From positions 434,001 to 498,000 of the forward strand of contig JBLDXI010000024.1 of assembly GCA_047495785.1 (NCBI GenBank): DNA of 64,000 bases. The letters run 5' to 3'. This stretch comes from Lepidodermella squamata (taxonomy: Eukaryota; Animalia; Gastrotricha). A program made the translations under genes and the position numbers. The notes below the pieces were generated by a model. It worked only from the letters and a program-made list of their open reading frames with translations. It made no database searches and had not been told where the DNA came from. This document shows, piece by piece, positions 1 through 64,000 of the stretch; positions within the stretch are counted from its first letter, which is position 1; each line of letters starts with the position of its first letter.

Positions 1-1154
1 TTGCTGGATCCCTTGTCGACGCTGAATCTTTAACATGTCTGAAAGATTTCCTTAATCGCCTTGGCTGTGAAACTTTATGCACCGAGGAAATGTTCCCCAC
101 TGATGGTTCGGGAACTGATTTTAGATCGAATTACCTGCTTAACACGCGCATCGCTGGCATTGAAGAGGCTGATCATGTTCTTTTGATTGGCTGCAATCCC
201 AGATTTGAGGCGCCTCTTCTGAATGCTCGTATCCGCAAGTGCTTCCTCGGAAACGAGCTCAAAGTCTCCTTGATCGGGCCTAAGCTTGATTTGACCTATA
301 AATATGACCACCTTGGCGATTCAATGCAACAGGTCGAAGACCTGCTGACAGGCAAACACGAATATTCCGCCTCCCTCTTCCAGGCGAAGAGACCTGTTGT
401 CATTCTCGGCTCTGCAGTTCTTCAGCGCAAAGATGGTTCAGCTATTCTGTCTGCTGTACAGCAGCTGGCGTATTCATTGAGGCAGCGTGCTGGTATTAAC
501 GATGGCTGGCGTGTTTTCAACCTCCTCCACCGCGTTGCTAGCCAGGTCGCCGCTCTCGATTTGGGCTATAAAGGTGGAGCAGATGCCATCCGAACTCAGA
601 AACCTAAGGTTTTGTACATGCTTGGAGCGGACGAAGGCGCGATTACACGCGAAAACCTGCCGTCGGACTGCTTCGTTATCTATCAGGGTCATCACGGTGA
701 CCGCGGCGCCGCAATGGCAGACGTGATCCTCCCAGGCGCTGCTTACACTGAAAAGCGTGCTACTTACGTGAACATGGAAGGGCGCGCGCAGGAAACACTG
801 AACGCAATCACTCCACCTGGTCTTGCTCGCGACGATTGGAGAATTATCCGAGCTCTTTCGGAGGTTTGCGGCAATACGCTGCCCTACAATGAGTTGGCCG
901 ACGTTCGACAGCGGATGGAGCAGATTTCCCCGAATTTGAACCGATTGGGCGACATCGAGGAAGCTAATTATTTCAAACAGTCCGTCGAACTTGCGGACAA
1001 AGCTCGCAAATACGACTCGCAACCCCTCCGTCCAGCTATCATGGAGCTGGCAGATTTCTATATGACAGATTCGATCAGCAGAGCCTCGGTCACCATGGCC
1101 AAGTGCGTGGAGGCGATCAGGAAAGAATCGCGAGGGAAATATTGGAAATGGTGA
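1..1154 (+). CDS. NDUFS1: NADH:ubiquinone oxidoreductase 75 kDa subunit, 3' part (starts upstream of window)
   Basis: Long ORF with [80 protein letters not shown]; stop TGA at 1152-1154. Confidence 0.97.
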
Positions 1155-1454
1155 TCACTGTTATATTTAATGACAGCGTTCGTGTTTACTTCTCTACGCC
1201 CGTAATGTAAAATGAACTATGATCCATCAACTGCAAATGATATAGTGATGATGATAACAATTCACCTTATTATCACACAGTTAGAATACTTTTAATTAAT
1301 GGCGACCTTCGAAATGACTTTCCCTTCAGCTGGTAGATTTATGTAATAAACATGAAAAATCGCCCATTCTGCAAGAATAAAAGATGGCGAGATTCACAAT
1401 AAAGTTTATTATTGTTGGAAACCTGTTTTGCATTGTAGAGTTTTTGTTGTGTAA

Positions 1455-2977
1455 ATGTTGACGAAACGGAGTGTTTTGAATGCGATAAGACGATGCATTT
1501 CCACAAGATTCACTTGCCTTGCGTTTGAAACGAGTTGCGATGATACTGGGGTTGCTATCGTAGATTCCGAAGGCAGCATTTTGGGAGAATCTGTGTACTC
1601 GCAGCTGAAAAACACGATCCGCTTCGGCGGTGTCATCCCACCCATCGCCGCTGAATTTCATAAAGAATCTCTGCAGCCGGCTCTCGGTGAAGTTCTTGCT
1701 CAGGCTTCCAAGTACAATATTACAGCCAACCTGGATGGTATTGACTATATCGCAGTAACACATGCGCCTGGAATTCCTATAGCTCTTAAAACGGGATTGA
1801 ATTTCGCGAAAAAGCTGGCGATAACATTCAAAAAGCCACTTGTTCCCATTCATCACATGCAAGCTCATGCTCTAACACCTCGTTTACTTGAAAAGTTGGA
1901 TCATTCTTCTAACGAATACAAAACTGATGTAGTTTTCTACTTGCAGAATCCAATATCCGTTTCTCGTTTTACTGATAAGTGGCGGTCACTCTTTATTAGT
2001 TTTTGTCAAGTCTCCAATCGAATTTTCCTTGATGGGTTCCTCCTTAGATGACGCCCCGGGAGAAATTATGGACAAGGTTTTCGTTTGTGACCTATTATTA
2101 CAGAAAATTATTGAATAATTTCTAATAACAGACTGCTCGATTATTGAAGCTCCAACATATTCCAGAATACCAAGGTGGGCAATTCGATTTTTTTTAAGTA
2201 ATATACGTGAATTGGTTATTTCCGAAACAGCTGTTTCAGGTGGTCGAGCGGTCGAGATGCTGGCAGCTGAAAGTCGAAATGGGCCGCTATCTTTCGAATT
2301 TCCTCACGTGATGACTGGAGATAGAAATTGCAACTTCTCATTTGCAGGCCTGAAATACCATGCTCGGAAAGTTGTCATGAGACAAGAACGAGATTTGGGT
2401 ATTCATGTCCTCAATGCATAAGATTGGTCTTATTCTATGAGTATTACCACAGGAATTCAAGGCGGCACTGTTGTACCCTCGGCGTCCGATATCTGCTCGT
2501 CACTTCAATTTTCGATTCTACGTCATTTATCAACGCGTTTGGCCCGGGCGATTGCATATTGTGATATGCAAGAGTTATGGAGCGAATCGCAGAAAACTGT
2601 GGTTAGAGAGTCTAATTTCTGGTAGCTCATACGTTCTTAATAAGCATTTACAGGTTGTTAGCGGTGGCGTTGCCAGTAACCAATTTCTCCGTTCAGGCTT
2701 GACAACAGTTTGCTCAGCGTTGGGTTGCTCAGTCAGCTTTCCTCCTATAAAATATTGCACCGACAATGGCGTAATGATTGCGTGGAATGCTGTCGAACGA
2801 TTGAACTGGCGTCGTAATATATTAAATCAAAACCTTGATTCTTCGCCGGATTTATTGAACAACGAAAACGACATAATTGGTCTCGAGCCAACAGGACGTT
2901 TGCCGATCGGCAATGATGTTAGAGATGCGGTGACTAAGTGCCATATACAGGCGCCTAAAGTCAAGCTTTTTACGTGA
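1455..2977 (+). CDS. OSGEPL1: Mitochondrial tRNA N6-threonylcarbamoyltransferase (Kae1/TsaD/Qri7 family), multi-exon
   Basis: Basic presequence-like N-terminus, then AFETSCDDTGVA, GGVIPP, PIHHMQAHAL, (spliced) YPFLVLLISGGH, DDAPGE, NFSFAGLK, VVSGGVASN, YCTDNGVMIAW. Confidence 0.93.
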
Positions 2978-3657
2978 GAAAAATTATGGTTGTTGAGATT
3001 TTACAGCTTTACAATAAATAATGCGGGCTGCATCCAAGTTAGCAATCTTTGCTGGCCTCCAGTATAATATATTCGTAATTTTGTTCGCTTTTCTCTCAAC
3101 TTTGAAATCAAATCGGCGCAATAGATAACCGAATAACAGATGAACAGCAGGTTTAAAGCTTTAATTTTTACTCTAATGAAAGATGAACTTGAACCTTGAT
3201 TTCGCCAACATTTAGGCATCATTGCAAAAAGTACGGTTCTTGGTTCTTCTACCGCCCCTAAATGCGCGTATCAATTTTACAAGGAAAATATCATTGTGGT
3301 GGATTTTTCCGTTGCATCGCCATTTTGCAGCTTCTTCTTTCGTAGAAACTAATTGAAGCCATAAGATGAAGACTCGTGGTAATGACTGCCAATGAGCTCT
3401 GCTCGTCGACGGTTACACACGAACTTTACCGAGGACCATGACCAATGCAAACCGACCACCTCTCTTAATCTGTGAGCTGCAGAAAATATTACTTTTACGT
3501 AACCATAGCAGCTAGAATCGCTAAAGGGGAAAATGCATTCAATTTTGGCACGTTTACCAACTAACCGCAAGGTTCGAATTCAGTAAAAACACAGTTTTTC
3601 CTTGTAAAAATGGTTCATCGATTTGGGACGATCGATTTGTTTTATCTGACAGCAGCG

Positions 3658-3978
3658 CAGAGTTGTCCACGGGTCGAAAAATTGAGGCCCGACCCGGCCC
3701 GTCAGTAAATATCTCCAAACCCGGCCCGGCCCGGCCCGTAGAAGAAAAATCACACGAAATTAGTATTCATTCTGCCTTCTCGTTGCTCAAAAACTTCAAA
3801 GAGACTTCATTTTTACTAAAAATTAGCATTAGTGATGATACAAGATCAAATTTTTGCTACGGGAATAACTTGAAATCTTACTGTCAAACTTACCGAAAAC
3901 AATTGTAAAGAAATCCTAGAAGACGGGTTTTGAAAACCAGACCCGTACCCGCCCAAACCCGGCCCGTGGACAACTCTG
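3658..3978. mobile_element. Non-autonomous hAT-like MITE, 321 bp
   Basis: Perfect 16-bp TIRs CAGAGTTGTCCACGGG (3658-3673) / CCCGTGGACAACTCTG (3963-3978); identical 8-bp TSD CAGCAGCG at 3650-3657 and 3979-3986; subterminal CCCGG repeats. Confidence 0.9.
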
Positions 3979-5266
3979 CAGCAGCGCATAACACGCGTGA
4001 GGATTTGTTATCTATGTAACGTAACATATAATGCTGATCTTAATTTTTTCATCAGCATTACCTTTTAAAACATTGAGTGAGCTGATTGGAAAATGGTTGA
4101 ATCGTACGAGTGGTCTTCAAAGCAACACAATCCGTGTCTCAAAACTCTTGGCGCATCTCTCATTGTGACGCCAAAATCTGAAAATAAAAACTTGGGGCAA
4201 ACCCGGCTCATTTTTCGCTTACTGTCCTCATTTACCAAATCATCATCGAATCCCGAAATTCAGCCTGTAAGATGTATTTTTACAGATTGTTCTATTGTTG
4301 GATTTTATGTTGAGACGCAATTTTGGCGGCGTCACTGTGCTATGCTCTATTTTCTTCCACACACTCAATTGACGAATTGAGCTAATTATAAATGGAAAGC
4401 ATTAAGCTAATGATATAACCAAGGGTTCTCCTATGACGATGCGCTCAAGTGATCAGCGAGTGCAAGAGGCGAAGAGGCGAAGAGGCGAAACTTGAAATTT
4501 GCGATGATGAATTTTTCCATGCGGCAAGGTTGAATAATTAAGCAATTCATTAATCAAAATCAATATAGATTACAATTATTTATACCAATTGTTTGTTTTA
4601 TTTTTATTTAAAGAAAACGAACTTTCTAGAGAAGCGCGCTTCATAAAGCGGCAAAAAGCGATTTTATGGGAGATGCGAAGCCGTGATCACGCTTACACCT
4701 GTGATGAAAGATGAAGGTGAGAGTTGCAGTTCCGCGCTCATCTTGTCTGTGCTATGTGCTATAGATAATTTCTTGGACTTGGCGAGAGATGTTATTAGCT
4801 GCGGTTCTATTAGTTGCTGAAATCACTTCCATGTTCCATGGCCTTCAAGTCGACTCGCCTATTTTTAATTTTGAGCTTACTCTTAGCATTAAATTTCAGC
4901 CTTACTGAGCTTGATTCCGATGTCCAAGACGGATTGTGGAATGAGCTGAAAAAATATGGAAACGGGTGAATTGCTTATATCGGAAGGGAATGTGCTGCAG
5001 GCTTTCTAAAGTCATATAAGCTGTATCAGATATTTTTGGGCACCTCGTTACCCGCTACGCAATAGCTTGCTCTACCCCATTTCTCATTGAGTAATACCAG
5101 GGTGACTAGTGGCTACCTTCCCAACTATCAGCTAATCTGATATCAACACTAGGAACTCCTGACATCCTCTCGTACAGGCTAGAATATTGTTCCGTTGAAG
5201 GTCTATGTGCGTAGATGAGTTGTGAACAATTTTTCCTTGAATTATTTTAGAATTTTTAACATCGAG

Positions 5267-6042
5267 ATGTCACTGCAACCTCAAGTCCTCTGGGCCCAAC
5301 GGCGAGATAAACTTTACCTTACTATTTGTGTTGAAGACTGCAAGGATCCTGTCATCGAAATGAAACCGGAATCTCTTCATTTCAAGTCAGTATTTTCCCT
5401 GTTATTTTTGAATGTATAAAATTTTTGCGTTATTTCTAGGGGCATTGGCGGTAACAAACGAGCCTACGATATTACAATCGAATTCTTCAAAGAAATCAAT
5501 GTCGAGGTATGTTTTGGTGGTGGCTTGTCGTGGTATGACCTGTCAATTAATATTTTCGATGTATAGCAATCGAAATATCAAATACTTCCGCGAAACATTC
5601 CTTTGGTGATCAAGAAGAAGGAAGATGGCCCTTTCTGGACCCGTCTACTCAAGTCATCAGCCAAGGCTCCCTGGCTGAAAACCGATTTCGACAAGTGGAA
5701 GGATGAAGGTGACTCTGATCAGGAGGGCAATTTCGAGTTTGATGACGTATGTTTAGTACTTCTGTTTCTTTTCATTGTTTGAACTGTAACCTTTAGATGA
5801 TGGGCGACATGGGTCGCTTCGGTGATATGGGTGGAGAAGGCGCGGAGGACTTCGTAAGTTTCGAGAATATACCGTGCATTGCCGTTTCATCAAATTTATT
5901 TCTATTGTTGTAGAGCTCAAGTGATAGCGACGATGAACTGCCAGACCTTGAAGACAAGAAGCCCATCTCAAAAGACAACGGTGATGCCCACGTGAACGGA
6001 ACCAACGGCAGTGCTGCAGCGACTCTCACTACCCCTGATTGA
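5267..6042 (+). CDS. PTGES3: Hsp90 co-chaperone p23 / prostaglandin E synthase 3, multi-exon
   Basis: MSLQPQVLWAQRRDKLYLTICVEDCKDP; spliced downstream PFWTRLLKSSAKAPWLKTDFDKWKDEGDSD; acidic tail SDSDDELPDLE; stop TGA at 6040-6042. Confidence 0.93.
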
Positions 6043-7375
6043 ACGACCTTATTGCCATAGTGTATGCATTAAATGCTCGCTCAAGAACTGAACCTTGACA
6101 AAACATCAAGTCGATTTCAGAGAACTCTTATATTTAGACGCTGTATAGGGATGAAACGTGCGGTAATCAGACGAATTAAGCTTGTTTGTGAATTTGTGCA
6201 TTTTATAGAAGTTACCGCAATGTTTGTCAATTGTGATTGTTTCATTCCACCGATGTCATAGGCCAGAAAATTCTTGTCAAATGATATTCAAACGAGTCGA
6301 TTTTCATGATTTACCAGAAAGATGTGCGATTCTTATTGTGATCTGCTTGACTATATATCTATACCTGTTGTGAATGGACACTTCGCCCATCTCCGCTAAA
6401 CTAAATGTATATTCGCGAAGGAGAAAATCGCACGGTTTAGCTGTCGAATAAAGAAACTGAAGACGGTTCTTATTGTCTCTGTTTGTCAATTAATACATGA
6501 CAGCTCCTGCTGGCGTGAGGTGTCGTTGCGAGCTATGATTTAATTAGCAGTGCTTCATCGCAGCCCGGCAGCAAGCAATCAGCTTATCGAGGTGAAAGCC
6601 GAGGTGACACGATGCGTCAAGACAACATGTAAGACAAAGCGTCGTTATTCCTGTTTCGATTTGATTTTTTATTTGAAACAAACGCGACACATGATCGCAA
6701 AATTGTTGGGTGTTTATCATAACATAACATCATCAGCGCCGTCAGAGGCAATTAGATCGAAGTTTACGATGCAGCATTCGGCCTTCGCGGCTTAATCCGA
6801 TCCATCAATGTATAAACTTGAGCGCAAACATTGTTCCACTACTGTTATTTATATAAACAAAATTATAAATAAAACAACGAGAAATCGAGAAGTCGATATT
6901 TAAACAAAATCTGCGAAGCCGCAAAACAGCAAGTTGACCATGCAGGAAAGATGCTCTACGAACAGCGGCGTATCTACACACAAGCGAACTTAATGCGGTA
7001 ATTTCATCAGAACAATAAGTAGATGCTTTTAAATAAATAATTCCTCCGTAGTAAAATCATGACTGAAAAAACTTAACAAGATATTACGCGAGTTCGATGC
7101 TCTCTTTCGCGATCCGAATGCAAGCACGCGTAAAACACAACCAGACTCTCAAGTTTATTTTAGTAAATAATGTGGATAGAATACAGAAAAAGTCATCCGC
7201 GTTAAACAAAATGAAAGATAGAAGGACATTAAAAATAAAAAGAATTGCCAGGTAATCTTGGCCGATGCGACGGAGAAAGTAATATTATGAAAAGGAGGTC
7301 GTTTGTGAGGGTACGGACTGCAGCCAGTGGTCAGAACGGAATGTTGAGCACAGCAGCGTCCCGCCCTAACGCGTG

Positions 7376-10300
7376 TCATCTGCCTGTGTCGCCAGTCGGC
7401 GCAACGAGTCGCTCGTCATAAATCTTCAGGATAGCTTGGCAGGCGAAAACGAACTGACTAGCGTTCTGCACAAGCATAGCACGTTGGCAGCGCAGGCGCC
7501 GAACGATCTCGATCGGGTCGACGGGCTGCCGCGCTTCGATCAGCGACATGGCGGTTTCGACGAGCAGAATCACGCCGGTTCGACCGATGCCGGCCGAGCA
7601 GTGGACGATCGTCGGCTCGACGGTGCCCGCGCGGAGCGACCGAACGCGCTGCACGAACTCGATGAAAGAGCGCGGCTCTTCGGGCACGCCGTGGTCCGGC
7701 CACGCCATGTACTGCAACTGAATGACGTGGCGCTCTTCGTTGGTCTGAAGATTGATCAGGCTCAACTGGCGTTCAGCGATACCCCCGGCGCTTGAGTTCG
7801 ACGACGGAGATAGGATTGATTCACGCAGACAAGATACTTGCAGATGATCGTACTTGCACGTTTCATTCACGCTGGGCCAATATTGGTGACATTTAACCAT
7901 GCCTTGCTCCATCTGAAAAAAAACAAAAATTCAGTTGACGGTGTGAAAAATAGGACCCTTTCTTCTCATAACTTGAGCCTGGACTCATTTCTTCTCAGGC
8001 TTCATTATGTTTGTATTTACCTGAGCAGTGAGCATGACGACGAGGGTGCTTTGTTGTTCCCAGACCATTTGCCAAAAGTCGGCGCAAGTATGGGGCAGTG
8101 GACCTTGACAGCAGATGTACCGATTGACAACACCGGCACCAGGTATCTCCATATTGACGTGACTCGCGTTGATGTAGTCACCGCTAGGCCTGTTCTTAAT
8201 TTTTACCCTAGTTTCGTCGTAAGGCGTTATGTCGCGGTATCGATTTTTGTGCAGATTTTCCGAGTAAGTCGCGACTGACACGACCATCGATGAGTTGCGC
8301 CGTTCGAGTTTTTCAAACCGCGTAACCAGTGAGTTGGCACTACCGCCAGCGCTTAGCGATTCTCGCAGCTCCTGAACGGAGCGTTGCAAATAATCGACGA
8401 CAGGCGGCTGTGATTGAGGAGTATTATTGCTTTGGTGCGGCGAGGGGCGGTAACTTGGCGGGGTCGACATCCCCACGCCCGAGTCACTGCCGGAAATGAC
8501 CGTTTTAGGCCGCGGGTTTGTGAAACCGTTTGAACGGCTGTGAGAGGGCGACAACGTCTGCTGCAAGTCCAGACTAGGAACTTGCAGCTGCGGACGTACC
8601 ACTAGCACCAGGTCACCAGTGGTTTCTTCTCGCGAGGTTCTAATTGCATTCACAACTTCTTCATGCAGCATGGCGTTGGGATCACGACCGTTGATTGAAA
8701 GCAGAAGATCGCCTTCACGGAGACGAGGGATGGCCCGGTCCGCGGGCGTGTTCGGGGCTACTCGCGAGACAACGACGGCCATTTGTTGGTCGACGCCGCC
8801 TTTCACGTTGAAGCCAAAGCGACCGTCGGCGTCCGGCCGCAGTCGGATCGTTACTAGGGGCACTGAGAAGTTGGTATGGCTGTTGCTGCTCAGAGAAGAC
8901 GCAGCCGTCGACGAGTTTGACGCGTGAGAATTGACGGTTCCCATGTTTGGCCGTTGAGACAACGCATTGTTATTGTTGTTGACGGGTTGAGGTGAGGTGC
9001 CAGGGAACCGTTGCTGATAGTTGAGAACGGAAGACGAATTATTGTTATTCTGAGGCTGCAAAAATAGAAAAATAGCCATAAAGACAAAAATAAAAATATT
9101 TTTAAGGCTACTAATTTAATTTCTAAATTAAGTAAACTATGAACTTAAATCGTACCAAATCGTAGCTTCTCGCGCGTCGAAATAAAATCATCAAAGGCCA
9201 ACAACAACAACAACTCAGTTCTGCGGACGAAGACGAGGATTTAATAGATTTCCGGTCTTCGGCACACAAGTTAGAAAGAGAAGAGGATGAAGATGCTTGT
9301 GATGCGAGGCAACAACAAGCCGAGTCGTCGGTTTTCTGACTGACAGGTTGTTGCTTCTCGACGACGGAATTCGGCGAAGCAACCGATGAATTCTGCGCAG
9401 CAGTCTCCGAGGGCCTTTCGGCGCCGCAATCGTCTCTCAAGTCACAAGAATTAGTGTGTTGATGATGATTCGAGGCAGGCGCACGCGTAGAGGAAGTGTA
9501 ATACCTGATACTAACTAGCTTTGCGATGTTATTATCGACGCAGTCGCTAGTTTTTCTCATAAATGTGTGCACTCGACGGGAAAATCTATTGAGAAGATCG
9601 ATGAAAATGTGAACATAAAAAACGCTAGACGATAATATAATTATATCAGCATAGGGGGATTTTTAGTCTTGAGAATTAGGGGGATAAAATGGTCGACAGC
9701 GCTGTCATGGAAATTACGAAGAATATACTACACGAGCAATTCTTAAAAATTCTCCGTTTTCACGAATGAAACCGTTAGTTAGTTGAAAAAACAGTCAAAA
9801 GAGAAGCGTAAATGCGCATTGAACACATCATACAAAGGGAACGTGGGCGAAGGACACATGCAAGCTTGAATACCAATTGGATATTCTGTATGCCACCTCT
9901 GTCGTCATCCTGTACAACGTATATTGTAAGTATATACGAAACACAAAGTAGTTGAAAAAATGCTCATGCTTTTCAGCATACGAGTCATCAACTGTATTGG
10001 AGCGAAGCCTACTTCAATAGCGTGACGAGAGTGCGAAGGTAGGCACGCAGCAAACGGCCAATAATACCATCGTATATAACCATACCTCCTACCCCACGAT
10101 GTATGTAAAACACACGAAGTATAAAGCAAACAACGCATCAGGCAAATAAGTAAACGGAAAATGGTAGCAGTGCAAAAATAACAGGAAAACAAAGTGCGAA
10201 AATCAAATTGGCAAATAAACACTTGACAATTTAACAGGATAATTTTACACACCCGCGTTAGCGATTCGAAAGAATCATATGCCGGACAGTCTACGAACAT

Positions 10301-13300
10301 GGCAGGATCCCGCTGTTTTTATTGCTGCTACGTCGTATTGATACCGAGAGCAGCAGCAGCGGCCACTTAATCGCAAAGACTTTCATTCATCGATATAGGT
10401 GTATATACACAAAAAGAAACAGCAGCACATAGAGCGCGATAAACAAATCGAAAAAATTCGATCGAATCAACGGGGCTGTATCGCAAGATGTGTTTTGAGT
10501 GATAAATGCTATCTATATTTAATATCCCACATGGGCTACGCAAAATGATGCCAAAATATATGTATGGGGCTTTGGGAAATTCTTCATCACGCCCGAAATC
10601 AATCAGACGGCAAATACACACATACATACAAAAACACAGGTGGTGCGCCCAGAGCTAACAGGAAAATATTTCGCATACGCGACATCGAGAGCCGAAAAAA
10701 TAATGGAAAATAAGACGGCTAGTAGGTCGCACATTGCAAATTACAAACAACACAACACAGGTAGGTGACTAACTAAAATTGTAAATGTTTTATGGCTATA
10801 TTGACGACGGTGATTATTAAACCACAAACGCACATAGGGACTCGAGTCAATAAAGCCTTCTTAGCGGGGCTCGTGAATGAAAGTGTAGGTAGGAAGGTAG
10901 ATAGAATAAACCGACTAGGCTTCGCTTTATTCATTTCACCTATTGTTGTGTGTATTTTTACAACGGCGTGCTCATTGTTTTATTGCGCGAGACACATCGT
11001 CAATGCGTGTGGGCGCGTTTACGCTGAAACTTGACGAATCGACTATACCTATAAGGAAGGACGCAAAGAGAACGAGAGAGAGAGAGAGAGAGAGAACAAG
11101 AAATTATAACACCTCGGAGAATTGCAATAAAGTGGCCTTGGTCATGTTGCCTGCCAATCGGTGGTTAAAATTAGTCAAAGCGAGCAAACACGCGTCGTCT
11201 TGCCCGGCGTATAAAGGCACGCGTCACCAGCACGTGTTTAGCACGCTATCATTATAGACTAAACACGCTTCCGTGCCAAGGTACTCGATTCATTAAGCTA
11301 GAGCGGACGCGCGACTTACCTCATTGCCGCTGAAATTACTACTATTGTTAGATGCCGGGTTATTGTACGGCTGCTGTTGCTGTTGCTGAGTCACTGCCAA
11401 CGACCGGCGGTTCTGAAGGTGCTGAAACTGCTGCTTACTGACAACGACAACGGGCGTTCGAGGCGGCGTCGACGAAACAACGCTATTTTGCATAGGCACT
11501 GACTGCCGAGGGGCCAACGGAGGTCGGCTCTGCTGCTGTAGCAGTTGCTGCTGTTGGTACTCTTGATACGTGATACCCGTCTTCGGCGGAAATATCACCG
11601 ACCGCTGCAGGTTGACGTAGTCATTCGACCGCGGTTTTATCACGTAGTCATCGTTAAATTCCGAAGCTCTAGTTTCAGGCAATACTGCCGAGTGGCGTTG
11701 CGAAACAACCGATCTCGACCTGTTCGACGCAGGTTGGCTGATCAACATCCGAGGCTTTCGTAAAATTTCAACCGTGTGCTTGGCTGCTTGCGGTGGTGCA
11801 TTGTTATTTTGCGGCACAAGTTGGCCGTGTATTAGCACAGATTTCGAGGGTGGGCATCGGCAAGGAAGGTAGATACTATGGCCGCAAGTTTTCTGCTGCG
11901 CGGTCGGTATTGCCGGTTTCGCAACCGGTGCAGAAGTTACGAAAACGTTCGAAGGCTTAACGCTTAATAAATATCCGTTTCCGCTTGGCACAATTTGTGG
12001 TTGTAACTCGGGTTTGCTACCACTTGGGGTGGGCGAGGCAACAGAAGACGGGGAAGAATCGGAAGACAGCGAAGAATCGGGCGGGGTCATCACTCTCACA
12101 TTTACCAGACACGAACATCGTTGCGAATGACGATAACAAACTTGTCCGTTGTTACTACTCGAATTATTGTTATTCGCCGAGGAAGATCCAGCAGTACCTC
12201 TAGCAGGAAATGAAGAGACAGCAGTGACTCTCTGATGATAAGGCGGTTGTTGGTCGTAGGCTGCTTGCTCGTAAGAAAGCATTTTTCGATACGAAATTAA
12301 TAAAGGTGAGCAACACTCTGCTGCACCTGGTTTGGCGACGAAGTTCGCCAATCAATATTAACAATCAAATTTGGACTTTTAAAAACTGCGCGGAAAATAG
12401 CATAAACAAAAACAAATTTAGACATATATCTCAATACATAATGCTAATCCTGGAATTTAAGATGGGAGAAAGGCGACGAGGAACGCTGTCTCAAGACGCG
12501 TCTCGTAATTGGGTCCATCGACAAGAAGACATTAGGCGCATCATCTTCGGCATTCACTATAATAATAATAGAAGAGTCGTGGAAATGAATCTAGTCCCTT
12601 CCGCTTACTGTGGCTACAAGACAAGAAGATATTAGTTTACAGCTATTATCCGAGCGCTGAGTACGTGTATCATCCTAAAACTTGCACAGGACGTCGCGAG
12701 CAACGAGGGAAAATAGGCGGAACTGAGTAAACGAGAAATAAGCCAAGGTCAAAGCCGCTAAGGAATACGCTTATTAGCTGTTGCAGAAGAAGGGGCCGAG
12801 ATATTGAACGGCGCAAGGCATCCGGATCTTTCATTAGGAGCTGCTGGCTGGGCACAGGGTAGTAACATGGAAGGCGACAATTGTTCACTAACTGCCACAA
12901 CAATAACAACTGCGAGCGAGTGTATAATTTCGGCAGCTGAGAAATTGAAACGCGACTGCAAAACACGCCACAAGGAACGAGCAGCGCGGTCTCGAGAGGG
13001 TGCAAAAGGCCTACTATTTGTAAGGTAGGTAGAGTTTGATATTTTCAAAATCGCGCGCAGTTCCTTTGAGGCCACCTCAAAAGACCGCGTGCCAAATCCG
13101 TCTTTTATGATATAATAATAACATCATCAGGCATTTTGCGACAGATTACTGAGGTAATAATCAGCCAGTTAACGAGTTGCCGCATCTGACCGCGTGAATA
13201 GTAAAAACAAAACAATATCCTTAACACGAGGTATCAAGTAACACCGATATGCGGCAGCAGAAGCTGCGAGCGGAGAAGTTGGTAGCGCTAATCCAGAAAT

Positions 13301-16300
13301 TGACAATGCAATAATTTTGCAGGGTCGCTCGCGACGCCGCCACGCTATGCGCAACGTCGAGCGCGTTGTTTTCTCGCAGCCGCAGAAAAATAACAACTCA
13401 GAAATAACTTTCAGAGAATGGCGCGCGCGTGTGGGTGAATGCGAAATTGCCGCGAGCAACAAGAAAAGACGAGGAGTAGCTCGTAATAGGCTCTGGCACG
13501 CGTGTTGCCTTCTAAAATAATAAAATACTAAACAATTTGCTTCACACTTTTCCTACATGCGCGTAGTTTCTGGAGCACAGTGGAGTAGTGTGTGAGCAAT
13601 GTCTTTACTGCCCCGATGGTGGTAATCGCAACGATGATGATGAAAAACATAATATAAAGTTTTGTCGATTCGCAAACTACTGATAAGGAAACTTATATTC
13701 ACGCTAGTTAACAAAAGACTGCGGCTTCTTTCTAGTTCGCAAATGAATCACCAGAAACGAGAAATTATACCACCCATCTCACAGGTCGAAAAAAGGCACC
13801 GCAGGTGCATAAACAAAGCCGCGTAAATCTCGGATGCAATTGGGAACAATTGTTTCTTATTCTGGTACACGAGCTGCTCGCTAGTGGATTTTAATATTTA
13901 TTATTTGGATTAGACTATACAGACGAGTCGGGAAGAAAAGAAAACCTCATAATCATTGCTGAAAACAACATCGCTTAATACTAAATAGCGCGTGCATATA
14001 TGCTGGCCGAGAATAGCCGATGATGATGATGATGACAGCCAAGCGCTCGCGAAAATACAAGAGATCTGACAGCTCATGGAACACGCGTCTATCAAAAAGA
14101 GAACCAGAGAGCGCGAGAATTAAGGCACGTACTTGCTACAAGGCATGAGCGTGAAGAAAATAACACAACCGCTTTATTGCTTTTTTATCGCTATTGCCCG
14201 GCTGGCTGTGGTTGCAGTATCTAGGTATGAAAGAATCTCGTCAATGTGAAATAAGTACAAATGCACTTTTCACAACAAGTGGTAGTATCAAAACAACAAG
14301 CGCGACAAGTAAACTCCGGCTCAAACTTCAAAAGCAGCCGTGGTGATGGCAATGATAAAATAATAAACGAAAAACAGCCAAGTTATACGCAACCAAATAG
14401 ATTGAAACATGGATGATATAGCCAAAAAGTTATGTGACCTTGGCCAGATAAGAATTAGGTGATGATGATGATGATGATGTTGTGGTGGGAGAATCATAAG
14501 CTTTAACACGTGAGTTGCGCCCGTGCTATATAATAAACACCTTAAGGCATGGCGGTTATTAGCGTGTATTTGTTAAGGTGGTTGCGGGATGACACGGTGC
14601 GATAGCTGGGCAAAAGTTCACGGGCGGACGCGTGCGGCCCAGCTCATGCACCAGCAGTAGCTAGGCTGGGATGAGAAACTACTGGCAAGGCGTCGAGTTG
14701 TTGTTCTTGAACCGTGGTGTTAACACGAAACAAACTGTCTTGGATATAATTGTAAGTTATCTCACAAGTTGTGTCTGTTGTCGATCAAGATGCGAGCGAG
14801 CGAGCAACCAACCAGCCGCGTGAACAAAGAACAACAGTGCTGTTGTTCGGGCTCGTGCCGCAAGACTACACGAGCTTAGCTAGTAGCAGTGGCTAGAGTG
14901 AAATTTGCACACAAACAAATTGGCAGGGAATTGGGGGCATCTAGTGAACACGTTTACTTGCAAGAAAGCAAGACTCGAATTAACAGCAGCAGCAGCAGCG
15001 GGCCACAAAAGAAGGCTGACCTAGTAGTACTCCACTCTCCTTGGAGAACTATTACAAGCAACAACAACTGAATGAATGGTAAATAATAATTGGCGCGTAT
15101 TATTTTCGCGAAAAAGGCAGCGGGGTAAGAAGAAGACACACGCCGACACGCCTCCTACCTGGCAGCCTCATTACTATCAGCGTGTGAAAACAAAAGATGG
15201 CCACGGGCGCAGACAAAGAAAAAACATCTGTTTGTTCGGAAGGCCATAATAGCCGCAATGATATGCGCAATTGACGCGCTGAATGCGCCAGCAAGATAAA
15301 TAATAGCAGTATCGAATAGATACAAATAGATATCAGTGTTTTTACCGGAGAAAACCTAGTTTTTACTGCTAATGTGTTGTGATTACCCCCTTATAGCCGT
15401 CGTCAATAGTGCAAATGCATTGGCGCGAGCCGAGAAAAGCGCAACCTAATTACGACCCGAATTACCCCGTGCTGCATTTTTTCTGCAGAGAGAGCGAGCG
15501 GAGTCGCATGAATACAAGGCGCAAACCGAGTGGAAAATTGAACAGAAGTATTTAGGAGATGTACTTAAGTCTCCTCATCCATCAATTACTGCTACCAATA
15601 TATCGCGTGCTGGTAGCTGTTTATTTGTTGATAGAGCTCAAAAAGAGGGCGCCCCTATCCTCCCCATGGGATCACGGCGGACGGAGCAAACATGTGCTAA
15701 ATTATGGGTTGAGACGTGGCAAAATAATAGCTGACTTTTTTTGAGTCGGAAATAATGACTAGGTTACCACAACAACACAACGTGACTCGAGCTGAATCGC
15801 ACGAGAAAAGGCTTAGATAGATTTATGTACGTTTAGTACACATTGCTACAGTGGCAGTCCAGAGATATGAGTCAGGCGAGAGCGGGGTCAAAGTCGATTA
15901 GAGAAAGGTGTGCGCGTTCCATGAGTGCGGGAGCCGCCGAGAGCAAATACGAGAAATGGCTTTTATGCCTGTTTCCGAAACAGGCAAAATAGGAAACGAT
16001 ACCGGTGTGAGGATACAGTGAAAACAACAACATCACAACAACAACAGCAGGCGGTAAAACTGTCGTAAACGCGCGCTCGCTGCCAAGTTAGGATTTCCAT
16101 CTACACCTAAGGATGTAAACACGTGTACTGATAGCCGAGTGGCCATCTCACTGACAGTAACAAAAGATAACGCACACTTGTCAAAGTCGGACGAGACAGA
16201 CGGCGCAAGGACCATCATCGTGTTAAACACTTATGCAGTACCAATGAGACAGAGATCCTGCCGATACTCGACACAAGATTCACTGTCGTAAAGTGGCGCC

Positions 16301-19300
16301 CGGTAGTAGTATTATTGTTTCAGCCAGTGCCAGCTACGAGATCCGGCCGCTCGTGTTTGACCAGATGGCCTACTACACAGCGTTAGAGCAAGAAATAACG
16401 ACCCAGGGACACGTGTCTATCAGGTAAAATTCTGGACTTGCTCTTCTCAGTCTCAAACGATCGAAAATAAACGCAGATGCGCATCTTATAGCAGAGAAAA
16501 CACGATGTTGTCTAATTGAAAACTCATCCAGGATTAGATAGGATTTACGTAGAAAATTAAACGCAACGTGATGAAAAAGCGTAATAAAAAGGTCAATGAA
16601 TCACTGCATAAATTACCGCAGCAATTCAATCGGTAGTAGAGAGCATCGCGCCAGTGTTCAGGTCGACTACACCTGCATATCATTAGGCGGTAAGAATGGG
16701 AAAAACTCGAATGCGAATGGCAAGGAGCTCTTCAACGAGTTCGGCGGGGACACAAACGAACCGGAGAGCAAACAAAGCCGGCAATAAAAATGAACCCGGC
16801 ATCACAAAATATTTAATGTCGTGCTGAAAATAGCTCCATTGCGATTGAGCATAGTGTTTACGTAGCAGCGGCAAACAATAAAGAAAGCGAAAGTATGTTT
16901 TAATAATATTATTTTTGCGGCGCAAGAGTTATAGACTTGAGGGAGGCAGCATAGCCGTCGCTTCTGCCCCATCACTGTCATGTGTTCGGACTACTTAATA
17001 GCACAAGTTTTTCAAGCAAGCCGACGAGGATAGGTGAGAGACGACGCTAATGTCGCGCCCACCGGTTTGCATATACTTGAGAGCGTGAGTTAGCCTATTA
17101 TCTACGGAAGGGGTAGAGCTTCGCAGTGGGGTTGGCATGTAGTTAAAGCTCGGGTGCGATCATGGCATTAGGACACGCATGTTTCTGCTAAGTTCACGCG
17201 TTTCGGTAAGTGTTAAACAAAACCGCCCGACAAAGCGCATTCTTAATTCAAGAACGGGAGGTAAGTTCCGCTTTACGTGAGCGAAAACTCGTGACTCGAT
17301 TAAAATTTATATCAAGAAAGATAACCCAACACGCCAATGAGAAATTGGAGTAATAAACGCATTCTGTGTGTTTGCATACAGAGGCTGGTCAGTCAGTTCC
17401 CAGCAGCCGCTCACAAATGACGCCTGGACTTGGAAAAGTTTATTACACGGGACTGTAGTCGAAGAGTTACTTATTTAATAATGAAGACAATAATACACAC
17501 CTGGACTGGCCTATTCGACATGTGTAATGGCGCAAATAACAACTTCATAGCCTCATCATTCAAACGCCGTTTCATATAGTAAAAATGGTAAACAAACCGC
17601 AGACACAAATATAAAGCGTGCTAATGGAGCGCGCAAAGTAAATATAAATCACTGCAAAATACTAGGAGACCCGGCGAATCGTGAAATGACAAGCGAGAAG
17701 CTACAATTATTTATTACCTGACTTTTGGTTATTACACGACAAAATAATAATAGTATGATAAACAAACCTCTTCGTAAAACGGCAGATCCTCGATTCGTTC
17801 GGGAATTCCTAATAAATGCTGCTGCGTGATTTGAGGCGCGGTCTTCCGATTGACTGCGCCGTTTTGTTTCGGCGAACCGCCGGCCTGTTCGCCATCGTGA
17901 TGACCATTCAAAAGCGATGAAAATCCATTAGCAGGTGTTGAACCTGCTCGCGCGTGGCTAATGCCGTTCGAGCTCGCATGACTGTTAGCCTTCGGAGGGG
18001 TCATATTAACGATCCCAAATCCGAAGCTAGACCGACCGAGCCACGAATTAGCCGCTGTCCCATTAGCTACAGTAGGTGCTGTAGATGCGGTAGTTTCCTT
18101 ATTAGATCGCCCAGTAGTAAAACTCGCGTTTCCATTCGTGAAACGATTTCCTGCCGAAGAATGAGAAGGTAAAGTCGATGAGACAGTTCGACGAGCGTAT
18201 CGATTGAACGACGCCCTGCTAAAGGGCCGCTCTACCGTCCTCATTTTCCGTTTCATATCCTCTTGTCCCTGAAATTCGGTCCGACCACTGTAGCGGAAAG
18301 CGACATTGAAGGGTGCGAGGATGGCAGCGCTTTTTGTCACCGCTGGAGGTGTCTTCAGACGAAAAAACGTGTGATATTCCACGGCTGTTTGCCAAAGAGA
18401 GCGAGCAAGTTTCGGGTTACTCAGTGTATAAACCGCATGTTGCATGAACTCGCGAGTTCCATCGGCTGCCACAATTCCACTGCCCTCATTGCTGCCGTTC
18501 TGGTGGTAACTCGAAGACTTGCCGTTCAAGCTTTCACTCGATGTTTCGTTCACAACACTCAGTAAAAATTGCCTTCGCTTGAAAGACACCTTACAGATGT
18601 TGCACCAGGGATGCAGTAGAACGCGACGCTCGCCACGAAATAGCGTCAAACCAGAGGCTGAAACGCCTAAGTGTACCGGCTCGTCCGGATTATAAGGCTT
18701 GCTTTTGGATTTATCCTCCTGACTTGATGGAGGAAAGGAAACAATTTCAAACAGCATAACGCCGTACGTTTCCAGGCTGCGAGCGTGGTGTAAAAAATTG
18801 AATTCGGCATCGGCGGGACTTTGCCCGCGATGCTGCTTGTGAAGTTCGATAACTCGCTGTTCAAACGCTTGAGGTGGCGGAATAACCGCGTTGGCGAAGT
18901 AACGGAACTCGGCGATGTATCCATCGTTGTGTTCCGATGAGTTATAATCACCTAATTCAGCTATAAAACAAAAAAAATTAGAACGGCAACTTTTGCCTGG
19001 GCTTTATAACAGACATTGAACGGCGTAACTAGCCAAAATAATGGCTACTTCTTCGCTGCACCATAGCCGTCGCTCGGCGATGTCGAGTTTCAACTGCATA
19101 AAATAATGGTATCGCGTATATTCTTCTTGAAGACGGCATGGGTCGGGGGTGTAAAATTTGATTCGAAATAAGAAAGCGTAAACGCCTTCGTCTACAATGA
19201 AAAAAATGAATAAACATTGCGCATAGTCGGAGAATTTACTTACTTTTGAACTGTTTGCGTATCTTCTTGTCAGCTTCTATCCACCTAATCACGCCTGGAA

Positions 19301-19596
19301 ATTCCTGGCAGGGATCAAGAAGTTGTAAACCAAAGTAGTCTCGCTCGGCCAAATCCAAGCAATCGAATAATCGATCCAATAAGACTTGTCCGACTGCGGA
19401 TTTCTGATTTGAATTGAATGAAATTTGCCAGAGCCAATCAGGTTAACTGTTAAAAGTTTACCTCTAACTCTATCATCTGTTGGCTATCATCGAGCAGACG
19501 AACGGCGCATTTTATGGTCTTGGCTGGCCGAGGAGGAGTCGACTCGGCAGCCATGGGCTTGTAAGTACCACTCCGAAGACGAAAACTGAGCGTCAT
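7376..19596 (-). CDS. FERM-PDZ tyrosine phosphatase, PTPN3/PTPN4 (PTP-MEG) family, full-length isoform
   Basis: Start MTLSFRLRSGTYKP (19596); FERM exons (FRIKFYTPDPCRLQEEYTRY, YGVMLF, LWQTAVEYHTFFRL, FRYSGRTEFQ) ending near 17768; exon 9055-8021 with PDZ (DADGRFGFNVKGG) and KNRYRDITPYD; last exon 7912-7376 with WPDHGVP and intact VHCSAGIGRTG. Confidence 0.92.
9156..9560 (-). CDS. Candidate alternative first coding exon of the phosphatase (135 aa, Cys clusters)
   Basis: Acceptor ttctcaatag ending at 9586, ATG 9560, open frame to TTG|gtacga donor at 9155; phase 0 matches the acceptor of the PDZ exon at 9055. Confidence 0.6.
11073..11095. repeat. (GA)n microsatellite
   Basis: Run of about 10-11 GA units read directly. 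Confidence 0.8.
11320..12282 (-). CDS. Candidate alternative first coding exon of the phosphatase (321 aa, S/P/Q/N-rich)
   Basis: About 1-kb ORF inside the intron, ATG 12282 (MLSYEQAAY), ends GAG|gtaagt (consensus donor), phase 0 compatible with the 9055 exon; upstream acceptor ttttccgcgcag ending at 12386. Confidence 0.7.
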
Positions 19597-22575
19597 TTTT
19601 TCGTTCTCGGCCCGACGAAATTGAACGGCTGAGAAAATCAATAAGAGCAGCAGTCCATCAAAATGATGCCAAATTAACACATCGGCTGCAATTTAACTGC
19701 CAATGTTTATCAACTTAAATAATAAAAAAGGTCCTGTTACTATTTTTTATAGCGTAAATTTCCTATACGTAAAAACAATTATTAATAAGAATGGCAAATT
19801 GTAACGGCAGAAAATAACGAATGTCACTCAAAAATAACAGCTGTTCGGTCTACAAAAGGCGTGTAAAAACAACACGAGATATGACAAGATATCACTGGCG
19901 TTATCCACATCAGAATTGAAATGCACAACGGCGATGCGATAAGAAAACAGGCCACACAACTGAGCTAAAATAAAGGTATGAATGTCATTACTATTGTTAT
20001 TACCGTTATTTATTCTTTGTCGGAACGGGAAATGCGGCTTGCAGAAATTCGCTGTTGGGTCAGTCACCCCAGCAACAATTACTACAATAACACAACAACA
20101 ACGAGGAACACCAGGTTCAACAGTACAGTGGACGCATAACGGTAAACAGAAATAGAGCGCAGAACGGTTCCGACCCACGCTTTCAGCAGAGCCCAGTGGC
20201 GGTTATGCGGCAGAAATGAAAGAGAGAACTCGCAAGTGGAGGCGTTAGGCTGTCGCATACTATATATTCATGTCTTATCTGTATGACGGTGATCCACCAC
20301 CACCGCAGCGGCCACGACCACAGTCAATCTACGGGTAATATGAAGTCAATGAACGAGGCCACTGCCAACACAAACACCATTCACACGATGGATGGCGCTG
20401 TAATGCGCTAGGCAAGTGCATATTTGAAGGATGAGCGGCAACTACCTACATAGATGGCCCCGAGACACGCATATATACAAACGCGCAAATATATGCGACG
20501 ACCAGCCTAGAACCTATTGCATCAAGAAAACGCCCATCACTCTCGTTGTGGTGGTGGCAGTAGCAACACAAATTTGTAACAATCATTGTATAACGGCGTT
20601 CGGCCGCGCACGAGCAGAAAGAGAACCATCGGTTTGTTTGGAATATGCTTGTCTGGGTCACGCGTCATGCCTGATTTAAGGCCAGCAGCGCACGTGGTCA
20701 ATACTTGTCGCGCGTTTCGAATCGCGTACCTTTCGAGCAGCTGCTAAGAGCACTTGCGAAAACATCAACAATCGACTCGTGTAATTGACGATGGTAGGTA
20801 TTGAGACGAATACAATAAACGAAAGGATCATCGCAATTTAATTGAAAGTGCTAATTGGACACTTGAGAAGAATGCCACCATAGCGATGCGATGAAATAGT
20901 GCTCACAAGCTAAAAAGTTTATGTTTGTTATCACGTGGCTTCGAGATACTAACAGTCTGTGTTTACCATCAAAACACATCATTGAAACGAGACTTTTCAT
21001 TCTGAAAAAAGGAACGCAAACAATGCTGCGAATCCGCTTTCGCATAATCAGTAGCAACAAATTTAATATCCATTAGGGCTTGAAATCATCATGTATCTAT
21101 AATTTGTGTGTCGTACGGAGACTCGCGCGCGCACCCAAAGGAATCGCCACAATTTTCTGTCAACAAAGCCGAACGAAAGCACGCTGATTGATGAATGGCA
21201 AACGCCAGAAATAAAACACGCAAGCCCGCGATCAAACGGTAAACAACGTCACGTTGACCACTGAAGTAAAATAGCTTATAATTGATTTCACTCTAATGCA
21301 CACATACCTACGATGAAACCAAAATAAGCGCGAAAAACAGTAGACGTCTTCTGTCGGACCTCACGAAGATGAGCTTCTGACGGGCCACTGGTGAACTCGT
21401 CATTGAATGCCATGAAATCAAAATTGAATCACTTTTGCTTCACTAGACCGTAAAATTTTTCTAATATATAGTGTAAAGAATGACCTCACAGAACTGATAT
21501 CCATCTGGCACTGGAATCAAAGACAACACGGCGGTGATAACTGCGAATAATCGATAACATTTTCGATATTGCTTTACGAGAAAGGCGGTAATAAGAACGC
21601 AAATGCTGCAGAAAATAAGAACAACGTTGACTGATTATAACCCACAAAAGAGAACATTCCTGCGAGCCTAATGCGGCGCACAAAATGATGCGATGCACAC
21701 ATTGAACATCGATTTCATAGTAAGAATGACATCAGAAGGAATGCAAAATAATAAATAAACGATTATTTTGCATAGTAATTTGTTGCGTGTCAACAGAAGT
21801 AACTCTGTATGTCGCAAAGGCGAAACAGAATATAAATCCACTCTATTCTGTTAAGAAACCCGTCGAAACGTCGAAAATAGTCATCATAAAAATATTGAAA
21901 TGCAAATCATTGTGAAAACTAAATGAGTAAAAAATATGCAATCCATATAAATAAAGCGGCTGCTTCCATGACATTTAATCAATTCCTGGTGTAATATAAT
22001 TGATTAATAATTATATTTCAAATTTAAATTAAATAATTTCAACAATCCTGGACTGTCGAATACAGGAGTTTTCAGTTTGAGTAACGAAAACTATAAATCA
22101 AGCTGTTCGTAAGTAAACTGCATCGACTGCGCATGAAACTAGGGTGAAACAGTTAACGCCCAAAAGGCAGTTTCCTCTTTTCCCGACTATATAGGTTGAA
22201 TCAACGTGATGAAATTGATGGCTTCTAGATGGCTGCAGTGAGAGGTTGAAATAGTTTATCGCGATAGTTTGAAGAAGGAGCTACCAGGGTCTGTAAAACT
22301 TTCCTTCTGCACCGCAACCTTCATCATTAAGGTTGTAACCCTTTTCTTTAGTCAGACAAGTAATACATAATAATAATGAATATCCAAAATCCGAAATCCA
22401 AAGAAACGCTAACAAAGCTTTCCCTGTGATAGTCTGTAATCTAGCACAATCGCACTACTGTATTTTTCCTTGGACTTCTGTCGCAAAGTTTAAAATCACC
22501 GCGGATGCGGATCCAATGGTTAAAGCAAAAAAAGGATAATACATTAGACACATGATCGGTTATTTCTTAAGCCAA

Positions 22576-22608
22576 ATAGTCTGCAGATAGTCTGCAGATA
22601 GTCTGCAG
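22576..22608. repeat. Tandem repeat (ATAGTCTGCAG)x3
   Basis: Three adjacent copies of an 11-mer. Confidence 0.8.
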
Positions 22609-24037
22609 GTAGCGAATTGACTCCCTGTTGCCCGTTGCCCGAAGACTAGACATTTGTTATTTTGTTATTTTGAAAGAGGAAAGAGAAAACAAGCTTGAAT
22701 TACAGGAGCGAAAAGAAATAATGGGTATAATTCCTAAGCATTAAATATTTAGGCTCTCGTCTGATGTTTAATGCCGGACACCGGTTGCAATATCACAGGC
22801 GTGAAGCGTGAAACTTAAAGCACACAGCATACAGTAGGTAGGTAGGATAGGGTACAGACAAGCCAGGCGCCGCGAACGACGAACGACTCAACGACATGAC
22901 CATAAGGTGGCGTAGTGGCTAACGCCCGTAACCCGTAACTGGGCCTGACTGAGGATGGCGACAAACGATTGAACGATTGAATAGATGTTGGCTCCTGAGC
23001 ATTCCGGCCATTAGAGGCCACTCTCACCCTTGTCTACGCCTTTAAGGGGTGGCTGCGGGAGTATCCGTGTCAGAAGCTCGAAATCGCCTGTCGCACCACA
23101 TCAGTCGAACCAACCTTAAGCTTAAATGCCCATATGCATCCAAGAGCGACACCAGTATAGGGAAGGTAAATCGCCGGGCACCACAACTCTACTCTTCGAG
23201 AAAAGCGAATTTGATTTTTGAAATTTCCCCCATTTTTTGACAGATATTTTGTATAAATAATTTAGCGAGTGAAAAAAGGATAACAAATTACCCACTCAAA
23301 ATTCTAATAATTTAAGGCGCGTAAAAAAAACCCAACGGGTTCGAAATCCCGGCTGGCTCTCAGCTGCAGCGTCGAGTTGGGAGTGTTACGTTGCGGGTGT
23401 GGGGGTTGGGGGTGTGGGACCTTGTTGTTTCGTTGTTAACAACGCGTCGTCGCTTCATTATCTTAGTTAAGGTGCATGAGTATTGAAACCTAAGTGAGCA
23501 AAATACGATATTAGCCCGTTGTCGTAGGACGCCACTTACGATGAGATACAACTCATAGAATCTGGAATCTGGGAACAGCATAAACTTATTCGTGATTCGT
23601 CGTCGGCATCCATTACGTGGAAAACTATCCAAAATTTTCAACGTAGAAATCCAATCCAATTGATACTAAATTTAGGACTAGATATTCGATACAAATGAAG
23701 CACTGATATTATTTACCGTTCTCGTGTTATCGTCCAATTTCATTCGTAGAACCACCCTCTTCGAAGGCTCCTCTCGAAGAGGCAAGCCTTAAGCCTTCAT
23801 TCGGGCCTATCAGAGGACTCGGTCCCTCTTAGATCCCTCTTAGAAGGCCTGTATCTTGCGCTTGATATCCCACTACTTTTTTAATTGCACGAAAGAAAAT
23901 GTAATGCACAATTTGGCATTGGTGAAGTTTTAGGAATACCAAATTCACCCCTAACCCTAGCCACTGTCGATAAAATTACCTTCTTTTTACGCTTGCTTGC
24001 TACGTTTCCTAGATTGAATATACAATATTATAATCTA

Positions 24038-25620
24038 ATGAATAACGACCGAGAACATCTCGAGGGTGATGAAGGTGACCATGCGGTGGAAAATGGCGAA
24101 GGAAAGAAAAAAAGTAAAAAAAAGATCGCAGAAGGGGCGCATGTACAACCAGCCGAGGCACAAGATCTAATCAATACTGTGCAAAAACTTCTACTGTCTC
24201 ATGGCGGCGAAGCTACCGCCCCGAAACAACTCGACGATGCCGCGAAACGGAAGTATGAATTCTGGGAGACGCAGCCTGTTCCTCGCTTTGATGCCAAGGT
24301 TGTCGAGAACAAAGCTATCGAGCCAGATAAGGAAATTAGCAGTCTTCGCCAAGAGCCATATTCGCTACCTGATGGATTTTATTGGGACGATGTTGACCTC
24401 AACAATACCGTTCAGCTTACTGAGCTTTATACTTTGCTCACTGAGAACTACGTTGAAGACGACGATAATATGTTTCGATTCGATTACGCCCCTGAGTTTT
24501 TGAAATGGTCTGTGTTCCTCAATTTAAATTAAACACTTATCGATGAATTTTTCTTCATTACAGGGCTCTTCAGCCACCCGGCTGGTTGCCACAGTGGCAT
24601 GCCGGGATTAGGGTCAACAAGACGAAAAAGCTGGTTTGCTTTATCGCTGCTGTGCCAAGTCTAATCCGCGTTTACGATAAAACGCAGAAGATGGTTGAAA
24701 TCAACTTTTTATGCGTGCACAAGAGACTTCGCTCGAAACGCGTAGCTCCCGTTTTGATTCGGGAAATTACGCGTCGAGTTAATTTAACGGGAATTTTTCA
24801 AGCGGTTTACACAGCTGGCGTTGTTTTACCTCGACCGGTTGCAACATGCCGTTACTGGCATCGATCGCTCAATCCGAAAAAGCTCATTGAAGTGAAATTC
24901 TCTCACCTTTCGCGTAACATGACCCTTCAAAGGACCATCAAGCTTTACCGTTTGCCTGATTCGCCTTTGACGCCTGGATTTAGAGCTAGCGAGGCTCGCG
25001 ATGTTCCTGCGATTTGTCGCCTTCTGAATGCTCATCTCCAAAAGGCAAATTTGTGTCCAATTTTCCACGATGATGATACTGCTCATTGGTTTTTGCCGAG
25101 AAAAGACGTGATTGAAAGCTACGTCGTCGAGGTACGTTGTTCTTCAGACAAATCCACAAACTCGTTTAATCCCGTATGCCAATTTAGGGTTCCGACGGCA
25201 CTATCACCGACTTCGTCTCGTTTTATTCATTACCGTCGAGTGTAGTGAATCATCCCACTCACAAAACCCTTTCGGCAGCCTACTTGTTCTATCACGTCGC
25301 GACGACAACGAAACTGGAATCTCTCATGCAAGATGCGTTGATTATCGCTAAAAATGTGTGTTTTTAACATATGTCTTGTTCATTTGATCTGACTAACGAT
25401 TTTTCAGAGAGGCTTCGACGTTTTCAATGCCCTTGACCTCTTGGATAATCCAACATTTTTGGAAAACCTGAAATTCGGCGTCGGTGATGGCAATCTGCAT
25501 TATTATATTTACAACTGGCAATGTCCTGAAATGAAGCCGGAGAATGTAATGAATCATTGTTACTGTTACAAAAACTATTTACTTTTGTTTTTTTCATAGA
25601 TTGGGCTCGTCCTGCAATAG
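24038..25620 (+). CDS. NMT: Glycylpeptide N-myristoyltransferase, multi-exon
   Basis: [91 protein letters not shown]; C-terminus IGLVLQ-stop at 25620. Confidence 0.97.
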
Positions 25621-28600
25621 TGACCTACACCGTCAAAAATAAGCTCAAAGTTTGCAACTACTGGATATAAAAAAATCATTCATGGTGCCTATGCACGCTA
25701 AACGCTCATTCATGTTGAAAAAAACTTGCTTACCTATTATTAAATGATGATATTGATTTATTAGCTGGGATGAAAAGGAATAACCGGCTGCAATTATTAT
25801 CAAACGTGGTATATTTTGTTGTGTCAGCACCGAAATCATTGCTTCAAATAAGTCCAATATTGTTGTTTGGTCAGCGCTTTCGGTGTATCGTCCTAGTCTT
25901 GAAGTGATTATTTCTAATTTCTAAGCTTTGGGTTTTAGAATGATGCGATATTATTGTGTCGATAAAACAACGCCCACTGACTGTCTATCTATGAAAGGTT
26001 GTCGTTGAAGTCGTATGCTATTCAGGCTTTTGAACCAAATAAAACGTAAAATGCCAGCTCTCGGTGGACATTTTAATTGTTGTTAATAATTACGGTAAAT
26101 GATGTAGGTGATAGGCTGCTATGAGTGTACCAAGCTGAGCGTCAAAGAATTCAATTAGGCCACCGCTCCCACGCAGCCGAAAGAAGGATTCAAGTTGAAG
26201 ATGTGACATGTGATCGACATGACAAATCGACAATGAAAACTTTACTTGTCTTGGCTTCCATCTGATAGGCAGAAAATATATCTCAACTGAATATCACACA
26301 CCAACCTGTCTGGACCCAAATACAGTGTGTCCGTCAAATAATATGAGGCTATTTATAGTCCAAAAGCAATAGCAAGCGTGGCGCGTGCCAGATCTGGCGT
26401 CTCATTTTTTTCATGAGATGCAAAAAATAATACGTCAATGAAATCTAAAGCTTTATTTACTGCTGCTAGTTAAAATTTGTATGCATCAGCTAGTGTTGAT
26501 GATTAAACTTTCTTCGCCTTAATTCTTTCAGGTCATAGAGAAAGTGATGTTCTGACCATCAGGAATGCTCATATTTTCCTCTTAACGAGCCGCGCCTTTA
26601 AAAAATTATCTTAATTATCAGGTTCATCTCCGTCATCATCATCTTCTCCCTCAGCCGTTTCAGTTCTTTGTTTTGCAAGGGCCATTTTGAATTCGGCCAT
26701 GGCCAGTTTTACAAACCGCTTATTTGGAATCGGGTTTCCCCTTTTTCGCGTACATCGACTTGCCCATCGACTTGGGTCTTCAACAGCCGCGGGACATTTT
26801 CTAGATTTTTTTCGAAATCTTGCATGTCTAATTTAATAACTGGTGCCGTTGAAGCATAAAATGCAAAAATGCAACAAATGCAATGAAAGCAACTAAAGCA
26901 GTTTCCATTACGACCTGGTAATCTGTTTGAAATAAGTTCCGCGTTTTGAAATAAAGGGGTAATGTCGCTTTCGCCAATTTGTGTAGCATCCGGGGCGCTA
27001 TCGGCTAACCGTTATATACGTGAATTTCACATACCCGCAAGAATACGTCCAATGGCTAGTACAAACAGTTTTAACTGAATTGGATCAGAAAATTTGCTAT
27101 TAAATAGCAGTTAAATGGTTATATTTTTTCCAGATATTAGGTTGACATTGTTGCGCGTTTGATCTTATTGCATGAATATTCAGGGCAACTCGTTGTCCCC
27201 AAAACTTTAGTAATGTACAAAGCTTGCAGGTGAAAATCCCGAAGCTAATGCTTTTGTTCCGAAGAATGTTCTTTATCTTGATTAAATAATACCAATTTTG
27301 GCGGAGCAATAATTGATATTTTTCCAGCAATGAACAACAATAGCTGTACTATCATTCAGTGCTGCGTTTTTTTTGCCTCGTGCACGACTCGTGAACAGGC
27401 GCAATTAAAATGCTATATTTAGGCTCTTATTATTTGACGGACACACTGTATTACCTTGAAAAAGTACCTCGAAATTAACTATGAAAACTTGATAACCACT
27501 CCGAGAATTTCTATAGCTATACTGTCGCGCTTTTGTGGAAATGATTTACGACCATGTTTTTTACTCATTACATCTACTCGCATGCAATTGATTTCATTTG
27601 TTTGGCCTCGTGTTTATCAAATCTCGGAATGATGAGCATGGTGTTTGGACACAAAAATTGATAACAGTTAACCGCATATCCAACAAGTTTCCGCTTTGAA
27701 ATTCCTTAGTGTGCCGGCAACAAAATGGCTCATTTAGTGAAATAAATGAGAGAAAAACAGCCGACTATTATATCTCTCAACTTGTCTGCTGCGCGGATCC
27801 ACTGCACACACACACGCATATATAACACCTGCGGAACAACAGCCCGCGCTTGGAAAATCGATCTCAGGATGATACGCGGATAGTGGTGGGTGTTTTTTGC
27901 GCTCTAGGCCACACAGTTGTTTAACTTATGAGAGCGATCATATCGCACAAACAGCAGGTTCCATCATTTCACGAATTTATACAGCTAATTCAATTCAGCA
28001 CCTTGTCATATCTATACTTTAGTGCTTTCGCTTTTTCTTGAAACCAAAGTTAGACGTAAAGCGACACTTTTAAGTACAAAGCTTCCTGAACCTGGATACT
28101 GTTACTTCAAAAATCAAGCTCGTCGTGTGTGAAAGCTCGCATTTCATTATCGAAAAAATGCACTTTACTTATTTGAAAATTGTAATTTCCAAGTGCACAA
28201 GTGTTGGCAAGACATAGGTAGTGACTTCGCTCTTTAAAGCGAAAACTTCATTCGAGACCCACCTGTGGGCAAGCGTCGCTGCCTCATGATTAACTAGTAA
28301 TGCTTATAATCGCACGGTTGTTATGGTAATTTTACGGCACTTCTGCGATTTGATCAACAAAGTACCGATGATAACCAAACATTGAGCACTTCGTCAAAAT
28401 CTCAATAGGCTTCCTATAAAGATGGTGTTTACTTATGCGCTCGGGGTTATCGAAGAGCTTATGTCAACTGGAGAATTAAATGAATCACTGTTCTACCACT
28501 TTTCTTCAATTCCTCACATGAAATATGCGCTTTTAATTAGTTTCAAGTAATGGTCGTTGATGCATGTACTTATACTGGCTGGAATTTAATTTTTAGTGAG

Positions 28601-30148
28601 ATGTATTCTAGCAAGAAAGTTCTGGCTTTATCATTTCTTCTCGTTGTACAAACTGAAATATCAAACGGAGCGATATCACCAATGTCACCTTCGCCCCAGC
28701 TACCAATTAGTAAATAAACAATAATTTCATGTGCGAATTCGATTTTTGGTTTTTTTACATTATAGAATCAGGAGCTCGTTTGATAGCCAGCAACGTTACG
28801 TCGGCTAATACATGGATGCTGCTGCGAGGTTACACCTGTCTGAAGCCAATGGACATATTCCTCGAATCACCATCAGCTGTCGATCTGAGCAACGAATCAG
28901 AAGATGCATGCGTTCAAGCGTGCGCCACGTCGCCCGATTGCCGATTCTGCCAATGGCTAGATTTCAGGTTTCAACTAAATTTTATTCAATAATTACTTGA
29001 CGACGAAAGCTTCCCATTTGATATGATACCAGTGGTTTGTCAGACTCTGGTACCCAAAAATTCTGCTCTCTGTATGCAAAATTCGATACCTGTGAAGCTG
29101 TTCCAGCGGGCTATTTCGAGCGAGGCACAAGTTAGTTAATTGAACCTTAATTTTCTCCATTGCTCTGCTATTTCGCCTCATGTAGACAATGATTTCGTTC
29201 TGAGTCTCGGTAAATACTGCTCTATGACAGACGAGCCCATTACTCAGCGATCGGTCACCTTGGATATTGCGATAATGAACCAGAATTCGACCACGCCAGG
29301 CTCGCAAGATTGCCAACAGGAATGCTTGGCCGTTTCTTACGATGTGGGCAAATGCATAGGGTTTAATTACCTTCCGCAAGAATCCTTCTCCATTACTTCG
29401 AGCCAAGTAAGCTTATATCTTCAACAATTTTCAAGTTACTTAAGTACAAATTTAGGTCATGCCATGCTCCCAATTCGCCACTACCAAATGCCGGGAACTA
29501 TCTGAATCTAGGATTTTTGGCAAAGCGTTCACCATTGAAATGGCCAATGACGTTCGCCAGGCGCTAAAGCGGAGCAGACTGATTTCAGACCTAGACATCA
29601 ACGTTGTCACGATTTCGATCCAACCTGCAACAACGCTTGCACCAACGGTTCGCACAAGTGCCGCTGTTTCGAATGCTGGCAGCTCGGGATGGCAAACCAC
29701 CCGGCGGCCAAATATGACGGCAGCCTGGAATATGACAACTACTAATCCAGGGGACATGCCAACGACAACCCAAATGATTGTCAGTTCGAATGTGTTCATA
29801 AACGCCACGTCATCACCGCTTGGAATCAATGGCTCGGCAACCAACTCTTCAGGCTCCAATGTTGCGATAGGTAACGCCACTACAAATGCAGCTGTTGTCG
29901 CCACAAGCACAGCTCGACCGGTTACGATGTCAGTTTTCCAGCAACAAACTACTGTAGGCAGTGCCGCCACAACGGTTGCAGCGCCTAAAGGCGCGGAGGC
30001 CCAAAGTAAGCTTGATTAGTCCTGCCTTTTATAGTATTGTAAATATGCCAATGTTATTTCTGTAGAAAGTCCATCAGCTGCTTTCCGCACTGTCTCTGGA
30101 ATCAGTGTAGTCAGCTCCACACTGATAATCGTTATCCTTTTTCTCTGA
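28601..30148 (+). CDS. Secreted, probably GPI-anchored protein with two PAN/Apple-like Cys modules and a Ser/Thr mucin stalk
   Basis: Signal peptide MYSSKKVLALSFLLVVQTEISNG; ACVQACATSPDCRFC..FCSLY and DCQQECLAVSYDVGKCIGFNY resemble PAN modules; T/S/N-rich stalk; terminal hydrophobic SVVSSTLIIVILFL-stop with no cytoplasmic tail. Confidence 0.7.
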
Positions 30149-30618
30149 GCGAATATTTTGATCCTAAACTTATCCCAAATCCTGCCATGTAAATTGCATC
30201 CAGTTTACGTATCAAAAGCTTCTTAACTAACGTCCATCCATGTGTTGATAAGCAGTGGAATCGGTGGCCACATCTTCGTTCTTCGTTTTTTAATTTTAAT
30301 ATGTTATTTATACCTATTGTAATTATTTGCACCTCTTGATTATAGTTTTCTGTCGATAGAACTAGTCATGCCGGGCTTCAAGGTAGAGGCAGTTTGATGA
30401 TGCGGCCCAGAAATTATGAGCAACAAGAACGGAAAATGCAATAAAATTTATAGCACTGAATAATCCAATTATTCAAGTAAATTTATTTCACCATGTTATA
30501 TCAATTTCAATTATATCAGCATTAATCAGATCAAATATTGCAGGTTGGACATTTTCCCAGCGCATACTGTTTTCGTGCTATATAAAATTTCGGTTCAGAA
30601 CGAACGATTATTGTGGCT

Positions 30619-31455
30619 TCAATCGTCTTCGTCAGATGACTCGCTGAGATTCAAGTCGTCCTCTATAGGAAGAATGATAGGATGTGTGGTTCGATATGTA
30701 ATAATTAATCTTACTCAATATATTAATACGTCCGCCGGAAGTGGGAGCGCGGCCGTGGACTGACGTCGCCGGTTTCGCAGAAATGGAGCTGCCAGTATGG
30801 ACCGGTGACGTTTTTCTAGCGCCAGAAAATGGAACAGGTGGTTTCTTGACTTCTGCTTGCTTTGATGAGCTCGAAGGCATTTTTTTGTCAAAGCTACTAT
30901 GCTTCGGACTGCTGTCCAAAGATGCGTCCGATGAAGGATTAACTGGAGGTACCATACGGGCCGCGCCATCCCTAAGTGAACTCAAAGTGAACTGAAGTTC
31001 CAATAAAATAAATCATAATATACCTAGACTTTTTCACTTGTAATATGTTATTCAATCGTTCGAGAGTGCATTCGCCAGTAGTTGGATCATATATCAGAAT
31101 GCCCTCTTTCTGGCACGGTCGTTTGTTACCTTTAAAAACTGTTTGAGATCGCTCGCCGTCCTTCAGTAGAAATTATTCATGTATCGTATAGAACAATACC
31201 ATAAGGTTGAAACATACGGGAATGACTGTAACCTCGTTGCCATTTACAACCAGAGTTGACGGGGAATTCGGATCGATCGAAGCAGGCTTAAAATCGTCTG
31301 AAATCATGTCATTAGTTTATAGCTCAGGATTAAAAAATTGTCAAGGCTGTACATCGCAATGCATGGTAAGAATACTTGGATGAAGCAGGAGCAAAGCTGT
31401 CCCCGATCCGAAGTTTGTGCCTTCCAGCCAGTACAGCAGCAATATCCTCACCCAT
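30619..31455 (-). CDS. EAF: ELL-associated factor (EAF1/EAF2 family), multi-exon; the EAF-domain exons are absent from the ORF track
   Basis: Spliced: [75 protein letters not shown]; C-terminus [13 protein letters not shown]-stop. Confidence 0.9.
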
Positions 31456-32377
31456 TGTTAAGTCACCTGGAAAATATCGCAATCAATGGATGATGGATGA
31501 GAAAAGGTGGTAAACGGGTCTGCAGCATAATAGTACATGTATTACATAGCTATTTAACCAGTGAAATATATTGTTTAATCGTGGTGTCATTTATTTTGAA
31601 ATTGAGACTTGTGGTTCTCCATAGAACCATACAACACATGCAGCAAGAACAGATGCGGAGGATGAGAAGTGTTTCCCGAGATACACAACTTGTTCAAGGT
31701 TCAAGAAGATCTGAGCCTGGAATCTCAAATCGGTGATTCGAATTATTTGCTACACATAAAACTTTAGTGGGCAACACGGTACAGATTTGGGCCATGAGAA
31801 TAAGATTACGTTCCTTGGTCATTTTTTAACCTTCAACCCAGAAAGAATATAATCTCACTATAGTATATGTTTCAATCATATGGGCTGGGTACTTGGACCT
31901 TGGACTAATGTGATTTTCGCCAGCTGATTTCATTCCAAACAGTTTTAAAGAAGAATAGTGCCATCCAAAATCGGATATAGGATATCGCGTCTACTCCAGG
32001 CTCTAGGCTTTAACATTAGGCATGCCGAGAGTGCCAAAACAATGAATGCCGGCGATATTTTCTACCAATAGCCCTTTTTACATGCAGCAAGAATTTTCAT
32101 TAATTATATGTATCACCAAATTATTACAAGTTTATGTATAAAAAACAACTTTTCACAAATGACCTTCACTGTGTATTTTGGCGGTAAGATTCATCGACAT
32201 TTTTCAATCAAGTTTTTTGCGGAGTCTCTCGGACCTTTTGTGACTTATGACTTGTGTCGCTTTGCTATCCTAGAGGCGGGGTGCGGTAAAGCATGAAATT
32301 GCGACTTGAATGATATTCCCCTTAGAGATTTTCGCCTCTGGCTACAAGCAACCTGTTTTCATATTTGCCTTATTTAG

Positions 32378-34310
32378 ATGAAAACTCTTATTATAGTGTC
32401 TGCGATTTTCGCTGCTGCGTTAGCCTCAGTTCCGTGTGGCTCAAGCGGCAATTGCTGCAAGAGTGGCGAATCATGTTGCAATCTGGGCAATGGAACTTTC
32501 GGCTGCTTCCCTGAGACCGAGGTTGTAATTTCTCTTATTTTAGCTACAATATTTGAAATTTCTTGTTTTTAGGCTGTTTGTTGTGATGGATCGGCCTTCG
32601 CTTGCAAGAAAGATTTCGTTTGTCACATAAAATTTGGTATGTGCATCAACTCTGATATGGTAATCCCTCCAATGACTCCTAGCCACGCTGCGTCATCATG
32701 CACCGATCTCTCCACCCATTTCCATCACGTACAAGCACGATGTGGGCCCAATGGTCTCTGCAATGACAACTTCACTTGTTGCCCAAATGCCAAGCCAAGT
32801 AAATCATTTTGAGCCAAGTTATTCGTATGAATTCATTAGCTTTCAGGCCCAGCGTGTTGTCCGCTGCCGAACGCCGTTTGCTGTCAAGATTTGATTCATT
32901 GCTGCCCAGGCGGGTATACCTGCGATACGGGCAAGCAAGGGTAAGTTCAAACACGGGCGCGGGAATTTTAAGGCTACCACGAATTTAACATACATATTCT
33001 AGATGCGTTCCTTCCAAAGAAATCAGCTCGAAGAGAATCATTAAGCCTTCAGAGTCACCAGTAAATGCAGTAGCGCCTCTTCCCAAAGCAGTTTTCTGCC
33101 CAGACCATAGTGTATGCTTCGACAATCAGACGTGCTGCGCTCTGAAAGATGGCCGATTTGGCTGCTGCCCAATTAGAGACGGCGTCTGTTGCGCTGATGG
33201 TCTTCACTGTTGTCCTAAACATACCACGTGTGATCCTGATCATCAACAGTGTATTCAAGACGGACCCGATTTCCTTGATTTTGTGCAAACTAAACCGACG
33301 AAGTCAATCCAAAATGTTCACGAACTGTCGTCCAAGACGGCTTTTACCAAAGAAATCGTTTGTCCGAACCCAGCCTACAAATGCCCTGACGGTACTACTT
33401 GCTGCCAGGTCAATGGAGGATATGGATGCTGCCCTTTTGCTAACGTGAGTGTAGTGATTTTATTATACGGTCAATAATATGTACTTTTTATTAGGCTGTT
33501 TGCTGTGCTGATGGAAGCAACTGCTGCCCGAGTAACTACACTTGCGACAATCAACACCAGCGATGTGTTCAATCGCCGTGGTTGATGAACTCAAATGTTT
33601 TCGTTCAACCACTGCATAAAACTGGTTCGCGTACCATCAGAAACGACAAAGTCGTTAGAGAGCAAAGTTTTGCTAATGGTCGATTGGTTACCGAAGTTTT
33701 GTGCCCTGATAACTCGTCGGTTTGCGACGACGGAACCACTTGCTGCCAAATGGCCGATGGTACCTACGGCTGCTGTCCCTACGTTAACGCCACCTGCTGT
33801 GCAGATCACCAACACTGTTGCCCTGCAGGTTACACCTGTGATTTGGTTCATCAACAATGCACCCAAAGTGGATTCAATAGGCACATGCCGATGAGCATTG
33901 TTTTCATTGAAACTGTCATCCAAGATGACACTGCTCCCCTTCAACAAGTGACAGGCGAAGAAGCTGACCAGGAAGTCGGCACGCAGATGTTCGGGGAGAT
34001 TTTATCCTTTTTGGACAAAATCATCACCAGTGGTCTGATGGAGAAACCTTTCATTCCGGATTCAAAGCCGGTCGAGTCACAGACTACATGCTCTGTCATC
34101 GATGCATTAATGATTGGCTGTCCTTCGGGCACGTCATGCTGCCGTCCAGTTGGAGAAAACGAAAAGGCAATCTGCTGTCCGGGTAGCGGATCAGTCTCGT
34201 GTTGCGCTGGTGGGTTTTGCTGCCCTGAAAATCACGAGTGCAACGCCTTGACGTCAACGTGTCAGCGCTCTGTCTCAAATGATCGTCAACAAGAAGATTT
34301 GATCGCATAA
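32378..34310 (+). CDS. GRN: Progranulin-like precursor, several granulin modules
   Basis: Signal peptide [17 protein letters not shown]; repeated C-x-CC-x-CC-x-CC-x-DxxHCCP-x-C modules, e.g. [46 protein letters not shown]. Confidence 0.92.
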
Positions 34311-36463
34311 ACATTACATATTTTTTTGGACCTTTGCATGAATGATTATCTTGAAACTATATTGATAGAGCAACGGATTGAGTTTCGATTGAGTAGCTAA
34401 AAAAGCAAAAGTCATTTTATTGTCTTTCGAGCTTCTGAATTATTCCTTTATAAAGTCTTCCGGTTGGTGATTGCAAGTGCGATTTTTGATATAAATTTCC
34501 AAAATGAAGATTATTCTGTTGAACCAACTATGACCAAGTACAATTTCTAATGAAAATTGCGAAACGTATCAAGCAATAAAAATTTCGATTCTATTATTTA
34601 TTGCGTTTTGCTATCAATCCAGCTTTCAATTTTTTGGCCTAAGCTTAACGGGCAGATCGAGTCAGCGAGATAAGTTGAACGGAAAATGCATGTCAAAGGG
34701 CTTGACACCCTGTCGTAGAAAGGCAATCATAATTACCACTCAGCAATACTACTAAAAGATAGCATCAGATAAGAAAGGCGCATGTGTAGAACGTGAAGCG
34801 TTGAGGCTAAGTTAGGGTTTATACAAGCTTGTACGAGCCGTAAAGAGATTTTAAAAACATTCATATATCATGAGCTTTTTACAAGGAAATAATTTCAAAC
34901 ATAATCATAACCAAGTACAGAAATCGTGCTACCAGGGCATATCATCTCATGCCATTTCGTTGCACGAGTCGACGTTCAAACTTCAAACAAACAACCGCAT
35001 TAATTCGCGAAATGTTAGCATGCGCGCAACTGGTCGGTGCGGCACGCGGCTCGTGTCCACCAAACTTCACATAAGGTAGAAAGCTTAGCCACCATCGCCC
35101 TACTGCCGTTCAACAACCGCATTGAGCGATGCGGCAGCTTGTTTCGCGTGAAGGCGGAGCGCATTACTATACGGGGGCTATGCGTGCGCGTAATTTTACG
35201 GTTTTACGATTTTTTTAAAAGCGCACAAGTGGTCATAAGACTATAAGATATAAAGAATACAAACTAAGGTCATCATCATCATCATCGTGTATATGAATGC
35301 AATAAATATGTATGCGGCTGAACACGCCGGTGCCGCTATAGCAATCCCATAACCACCTATAATACACGCTAACCCTGCCGCTGCCCCCCAGAATTTTTTC
35401 GCATCCTTCTTTTCGAATAATACTTAGATAGCTTGCCGTATAAGTTGGCGCTGCTGTGGCTTGTCATGCCGTTTTGGTTAACACGTGCAGCCCTTCATGC
35501 GCACTTTTCTCTTTAGCGCGTGTATTATATATTACGTAAAGTACAAGATTATTATAATCACATGCCAGCAGCAGAGTGGCAGAGGCGCATCTTGAAATTT
35601 TCATTTTATTTCGTTCGTGCGTTGTGGGCTTTTCGGAGAAATTCATCTAGCATGCGCCTCATGTTATTATTAACACGGGCGAGCGTACGTGCGGGCAATG
35701 CGGCCGCACTAACGGGTCATTGATGCCATTGCTATCACGTTCGAACAGTGTTGGGATCAGCACATTCACCGTTCATACCCGGGAGAAGGACTAGCGGAAA
35801 CGGCATTTGCGTTGTTTTAGCACTTCAAGTGTAAAGTTATTATAGGAATAGGTTATTATATTATGGCGGGATGGTGTATCGCTAAGTTACACCGATTGCC
35901 ACAACCTTAAAATGCACTGTCAACCCTCATTGTAACAATTGTGCGCTTTTTAGCAAAGTGATTATTATCCTCATCTTCTCGGGTCACAACGGCGACACGC
36001 TCGCACCGAGTGTGAGTTGGTACGCAACGGGAAGTGAGATGCGTGGCTGCGCATAATTTTATTGAAAAAACATTTTTCGCGCTTCACTTGGATCTTCGCC
36101 ACATATGCTCTATTACCATTATAATGGCCTAAACTTGTATCCATTTAACTTGAACATTGCTTACAAATACAAATATTTGTTTAAGGCACTGAAAGTTTCT
36201 AACTCTGGTTTATGAATGTAATTCATCTTCCGCTGTCGACGTTTTGCAATGTGGCTAATGACGACCTCTTTCGACTCTTAAACTGGAATATATTATACGC
36301 TTCTTAATATTATCAAACGCTGAGTGACTCGTTTGACGGTCTATTGTTTCAAGTGAATTCAGCTAGCTTTCATGTTGGAACCGATGCGGAATGCTCCGAG
36401 AGAATTTTTCGCTGAAAACTTTACTATTGTTCTCTTTTATAGAGACCGGTTTTCCCTATTGAA

Positions 36464-39449
36464 ATGCTGCAGAAACGGCGTCTACTGGCGGCGCCTAGAG
36501 TTGCAGCGCTTATTAGTCTTTTCTTAATATTCGGATCGGGTAAGCTAGTTATTTAGGTATTAAACGGAATGACGGATGCGGTGTTTTCTTAGCGGCTGCA
36601 ATTGACGACAGCATGCTTTCGCAATTACTCGCGAGCGTGGGCCTTGCCGGCGACGATAGCAATCAAGACATTGCTTCTCAGGCTGACACCTTGTTGTCAG
36701 CTGATTCTGGAGCAAATCCGCTTCCAGTGGCCGGCTCTGGAGTCACCCACAAGCCTAACCCTACATTCATGCTTCTTGGTGGCGATGCCGTAGCTGGTGA
36801 GGTCGTCGACGGCGGCAACGCTTTTGTTGGATCCTTCGGCAGTTTGCTTGCCGAAGAAACCGACAATGCGACCGATTCGCTGATCGATCGCGGTCGTGGT
36901 CGTCGCGTAATTTATCATGATTTTGATGTTATTTAGGTAATTATATCGCGATTTTCCGCTAGCAATGGGGCATTACCGGCGCCAGTGGACCCCGCAGAGA
37001 CACACGGCCGTCTACGTGCCAAACTACCTGCTCTTGCTTGCAAGAGGCTGGCCCCACTGGACCTCCTGGACCTCAAGGATCTCCTGGTCCACGTGGTCCT
37101 CAAGGATCAGAAGGCCCAATGGGACCACCGGGCAATTCCGGATTGAAGGGCGAAATTGGTCGCCCTGGTGTACCTGGTCGCGATGGCGGCAGCGGAATCA
37201 AGGGCGAACCTGGTCAACCTGGCACAGCTGGCCAGCCTGGTCAGAAGGGTGAAGTTGGTCCACAGGGCAAGGTCGGTCCGTCAGGGCCATCTGGCCAATC
37301 AGGCCAACCTGGGCAGAAGGGAGAGCGTGGTGTCGACGGCAGAGATGGATGCAACGGTGCCGATGGACGCAACGGTGTAACAGGTTATCCCGGTCGTCAA
37401 GGCCCTCAAGGTCCTGACGGTCCTACCGGTCGCAAGGGTGAGCCAGGTACTGCCGACCCTCTGCCAGGCGCTAAGGGTGAGCGCGGCCCCTACGGCGAGA
37501 AGGGCAGCACAGGACGAGACTGTCGCGACGGCTATCCTGGTGCCCGTGGTGAGAAGGGCGATCGCGGTAGCGATGGCGATGCTGGATTCCGCGGCTTACC
37601 TGGTCCAGCTGGTCCTAAAGGATACCCCGGACCCTACAGATCTGGTGTTAAAGGACAGAAGGGCGAAAAAGGCGATATCGGAGAGAGAGGCGAGGTTAGA
37701 ATAACATTGCCTGTCACAAACAACTCGATAGCTTATTTTAACCTATTAGTTTGGCCCTCAAGGTGCTCCAGGTGCTAAGGGCGAAAAAGGCTTGCGAGGT
37801 AAACTTGGAAAATCAAATAATATTCTTCCTATGTGCAAAACCATATATTCTTCATTATCCAGGCCGTGAGGGTGGTCAAGGCCAAGACATTGTCGTCTTT
37901 GGACTACCGGGAACTCGAGGTGCTCCCGGTCCTCAAGGTGATCGCGGTGAACCTGGTCCTCGTGGCCAAACTGGCGAGCGTGGACCTGGCGGTAGCCTCG
38001 GGCCGAGAGGTTTGCAGAGGGAAACGCTTTAAGAACCGGATTTTTGTACAAGTATAATTTTTAGGCGAGCCTGGTGACATTGGACCCGACGGTCCTCAAG
38101 GTTTCCCTGGCGACTGCCAATCCTCCACCAACCTTATTAACGGTGACAAGGGTGACCGTGGCTTCCGTGGTGCACCTGGCGTTGACGGCATGCCCGGACC
38201 TCGCGGCTCCCCCGGATTCAAGGGCGAACCCGGTCGTCCTGGTCCGGAAGGTCCCGCAGGCAGTCGTGGTGAGTCTGGCAGAGACGGTTTCGATGGCCCG
38301 AAAGGTCAGCCTGGCCCTGATGGTGATGGCCGTCCTGGACCAGCTGGTCCTTCTGGTGACAGAGGTGAACGCGGTCGTCGTGGCCCTTCTGGATTCCCAG
38401 GTAACTCCAGCACTTGAAATGTAACGCTCAATTTTATTTATGATGTCGGCAACAGGTCCTCAGGGCGAGAAGGGTGATAACATGTTCGGCCCGCCCGGAC
38501 CGAAAGGTCGTCGTGGTCCATCAGGTCCTCCGGGACCTCGCGGTCAGCCAGGTCCCGTTGGGCAACAAGGCGATCGTGGCCTTCCTGGCCTAGATGGTGA
38601 CATTGGTATTGTCGGTGATCGAGGTGACACTGGTGATGCGTGCAGTGGTCTGTTGACAAGCTACGTCTACACCATCCATTCGCAGTCGACTGAAGTCCCA
38701 GTCTGCCCCCAAAGCGACCACGTTCAACTCTGGGCCGGTTACAGTTTGCTGCACACCGAAGACGAAGGCCGTGCATTCGTCCAAGATCTCGGCCGACCAG
38801 GCTCATGCGTCCGCCAGTTCGATGCTATGCCTTTTATCTTCTGCGGCGCCAACGAAGTTTGCACATGGGGCGCCCGCACAGCTACGTCATATTGGCTCGC
38901 TAGTGACACCCGTCGTGACTACATTAGCCTTTACGGCCTTGATGACTCGCGTGAGAGACCTCTTCGTTCCGACGAAGAGAAATTGCGCCAGATTTCGCGA
39001 TGCGCAGTTTGCCTGTCATACGGTCCTCTCATGGCCGTTCACTCGCAAAACTCCTCTGTCCCAGATTGCCCATCGCCGCAGTGGCAATCCCTGTGGATGG
39101 GCTACAGCTTCGCCATGGTAAGAAGTGAAAATACCTAGAAAATACCGAATAACTAAATGATCTTGCTTTAAAAACCTAGCACACAGTCGGCGTGATGGGT
39201 GGTGGCCAGTTCTTGGAGTCGCCCGGCAGTTGCTTGTCTGATTTCCGTCACCATCCCTATGTTGAGTGCACAGCAAGAGGAGAGTGCGCTTACTACTCGG
39301 AGAAAATGTCCTACTGGCTCGTCGCGAGTGACAAGATGACCCGGTCGTTCTCGAATGCCGTCATTAGGAAACGCGAAGAAGCTGTTAGCAGTATTTCTCG
39401 ATGCCGCGTATGCACTCTTCGTACATCAAACAGGCCTCAACGCGCGTAA
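36464..39449 (+). CDS. Short type IV-like collagen chain A (861 aa, 8 coding exons)
   Basis: Exons 36464-36539, 36593-36906, 36963-37694, 37750-37798, 37863-38009, 38065-38400, 38456-39117, 39180-39449 give one open frame: signal peptide, acidic propeptide, CxxxCxC, Gly-X-Y aa160-613, NC1 with two C4 repeats and 12 Cys. Confidence 0.92.
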
Positions 39450-40074
39450 TCATCTGTTAACGATATCTATTCGACTTACTCTTTATAGACTGTTGATAAA
39501 ATACTGAAAACTGTCGCTTTTACTTTGAAAAATGTGTCACACACCCGCTTTTATATCTAAATGTCTCTATTTGCGGTCATTCAAGGGGCTACAATACCAT
39601 TCTTGGCTTAGTGAGGCACAGCTGATTGAATATATTTTCATATTATGATACTTCGCGAGTTCCCGGTATTAACCTCCCCTAGCCGTCGAGGTTCTTCTCC
39701 ACGAGTACGCTATATTTTCTTGCGCAAAAACTCGCTTGGAACAGAATGATTTACTATCGAAATTGTTTCGTCTACCTTGTCACGAAATGTCTGCAATTTC
39801 AACAACTCATACGAAAATTATATAGACTGCCATTGCTAAATTTTATGTTTTTTACGTATTTTTATCGCTGTGCCCGTTAACTAATATTTGAAAATACCGG
39901 GGAATATCCGAGTTATCTGAGGAATGATGCGTTTGGGCGAAATCTTCCAACATATCGCCGTGAATTTCTACATCGAATCGCCATGTTTGATTTTTTGAGA
40001 CAAGAAAAAATACTGTTTAAGCGCGATGCTAAAGTTCTTTCCATATTTTAGGTCAGCTTGATCACATTGTTAAC

Positions 40075-43089
<3,015 letters not shown>

Positions 43090-44749
43090 ACTATAGCCTC
43101 GTCACAGTATAATCATTATCAAATTATTAACAACAAAAACTTCCATAGGAGAACAAATCCATATCACTCTCTTTTTGAATGATGAATGGCTTTTTAAGGA
43201 CGCTTTTGATAAAGTTCAGCAATTTGCCAATAACTACCCCCGAGTCCCGGTACTGCCATTGCTTCTGATGTTTTGGTGAAGTATTTTCAATAGCTTATGT
43301 CATCTGCCTAAAAGCGGGCATACCTCTGACCCGCCGACTCAGACTCTTTTCTCGCAAGTTTTAACACTCATGCGTTGTTTAACGGCTGACCGTGGTTCGT
43401 CATTGGTTTTTCTGCTATTTTTATGTCGTCTAACAAATTACCTTGATATTATGTGAACGAACAAAAAGCGGACTTATTTTCTACCAGCTATATAAAGTGA
43501 CAAAATATTTTTCTTGTGTATGTGTCTTTGTTCACATTTTCAACTGCCAACATATGGATAGTCGTGTGTGCCTGAAGTTATGGGCTATCGAATTCGGAAG
43601 GTAATTTGCGGTTTTTCATGTTTTATTTTTCCTTCTAAATAAAAAACGAAAATAAAAGGAATGGAAGGCGATAATGAAAGAAGGAAAATATGCGACAAGC
43701 ATTATCATCTTTACAACGATGGGAAATAAAATCCGAATAGACAGCTATCTTGATCGCGGTATTACAATTTATTCAACGTGTACCTTTCAAGTCAGCTTAA
43801 AGTCATTTCGCTCGCTAAACCTAAAATACCTCGCAAGATTATAGCGTAAAAATGAACGCATAGAATTCATCTATGGGTTCAAAATAAAGCTAATCATCCC
43901 CCGAAAGAACTGGATTCCTCAATGAAAAGAACGGGTTTAGTTTCAGCAATAACTGGAGTTCTAGATGGTTGAAGGGCGTTGTTTTCATGGGCTTGATGGC
44001 ATCAAAAGATGCAAAGCCATTACACATTATTCTGTGGAACGAAATGCAAAAGTCTGAAAAATTAAATTGCCGCCTCTCTGTTTGGCCTTTTGACGCAATG
44101 AATTAAGAGACTATGAAAACCACAAACTCAGCAGCAGCGGAGATGGGCCTCCCTCTGAAATGGTAAAAGAGCGGTCTTGTTTTTATTTTTGATTCATCGT
44201 CGCTTCGCGAGTATTTTTCAATGCCGCGCGCAAAATTAGGCGCACATGTCATTGTCGCCGGCGTTGTTGACGATTGAGCGCGAGAGGCGAGCGCAAAAAC
44301 GGTGCAGCAGCCGCGCGCGCTGTCGAAACAACACATAACGCGAAAATATGAACCAGCAAGCGCGCATGTGTGGCGCACCCAGCCTTGTCGTATATCGCCG
44401 TATTTTTGCGCTACACGAAAACGTCAGGCGGCGCTCTTTACCGCACTGCGCGCTATAGTTATGCTTTTTGTTTCATGCTTTGTTAGAAAGTGCGCTCGCC
44501 GAACTTTCATCGGCTCAACAAACAATCATCAGACGCTATTAGTGTAAAAGCGTGCGCGACGCTTGAATAAGCTGTGGATTTTATAGTGACTTCGTACCCT
44601 AATTAAACTTGCCTTTAGTATCCCTAAACTTCCTCCCCAGTTTCTATTGTTTGGTTTTTTTTGTTTCCGGTGCTCGATTATCGCGCCTTAATTACACTTA
44701 ATTTTGACATTTTTTCTTCAGAACCTTCAAGATCTGTCCAAACTACGAA

Positions 44750-47700
44750 ATGCGGGGAAGACTGAAGGGCAAAATTGTGATAATATTCTTCACTCTGATG
44801 ATAATTGCTCAAACAGGTTAGCATTTATTTTTCAGCAAGAATTTAAAATTTATTCATTCCATAATAGCATCAGCTTCCGGCGATGAACAAAGCTTCTTAG
44901 CCCAACTATTGGCGAGCGTGGGCCTTCGCAGTGAAGGAATAGTACATACAGCGAATGATACTTCTGCCGAAGATGTAGTTGAAGCGAACGAGCGGATGCA
45001 TCATAGCGTCGGGCGGAAAGATGCGGTGGATTCTGCCTCGCGCGAATCATCCCACGAAGCAGATAGCCAGCAAAAAGTTACAGCTAAGCCAAAAGATCCA
45101 ACTTACATGATGTTGGGCAACGAGCAAGAGAGCGACGATTTCTCCGATGGCGATTATTCTCATAACGTTAAGCTGGAAGCTCCGATAGGACCTCAACGAA
45201 TTGCTAATTTATCCAATGCCGAGCGGCTACGACGTCATCACGTAATCTATTTTTTCTAGGCATTATCAGGCAGATTCGGAAATTTTCTTCTTGATTAGGA
45301 ATATATTTACGACGATGATAATCATTTTAAGCAATATAATGAAGACGAAATGGTAATATTTTCCCGTTGTTTGTTCATTGAACCTCACTTGAAATTTCTT
45401 ATCGGCTTTGCAGCCCTTGGAGTTCCGTGACTCGAATACAGGTCCAACAGGTCCCCGAACTACTCGTCGACCTAACGCACAGCCGCCGAGTTCTGAACCA
45501 GGATCTTGTTCCAGCCCGACAGCATGTTCCTGCTATACAATGCCCGGTCCATCAGGGCCAATCGGACAGCCCGGTCTGCCAGGAGTTCGAGGTGCGCAAG
45601 GCCCCCAGGGTGATCAGGGCCCCCCTGGACCTCCTGGTCTAAAAGGAGACCCCGGAAGGGTACGTCTGCGGTTTCCAACTTGATTTAGTTAGTAATTTTC
45701 GCGTATTTTATTACCAGGCTGGAAATCCGGGTACCGATGGAACAAGAGGACCCAAAGGCGATCCAGGAAGCCCAGGATTTACAGGACCCGGAGGAGACAA
45801 GGGCGATATCGGTCGCCCCGGCTTGAGTGGTCCGCCTGGCCCTCAAGGCAATCCTGGATTACCCGGGGTGAAAGGCGAAAGGGGTATTTTGATCTCAATT
45901 CGCAACATGGAGATGTATCGTATTGCCATGGTTTTTCAGGAACGGATGGACGACCAGGATGTGACGGCAAAGATGGAACTCCTGGAAAGCCGGGGACCAT
46001 GGGATTGCCAGGTGTGAAAGGAAATCAAGGCCCACGTGGCCCAAAGGTATAATTTAATTTTACATAGTAGCACATCATATACCGTTTTCTTTGCCAGGGT
46101 GAGTCTGGAGAAGCCGTTGGAACCCCTGGTGCGAAAGGTGCAAAGGGGGAGCCAGGGACTTGCGGACAAGTCGGTCGATCTGGTATTGATGGCATGGTAA
46201 CTACTGTTTTCACTTTACTTTACAGCTGGTTCTAAATGTTAATTAACAGCCTGGACCAAGAGGGCCAAAAGGAGACAAAGGAGAATTGGGTGAAAATGGT
46301 GAGAAAGGCAATCCTGGACCTCGCGGGCAGAAGGGAGAGAGCGGCAGCGCCAGGCCCGGTGTTAAAGGAGAACCAGGTCCAAGAGGCGACAAGGGTGATA
46401 GTGGACCGGTAACAACATATACTTGACTGCTATTGTTTTGATTCATATCCATCACTTCATGTCGCTCCCGAATTTTAGCCTGGTCCGCCTGGCGAACCTG
46501 GAATGAAGGGTGACAAAGGGGTGCCAGGTTAGTAAAAACTTTAACCGCATACAAGCTATCAGGCAAGATAATATTTTTCCTTTAATTCAGGTGCTCCCGG
46601 CGCAAACGGAAGAAGTCTTTCGACGGTCGGGCTTCCGGGACCTCGTGGTGTACCAGGAGAACCTGGCGATAAAGGCAACGTTGGGCCAAGAGGTTGAAAC
46701 TTTTAACTTACATGTCATCCCATAGTCACACAAATTCTGTTGTATGAAATTCAGGTCCTAAAGGCGAACCTGGCGTCGAAGGGTTACAAGGCAGTCGAGG
46801 TCTGATTAAAACCTTTTTGCACATTTCGTATTCATCTCATGCTTATCCTAGGTCTCCCTGGAGATCCTGGCCCTGAGGGACCAGCCGGCGAGCCCGGAGT
46901 TTGTGTTCAGTCCCCTTCAGAAACAAGAAGTGAAAAAGGTGACAAAGGAGACAAAGGTAGTCAAGGTCCTCCTGGAAATCCCGGTTCACGAGGCGAACCC
47001 GGTAAAGCTCTATCAACTCTTGTTAAAATTAGTGTCTATATGTGTGTTTTGTTCGCAGGTTCGCGCGGACCTCCCGGCAACACGGGCATGGATGGAAACC
47101 CTGGACCTAAGGGAGACCCAGGTTTGACTGATAATAGCATAATCATGACACACATAGCTTTGATCGTCTAAATAGGTCGACCGGGTGCGCCAGGTCCGAA
47201 AGGTGCGGCTGGTCGCGATGCTGATGGAGGCTCAGGGCCTAAGGGACCTCCTGGCGATCGAGGCGACAAAGGGGAAATGGGTGTTAGAGGAGTCAAAGGT
47301 GATCGCGGTCCCAAAGGGGATTCAATGATGGGTGCCCCTGGTGAAAAAGGTAATCGAGGTGCGCAGGGCCCGCCTGGTCTGCCTGGTAGCCAAGGCCCAC
47401 CTGGCCCCAAAGGTGACACCGGGGAAGACGGTTTACCTGGTCGGCAAGGTCCACAAGGCGATAAAGGTGAGAGAGGTGAAAGCTTCGGAGGCCTACTTAC
47501 CAGCTACGTCTACGCCCGGCATTCTCAGACAACTGACGCCCCTGCTTGCGCTGCGGAGGATCACATTCTACTCTGGCGAGGATTTAGTTTGCTTCATACA
47601 GAAGACGAAGGCCGCGCTTTCGTCCAAGACCTTGGCCATGCAGGATCTTGCCTCGCTCACTTCGAAGCTATGCCATTCATTTTCTGCGGAGCCAATGAGG

Positions 47701-48289
47701 TTTGCACATGGGGCGCTAGAACAGCAACTTCTTACTGGTTGGCGAGTGATACGCGGCAGGAATACATCAATCTTTACGGCCTTGATGACTCACGTGAACG
47801 TCCATTGACTACAGATGAGGAAATCCTGAAGCAGATCTCTCGCTGCTCTGTTTGCTTGTCGTTTGGACCCCTGCTAGCTATCCACTCGCAAAACTCAACA
47901 GTACCAGCTTGCCCATCTCCTAAATGGCAATCTCTGTGGACTGGATACAGTTTTGCAATGGTTAGAACTAATTTTCTAATTTTTTAACACGTTTTTTATT
48001 GTTATTCTTGCAGCATGCTGTAGGTCCTATGGGCGGTGGCCAACCTTTGGAATCACCTGGAAGCTGTTTACCGGACTTCCGCCATCACCCTTACATTGAA
48101 TGCACCGCATCTGGCCAATGCGCTTATTACTCGGAGAAAATGACGTATTGGCTGGTTGCATTCGACAAAATGCGGAGAACTGGCGCTGGAGCAGCCGCGA
48201 CCATTAGGAAGCGCCAAGACGCCATCGGTGCGATTGCCAGGTGTAGAGTTTGCACTTTGCGCACCTCATCAGGACCTTCTTCAGATTAA
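44750..48289 (+). CDS. Short type IV-like collagen chain C (913 aa, 15 coding exons)
   Basis: Exons 44750-44816, 44868-45241, 45299-45352, 45414-45659, 45718-45883, 45940-46046, 46098-46196, 46250-46408, 46479-46527, 46591-46692, 46755-46799, 46852-47001, 47059-47121, 47176-47960, 48014-48289; Gly-X-Y aa210-663; 12-Cys NC1. Confidence 0.9.
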
Positions 48290-48831
48290 AAACCCTGCCA
48301 TGTGTATTCCGATCGACATCATCTCAGTATTTGCGTTAACTTTTGTAAATCTTGTTTATTTTTGTTATACTTGAATCGAGCAAAATTGCTGCTGCTAGTT
48401 TTTACGTTTTGTATAACCGAGCAAATCTGTCAGGCGATACTCATTTTTCTTCTTCCATCATCTCATTTGTCTTTTGATCTACAGCTGTAAATGCCAAGCA
48501 TAACTACTGCTATTGATGTTGTTCGCTTATAGCGAGGAAAGCCGTCGAAATTTCTCCTGGGATAAACGAACAAAAGACGCAATGATTTCTGGAGACTGAA
48601 AAATAAAAACTCGGAATAATTTCTCTTGTTCTGGCTACTTCGCTGCGGTGCATTTATTGATCGTATGCTGCACTTGAAAATTCAATCATCGAAATTTCAA
48701 ACGGACGCGATACACCAAGGACTATACACGGCGAAAATGCAAAAAATAGCTTATCAGTTTATTCGGGTAGCATCAACTCAATGGCACATATTAGTCGTAA
48801 ATTTAAAAATGCGCAGCTCAGCATCAAGAAT

Positions 48832-49969
48832 TTATCTGAGCGAAAATATTAAAGATAGCGCCAATGCAGCACCAGAAACAACAGCTAAAGAGCCCATAGT
48901 GATTGTAAAAGTTCTCAATCGATCGCTTAGTCGATCATCGATTTCCTTGGCAAATTCAGACGGTAATTCAGTCGAATTCATGGGTTGCTCTCGAATATTC
49001 AACGCTGGTTTGCTCATAATGTCATCGTTGATAATAGGCGTTAATTGATTCAGAATCAGCACGACTGAATCGAGTTTCATGTTGGCCAAATTAATAAAAT
49101 GAAGCAGTTCCGTCATATCAGGCCCAGCTGGCATTTTATGCTGAGGCACGCTGCTTTTCGAGGGTTTGTCTTCTCCAACCCCTGAGAGTAATATTGCAGC
49201 CGAGTTGATTCCGACCAATTTCGAGAATTCCTCTAAAAATTTGGTATTTTTCTCAGAAGAGACGGTAACTTCTTTTTCCAAGCGGCCAACCATCTCTTGC
49301 AGCTGTATACACTGATTAGCTGAAGCATCCACCTGAAAATAACATATGAATATTTGTTGCTAAATATGAAAAGTTCATTACCGCGGTGTGAAGTTCTCGA
49401 ACTCGAAGGTACCCTGATAAACCGGTCGCTATGGCTCCTAGTAGAGCCCCAGCTACTGATCCAACAACGGAGAAATATTTCGTTCGCTCGCCGTAAACCC
49501 GTTCCTTCTCATGGCTGTGGCGTAGAGCTGTTGAAAGCTGGCTGAAAGCAGAACGCTCGGCTTGTTCGAGGACATCCAACTCTGCCCGAAGGCTGTTCTC
49601 TTGTCTGAGGAGGCCATGTTCATTCGTAACCAGATCGAGATATCGATCGTCACCCCGAGACATTTTCGCCAATTGGTTTTGTACCGATTTCAGGTTATTT
49701 TGCAACTCAGTCAGCTGTGTCTGCTTATCGCGTCTGCTTATTTGCGACTTGACGAATGATTCTTCTTGCTTCAATGAAATGGCAGAAAAAAATTAGGAAA
49801 ATTCTTCGGAGAGAATTGAAATGCTAACTTTAATGACATTTTCTTGAGCTGTTCGCACCTCCTCGATTCCAACAACTTGTTCAACTGTTTTTACAAGCCG
49901 ACTCGTCGAGGCGAAAACTCGCCCTTGGACAATTTTAAAGACCGTCCGAGAACGGTGCGATAAACTCAT
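48832..49969 (-). CDS. CCDC51: Coiled-coil protein 51 / mitochondrial potassium channel (MITOK)-like
   Basis: Exon 1 MSLSHRSR..EQVVGIEEVRTAQENVIK; exon 2 RGDDRYLDLVTNEH..ERSAFSQLSTALRHSHEKER..ERTKYFSVVGSVAGALLG; C-terminal hydrophobic helix. Confidence 0.88.
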
Positions 49970-50156
49970 TTAAAACACTAAAATCCGATGAAAATGAGTC
50001 AATAGCGTGATTTATTCTTGTCATACTTTAATTCACATTTCGGAGCGTCCATTTCAATGAACTCGGACAGAAAGAAAGAAAACAGAAGATACTACACAAG
50101 AAGGTATGAATATTAAGAAATTGCAATTTAGGAAACAATATTATATATTGTATCGG

Positions 50157-51287
50157 CTAATTTTTCTCGGCTACTCGGAGCTTGGCAGATCGAGCTCGCG
50201 GGTTCGACTCAATCTCGGCATGAGATGGCACAATTACGTTGTTGTGATGATGGCCGTTGACTATTTCTCGATTAGGTACCGGCTTCCATTTACGCGAAAG
50301 CAGCGATGCCATTTGAGAAGCAGTGAGAGGTTCAGTGCTAGTACGCAAACGCGAATGCAAATACGAATTATCGACGCCAGCCGGAGTTTGAATGTTAACC
50401 GCGTGAAACACGCGCTTAACTATGCGGTCTTCCAATGAATGGAACGATATGACCATACATCGACCTTTAGGTTTCAGCAAATCGTGAGCTAGGTCGATGC
50501 CGTAACACAAATCGTTCAACTCATCATTAACGAATATTCGCAAGGCTTGGAAAGTCCTAGTAGCAGGATGAGCAAATCGACCTAATTTGTCGCGGTTGAA
50601 AACCTCGCCGCGAAAGGAAACTGCCGATATCAAGGCCGCTAACTGCGTGGTTCTCGTTATAGGCCCTCGAGAATTTCGAAAATCAACTATAGCCCGAGCA
50701 ATTTCGTCAGCATTTTTCTCCTCGCCGTAAACTTTGATTATTTTCGTTAGATCGCAAACCGACAGTTGGTTAACGACATCAGCGGCACTTGGCGTGTCCT
50801 TCTCGTGAGGCCCGCCCATTCGCATGTCAAGGGGACCGTCGTGCGAGATGGAAAATCCACGCTCAAAATCGTCAAACTGAGGGCTCGAGACTCCCAGATC
50901 AAACAACACTGCATCGACTATTACATCTGGTTCGATTTTTTTACGAAGGTCCCGAAAGCGGCCGAGATGGGCGGAAATTCTGTTCTCCTGCAGGCTTTTG
51001 CAGCGTTCGATCGCTTCAGGGTCGCGATCCAGACAAATGACCCGAGAATTGGGCCAGTAGTCTAATATCGCTTTCGTGTGGCCTCCACAGCCATATGTCA
51101 TGTCAATAACTGTCGGATTTGAGGAGGATTTCATCACTGGTTCCATACTTTTGAGCACTTCTTCCAGTAATACAGGCATATGTCGCGGCGGGGTCGGCGT
51201 ACTTTCCTGAGTCAATTGATGCTTACTTCGCCGAAAAATCGCTAGAAGAAGACTTTTTGGGCTGTGAAGAAGTTGCTTTGTGAGCAT
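50157..51287 (-). CDS. METTL15: Mitochondrial 12S rRNA N4-methylcytidine methyltransferase (RsmH/MraW family), intronless
   Basis: HMPVLLEEV, IDMTYGCGGHT, LDRDP, DLGVSSPQFD..RGFS..DGPLDMRM, HPATRTFQALRIFVNDEL, ISFHSLEDRIVK, NPRARSAKLR. Confidence 0.96.
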   Translation of the reverse strand: MLTKQLLHSPKSLLLAIFRRSKHQLTQESTPTPPRHMPVLLEEVLKSMEPVMKSSSNPTVIDMTYGCGGHTKAILDYWPNSRVICLDRDPEAIERCKSLQENRISAHLGRFRDLRKKIEPDVIVDAVLFDLGVSSPQFDDFERGFSISHDGPLDMRMGGPHEKDTPSAADVVNQLSVCDLTKIIKVYGEEKNADEIARAIVDFRNSRGPITRTTQLAALISAVSFRGEVFNRDKLGRFAHPATRTFQALRIFVNDELNDLCYGIDLAHDLLKPKGRCMVISFHSLEDRIVKRVFHAVNIQTPAGVDNSYLHSRLRTSTEPLTASQMASLLSRKWKPVPNREIVNGHHHNNVIVPSHAEIESNPRARSAKLRVAEKN

Positions 51288-51735
51288 TTTTCTGTCGAGT
51301 ATTCACCTCCAGGAAGGCAGCGGGTAGGGATGGATGCAACGTAGGTATGTCCAAATCCTCAGTTTCCTGAAAATGAAACCATCATTAGGGCAAGATTAAA
51401 ACATAATAATATTTCTAACCAATCTTCTCACGTCCAGGGTAACTCGTTTAACCAGCAGTTTTCCACTTGGTAGGTCGTAGACTTGTTCGTAAAATTCGTT
51501 GGCAATATCTCCGTCTTCGTCGATTAGCAGTGAGCTATTTGGAAAATATATTTAAATACTTCGTTAATTTTGTTGTCAAATAGTATTACCTTCGACGGGA
51601 AGTCACAAATGGGGTGCAATTAAGCGAGTTCAAATTAAAAGTCTTCGGGGCAGAATTATTGTTATGACTGTCGGATGAACCACGAGAGAACCACTTAGAT
51701 GGCAACGTCAACAGACTTGACGCCCAAGACCACAT
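51223..51735 (-). CDS. TUSC2: TUSC2/FUS1 homologue, 3 exons; not in ORF track
   Basis: Exons about 51735-51590, 51535-51420, 51366-51223 splice to ..TPFVTSRRSSLLIDEDGDIANEFYEQV..LDIPTLHPSLPAAFLEV.., matching the TUSC2 signature PFVFTRRGSMFYDEDGDLAHEFYEE..LDHPRIHVDFPVILYEV. Confidence 0.88.
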
Positions 51736-52522
51736 TTTCTTACAATAAACTGCATTCAAACCCTAAAGCTAATAAAGCACAAATTAAAAACTAAAATTGT
51801 TTGCGACAAATAAAGGGGTTTATTATTTTGTTATTTATCAATCACCATCAAATAGCCACCAGTTACGCGGGAAACTTTTGCATAATGGTTTGTACACGCT
51901 AAAAATAGACTAAACAGACTTCAATCATTCAGTTAGTAGCCGATTTCAACCCGGCCAATCATCTATTTAGACCTAACATCGTATAAACATTATTAAATGA
52001 TCCTCCTGTAACGGATTTGGCAATAATGTCAATTAACAGCAGTCATAACAAGAATTTTAGTAAGAAGTAGAATAGTGATAGAATATCTATCATATAGATT
52101 ATGCTGATTTTGATTTTATTTTTTCAACTAGAAAACCTTATTAACAAGAGTAGATTAAAAATATAGTAAAGGAATGATTTTAGTCACAACATGATTACTA
52201 TTTTTCTATTCTTGAAGCTGTAATACGTCGACCAAAAGATTGATGGCATCGGTTGTGTTCATGTCCAGTTCGCGGGGTATTGAAAAAGGAAAGTCCGGAT
52301 AGTCGATTTGTTAAAAGACAACAATGTGAATGATTTCACGCTTGAGCGGAAGCACAACAAGAAAATATAGGTAAGTAGCTATCTTTCAAAAAAAACCAAT
52401 CGTAATGAAGCTACTAAATTATCCAAAGACATTTGCACCGTTACACGTAATGATGACTGTTGGATGGCAAGTAGCTAAACATAAAAGCGCATCAAAAACT
52501 GTTTCACTCTGTCTTTCATGGT

Positions 52523-54556
52523 CTAATACAATCGCTTCTCGTATGAGTGTAGGCTGTGAACACCACCCTCGACCTGGGCTTGAGTCGTTCGCTTCTCAAA
52601 CTTCAGTTCACCTGAATACATCATGGCTCGTAGGGCGCTCAAGGAACGAGCACCAATATCCTGGCAACCATGACGAATTCCAGCCAGCAAATAGGGGACG
52701 AAACGGTGTACTGATCCCTTGTCCTCGATTGCTCCGGAAACTCCCTGAGCGACTTTAACGGCAGAAGCTTCGCTGTAGTATCGCTTCTGTGCAGATTTGC
52801 CCTTGTCCATGGCATCCAGCGATCCCATTCCACGATAGCGCTTGAGACGGACGCCATTTTCGAAGAAGTATTCACCGGGTGCTTCTGTTGTACCAGCAAG
52901 CATAGAACCCATCATGACCGTGGAAGCTCCCAAAGATAAAGCTTTGATCAAATGCCCTACATATCGTACACCGCCGTCCGCAATTACCGGAACGCCAAAG
53001 CGACGAGCGTACTCTGATACCCGATAAACGGCAGTGGCTTGAGGACGACCTACAGCTAAAACCTCCTGAGTAATGCAAATACTACCCGAACCCATGCCGA
53101 CTCTAAGGCCATCAGCACCGGCATCCAACAAATTTTTCGCTTGGGCAGCGGTAACAACTGTTAGAAATGTATTAGTTTAGGCAGTTAATTGTAAATTGAG
53201 CACCTACCATTGCCTGCAATAACCTGAATGTCGGGGCGATTGGATTTAATGTGATGAATCATGTCGATTTGATAGATTGAGTTGCCCTGAGATGAATCTA
53301 GCACCACAACATCAACTCCTGCGTTCGCTAATAGTTCCAAGCGATTGTAGTCATCGATGTGAGTAGACATGGCGGCACCGCACAACAGCTGGTCCTTTGA
53401 ATCCTTAGATGCCTGAGGGAAATCCCGGCTCTTCTTCAAATCCGTTCGGGACATGATGGCGACAAGTTCGTCGTCTTCGTTAACGATCGGAAGTTTTCCT
53501 TTGACATGAATAGAAGCTTCACATGGTTCTTAAGTTCTTAAGCATTTGCTTATCGTACCTTTCTTGCTCTCGCGAAGAATACGGCTAGCTGCTTCGAGGC
53601 TGGTTCCTGCCGGAGCAGTCACCAAGTCATCCCGACGTGTCATGAGCTTAAGTGGAAGCGGATTATGTTTATTTCTTCATTTTTGTACTAGATTCGATGT
53701 TAAATGTTACCTCCGAAATTTTCAAGTCATAAGCGTCCTTGGAGATAAAATCGATATCGCGCTGTGTGATGAGACCAACTAGTTTCCCGCCAAGCTTCCC
53801 ATTGTCTGTTACAGGAAAACCACTGAACCCATACAGTCTTTTGGCATCTATCATATCCTGAACAGTTTTATCAGCCGACATGACAACGGGATCAGTGATG
53901 AAGCCTTGTTTGTATTTCTTGACTTTCCACACTTCTTCAGCCTGCCACTCCGGCGTTCCATTGTGGTGAATGATACCAACGCCACCCCAAAGCTGTAGGG
54001 CAACCAACATATAGTGTCATTTCAGATATTTTGTAAATAATTGTGCATTACCGCCAGAGCTATAGCCATTTTAGCCTCAGTCACCGTGTCCATAGGCGAT
54101 GATGCTATCGGCGTTTTCAGGGTAATTTTGCGGGTGAGTGCTGAGGTCAAGTCAACATCGTCTGGAGGAAAGTCAATGTATCCAGGCAGGATAATGAAGT
54201 CGCTGAAAACTCAATCGTAAAAGTAGAAATGCAACACGAATTGGGCTTACTTATAAGTTAGTCCCTCGCCCTGCGATAGGAGCTGAGCAGCAGAGAGACC
54301 ATCATCGGGTACATAGGCAGCACCTCCCGTGATCAGAAAATCAGTACTGAAAAGACAAGAGTAAGATTAAAGCACCGGTTGGAGATGCTGGGAAGCTTGT
54401 TGAGTTTTAACAAAGGGACACAGAATTATCATATAAGCTGAACCAGCCGCTATTTTCAACTAAAATTTTAAACGAAGAGTACCTTTTCTTCTTCGCGAAC
54501 GGATCTGAATGGTTATTGTTGTAGTTGTTAACAACGTTATTCGAATTAGTCAACAT
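52523..54556 (-). CDS. IMPDH: Inosine-5'-monophosphate dehydrogenase, multi-exon
   Basis: [46 protein letters not shown] pair, LDSSQGNS, catalytic [34 protein letters not shown]-stop. Confidence 0.97.
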
Positions 54557-56861
54557 TGTTCCGACTAAAGCGATGAAACTGCACCTTGAAAACTGTCAAC
54601 AGTTGATTACAGCGAATACTGTAAGAAAAATAGTATGGTACACTTTAAGACGCAGCAAGAGGTGATAGCGACAGCGTTCTTCTTACTACTGGTTTTGGGC
54701 GGTATGGCTCTAACCCTGCGGTCCCGTAAGTCGGATGAACCGCCGCACAGACGCGGGCATAATACACGTCAAGGACGAAATTATTTTTTAGCGAATGCTA
54801 TTAATTATTAAGAATATTTTTCCCCTAACCATTTTTGTATTGCTTAATAGTGGCAAAGCAGATCATTTTTAAGTTTTCGGGGCAACTGAAAAATCAGCCG
54901 CGGCCTTGGACCTTGGATCCAGTATCCGCGATTCTCACCAAGTCGAGTTATCTCTACCGACCACCTCCATGCATGTTAACAGAACTGCTGGAAAGTCATA
55001 TCTTTGATTCGTATTAAAACTACAGGCGCTTGAGCAATCAGTTGGAAAATTGATGGTTGCATACCACGAACCATCAGACCTTTTGGAAAATTTAAATGAA
55101 ATCGGATTTTGAAGACTGATGCGCAAAGAGGCTATTGTGCAGTATGCTGTACTCTTTTTGAAGGATGGCTTGAACAACGCTTGGACTTACTAAACTGCGC
55201 TTTATTGCGGCGGAAGGTTGTGGATAAGTTTTACCGGTAAGTAAACTCGTACATTTAGAAATAAAATAGCGGGAGAAGCTCCAAGCGAGACATTCGCTGG
55301 CGGTGTGTTCTATAATATATATCGGTTTGAACTTGAGAGCATGGAGCTGCAATGTTTAATTAGTGAGATAAAAAGCCGCTGATAAGCCCAGCTTTGATGA
55401 GTACGGCCGGGCCAGTTTGTCCTGGCGTTTCCAAGTGATAACTATGTGTGCGTGCATCACATGACCTAGATAAATAAATATCGCTATGGTTTCTGGTTTT
55501 AGAAAATCTCATTTTGAAATCGGTGTTAGTTGCAACTTTTCAGCGCGGCTCGAGGACTTCAAGCTATTTGGTATCTAAATTTCGACTTGCTCGTCGAATG
55601 ATTGTAAATAAACTAGATTTCTGACTGTGGAAAAGAAAGATCTCTATAGGCTTCAATACTCGTATTTACGAATAGACAGACGAAATACGTGTGAGAGAAA
55701 ATCCTTCCACGTTATATAATATAATTGTTATCGGTGATAGGAACATCCCTTAAAGATTGATTGAAACGTTACGATTAGGTGCAATTACCTTGTTTGTGAC
55801 ATCTGGCTCTTGGCGGACTTGTAGGCCACACGTGCAGTATAGGAATCAGGGTGTCGTGACATTGCTGAAGATCCTACGGGATCGTCGCTTTGCATATATT
55901 CTATTTGAAGTAGAAACATATTTAACGTTTTCTGACAAAATTTGACAGCGCTGTTAATAGTCACAGTTTCAGAACCCAACACATCAGATGAGTTAGATCT
56001 AGCTGGATCACCTAAATATAATCCAGATGTTAACCGTATGGCGATCGAAAACTCAACGCAAAACTGAACGGGATTCAATAAATCACGCACAACTGTCCAG
56101 TCCTTTGCTTATAATTCGCATGCCATTTGCGAACAATTTATCATAGACGCGTTCCTTGAATTATTCTTGAAAAATACTAGAACTGAATGCAATTAGTAAA
56201 ATTGTATTCGATTTGACCACATATTCACCTTGGAAAAATAATTGTTCCGATTGGCAGCGGTACCGTTGTACTTGGGCTATGAATTTATATCTCTCATAAA
56301 CGCTTATAATTAATATCTATGCTAAACTCGTAGCAAGGAATTGACGAGACAATAATGATAGCAAGAATTACTTTGGAATTCGTCTGGTAAGTTGCCGATT
56401 TCTTGCATTATTTATGCGTATCTAATTTAGCCGCGGAGAAATTCCGAGTTTTACTTGTTTGAACAAACCGAGATAAAATAGTTGATGAGATAGAGAATAA
56501 CTTGGAAGATGGATAACAGAGAAGCAATATTGCATTCCGGCAAGCTCACGACACTAGCATTCACAAGAAAGATCTTAATAATCTGCAGATTATTGTAGAT
56601 GTGTGCCTGCACCGGCGAATTGATTTTTTAAGCCGCTCACTATTCATGTTTCGTTCGATTAGGTGAGTTTTTTAGAAGCAAAAATTGACTTCCCCTCTGC
56701 GCTACGTTTACAACAAATTAATCTGCGACAAAGTCTCGAGACTTGGATCCAAAAGCAATCATTGCATTTTTGAATAATCATAATGCATTTAATATAATTC
56801 TGCTTCTCGACACCGCTTGACGCCTATAATCGGTGGGAATTATTCAGTTTCTTTGCGAAGC

Positions 56862-57221
56862 TACCCTAATTTATCCGAACTCGAAAAATAGTGAAAAATT
56901 GGGCAATTATTCGAGGGAGGCAATTTTATTAACCCCGAAACGTCACTTTAATCAAGTCCATAGGTTGATATGAGCAGCCTCCATAAGGCTTGCCACTTTG
57001 AACCTTTTATGCAGTAGTAATTCGCAGTCGGAAAAGCCATTCCTAATAATTTCAGGCCACATGATTTTCCAGGCTTCTCAGTCTGTTTTTCAGCCGCCTG
57101 GTTATTATTCGAGGCGGGATATTATGTTAGATTTAGACCCATTATTTCTATGCATTTTCAGGGCTCTTATTCGAGGGGGGGTATTCCTTGAGGTAGGATA
57201 TACTATCGATAAAATACGGTA
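56862..57221. mobile_element. Degenerate TA-flanked MITE (Tc1/mariner/pogo-like ends)
   Basis: Left end TACCCTAATTTATC and right end reverse complement TACCGTATTTTATC (12/14 match); three internal TTATTCGAGG motifs. Confidence 0.45.
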
Positions 57222-57535
57222 TATCTTCGTGTAGCTTCCATCGAAAGATGATTTGAAGATTAGCTGGAATCAATTTAAATTCAAATTTTATTTGTTCAGC
57301 CGTCGGAAGACTAAAACTAAGAACTAGTGAAAAATAATTGAAAGGTTTAAATAAACTGTAGCAGATCTATTTTGCCATTGCAGTGCGTGGCAATGACGGT
57401 GGAAGCGCGATTTTTCGGCCGTTTCGCCGCTGAAATAATCAGCTTTTCTGGAGACCCAATCACAAAGATTAGCCGACAACGCCGATGTATAGGGTTGTAA
57501 ATATTCCGTGCCAGCTTTACCAATCAAAATCTGTC

Positions 57536-60185
57536 TCAAATAACGCGCTGATTGGACATTTCTATCTCCGTGGCGACAACGAGCTCGTTACTATCCTCAT
57601 TTGCTTTGACGGAGGGCTTGAAATTTCTTTCTTCCCGCATCTCTTTTTCTCTGATTTTCCACCACACGTATGCATTCACCTGTCAAAATATAACGATGAC
57701 GATGAAATAGAATGTATATGTTTCAAGTCATACCGGTAAGGAAATGAATAGAAAACTGCTTGAAAGGCAATGATACCAGATTCCTGAACAAAATTTGAAT
57801 GCATTTTAAAGGGAAATCTGAGAGATGCAATACCTAATGATCGAGTCTCGTAGAGAACGCAATTGCGAGCTGTTTTTTCTTCCACAAGGTTAGCTTGAAT
57901 CGACAGTAGGACATCTTCCGGCTTCAAAATGCTTGTGTCACAGCGGGATGTAGAACTTCCAGAAACTGCTAGAGTTTGTGCACCTTGTTCATCCCAGAGT
58001 AAGCAGTGAGCGTCAAAAACCGAACCGAAAATGACAGGTCCGGGTATAAAGCCTGTATGGTATATTAAAGCGATGAAGCTAATATTTATCAAATAGAAGG
58101 AAGTTTTTTTACTGAATAGGCTGCAGAACGATGAGGTAAGCCCGATCGCCCATAACTTGTAGCGAGGTCCAACAGTTCTATAGCGGGCCCGTAAAATATA
58201 CATATCACATATAGATCAGCGAACTTCAAAGCAAACCTCATCATAATGATTGTCATTGGCGTTGATGGCATTAAAATTAAAATAGCCAGAACAAACGCGA
58301 GCGCATTGTAGGCGAAAAAACTTCGACAAAACCTATGCCAGAATGATTCAGGTTGGCATTTCTCGGGAACCGCACTGCCAGCAGCATTAGTTCCATTGAT
58401 TTTCACGCAAGTGCACTCACTGTAAGTTTTCTAGACATTATTTTAAAATTGGTAGAAATATTGCCGTTTGAAGTGTTCCGTTCTCTTACATTGTTTGCAT
58501 GGAATGACCGGCAACCAGCGTGGCAAGCCGATGCGTAAGTTCTGCCATCACTGCCACAAATGGGGTCGTATTTATTCGGGCAATAGCTGCACTTTTGCTG
58601 ACATTCAGGCGAGGCCGACTGTTGATAGTGCAATGAATGCTTAAGATCTAGGCCAATGATTTGCTCGGGTTCACACTGCAGACCACTCATGAATAGCAAC
58701 CCAATTGCAACAATGGTTGCAATGACAAGAGTACCCAACACAGCGTTTGATTGCGAAATTTTCAACTTAGACATGAGCAGGCCACCGAGAAACGTTCCAA
58801 GGGCACAAGGAATAGGATTCGCAATGCCGGAAAATAGGTTAGCTAGCCACACTGGTTGTCTAAATTGAGCTTCCATGTATTTTGGGTAGAACGTGAAGTA
58901 TCCAGCGGTTATATACACTTGAGCACACGCAAGGAAAACAAGTGCCAGGAAAGTTGTATTTCGAAACAAAATCAAGAAGTTTCGGGGGAGAGTTTGCAGC
59001 GTAAAAGGTTCAGAATCCACGTCATCAGCATCAGTAGTAACGTTCACAGAATCGGCAAAAGGAGAAAGCTCTTTCGAAATTAAAGCTTTTGACGCTTCAG
59101 AAGATTCCCTTGAAATGTCGCTCTTCGCGATGGTTTTACTACTGGAAACACCTTCATCACACGTTTTGTGGTCATCTTTGCTGCGCGTGGGGGATAAACT
59201 CTTTGGGAACAAGAGGAACAGCGGTGAAACAATGAGGAACATTGCCGAGGATAGCAAAAAGCCGCTCCACCAGGCCCCAACGAAGTGACTTGAATTGGGG
59301 TCAGGGGGATTTGGTTCGAATGGATGAACGTAAATTGAACCAGCTACGCCCGATGAGAAGAAGAAGGCAGCAGCCGGTCCAAGCATCATCATGCTATACG
59401 TCGTTCCAATGAATGTGGCACTTCGATCTTTCTCCACATTATTGTCGATGTAAAGTACTCCGATCACGGCGTATGTTGACGATGCGGTTGCAACGATACC
59501 TTGGGCAAGAGTGAGAATGACCATAACCCAAATAGCTTCGCTGGACCCAACAAGTTTCCCTGTCTGCTGCTTGAGTTCTTCTTCCAGTTCGGCAAGTGTG
59601 CAGTTTCGAAGAGGCACTGTCGAATGTGACGAGTCAGTAAGACAAGCAATGCTGGTAACACTTGAATTGGTTTGCTCCATTTTCGGAAAGCGGCTAAGAT
59701 TGTCTGATGCAGCAGGAATTAGGACATGAGGCGAAGCTAGCAAAAAAGCTCCGATCGCCATAAAAAATCCGCGCATTGCCAGGCGACGCGGTATGTGACA
59801 ATTAGTCTCAGTAAAGCTGAATATAATAATTGTCAAATGCCCAATCTCGAAACTCGCCAAGAAAATCCCAGTGTAGAGGCTAATGTGCCAAGTAATATAT
59901 TTTAAAAGTTGGGCATCTTTTGAAAATGTCATTTTACCTGGGCATGCCATACCGCCTTTCAAGCGTAGTAAGAGCAGCTATTGTGTAGGCTAGATAAAAG
60001 CTGTACCAAAACTGAACGACGCACAGTAGAGCAGTGTAGGTGTAGATGTTAATGAACCGACGAGGCAAGAATCCTAATAAGAGATCTTTTTGATGGGCGG
60101 AGGTCCCATCGTGAATTGGATTTGACGATTCGACCATTCCACGCAAATCCGGTTCCTCGACCTTTTTCTTAGCATTGGAGTCCAT
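57536..60185 (-). CDS. Organic anion transporting polypeptide (SLCO/OATP) A, multi-exon
   Basis: ALTTLERRYG, SFEIG, LYIDNNV, FVGAWWSGF, FYPKYMEAQF, Kazal-like YDPICGSDGRTYASACHAGC, FIPGPVIFGSVFDAHCLLW; last exon VNAYVWWK..stop at 57536. Confidence 0.92.
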
Positions 60186-61789
60186 GATATGGTAGAAGGC
60201 CACGACGCCAAATGAAAGAAAACTTTATTTCTGAAAGATAATTAGATGATCCTCATAATCGTCACGTTTACCATAAAAGGTTTTTACGTACTGAACAAAA
60301 CGTTGGCCAGGTGCTTTTCATGACCGCAGTCAGCTCTTCATCGTTTTACTCTGCCAGCTATATAATATAAGGATTACAAGGCTAAGCACAAATTGAAGCC
60401 GAAATGCCCGTAGTAGCGTAACGTGGTATTATTTGCCCTACGCAAATAGCTATCTTAAAAAAATGTGTGATAGCTATCGCTGCTAGCAAAAAAATGAAAA
60501 TGGAACTAATTTCATCTTCATGTATAAGTAATATTTGCGTGACTGGATCATGGAAGTAAATGACCCGTCTTGCATGAAAGCAAATTATATATTAGGGATA
60601 TTCGATTTGAAAAACCAGCAGAAGTTTATAATGGTTTGTAAGAGGTCTTTTAGGCTTTTCACATCGAATGGTAATGAGAAATCGGGCTATATTACTTATT
60701 TTGAAAAGAAATAATGTGCTGTTTTATCGCGTAGCCCCACCTCAGTTGAGATTGCTTTTCTGAATGAACAAATGGCGCCGGTCCAGTAAACATGCGCTTC
60801 CGTATTCGCCTATTTATTATCTCTCGCGGCCTTCCTATATTATATATTCGCTACGCTATATATTTCATACCTTCGGACATATTATTGATACCGTGCATAT
60901 ACTCGCCCATTTGGTTGTCCCTGTTATCGCTCAGCAACTACTGAAAGAGTAAAAGGCGCGCTCTCTAATCCTAAGAAAACACAGGGCTTGAGCTCTATAT
61001 GAGAAAGAAACTGGGATTTACGCCAGCCGCAGATCAACAGGTATAAAATGTAATTCGCTCGCTAGATGTACTTATAATTTTATACATGTGGAACGGAGAT
61101 TCCGTTTAAGGCAGATTTTACGCTAACCGTATTCTGTGAGGAAAAGCCTTCCCGCGATCAATTTTATATAATTTCCTGCTTGAACAACAGCGGAAAAAGT
61201 GCGCTACTTCAGACGTCATCGCCTATAGCTTAAACTTCATTGGTAAACATCATAGCAGCAGATAGAGGTATTAGAATATCGTGCGAAAAATACCAATAAT
61301 CTAAAATGAACTATATAAGCATTTTATGTTACTAGATGCGTGTTATTGGCGAGAAAACGTTATGCGATAGTTGTAGGAATGAAACCATTAACACCTATTC
61401 CACAGTGAAACGTTAATTCTCCGATGGTTTAGCTGGAATCAGCTTTTATTTTCAGCATTTATTTCCGCAAATATTTTTAGCCGGCAAATTTTTCATTTTT
61501 CATTCGAAGTTTTTTAAATTCAGCACAATGAGAAGAGCGCAAAAAGCTGGTAGTTCATACCTTGATAAACCCTTAAAGTACATTGACAATAGCCCATCGG
61601 CTTTCGAACTTCCCTGTGCGATTGAGCAACAACATCGGTTTTCCTGGGGAATTTAAAAAATCTAAACGAGAAGGTGAATTCGCAGTACTCATGTTCGAAC
61701 AAGCCCACGACGTCGCGAAGTCAATCCCTCTAGATATGGAAGTGTAAAATTTGACGGAAAGTGTCTCACATGTAACATTCACGTGAGCA

Positions 61790-62080
61790 ATGAGACTTCA
61801 TTCGTTGATTATATTTTTAGTATTTCTCACTTTGATGCCTATTGGTATTTTGCCCTTTGCTATCAGCCGAGAAATGCGACTTAGCTTCCGCCGCAGATTT
61901 CCAAACAGGGCATCCCGCCATTCACGCTCTACTACGGCCGAGGAGGACAAGTCGCGAAATCAACTTCAAGGAAGCTCGTTATTGGAAACTCTAACGAGAG
62001 TTGAAAATACAGGATCGAAATACTTCAAAGAAGACTCCGGCAATCGCGAACAAGCGCCTTATTCTCATTATGACATTTAA
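61790..62080 (+). CDS. Candidate small secreted protein (96 aa), orphan
   Basis: ATG, hydrophobic signal-like MRLHSLIIFLVFLTLMPIGILPFAIS, basic motifs RRR and RHSR; no recognisable family. Confidence 0.35.
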   Translation: MRLHSLIIFLVFLTLMPIGILPFAISREMRLSFRRRFPNRASRHSRSTTAEEDKSRNQLQGSSLLETLTRVENTGSKYFKEDSGNREQAPYSHYDI

Positions 62081-62212
62081 AACGGCTAATTCTTTGGTTG
62101 AATACTTTTATTTACGTATTTATTTAATGCTAAATATTAATGCGAAATTAAATTGATCGTTTTGTCAATCAGACCAGTGAACTTTCAAAGTAATCGGACA
62201 TTGTGGGAGTTA

Positions 62213-64000
62213 TCATTTCTTAGTTTTCTCTTTAGAAAGCAATTCGCCGGCATTAAAAACTTCCTGCTCGTCATCATCGGCGTTTTCCTGCTTTCGAAGC
62301 TCGGCCTCTCTTTCATTTTTTCGGCACTTCCACCACACATAGCCATTCACCGGTAAGGAAAGAAACAAGAACAGACTTGTGATAGCATGAAACCAGAAAG
62401 ACAGACTGTTCGGCTCAAAAACAGAACAATGCCTGACGGGGTCAGATACTTCGTTCGCCGATGACTTCGAAGGAGGTGTAGTCGTTGTGCAACCTGCAGC
62501 TTGAGGCGTCTCAGTCGAGGATTCTTCCCAATATAAACAAACCGAGTCGAAAACTGCACCGTAAATTACCGGTGCTGGTATGAAGCCTGTCAAAGGTAAA
62601 ATTTTACGAATTGCTTATCGAATCATGTCGAAAAACAAGTTTTACCCAAGAAACTGCAGAAGGAGGATGTGAGACCCACAGCCCAAGACTTGTACTTCTC
62701 TCCGACTACTCTGCAGATGTTGAGGAAAGATGAATGATGACGCATAAAAGGAAATAATTTTGTGAAACAAACCTCATCATAATTATTGTTAGAGGAGTTG
62801 TAGGTAAAAAAATGATGACAGCAAAAATGAATGCCAAAATGTTATAGATGTAGAAAGTTAGGCATCTCGGTGAACTGCCATTTTCTTCGCCACATCTACC
62901 GATAACCGCATAGGATTCAGACCAAGTTTCATTGTTCGGCGACAGAGCATTTGAACAGGCACATCCAGAGAAATGAGTACCATTCCCGAAACGACAGCCG
63001 GCGTGGCACGGCGACACGTAGTGATCGGTATTATTTACACAAATCGGTTGATAAAAGGATGGGCAGCTGTTACAGCCACAAGAATTCGTTGCATTCGAAT
63101 TTGAGAGGCCGATCAAATCGCCGCTTTCGCATCTCATAGGTGACATGGCCATTAAAGCAATGCCGACAATAAGAACGAAGATAAATGTGTAACCCAATGA
63201 TGCAGATTGACTGAGTTTCATTTTCGACATCAGGTACCCGCCGATGAAAGTGCCCAATGCGCACGGTATGGGGTTGGCGATCGCCGAAATAAAATTTGCA
63301 GCTTTTGTACTCTGCAGGAACACCGTCTCAAGGTATTTCGGATAAAAGGTGAAGTAGCCAGCTAAAAAGTAGGTTTGCATGCAAGAGATGAATACTAGCG
63401 CCAGAAACAATTTGTTTCGGAAAAGTATTACAAAATTCCGAGGTATCGCCTTGAGCGAAAATTTCTCCTCTCCCACGGGGTTAACTTCGTTTTCTGCCTT
63501 GCTTTTACGATGGTGTAAGTGATGCTGATGCTGGTGACTTTTTCTTCTCGGGGTAAGTTGCATCGGAAAGAAGAAGAAAAATGGAGCAACAATGGCGAAC
63601 ATGATCGCACAAAGCACAAATCCAATCCACCAAGCTCCCACAAAAGCAGAAGAATTCTCACTAGGCGGATTAGGCTCTAGAGGACGGACGTAAACCGTGG
63701 AAGTAACGCCAGAGGAGAAGAAAAACGCCGCCGCTGGCCCCAGCATCATCATACTACGCAAAAAATTAAAGCCCCAATCTCGATTTGTTAAAGAATTCAC
63801 AAACCTGTAGACAAAGCCAATTAGCGTTGAAGATCTAGATTTATCCACGTTGTTGTCAATGTATAAAATCCCAATGACGTGGTAGGTTGAAGAGGCGGTT
63901 GAAACGACTATTTGAGCAATTACCAGTAAAATCAGAGCAGTAAGAGCGACAGAATTTTCGTCCGCATCTTCATCGGTCGTGGATATCGATGAAGTGTTAA
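62213..64000 (-). CDS. SLCO/OATP B, 3' part (5' end beyond window), tandem paralogue of A
   Basis: LYIDNNV, MMMLGPAAAFFFSSGV, FVGAWWIGF, AGYFTFYPKY, YQPIC..YVSPCHAGC, FIPAPVIYGAVFDSVCLYW; shares long blocks with gene A. Confidence 0.92.

Follow-up and report, generated by a model that had tools for sequence, protein, structure and literature searches.

Three tandem genes, A, B and C, encode true collagen-IV-type chains of one-third length, and the length of their collagenous rod has remained constant over a long divergence. Both B and C are transcribed. We consider it probable that the three arose by ancient tandem duplication of a 'mini collagen IV' specific to this lineage, which builds a network with rods of about 130 nm. 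They lie head-to-tail on the forward (+) strand of the 64-kb stretch of DNA analysed here (the window), to which all positions below refer, with spacers of 625 nt (A–B) and 1660 nt (B–C). No further Gly-X-Y gene besides A, B and C was found within the window.

We rebuilt the gene models independently of those of the first-pass annotation, using GT–AG introns of 51–70 nt. Gene A (36464..39449, 861 amino acids), obtained by splice search and translation, has eight exons (36464-36539, 36593-36906, 36963-37694, 37750-37798, 37863-38009, 38065-38400, 38456-39117 and 39180-39449). Gene B (40075..43089, 878 amino acids) was found by splice search and partly confirmed by RNA; it also has eight (40075-40147, 40204-40481, 40535-41222, 41277-41317, 41372-41780, 41836-42054, 42106-42680 and 42736-43089), followed by a 3′ untranslated region in which RNA contigs run on to about 43650. 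Gene C (44750..48289, 913 amino acids), found by splice search and partly confirmed by RNA, has 15 exons (44750-44816, 44868-45241, 45299-45352, 45414-45659, 45718-45883, 45940-46046, 46098-46196, 46250-46408, 46479-46527, 46591-46692, 46755-46799, 46852-47001, 47059-47121, 47176-47960 and 48014-48289). The third is a mini-exon of 54 nt, flanked by GT–AG introns of 57 and 61 nt, that adds 18 Tyr- and acidic-rich residues to the N-terminal region; the helix start at residue 210 requires these 18 codons, so that the first-pass annotation must evidently have counted them as well.

RNA contigs from two runs, X1 and X3, were examined over one 6-kb stretch that lies on B and C. All five B introns inside this stretch (41223-41276, 41318-41371, 41781-41835, 42055-42105 and 42681-42735) are confirmed by spliced X1 contigs, two of them by X3 as well, and spliced X1 contigs confirm five introns of C (45660-45717, 46528-46590, 46800-46851, 47002-47058 and 47122-47175). 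X1 depth was zero at every intron-internal position sampled, including positions 46205-46245 within the C intron 46197-46249. The RNA check of exons that the first-pass annotation had asked for was passed at five introns each of B and C, the RNA stretch covering these two genes only. Three of the four introns in the helix of A match RNA-confirmed B or C introns in position and phase.

The helix is preceded by 159 residues in A, 145 in B and 209 in C. Exon 2 (36593..36906 in A, 40204-40481 in B and 44868-45241 in C) encodes a non-collagenous N-terminal region that had no Pfam match but shares the motifs ..LLASVGL.. and ..PTF/Y.. across the trio; dibasic R-x-R-R sites occur in A and C only, not in B. 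Directly before the helix, all three chains have a Cys knot of the form C-x3/5-C-x-C: a 7S/NC3-like C-x3-C-x-C in A (37017..37037), with its counterparts at 40586-40606 in B and 45507-45533 in C. The chains begin with features that may correspond to 7S/NC3 (the Cys knot and, inside the helix, G-X-K and G-C-N/D-G) but carry a non-canonical extra N-terminal region. No such long region exists in canonical collagen IV; unless cleaved off, it could stand in the way of 7S-type joining.

The collagenous regions span 37050..38646 in A (residues 160-615), 40619..42200 in B (146-601) and 45546..47489 in C (210-665), introns included. From the first Gly after CxC (residue 160 in A, 146 in B and 210 in C) to the GLLT(S/A)Y that starts NC1, each chain measures 456 amino acids, that is, 454 plus two junction residues. 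Our independent splicing agrees with the first-pass annotation, which had put the helix at exactly 454 amino acids in all three chains (A 160-613, B 146-599, C 210-663). A whole-helix MAFFT alignment of the three chains has zero gaps, and the landmarks reported earlier recur at the same triplets: G-X-K at triplets 11, 17 and 30, and G-C-N/D at triplet 34 (G-C-N at 37347-37355 in A, G-C-D at 40916-40924 in B and at 45957-45965 in C). Each helix opens with 45 unbroken triplets (135 residues). Five of the seven interruption sites in the helix are exactly co-located across chains; the two that had been said to align are both in register, the first (DPLP in A, R-GVP in B, V-GTP in C) as well as the Cys-containing one at residues 296-308. 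One interruption is missing from C, whose Gly-X-Y repeat is perfect at a place where one or two Gly are lacking in A and B; another lies one triplet away in C. The longest non-collagenous block inside the helix is at most 11 residues.

The residues around this fixed frame have diverged, as had been noted: outside the shared Gly, the helices are 27-30% identical. At four-fold sites, third-base identity is what saturation predicts, which means that the equal length does not simply follow from a recent duplication. In the MAFFT alignments there are no insertions or deletions in the helix and many in the N-terminal regions and C-terminal tails; together with the saturated synonymous sites, this shows that the length lock is real. 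Related chains from a metagenome animal have helices of other lengths (376 amino acids and shorter), which indicates that helix length can evolve in this family, yet it is fixed within the trio.

The chains end in canonical NC1 domains, at 38647..39446 in A (with a phase-0 intron, 39118-39179, inside), 42201..43086 in B (then a C-terminal tail that exceeds those of A and C by about 30 amino acids) and 47490..48286 in C. The A domain carries two C4 units, 12 Cys and HSQ twice; the 12 Cys occupy matching positions in all three domains, and HSQ stands at NC1 residues 11 and 132. Pfam and PDB searches used the NC1 of C as query. Pfam C4 (PF01413) matched its two NC1 exons at 9.2e-39 and 1.8e-18, and the only Pfam families found were C4 and Collagen. 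The same domain matches the human alpha1(IV) NC1 chain (1m3d_A/1li1_A) with an E value of about 4e-41 and aligns end-to-end with the solved alpha1–alpha5 NC1 chains. Of the sulfilimine pair, the Met (Met93) is aligned within ..AMPFIFC.., and a conserved I-R-K-R places a Lys at the Lys211 column or one residue after it, according to gap placement (one off in the HMMER alignment). The collagen IV NC1, the CxC and GCNG start, the one-third length and the head-to-tail order described in the first-pass annotation were thus all recovered.

In an NC1 tree the A, B and C domains are 72-79% identical and fall into one lineage-specific clade, which also holds the metagenome-animal relatives L001, L003, L007 and L009 (99/95). 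The three are in-paralogues, not alpha1-like and alpha2-like partners; the phylogeny that had been proposed as a check gave no alpha1-like/alpha2-like split. The nearest collagen relatives are metagenome contigs, and a METTL15 comparison gave identities of 46-47% at most, to a mollusc, an insect and a hemichordate.

Canonical collagen IV consists of alpha1/alpha2-type chains in bilaterians, cnidarians, placozoans and homoscleromorph sponges. The trio resembles it in the NC1 with two C4, 12 Cys, both HSQ and the sulfilimine Met, in the interrupted Gly-X-Y repeat and probably in the Cys-rich N-terminal end of the helix. It differs in its head-to-tail order, where canonical genes form head-to-head pairs, in an added non-collagenous N-terminal region of 100-180 amino acids, in an NC1 loop that is longer by about 10 residues and in helix length: 454 residues, whereas the interrupted collagenous domain of canonical chains has about 1400 (PMC5395295). 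Ctenophores have 4-20 collagen IV genes, some of them in unidirectional tandem arrays (Fidler et al. 2017, PMC5395295), and the trio is reminiscent of that expansion, with many collagen IV genes per genome, head-to-tail arrays and compact genes. In ctenophores, the group II chains contain NC2 and an additional Cys loop within NC1, and the ctenophore alignment reportedly conserves the second HSQ motif only (PMC5395295); the trio has neither NC2 nor the extra NC1 Cys, and retains 12 Cys and both HSQ.

Among invertebrate collagens, the spongins also combine a short collagenous domain with a C-terminal domain related to the collagen IV NC1; these short-chain collagens were reportedly treated by Exposito et al. 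in 1991 and Aouacheria et al. in 2006. Spongins have neither HSQ motif, four collagen IV Cys are missing from them and HMMER detects no Pfam C4 domain in them (PMC5395295, PMC12749355); their NC1-related domain has three Cys of its own (PMC5395295). The trio carries two C4 units, all 12 collagen IV Cys and both HSQ, and its members are therefore not spongins. A short helix with a genuine C4-type NC1 is also seen in uncharacterised predicted 'collagen alpha(IV) chain-like' proteins of Physella acuta (XP_059154881.1, 556 amino acids, with a Sushi domain), Branchiostoma (398-822) and insects (364-440). The tandem mini genes of the four metagenome-animal loci share CxC before the helix, and L001 also has G-C-N-G. 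However, these predictions and metagenome genes have other helix lengths and interruption patterns, and none has a 454-residue helix or the layout of the trio. No orthologue with the same architecture was found by HMMER among 1.84 billion cluster representatives (the best match was a 143-aa fragment at 69% identity), by a word-index search (four matches only) or by a search that started from the short Physella protein and gave mainly pieces of canonical chains. The novelty claimed for the trio must nevertheless be toned down, since tandem arrays (PMC5395295) and short collagen-IV-like chains were already known.

Each chain comprises, in order, a signal peptide, the non-collagenous N-terminal region of 100-180 amino acids, the Cys knot, the helix and the canonical NC1. 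The first 135 unbroken residues of the helix, with their conserved Lys and G-C-N/D-G, would form a 7S-like part, and the remaining 320 or so contain the seven in-register interruption sites, which would act as flexible points. By analogy with collagen IV, NC1 would select and trimerize chains, which would then zip into rods of about 130 nm; the earlier arithmetic for this figure (454 × 0.29 nm) holds. Such rods may be linked at their tails by NC1 hexamers and at their heads by the Cys- and Lys-rich N-terminal end of the helix, producing a network with arms about one-third of the usual length. If assembly geometry sets rod length, as we propose, insertions and deletions would not be tolerated. 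We infer the 7S-like joining, the network and the composition of the trimer from this parallel.

Regarding composition, the best fit, given an RNA depth far higher for B than for C and the Cys pattern, codon usage and intron number that set C apart from A and B, is that B, probably with A, is the main chain and that C is a minor or tissue-restricted one; an obligate 1:1:1 trimer fits less well. The three chains might instead form separate homotrimers, as tissue or stage isoforms, with the same rod length kept to fit one lattice or partner, a composition that we regard as possible but somewhat unlikely. RNA depth is unequal between B and C, as such isoforms would allow. We also scored charge pairs for all 27 chain orders, with axial and lateral Y-to-X contacts: CCC ranked top, AAA scored poorly and the ABC orders fell in between. 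Homotrimers equalled or exceeded heterotrimers, in a ranking that does not discriminate. Collagens VIII and X, with helices of about 454-460 residues and conserved imperfections, are a parallel for a fixed helix length. Their likeness to the trio would be one of function (a rod of about 130 nm, conserved interruptions, globular ends, lattices and length-matched paralogues), as their C-terminal domain is C1q-like and that of the trio is C4, which means that the ends are not homologous. Collagen VIII provides a precedent in reportedly forming heterotrimers as well as homotrimers (PMC12864517). On the other side, a homotrimer has three Cys per level, so that at four positions one Cys would be without a partner, and nothing excludes chain mixing.

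An alpha1/alpha2-style trimer that mixes A with B in a ratio of 2:1 or 1:2, C being an alternative third chain, is in our estimate unlikely. The four helix Cys of A recur at identical positions in B, and C differs; A and B have seven introns each; and their codon usage is near-identical (GGG makes up 2% in both and 9% in C). However, the pairing of A with B in the NC1 tree is weak (93/61), and the RNA data cover B and C only.

Still more doubtful is an obligate A-B-C heterotrimer, in which the register would be strict because three different chains pair along the whole length. Equal length, co-located interruptions and tandem linkage are consistent with it, and Cys at helix positions 158 and 455, present in A and B and absent from C, would give a clean A–B disulfide pair at each. 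An argument from cysteine parity was dropped, since the total number of helix Cys is odd (11) and the argument is not clean. X1 contig depth is 150-790 over B and 3-16 over C, and X3 contigs include B but not C; contig depth is crude and a poor proxy for expression, but a difference of this size is hard to square with 1:1:1 stoichiometry. The mid-table ABC charge scores, the in-paralogous NC1 domains, the departure of C from A and B in Cys pattern, codon usage and intron number, and the missing and displaced interruptions of C also count against this composition, as does the 500 nt upstream of each gene, where the three genes have only three 7-mers in common and no shared motif was found. The earlier step from equal length to an A-B-C protomer is unsupported as it stands, given that helix length and interruption positions are also conserved among paralogous collagens whose trimers are homotypic or variable. 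We likewise think it improbable that the three chains (or A and B, C being a variant) form a dedicated heterotrimeric 130-nm protomer and that the three-gene unit was copied elsewhere in the genome to give several fine-mesh networks. Finally, that the equal length merely reflects our choosing splice sites that preserve frame and Gly-X-Y pattern is very improbable: in-frame alternatives do exist at a few junctions (A intron 4 and B intron 3), but RNA confirms the chosen sites for every B intron examined, intron 3 among them, and for five C introns, and A intron 4 has the same column and phase as the confirmed C intron 46528-46590.

Collagen IV is considered one of the founding components of animal tissues, with an arm of about 400 nm and a paired gene arrangement that are held to be nearly universal. 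In the present family, which has two transcribed members, both of the ends used in collagen IV assembly are retained on a one-third rod, residue-exact over a long divergence. This provides a natural experiment on which properties of collagen IV networks are set by arm length. The family could also serve as a compact, mostly intron-poor model for NC1-directed chain selection. Taken with the tandem mini genes of the metagenome animal, the trio indicates a lineage whose collagen IV has diversified as much as that of ctenophores. Fine-mesh networks made from a modular mini collagen IV family would, if real, be a matrix design undescribed in any animal.

An 81-nt variant X1 contig at 42784-42864, considered as a sign of A expression, was rejected as an allele of B: no more than 61-63 of its 81 positions agree with A and C, and DNA run X2 shows the same three differences. 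Joints labelled 'opposite strands' in X1 are low-depth assembly artefacts and were excluded as splice evidence. One X1 contig piece breaks at 45305, inside the C mini-exon.

Three short collagen IV genes, A, B and C, run head-to-tail on the + strand, and a scan for Gly-X-Y runs confined the collagen coding of the window to 37.0–47.5 kb, all on that strand. We rebuilt the genes junction by junction, choosing each junction for an open frame and Gly-X-Y continuity. This gave A at 36464–39449 (8 exons, 861 amino acids), B at 40075–43089 (8 exons, 878 amino acids) and C at 44750–48289 (15 exons, 913 amino acids), all with GT-AG introns of 51–70 nt. A single 172-nt intron in C was rejected because a 54-nt mini-exon (45299–45352) lies within it, between ordinary introns of 57 and 61 nt; with this exon included, the residue numbering that the first-pass annotation gave for C is reproduced. 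Its 18 encoded residues, which have no counterpart in A or B, contain much Tyr, Asp and Glu, as tyrosine-sulfation sites typically do. Pfam matches identify the neighbouring genes as NDUFS1-like (90–1154), a FERM-PDZ-tyrosine-phosphatase (about 8–19 kb, minus strand) and granulin (33582–34310) on one side and, all on the minus strand, METTL15-like (50157–51287), IMPDH/GMP-reductase-like (52523–53131) and two genes for OATP transporters (58403–59962 and 62706–63848), of which one includes a Kazal domain, on the other.

Pfam matches are to the collagen repeat and, in the C-terminal NC1 of C, to two C4 domains. This NC1 can be aligned over its full length with collagen IV NC1 chains of known structure from human, bovine and fly sources (E ~4e-41 over the first 159 residues). 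In all three chains the NC1 has both HSQ motifs and the complete canonical set of 12 cysteines, which bears out the earlier assignment to a true collagen IV NC1. Of the sulfilimine pair, the Met is retained and a Lys stands at or adjoining the partner column. Measured against the criteria set out in Fidler et al. 2017 (PMC5395295), A, B and C are collagen IV. The same criteria separate them from two other types: spongin short-chain collagens, which are without HSQ and differ in their cysteine set, and ctenophore group II collagen IV, which is marked by NC2 and by a cysteine loop. A C-x3/5-C-x-C knot directly precedes the helix in all three chains, and a non-collagenous region of 100–180 amino acids upstream of it carries motifs common to the trio; a Pfam search of this region returned no match. 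A cysteine knot in this position is like the 7S end of collagen IV. R-x-R-R sites occur in the N-terminal region of A and C, with none in B. The NC1 loop that leads from the third Cys pair to the C-x-x-C of the first C4 half is ~10 residues longer in A, B and C (..Y-G-L-D-D-S-R-E.., for example at 47730–47790); the extra residues are also present in metagenome relatives and absent from human and fly NC1. After the last NC1 cysteines, the tail of B (42990–43086) is ~30 amino acids longer than those of A and C.

From the first Gly after the CxC (residue 160 in A, 146 in B and 210 in C) to the NC1 start, GLLT(S/A)Y, each chain has 456 amino acids, that is, the 454 previously proposed plus two junction residues. 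The three helices align in full with zero gaps. G-C-N/D is triplet 34 and G-X-K falls at triplets 11, 17 and 30 in every chain, and each has 45 unbroken triplets. Five of the seven interruption sites per chain are exactly co-located; one interruption is missing from C, at a site where A is without one Gly and B without two, and one two-residue insertion lies one triplet earlier in C. The observation of three equal, in-register helices is therefore confirmed as a whole. This equality has been kept despite an identity of only 27–30% between chains outside the shared Gly, third-base identity at four-fold sites equal to the value expected at saturation, and frequent indels at both ends of the proteins, in the N-terminal regions as well as the C-terminal tails. 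We conclude that this length lock is a real constraint, maintained over a long time, and the product of neither chance nor recent duplication.

Three public runs contain the stretch, and we compared them with 41201–47200. One (X2) is DNA and unspliced; the two RNA runs (X1 and X3) yield spliced contigs with zero depth wherever introns were sampled. All B introns in this range and five C introns were confirmed at the rebuilt coordinates; one piece of an X1 contig has a break within the mini-exon, at 45305. For A, which lies outside the range, three of the four helix introns match RNA-confirmed B or C introns in column and phase. B and C are transcribed, and are separate messages, because RNA contigs of B extend to about 43650 and X1 and X3 contigs show no transcription at 43.8–44.6 kb. 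Contig depth was 150–790 for B versus 3–16 for C in X1, and 4–25 versus 0 in X3; as depth is a poor expression measure, we read this only as much more B than C in these samples. One 81-nt stretch of B occurs in two forms with three base differences (42813, 42819 and 42834) at similar X1 depth (217 versus 279). The alternative form, which is that of X2, probably represents another allele or strain of B, with both forms expressed. At 41872–41899, X1 and X2 contigs share a short run with B and then diverge into other collagen-like sequence, and therefore another expressed collagen paralogue, ~28 nt of it identical to B, exists elsewhere in the genome.

The first-pass annotation inferred that the trio co-assembles into an A-B-C protomer. 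Such co-assembly requires equal length and register but does not follow from them; they are also kept by paralogous collagens whose trimers are homomeric or variable in composition, such as collagen VIII (PMC12864517). Counting charge pairs for each of the 27 chain orders gave no advantage to ABC, and no upstream motif common to the three genes was found. Helix cysteines lie at 101, 158, 298 and 455 in both A and B but at 101, 151 and 298 in C; A and B share a codon usage from which C differs, and have seven introns each versus fourteen. Taken with the depth difference, these features suggest that A and B are alike and C is the exception, and the combined evidence makes a strict 1:1:1 molecule less likely. 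The earlier reading is partly supported: collagen IV chains, a short rod and the length lock survive, and an obligate A-B-C molecule is improbable. We infer, as the most likely mechanism, that NC1-directed trimerization would give rods of ~130 nm. NC1 hexamers and the Cys/Lys-rich N-terminal helix may link these rods into a short-armed network, the geometry of which would set rod length.

A HMMER search with the NC1 of C against 1.84 billion cluster representatives matched 686 proteins (E ≤ 0.001); the best match was a 143-amino-acid fragment with only 69% identity. This fragment and the next-best matches come from eukaryotic metagenome contigs on which several short collagen-IV-like genes lie, some of them arranged in tandem, head-to-tail. 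These genes encode CxC ahead of the helix, and their helices are of other lengths (376 amino acids, about 200 amino acids and shorter). In an NC1 phylogeny, A, B and C form one clade (98/94), sister to one metagenome gene, within a seven-sequence clade of the trio and metagenome relatives (99/95) that excludes the sequences of vertebrates, amphioxus, arthropods and molluscs. Duplication within a lineage-specific family therefore produced the trio, which is not an α1-like/α2-like pair. The proposed novelty holds in part: sequence searches, including that of the 1.84 billion representatives, found no orthologue with the 454-residue architecture, whereas a snail, amphioxus and insects have short predicted proteins of the ‘collagen alpha(IV)-like’ kind, and ctenophores have unidirectional tandem collagen IV arrays (PMC5395295). 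The metagenome animal has a chain (P0004, 770 amino acids) with two complete NC1 domains in tandem, that is, four C4 halves, as well as very short collagen-IV-like genes in head-to-tail pairs (L007 and L009). Three further NC1 matches (P0114, P0124 and P0139) have no Gly-X-Y and have hydrophobic N termini resembling prokaryotic prepilin-type leaders; they may represent a C4-like domain outside animals.

Follow-up and report, generated by a model that had tools for sequence, protein, structure and literature searches.

A shared acidic exon-2 module in three tandem collagen-IV-like genes and its possible role as a convertase-removed pro-region

Collagen IV-type assembly is thought to be free of propeptide removal, unlike that of fibrillar collagens, nematode cuticle collagens and minicollagens. 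We know of no report of N-terminal processing of canonical collagen IV and, to our knowledge, proteolytic licensing of N-terminal polymerization is not known in collagen IV-type networks. In the 64-kb window (the whole stretch of DNA analyzed here), three adjacent short collagen-IV-like genes (chains A, B and C), arranged in tandem and all on the + strand in hand-built models, each encode an acidic segment directly after the signal peptide. This raises the question of what the segment is and whether it is cut off or kept.

Gene models and composition of the exon-2 segment

Transcription of A and B is backed by RNA-derived contigs placed on 36400–42399, which confirm 7/7 introns of chain A (including junctions 36539/36593 and 36906/36963) and introns 2–6 of chain B (including junction 40481/40535). 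RNA contig coverage comprises the chain A introns and introns 2–6 of chain B, and chain C is a gene model alone. In A, B and C exon 2 is flanked by phase-1 and phase-0 introns; a first-pass annotation of this DNA had given the same placement and phases, and the hand-built models arrive at identical boundaries.

36464–36539, + strand: chain A exon 1, signal peptide, ending in phase 1 (sequence, model, junction 36539/36593 in RNA-derived contigs)
36593–36906, + strand: chain A exon 2, acidic 105-residue segment (model, RNA-derived contigs)
36963–37049, + strand: start of chain A exon 3, QWG..., basic patch and CxxxCxC knot directly before the triple helix (gene model)
40075–40147, + strand: chain B exon 1, encoding the signal peptide (model; RNA contigs do not show its junction)
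40204–40481, + strand: chain B exon 2, acidic 93-residue segment (model; junction 40481/40535 in RNA-derived contigs)
44750–44816, + strand: chain C exon 1, encoding the signal peptide (gene model alone)
44868–45241, + strand: chain C exon 2, 125-residue segment ending RLRRHH (model only)
45414–45545, + strand: opening part of chain C exon 3, a second basic patch, RTTRR, and the CxxxxxCxC knot that precedes the helix (gene model)

The C-terminal NC1 domain (PF01413, E values of 3e-40 and 2.5e-20) is like that of canonical collagen IV, with two C4 repeats, and in each chain has 12 Cys and the HSQ motif twice. The Cys cluster directly before the helix, together with a Cys at helix residue 100, resembles the 7S cross-linking region of collagen IV. 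Unlike canonical collagen IV, which has a helix of ~1400 residues and a head-to-head gene pair, A–C have a collagenous helix of 456 residues each and lie in tandem on one strand, and a 93–125-residue acidic extension separates the signal peptide from the Cys cluster; the canonical N-terminal non-collagenous region is short and Cys- and Lys-rich (PMC5395295). The NC1 domains of A–C form their own clade, separated from the sampled canonical chains with 100/100 support. The spongin NC1 is without HSQ motifs and, of the collagen IV cysteines, lacks four while adding three specific to spongins (PMC5395295); identification of A–C as spongin short-chain collagens was rejected, because in these chains neither HSQ motif is missing and all 12 Cys are in place.

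The segment contains no Cys and is 105, 93 and 125 residues long in A, B and C, respectively, with pI values of 4.05, 4.05 and 5.12 and net charges of −10, −11 and −9, in agreement with the earlier description of an acidic stretch of 90–125 residues after the signal peptide. It is largely disordered according to AlphaFold2 (mean pLDDT 56, pTM 0.18), and identity between paralogs across it is only 35–43%, most of the segment being poorly conserved.

Two shared motifs and the search for relatives

Two short hydrophobic motifs are common to the three segments:

36610–36645, + strand: chain A motif 1, 12 residues (sequence; predicted helix)
36751–36783, + strand: chain A motif 2, 11 residues (sequence)
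40218–40253, + strand: chain B motif 1, 12 residues (sequence)
40356–40388, + strand: chain B motif 2, 11 residues (sequence)
44891–44926, + strand: chain C motif 1, 12 residues (sequence)
45086–45118, + strand: chain C motif 2, 11 residues (sequence)

Motif 1 is nearly invariant and in every chain starts 3–8 residues past the predicted signal-peptidase site; it is also the sole part of the segment with a moderate-confidence helix prediction (short helix, pLDDT ~70). The predicted helix is weak, and its hydrophobic moment of only ~0.2 does not support the earlier suggestion that it is amphipathic. No further copy of either motif was found elsewhere in the window in six frames. In paralog comparisons, synonymous differences are saturated (pS 0.65–0.98), while non-synonymous difference is 0.04–0.18 in motif 1 and 0–0.37 in motif 2, versus 0.33–0.55 in the linkers. 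Motif residues have thus been kept despite saturated synonymous sites, which shows purifying selection on both motifs, and both are also retained in a chain A ortholog from another species. The two motifs recognized in the first pass are therefore conserved beyond chance, and the data support the exon-2 segment as a real, expressed and selectively maintained module.

The three exon-2 peptides matched no Pfam family (E ≤ 1), and hence no described collagen N-terminal family; they also had no match among PDB sequences (E ≤ 10), and the ESM Atlas contained no look-alike of the segment, consistent with the earlier view that the motifs fall outside described collagen N-terminal domains. A profile search for both motifs had been named beforehand as a check; run against 1.84 billion representative proteins with the three exon-2 peptides as queries, it gave two matches, P0001, a true ortholog fragment, and P0002, a 2878-residue cystatin-repeat/cathepsin protein. 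The latter was rejected, its seven repeats each being weakly motif-2-like and the match a sum of chance similarities. A word search with a 4-sequence profile recovered P0001 only, and 0 of 77 pattern matches from a JGI metagenome scan with both motif patterns were confirmed. The sole relative over all searches is a metagenomic chain A ortholog (L001), with both motifs kept, 75% DNA identity to chain A and diverged linkers. For full-length relatives in annotated proteomes, the search covered what the NC1 exon and the exon-2 profile could reach, and the module is sampled in two species only. Within this scope the segment has no detectable relative in family libraries or structure sets, and one sequence ortholog.

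Other metagenomic short collagen-IV-like loci of the same clade (L002/L003, L004–L007 and L008) have the CxxxCxC knot, short helix and NC1 domain in common with A–C, and the last intron position of L002 matches that of A–C. All carry a long non-collagenous N-terminal extension, unrelated in sequence to exon 2 of A–C, and motifs 1 and 2 are absent from these loci (regex and tblastn; hhalign probability of 0.2% for L008). The L002-type extension (~210 residues) is Gly/Tyr/Ser/Gln-rich and free of basic residues up to the knot; the L004 type is acidic, then His/Arg-rich, with RSRGSRRIRLR followed by a phase-0 intron and the knot; and L008 has a 260-residue charged extension without R-x-[KR]-R. 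The exon-2 module is thus one version, specific to its clade, of an N-terminal module that varies within the family.

Basic sites at the end of exon 2 and the proposed pro-region

Arg-rich sites lie close to the knot-proximal end of exon 2 in two chains, and the intron that follows in chain C contains a candidate micro-exon:

36889–36906, + strand: chain A RGRGRR, furin-type R-x-R-R closing exon 2, with Gln as exon 3 codon 1 (sequence)
45224–45235, + strand: chain C RLRR, the sole R-x-[KR]-R among the 895 residues of the chain
45299–45352, + strand: candidate chain C micro-exon, 54 nt, phase 0, in frame, 18 residues, acidic and Tyr-rich (splice scores)

In chain A exon 2, 4/4 Arg fall within the last 6 of 105 residues (p ~3e-6 under random placement), giving a site with basic P6, P4, P2 and P1. 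Arg residues are similarly clustered in the A ortholog, where RRPR, a weaker site with Pro at P2, is found at the same exon boundary and is followed by QWG..GASG. Chain B exon 2 contains no Arg and no RxxR. After the signal peptide and ahead of the first Cys cluster or helix, 2/3 chains (A, RGRR; C, RLRR) and the A ortholog (RRPR) therefore have an R-x-x-R or R-x-[KR]-R; the original reading of the three chains (RGRGRR then Gln in A, RLRR in C, no RxxR in B) was correct throughout. Basic residues in exon 2 of A, B and the A ortholog are otherwise limited to the motif-2 Lys and one additional Lys in B. The NC1 tree groups a long-branched B with C to the exclusion of A, (A,(B,C)), and this suggests that a convertase-type site was ancestral and has been lost from chain B.

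Removal of the segment from A and C by a convertase is plausible from these sequences. Our preferred interpretation, which we hold tentatively and put a little below an even chance, is that the clade-specific, acidic, mostly disordered exon-2 extension is a convertase-removed pro-region in A and C that is kept in B. Located between the signal peptide and the 7S-like CxxxCxC cysteine knot, it would hold off early association of the trimer's N-terminal cross-linking knot; late in secretion, a furin/PCSK-type enzyme would cut it off chains A and C, so that chain A would then begin with Gln-Trp-Gly, and chain B, its site lost, would retain it. Motifs 1 and 2 would most likely dock a common partner or each other.

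This interpretation is supported by the fit of the Arg cluster at the end of exon 2 (A, A ortholog and C) to the proprotein-convertase consensus, by the retention of RRPR and the subsequent QWG..GASG in L001 although the linkers have diverged, and by the second subfamily (L004 type), in which an acidic stretch, an Arg-rich sequence, a phase-0 intron and the knot follow one another. Precedents, by analogy, are C. elegans cuticle collagens, in which N-terminal RxxR cleavage by PCSK/BLI-4 is required for secretion and assembly (PMC10538796), and minicollagens, which consist of a signal peptide, short removed propeptide, Cys-rich domain and short helix (PMC7981951). Chains A and C share with nematode cuticle/MACIT collagens an RxxR located ahead of the first Cys cluster and the helix, and with cnidarian minicollagens a layout in which a candidate pro-piece lies ahead of a Cys-rich region. 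Unlike the former, A–C end in NC1, chain B has no site and cleavage in A and C is predicted only, and exon 2 has no sequence relationship to the nematode cuticle collagen N-terminus (no Pfam match). Cnidarian minicollagens differ in their propeptide (4–20 residues, usually ending KR, versus 93–125 residues in A–C), six-Cys Cys-rich domain, 12–16-triplet helix and lack of NC1, and have no sequence similarity to A–C.

Several observations weaken the pro-region interpretation: the missing site in chain B, Pro at P2 in the A ortholog, L002-type and L008 extensions without a convertase site, and the lack of reported N-terminal processing in canonical collagen IV. Chain C adds a further complication. 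Its intron after exon 2 is 172 nt (51–70 nt for the other 26 introns) and probably contains the extra acidic micro-exon after RLRRHH, which would divide it into 57 + 61 nt and has acceptor (8.6) and donor (8.8) scores inside the range of the 26 other sites. As the acidic region is then likely to continue past RLRRHH, with the RTTRR basic patch nearer the knot, the scheme in which exon 2 equals the propeptide may be invalid for chain C.

Alternative explanations and implications

Alternatively, the extension may stay on the mature trimer as an uncleaved acidic flexible arm, tuning network spacing, hydration, cation binding or partner binding, with the Arg cluster simply part of a basic, Cys-rich N-terminal cross-linking region. 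The corresponding region of canonical collagen IV is Cys- and Lys-rich (PMC5395295), chain B has no site, and the L002-type and L008 extensions indicate that extensions in this family can be permanent domains and are not necessarily propeptides; variation of extension type among paralogous short collagen-IV-like genes also fits matrix-specific functional heads. However, the Arg cluster fits the convertase consensus well, particularly at the four basic positions of chain A, lies exactly at the module boundary and has been kept in the ortholog while flanking linkers diverged, and the A, B and ortholog segments are otherwise almost devoid of basic residues. We consider a retained arm possible but somewhat doubtful.

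The position and near invariance of motif 1 immediately after the signal-peptidase site, its predicted helicity and its presence in all three paralogs, as expected of one shared partner, would also suit a signal for intracellular handling (chaperone docking, sorting to storage or secretory vesicles, or three-chain co-alignment) carried chiefly by this motif, with no gating of polymerization and any cleavage incidental. Such a role is improbable, as the hydrophobic moment is low, 12 residues are too few for a coiled coil, chain register in collagen IV-type chains is set from the C-terminal NC1 (PMC7619536) and the signal would be without a known partner. Poor conservation and predicted disorder over most of the segment might suggest a neutral low-complexity spacer, its shared motifs derived from recent gene conversion or chance, but in the motif codons most synonymous positions have changed between paralogs (pS 0.45–0.98) and yet the residues are preserved, which excludes recent conversion and demonstrates selection, and the motifs persist in another species; we regard this explanation as very improbable.

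Returning to the convertase-removed pro-region, its strongest form, in which 7S-like polymerization of an A-B-C heterotrimer is licensed by a convertase that removes a knot-masking propeptide from two chains and leaves the third as an asymmetric handle, is in our view unlikely. A removable acidic N-terminal piece on a collagen-IV-like trimer would mean that proteolytic gating evolved independently on a collagen IV scaffold, and mutation of RxxR would offer a simple handle on the timing of N-terminal cross-linking. At a more modest level, the results show one group of small invertebrates in which short collagen-IV-like chains combine a constant knot-helix-NC1 body with N-terminal heads that evolve fast and are interchangeable, a clear case of modular matrix diversification.

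Gene models and protein layout

Models for the three tandem collagen-IV-like genes (chains A, B and C) were obtained by reading the sequence and by stepwise splice modelling; sequence signals alone are the basis of chain B intron 1 and of the entire chain C model.

Modelled genes (with triple-helix regions and upstream unpaired splice acceptor regions, same strand) and neighbouring ORFs.
36464-39449, +, chain A, 8 exons, 861 residues; helix 37050-38640; acceptor 36441-36463
40075-43089, +, chain B, 8 exons, 878 residues; helix 40620-42170; acceptor 40050-40074
44750-48289, +, chain C, 14 exons, 895 residues; helix 45546-47500; acceptor 44720-44749
90-1151, 7988-18757, 23885-25242, 33582-34307, 50160-51287 and 58406-63848, ORFs with the matches named below

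All introns are GT-AG; lengths are 51-70 nt in 26 of the 27. Contigs of one RNA-like public run skip all seven modelled introns of chain A exactly, and RNA-like contigs likewise skip introns 2-6 of chain B, so the exon 2 boundaries proposed in the first-pass annotation are correct on both sides in chain A and on the 3′ side in chain B. A second public run is contiguous DNA. In a third, two of the modelled junctions are present, as is a poly(A) tail near 40026. In each gene an unpaired splice acceptor (tatag, tttag and ttcag) lies 21-28 nt before the ATG, and the chain A poly(A) site is only about 25 nt ahead of the chain B acceptor, an arrangement that fits spliced-leader trans-splicing and operon-like packing. 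The neighbouring ORFs have matches in NDUFS1 (C-terminal part), a FERM-PDZ tyrosine phosphatase, N-myristoyltransferase, granulin, a METTL15-type methyltransferase and two OATP transporters, which makes the locus ordinary compact animal chromatin.

The chains share a layout of signal peptide (exon 1), acidic segment (exon 2), cysteine linker, triple helix and collagen-IV-type NC1 domain. The linker, at the start of exon 3, contains three cysteines (CxxxCxC in A and B, CxxxxxCxC in C). Each helix is interrupted and 456 residues long, with interruptions and cysteines at matching positions: offsets -7, -5, +100 and +297 are common to the three chains, and A and B also share +454. An in-register heterotrimer would need such matching. 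Spongins lack the HSQ motifs and the full collagen IV cysteine set (PMC5395295); A, B and C carry the two HSQ motifs and the complete set, and their NC1 features identify them as collagen-IV-type chains and exclude spongin identity. They depart from the definition of canonical collagen IV in helix length, gene orientation and N-terminus.

The acidic exon 2 segment

Exon 2 is flanked by phase-1 and phase-0 introns in all three genes and encodes 105, 93 and 125 residues in A, B and C, respectively (pI 4.05, 4.05 and 5.12; net charge -10, -11 and -9), with no cysteine in any. The two shared motifs noted in the first-pass annotation are real, with coordinates verified in all three chains: motif 1, S[MF]L[SA]QLLASVGL, begins 3-8 residues past the likely signal-peptidase site, and motif 2, K[PS]..PT[FY][ML][LM].G, follows roughly 45-65 residues later. 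Neither has further copies in the window. In the alignment, A, B and a chain A orthologue also share a weaker third block, G.(N)LLAE. Selection maintains both motifs, because synonymous positions are saturated between paralogues (pS 0.65-0.98) while non-synonymous difference is low in motif 1 (0.04-0.18) and motif 2 (0-0.37; linkers, 0.33-0.55); neither chance nor recent gene conversion accounts for them.

AlphaFold2 on a four-sequence alignment of exon 2 gave mean pLDDT 56 and pTM 0.18, the sole helix being residues 5-15 (motif 1; about pLDDT 70). Motif 1, earlier described as an amphipathic helix, is better described as a small hydrophobic one, not clearly amphipathic (hydrophobic moment about 0.2; mean hydrophobicity 0.4), and the remainder of exon 2 is predicted to behave as a disordered acidic chain.

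Searches with the three exon 2 peptides gave nothing in Pfam at E<=1 and nothing among PDB sequences at E<=10; no look-alike of the module was found in the ESM Atlas and no relative by motif pattern scan of JGI metagenomes. Their profile matched two of 1.84 billion representative proteins (P0001 and P0002), and a word-indexed search of 5.8 billion clusters returned P0001 only. P0001, an ORF fragment, comes from a metagenome contig of 696 nt (L001). This contig covers the first two exons and introns and the start of exon 3 at 75% DNA identity, keeps both motifs and, by its alignment to the window, is clearly orthologous to chain A. The other match, a cystatin-repeat/cathepsin protein with seven repeats each weakly like motif 2, was treated as chance. 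By these searches the module, as its earlier description as novel implied, belongs to no described family; the apparent absence of further relatives is strong for sampled, annotated organisms, and not absolute because the window's own proteins are missing from the databases searched.

Basic sites at the exon 2 end

Checking the chains upheld the basic sites listed at first pass, RGRGRR followed by Gln in A and RLRR (RLRRHH) in C; B has no RxxR in its first 230 residues. Besides the motif 2 Lys, chain A exon 2 has only four basic residues, Arg in each case, and every one sits in its final six positions (p about 3e-6 under random placement); the orthologue shows a similar clustering. RGRGRR places Arg at P6, P4, P2 and P1 and is predicted to be a strong furin-type site. 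The junction into exon 3 reads RGRGRR-QWGITGASG in A and RGNRRPR-QWGFSGASG in the orthologue, where RRPR matches minimal RxxR; chain C has no R-x-[KR]-R other than RLRR along its entire length. Because the NC1 tree is (A,(B,C)), with B the longest branch, the site would most simply be ancestral and lost in B.

Whereas the other 26 introns span 51-70 nt, the chain C intron after exon 2 (45242-45413) has 172 nt; it probably contains an in-frame phase-0 exon of 54 nt (45299-45352). This candidate has splice scores within the range of real sites; it would encode 18 acidic, Tyr-rich residues, leave introns of 57 and 61 nt and give a protein of 913 residues. If it is real, a second basic patch, RTTRR, would lie nearer the knot.

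Related genes and fate of the extension

An NC1-exon search, followed through to the contigs behind the closest matches, identified three more types of short collagen-IV-like gene, all metagenomic, each with a long non-collagenous N-terminal extension, three-Cys knot, short helix and NC1.

Related metagenomic genes.
L002:7756-10042 (also L003): signal peptide; extension about 210 residues, Gly/Tyr/Ser/Gln-rich, no basic residue; CxxxxCxC knot; GCNGT site in helix; last intron (L002) positioned identically to that in A, B and C
L004:3468-6322 (also L005-L007): signal peptide, about 65 acidic residues and His/Arg-rich block (RSRGSRRIRLR) in one exon; 58-nt phase-0 intron; QPGRRPRPG; knot
L008:51-2948 (JGI contig): uninterrupted 966-residue ORF, intron-free or RNA-derived; extension 260 charged residues; CxxxCxC knot; helix about 448 residues

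The L002 and L004 types group with A, B and C in one clade, separated at 100/100 from the canonical collagen IV chains that were sampled. Extensions of the three kinds are mutually unrelated in sequence, and none contains motif 1 or motif 2 (hhalign probability 0.2% for L008). The L004 type has the acidic, basic, knot order of the A/B/C module without its motifs.

In A, B and C a secreted (signal peptide), expressed (RNA-like contigs for A and B) and selectively kept acidic extension directly precedes the cross-linking knot; in A and C, as in the orthologue, it ends in a convertase-type site. We tentatively read exon 2 as a propeptide: the extension would restrain knot association until a furin/PCSK enzyme cuts it off A and C, and chain B would keep its own. 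Precedents for such removal are the cuticle collagens of C. elegans, with N-terminal RxxR sites whose loss, or loss of the PCSK-family convertase BLI-4, causes retention inside the cell and disrupts the structure of the matrix (PMC10538796), and minicollagens, which shed a short propeptide preceding a Cys-rich domain (PMC7981951). Counting against this reading are the siteless chain B, family members that have no basic site at all (L002/L003 type) and chain C, where acidic sequence would run past RLRRHH were the candidate exon used. Permanent retention of an uncleaved acidic domain is only somewhat less likely. That exon 2 is purely a handling or sorting signal is improbable.

The picture from these comparisons is of a constant knot-helix-NC1 body whose N-terminal heads are interchangeable, and the A/B/C clade bears the acidic version with two motifs. 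Pro- or extension regions with a dibasic site are a known kind of collagen N-terminus; on a collagen-IV-type scaffold the variant is new.
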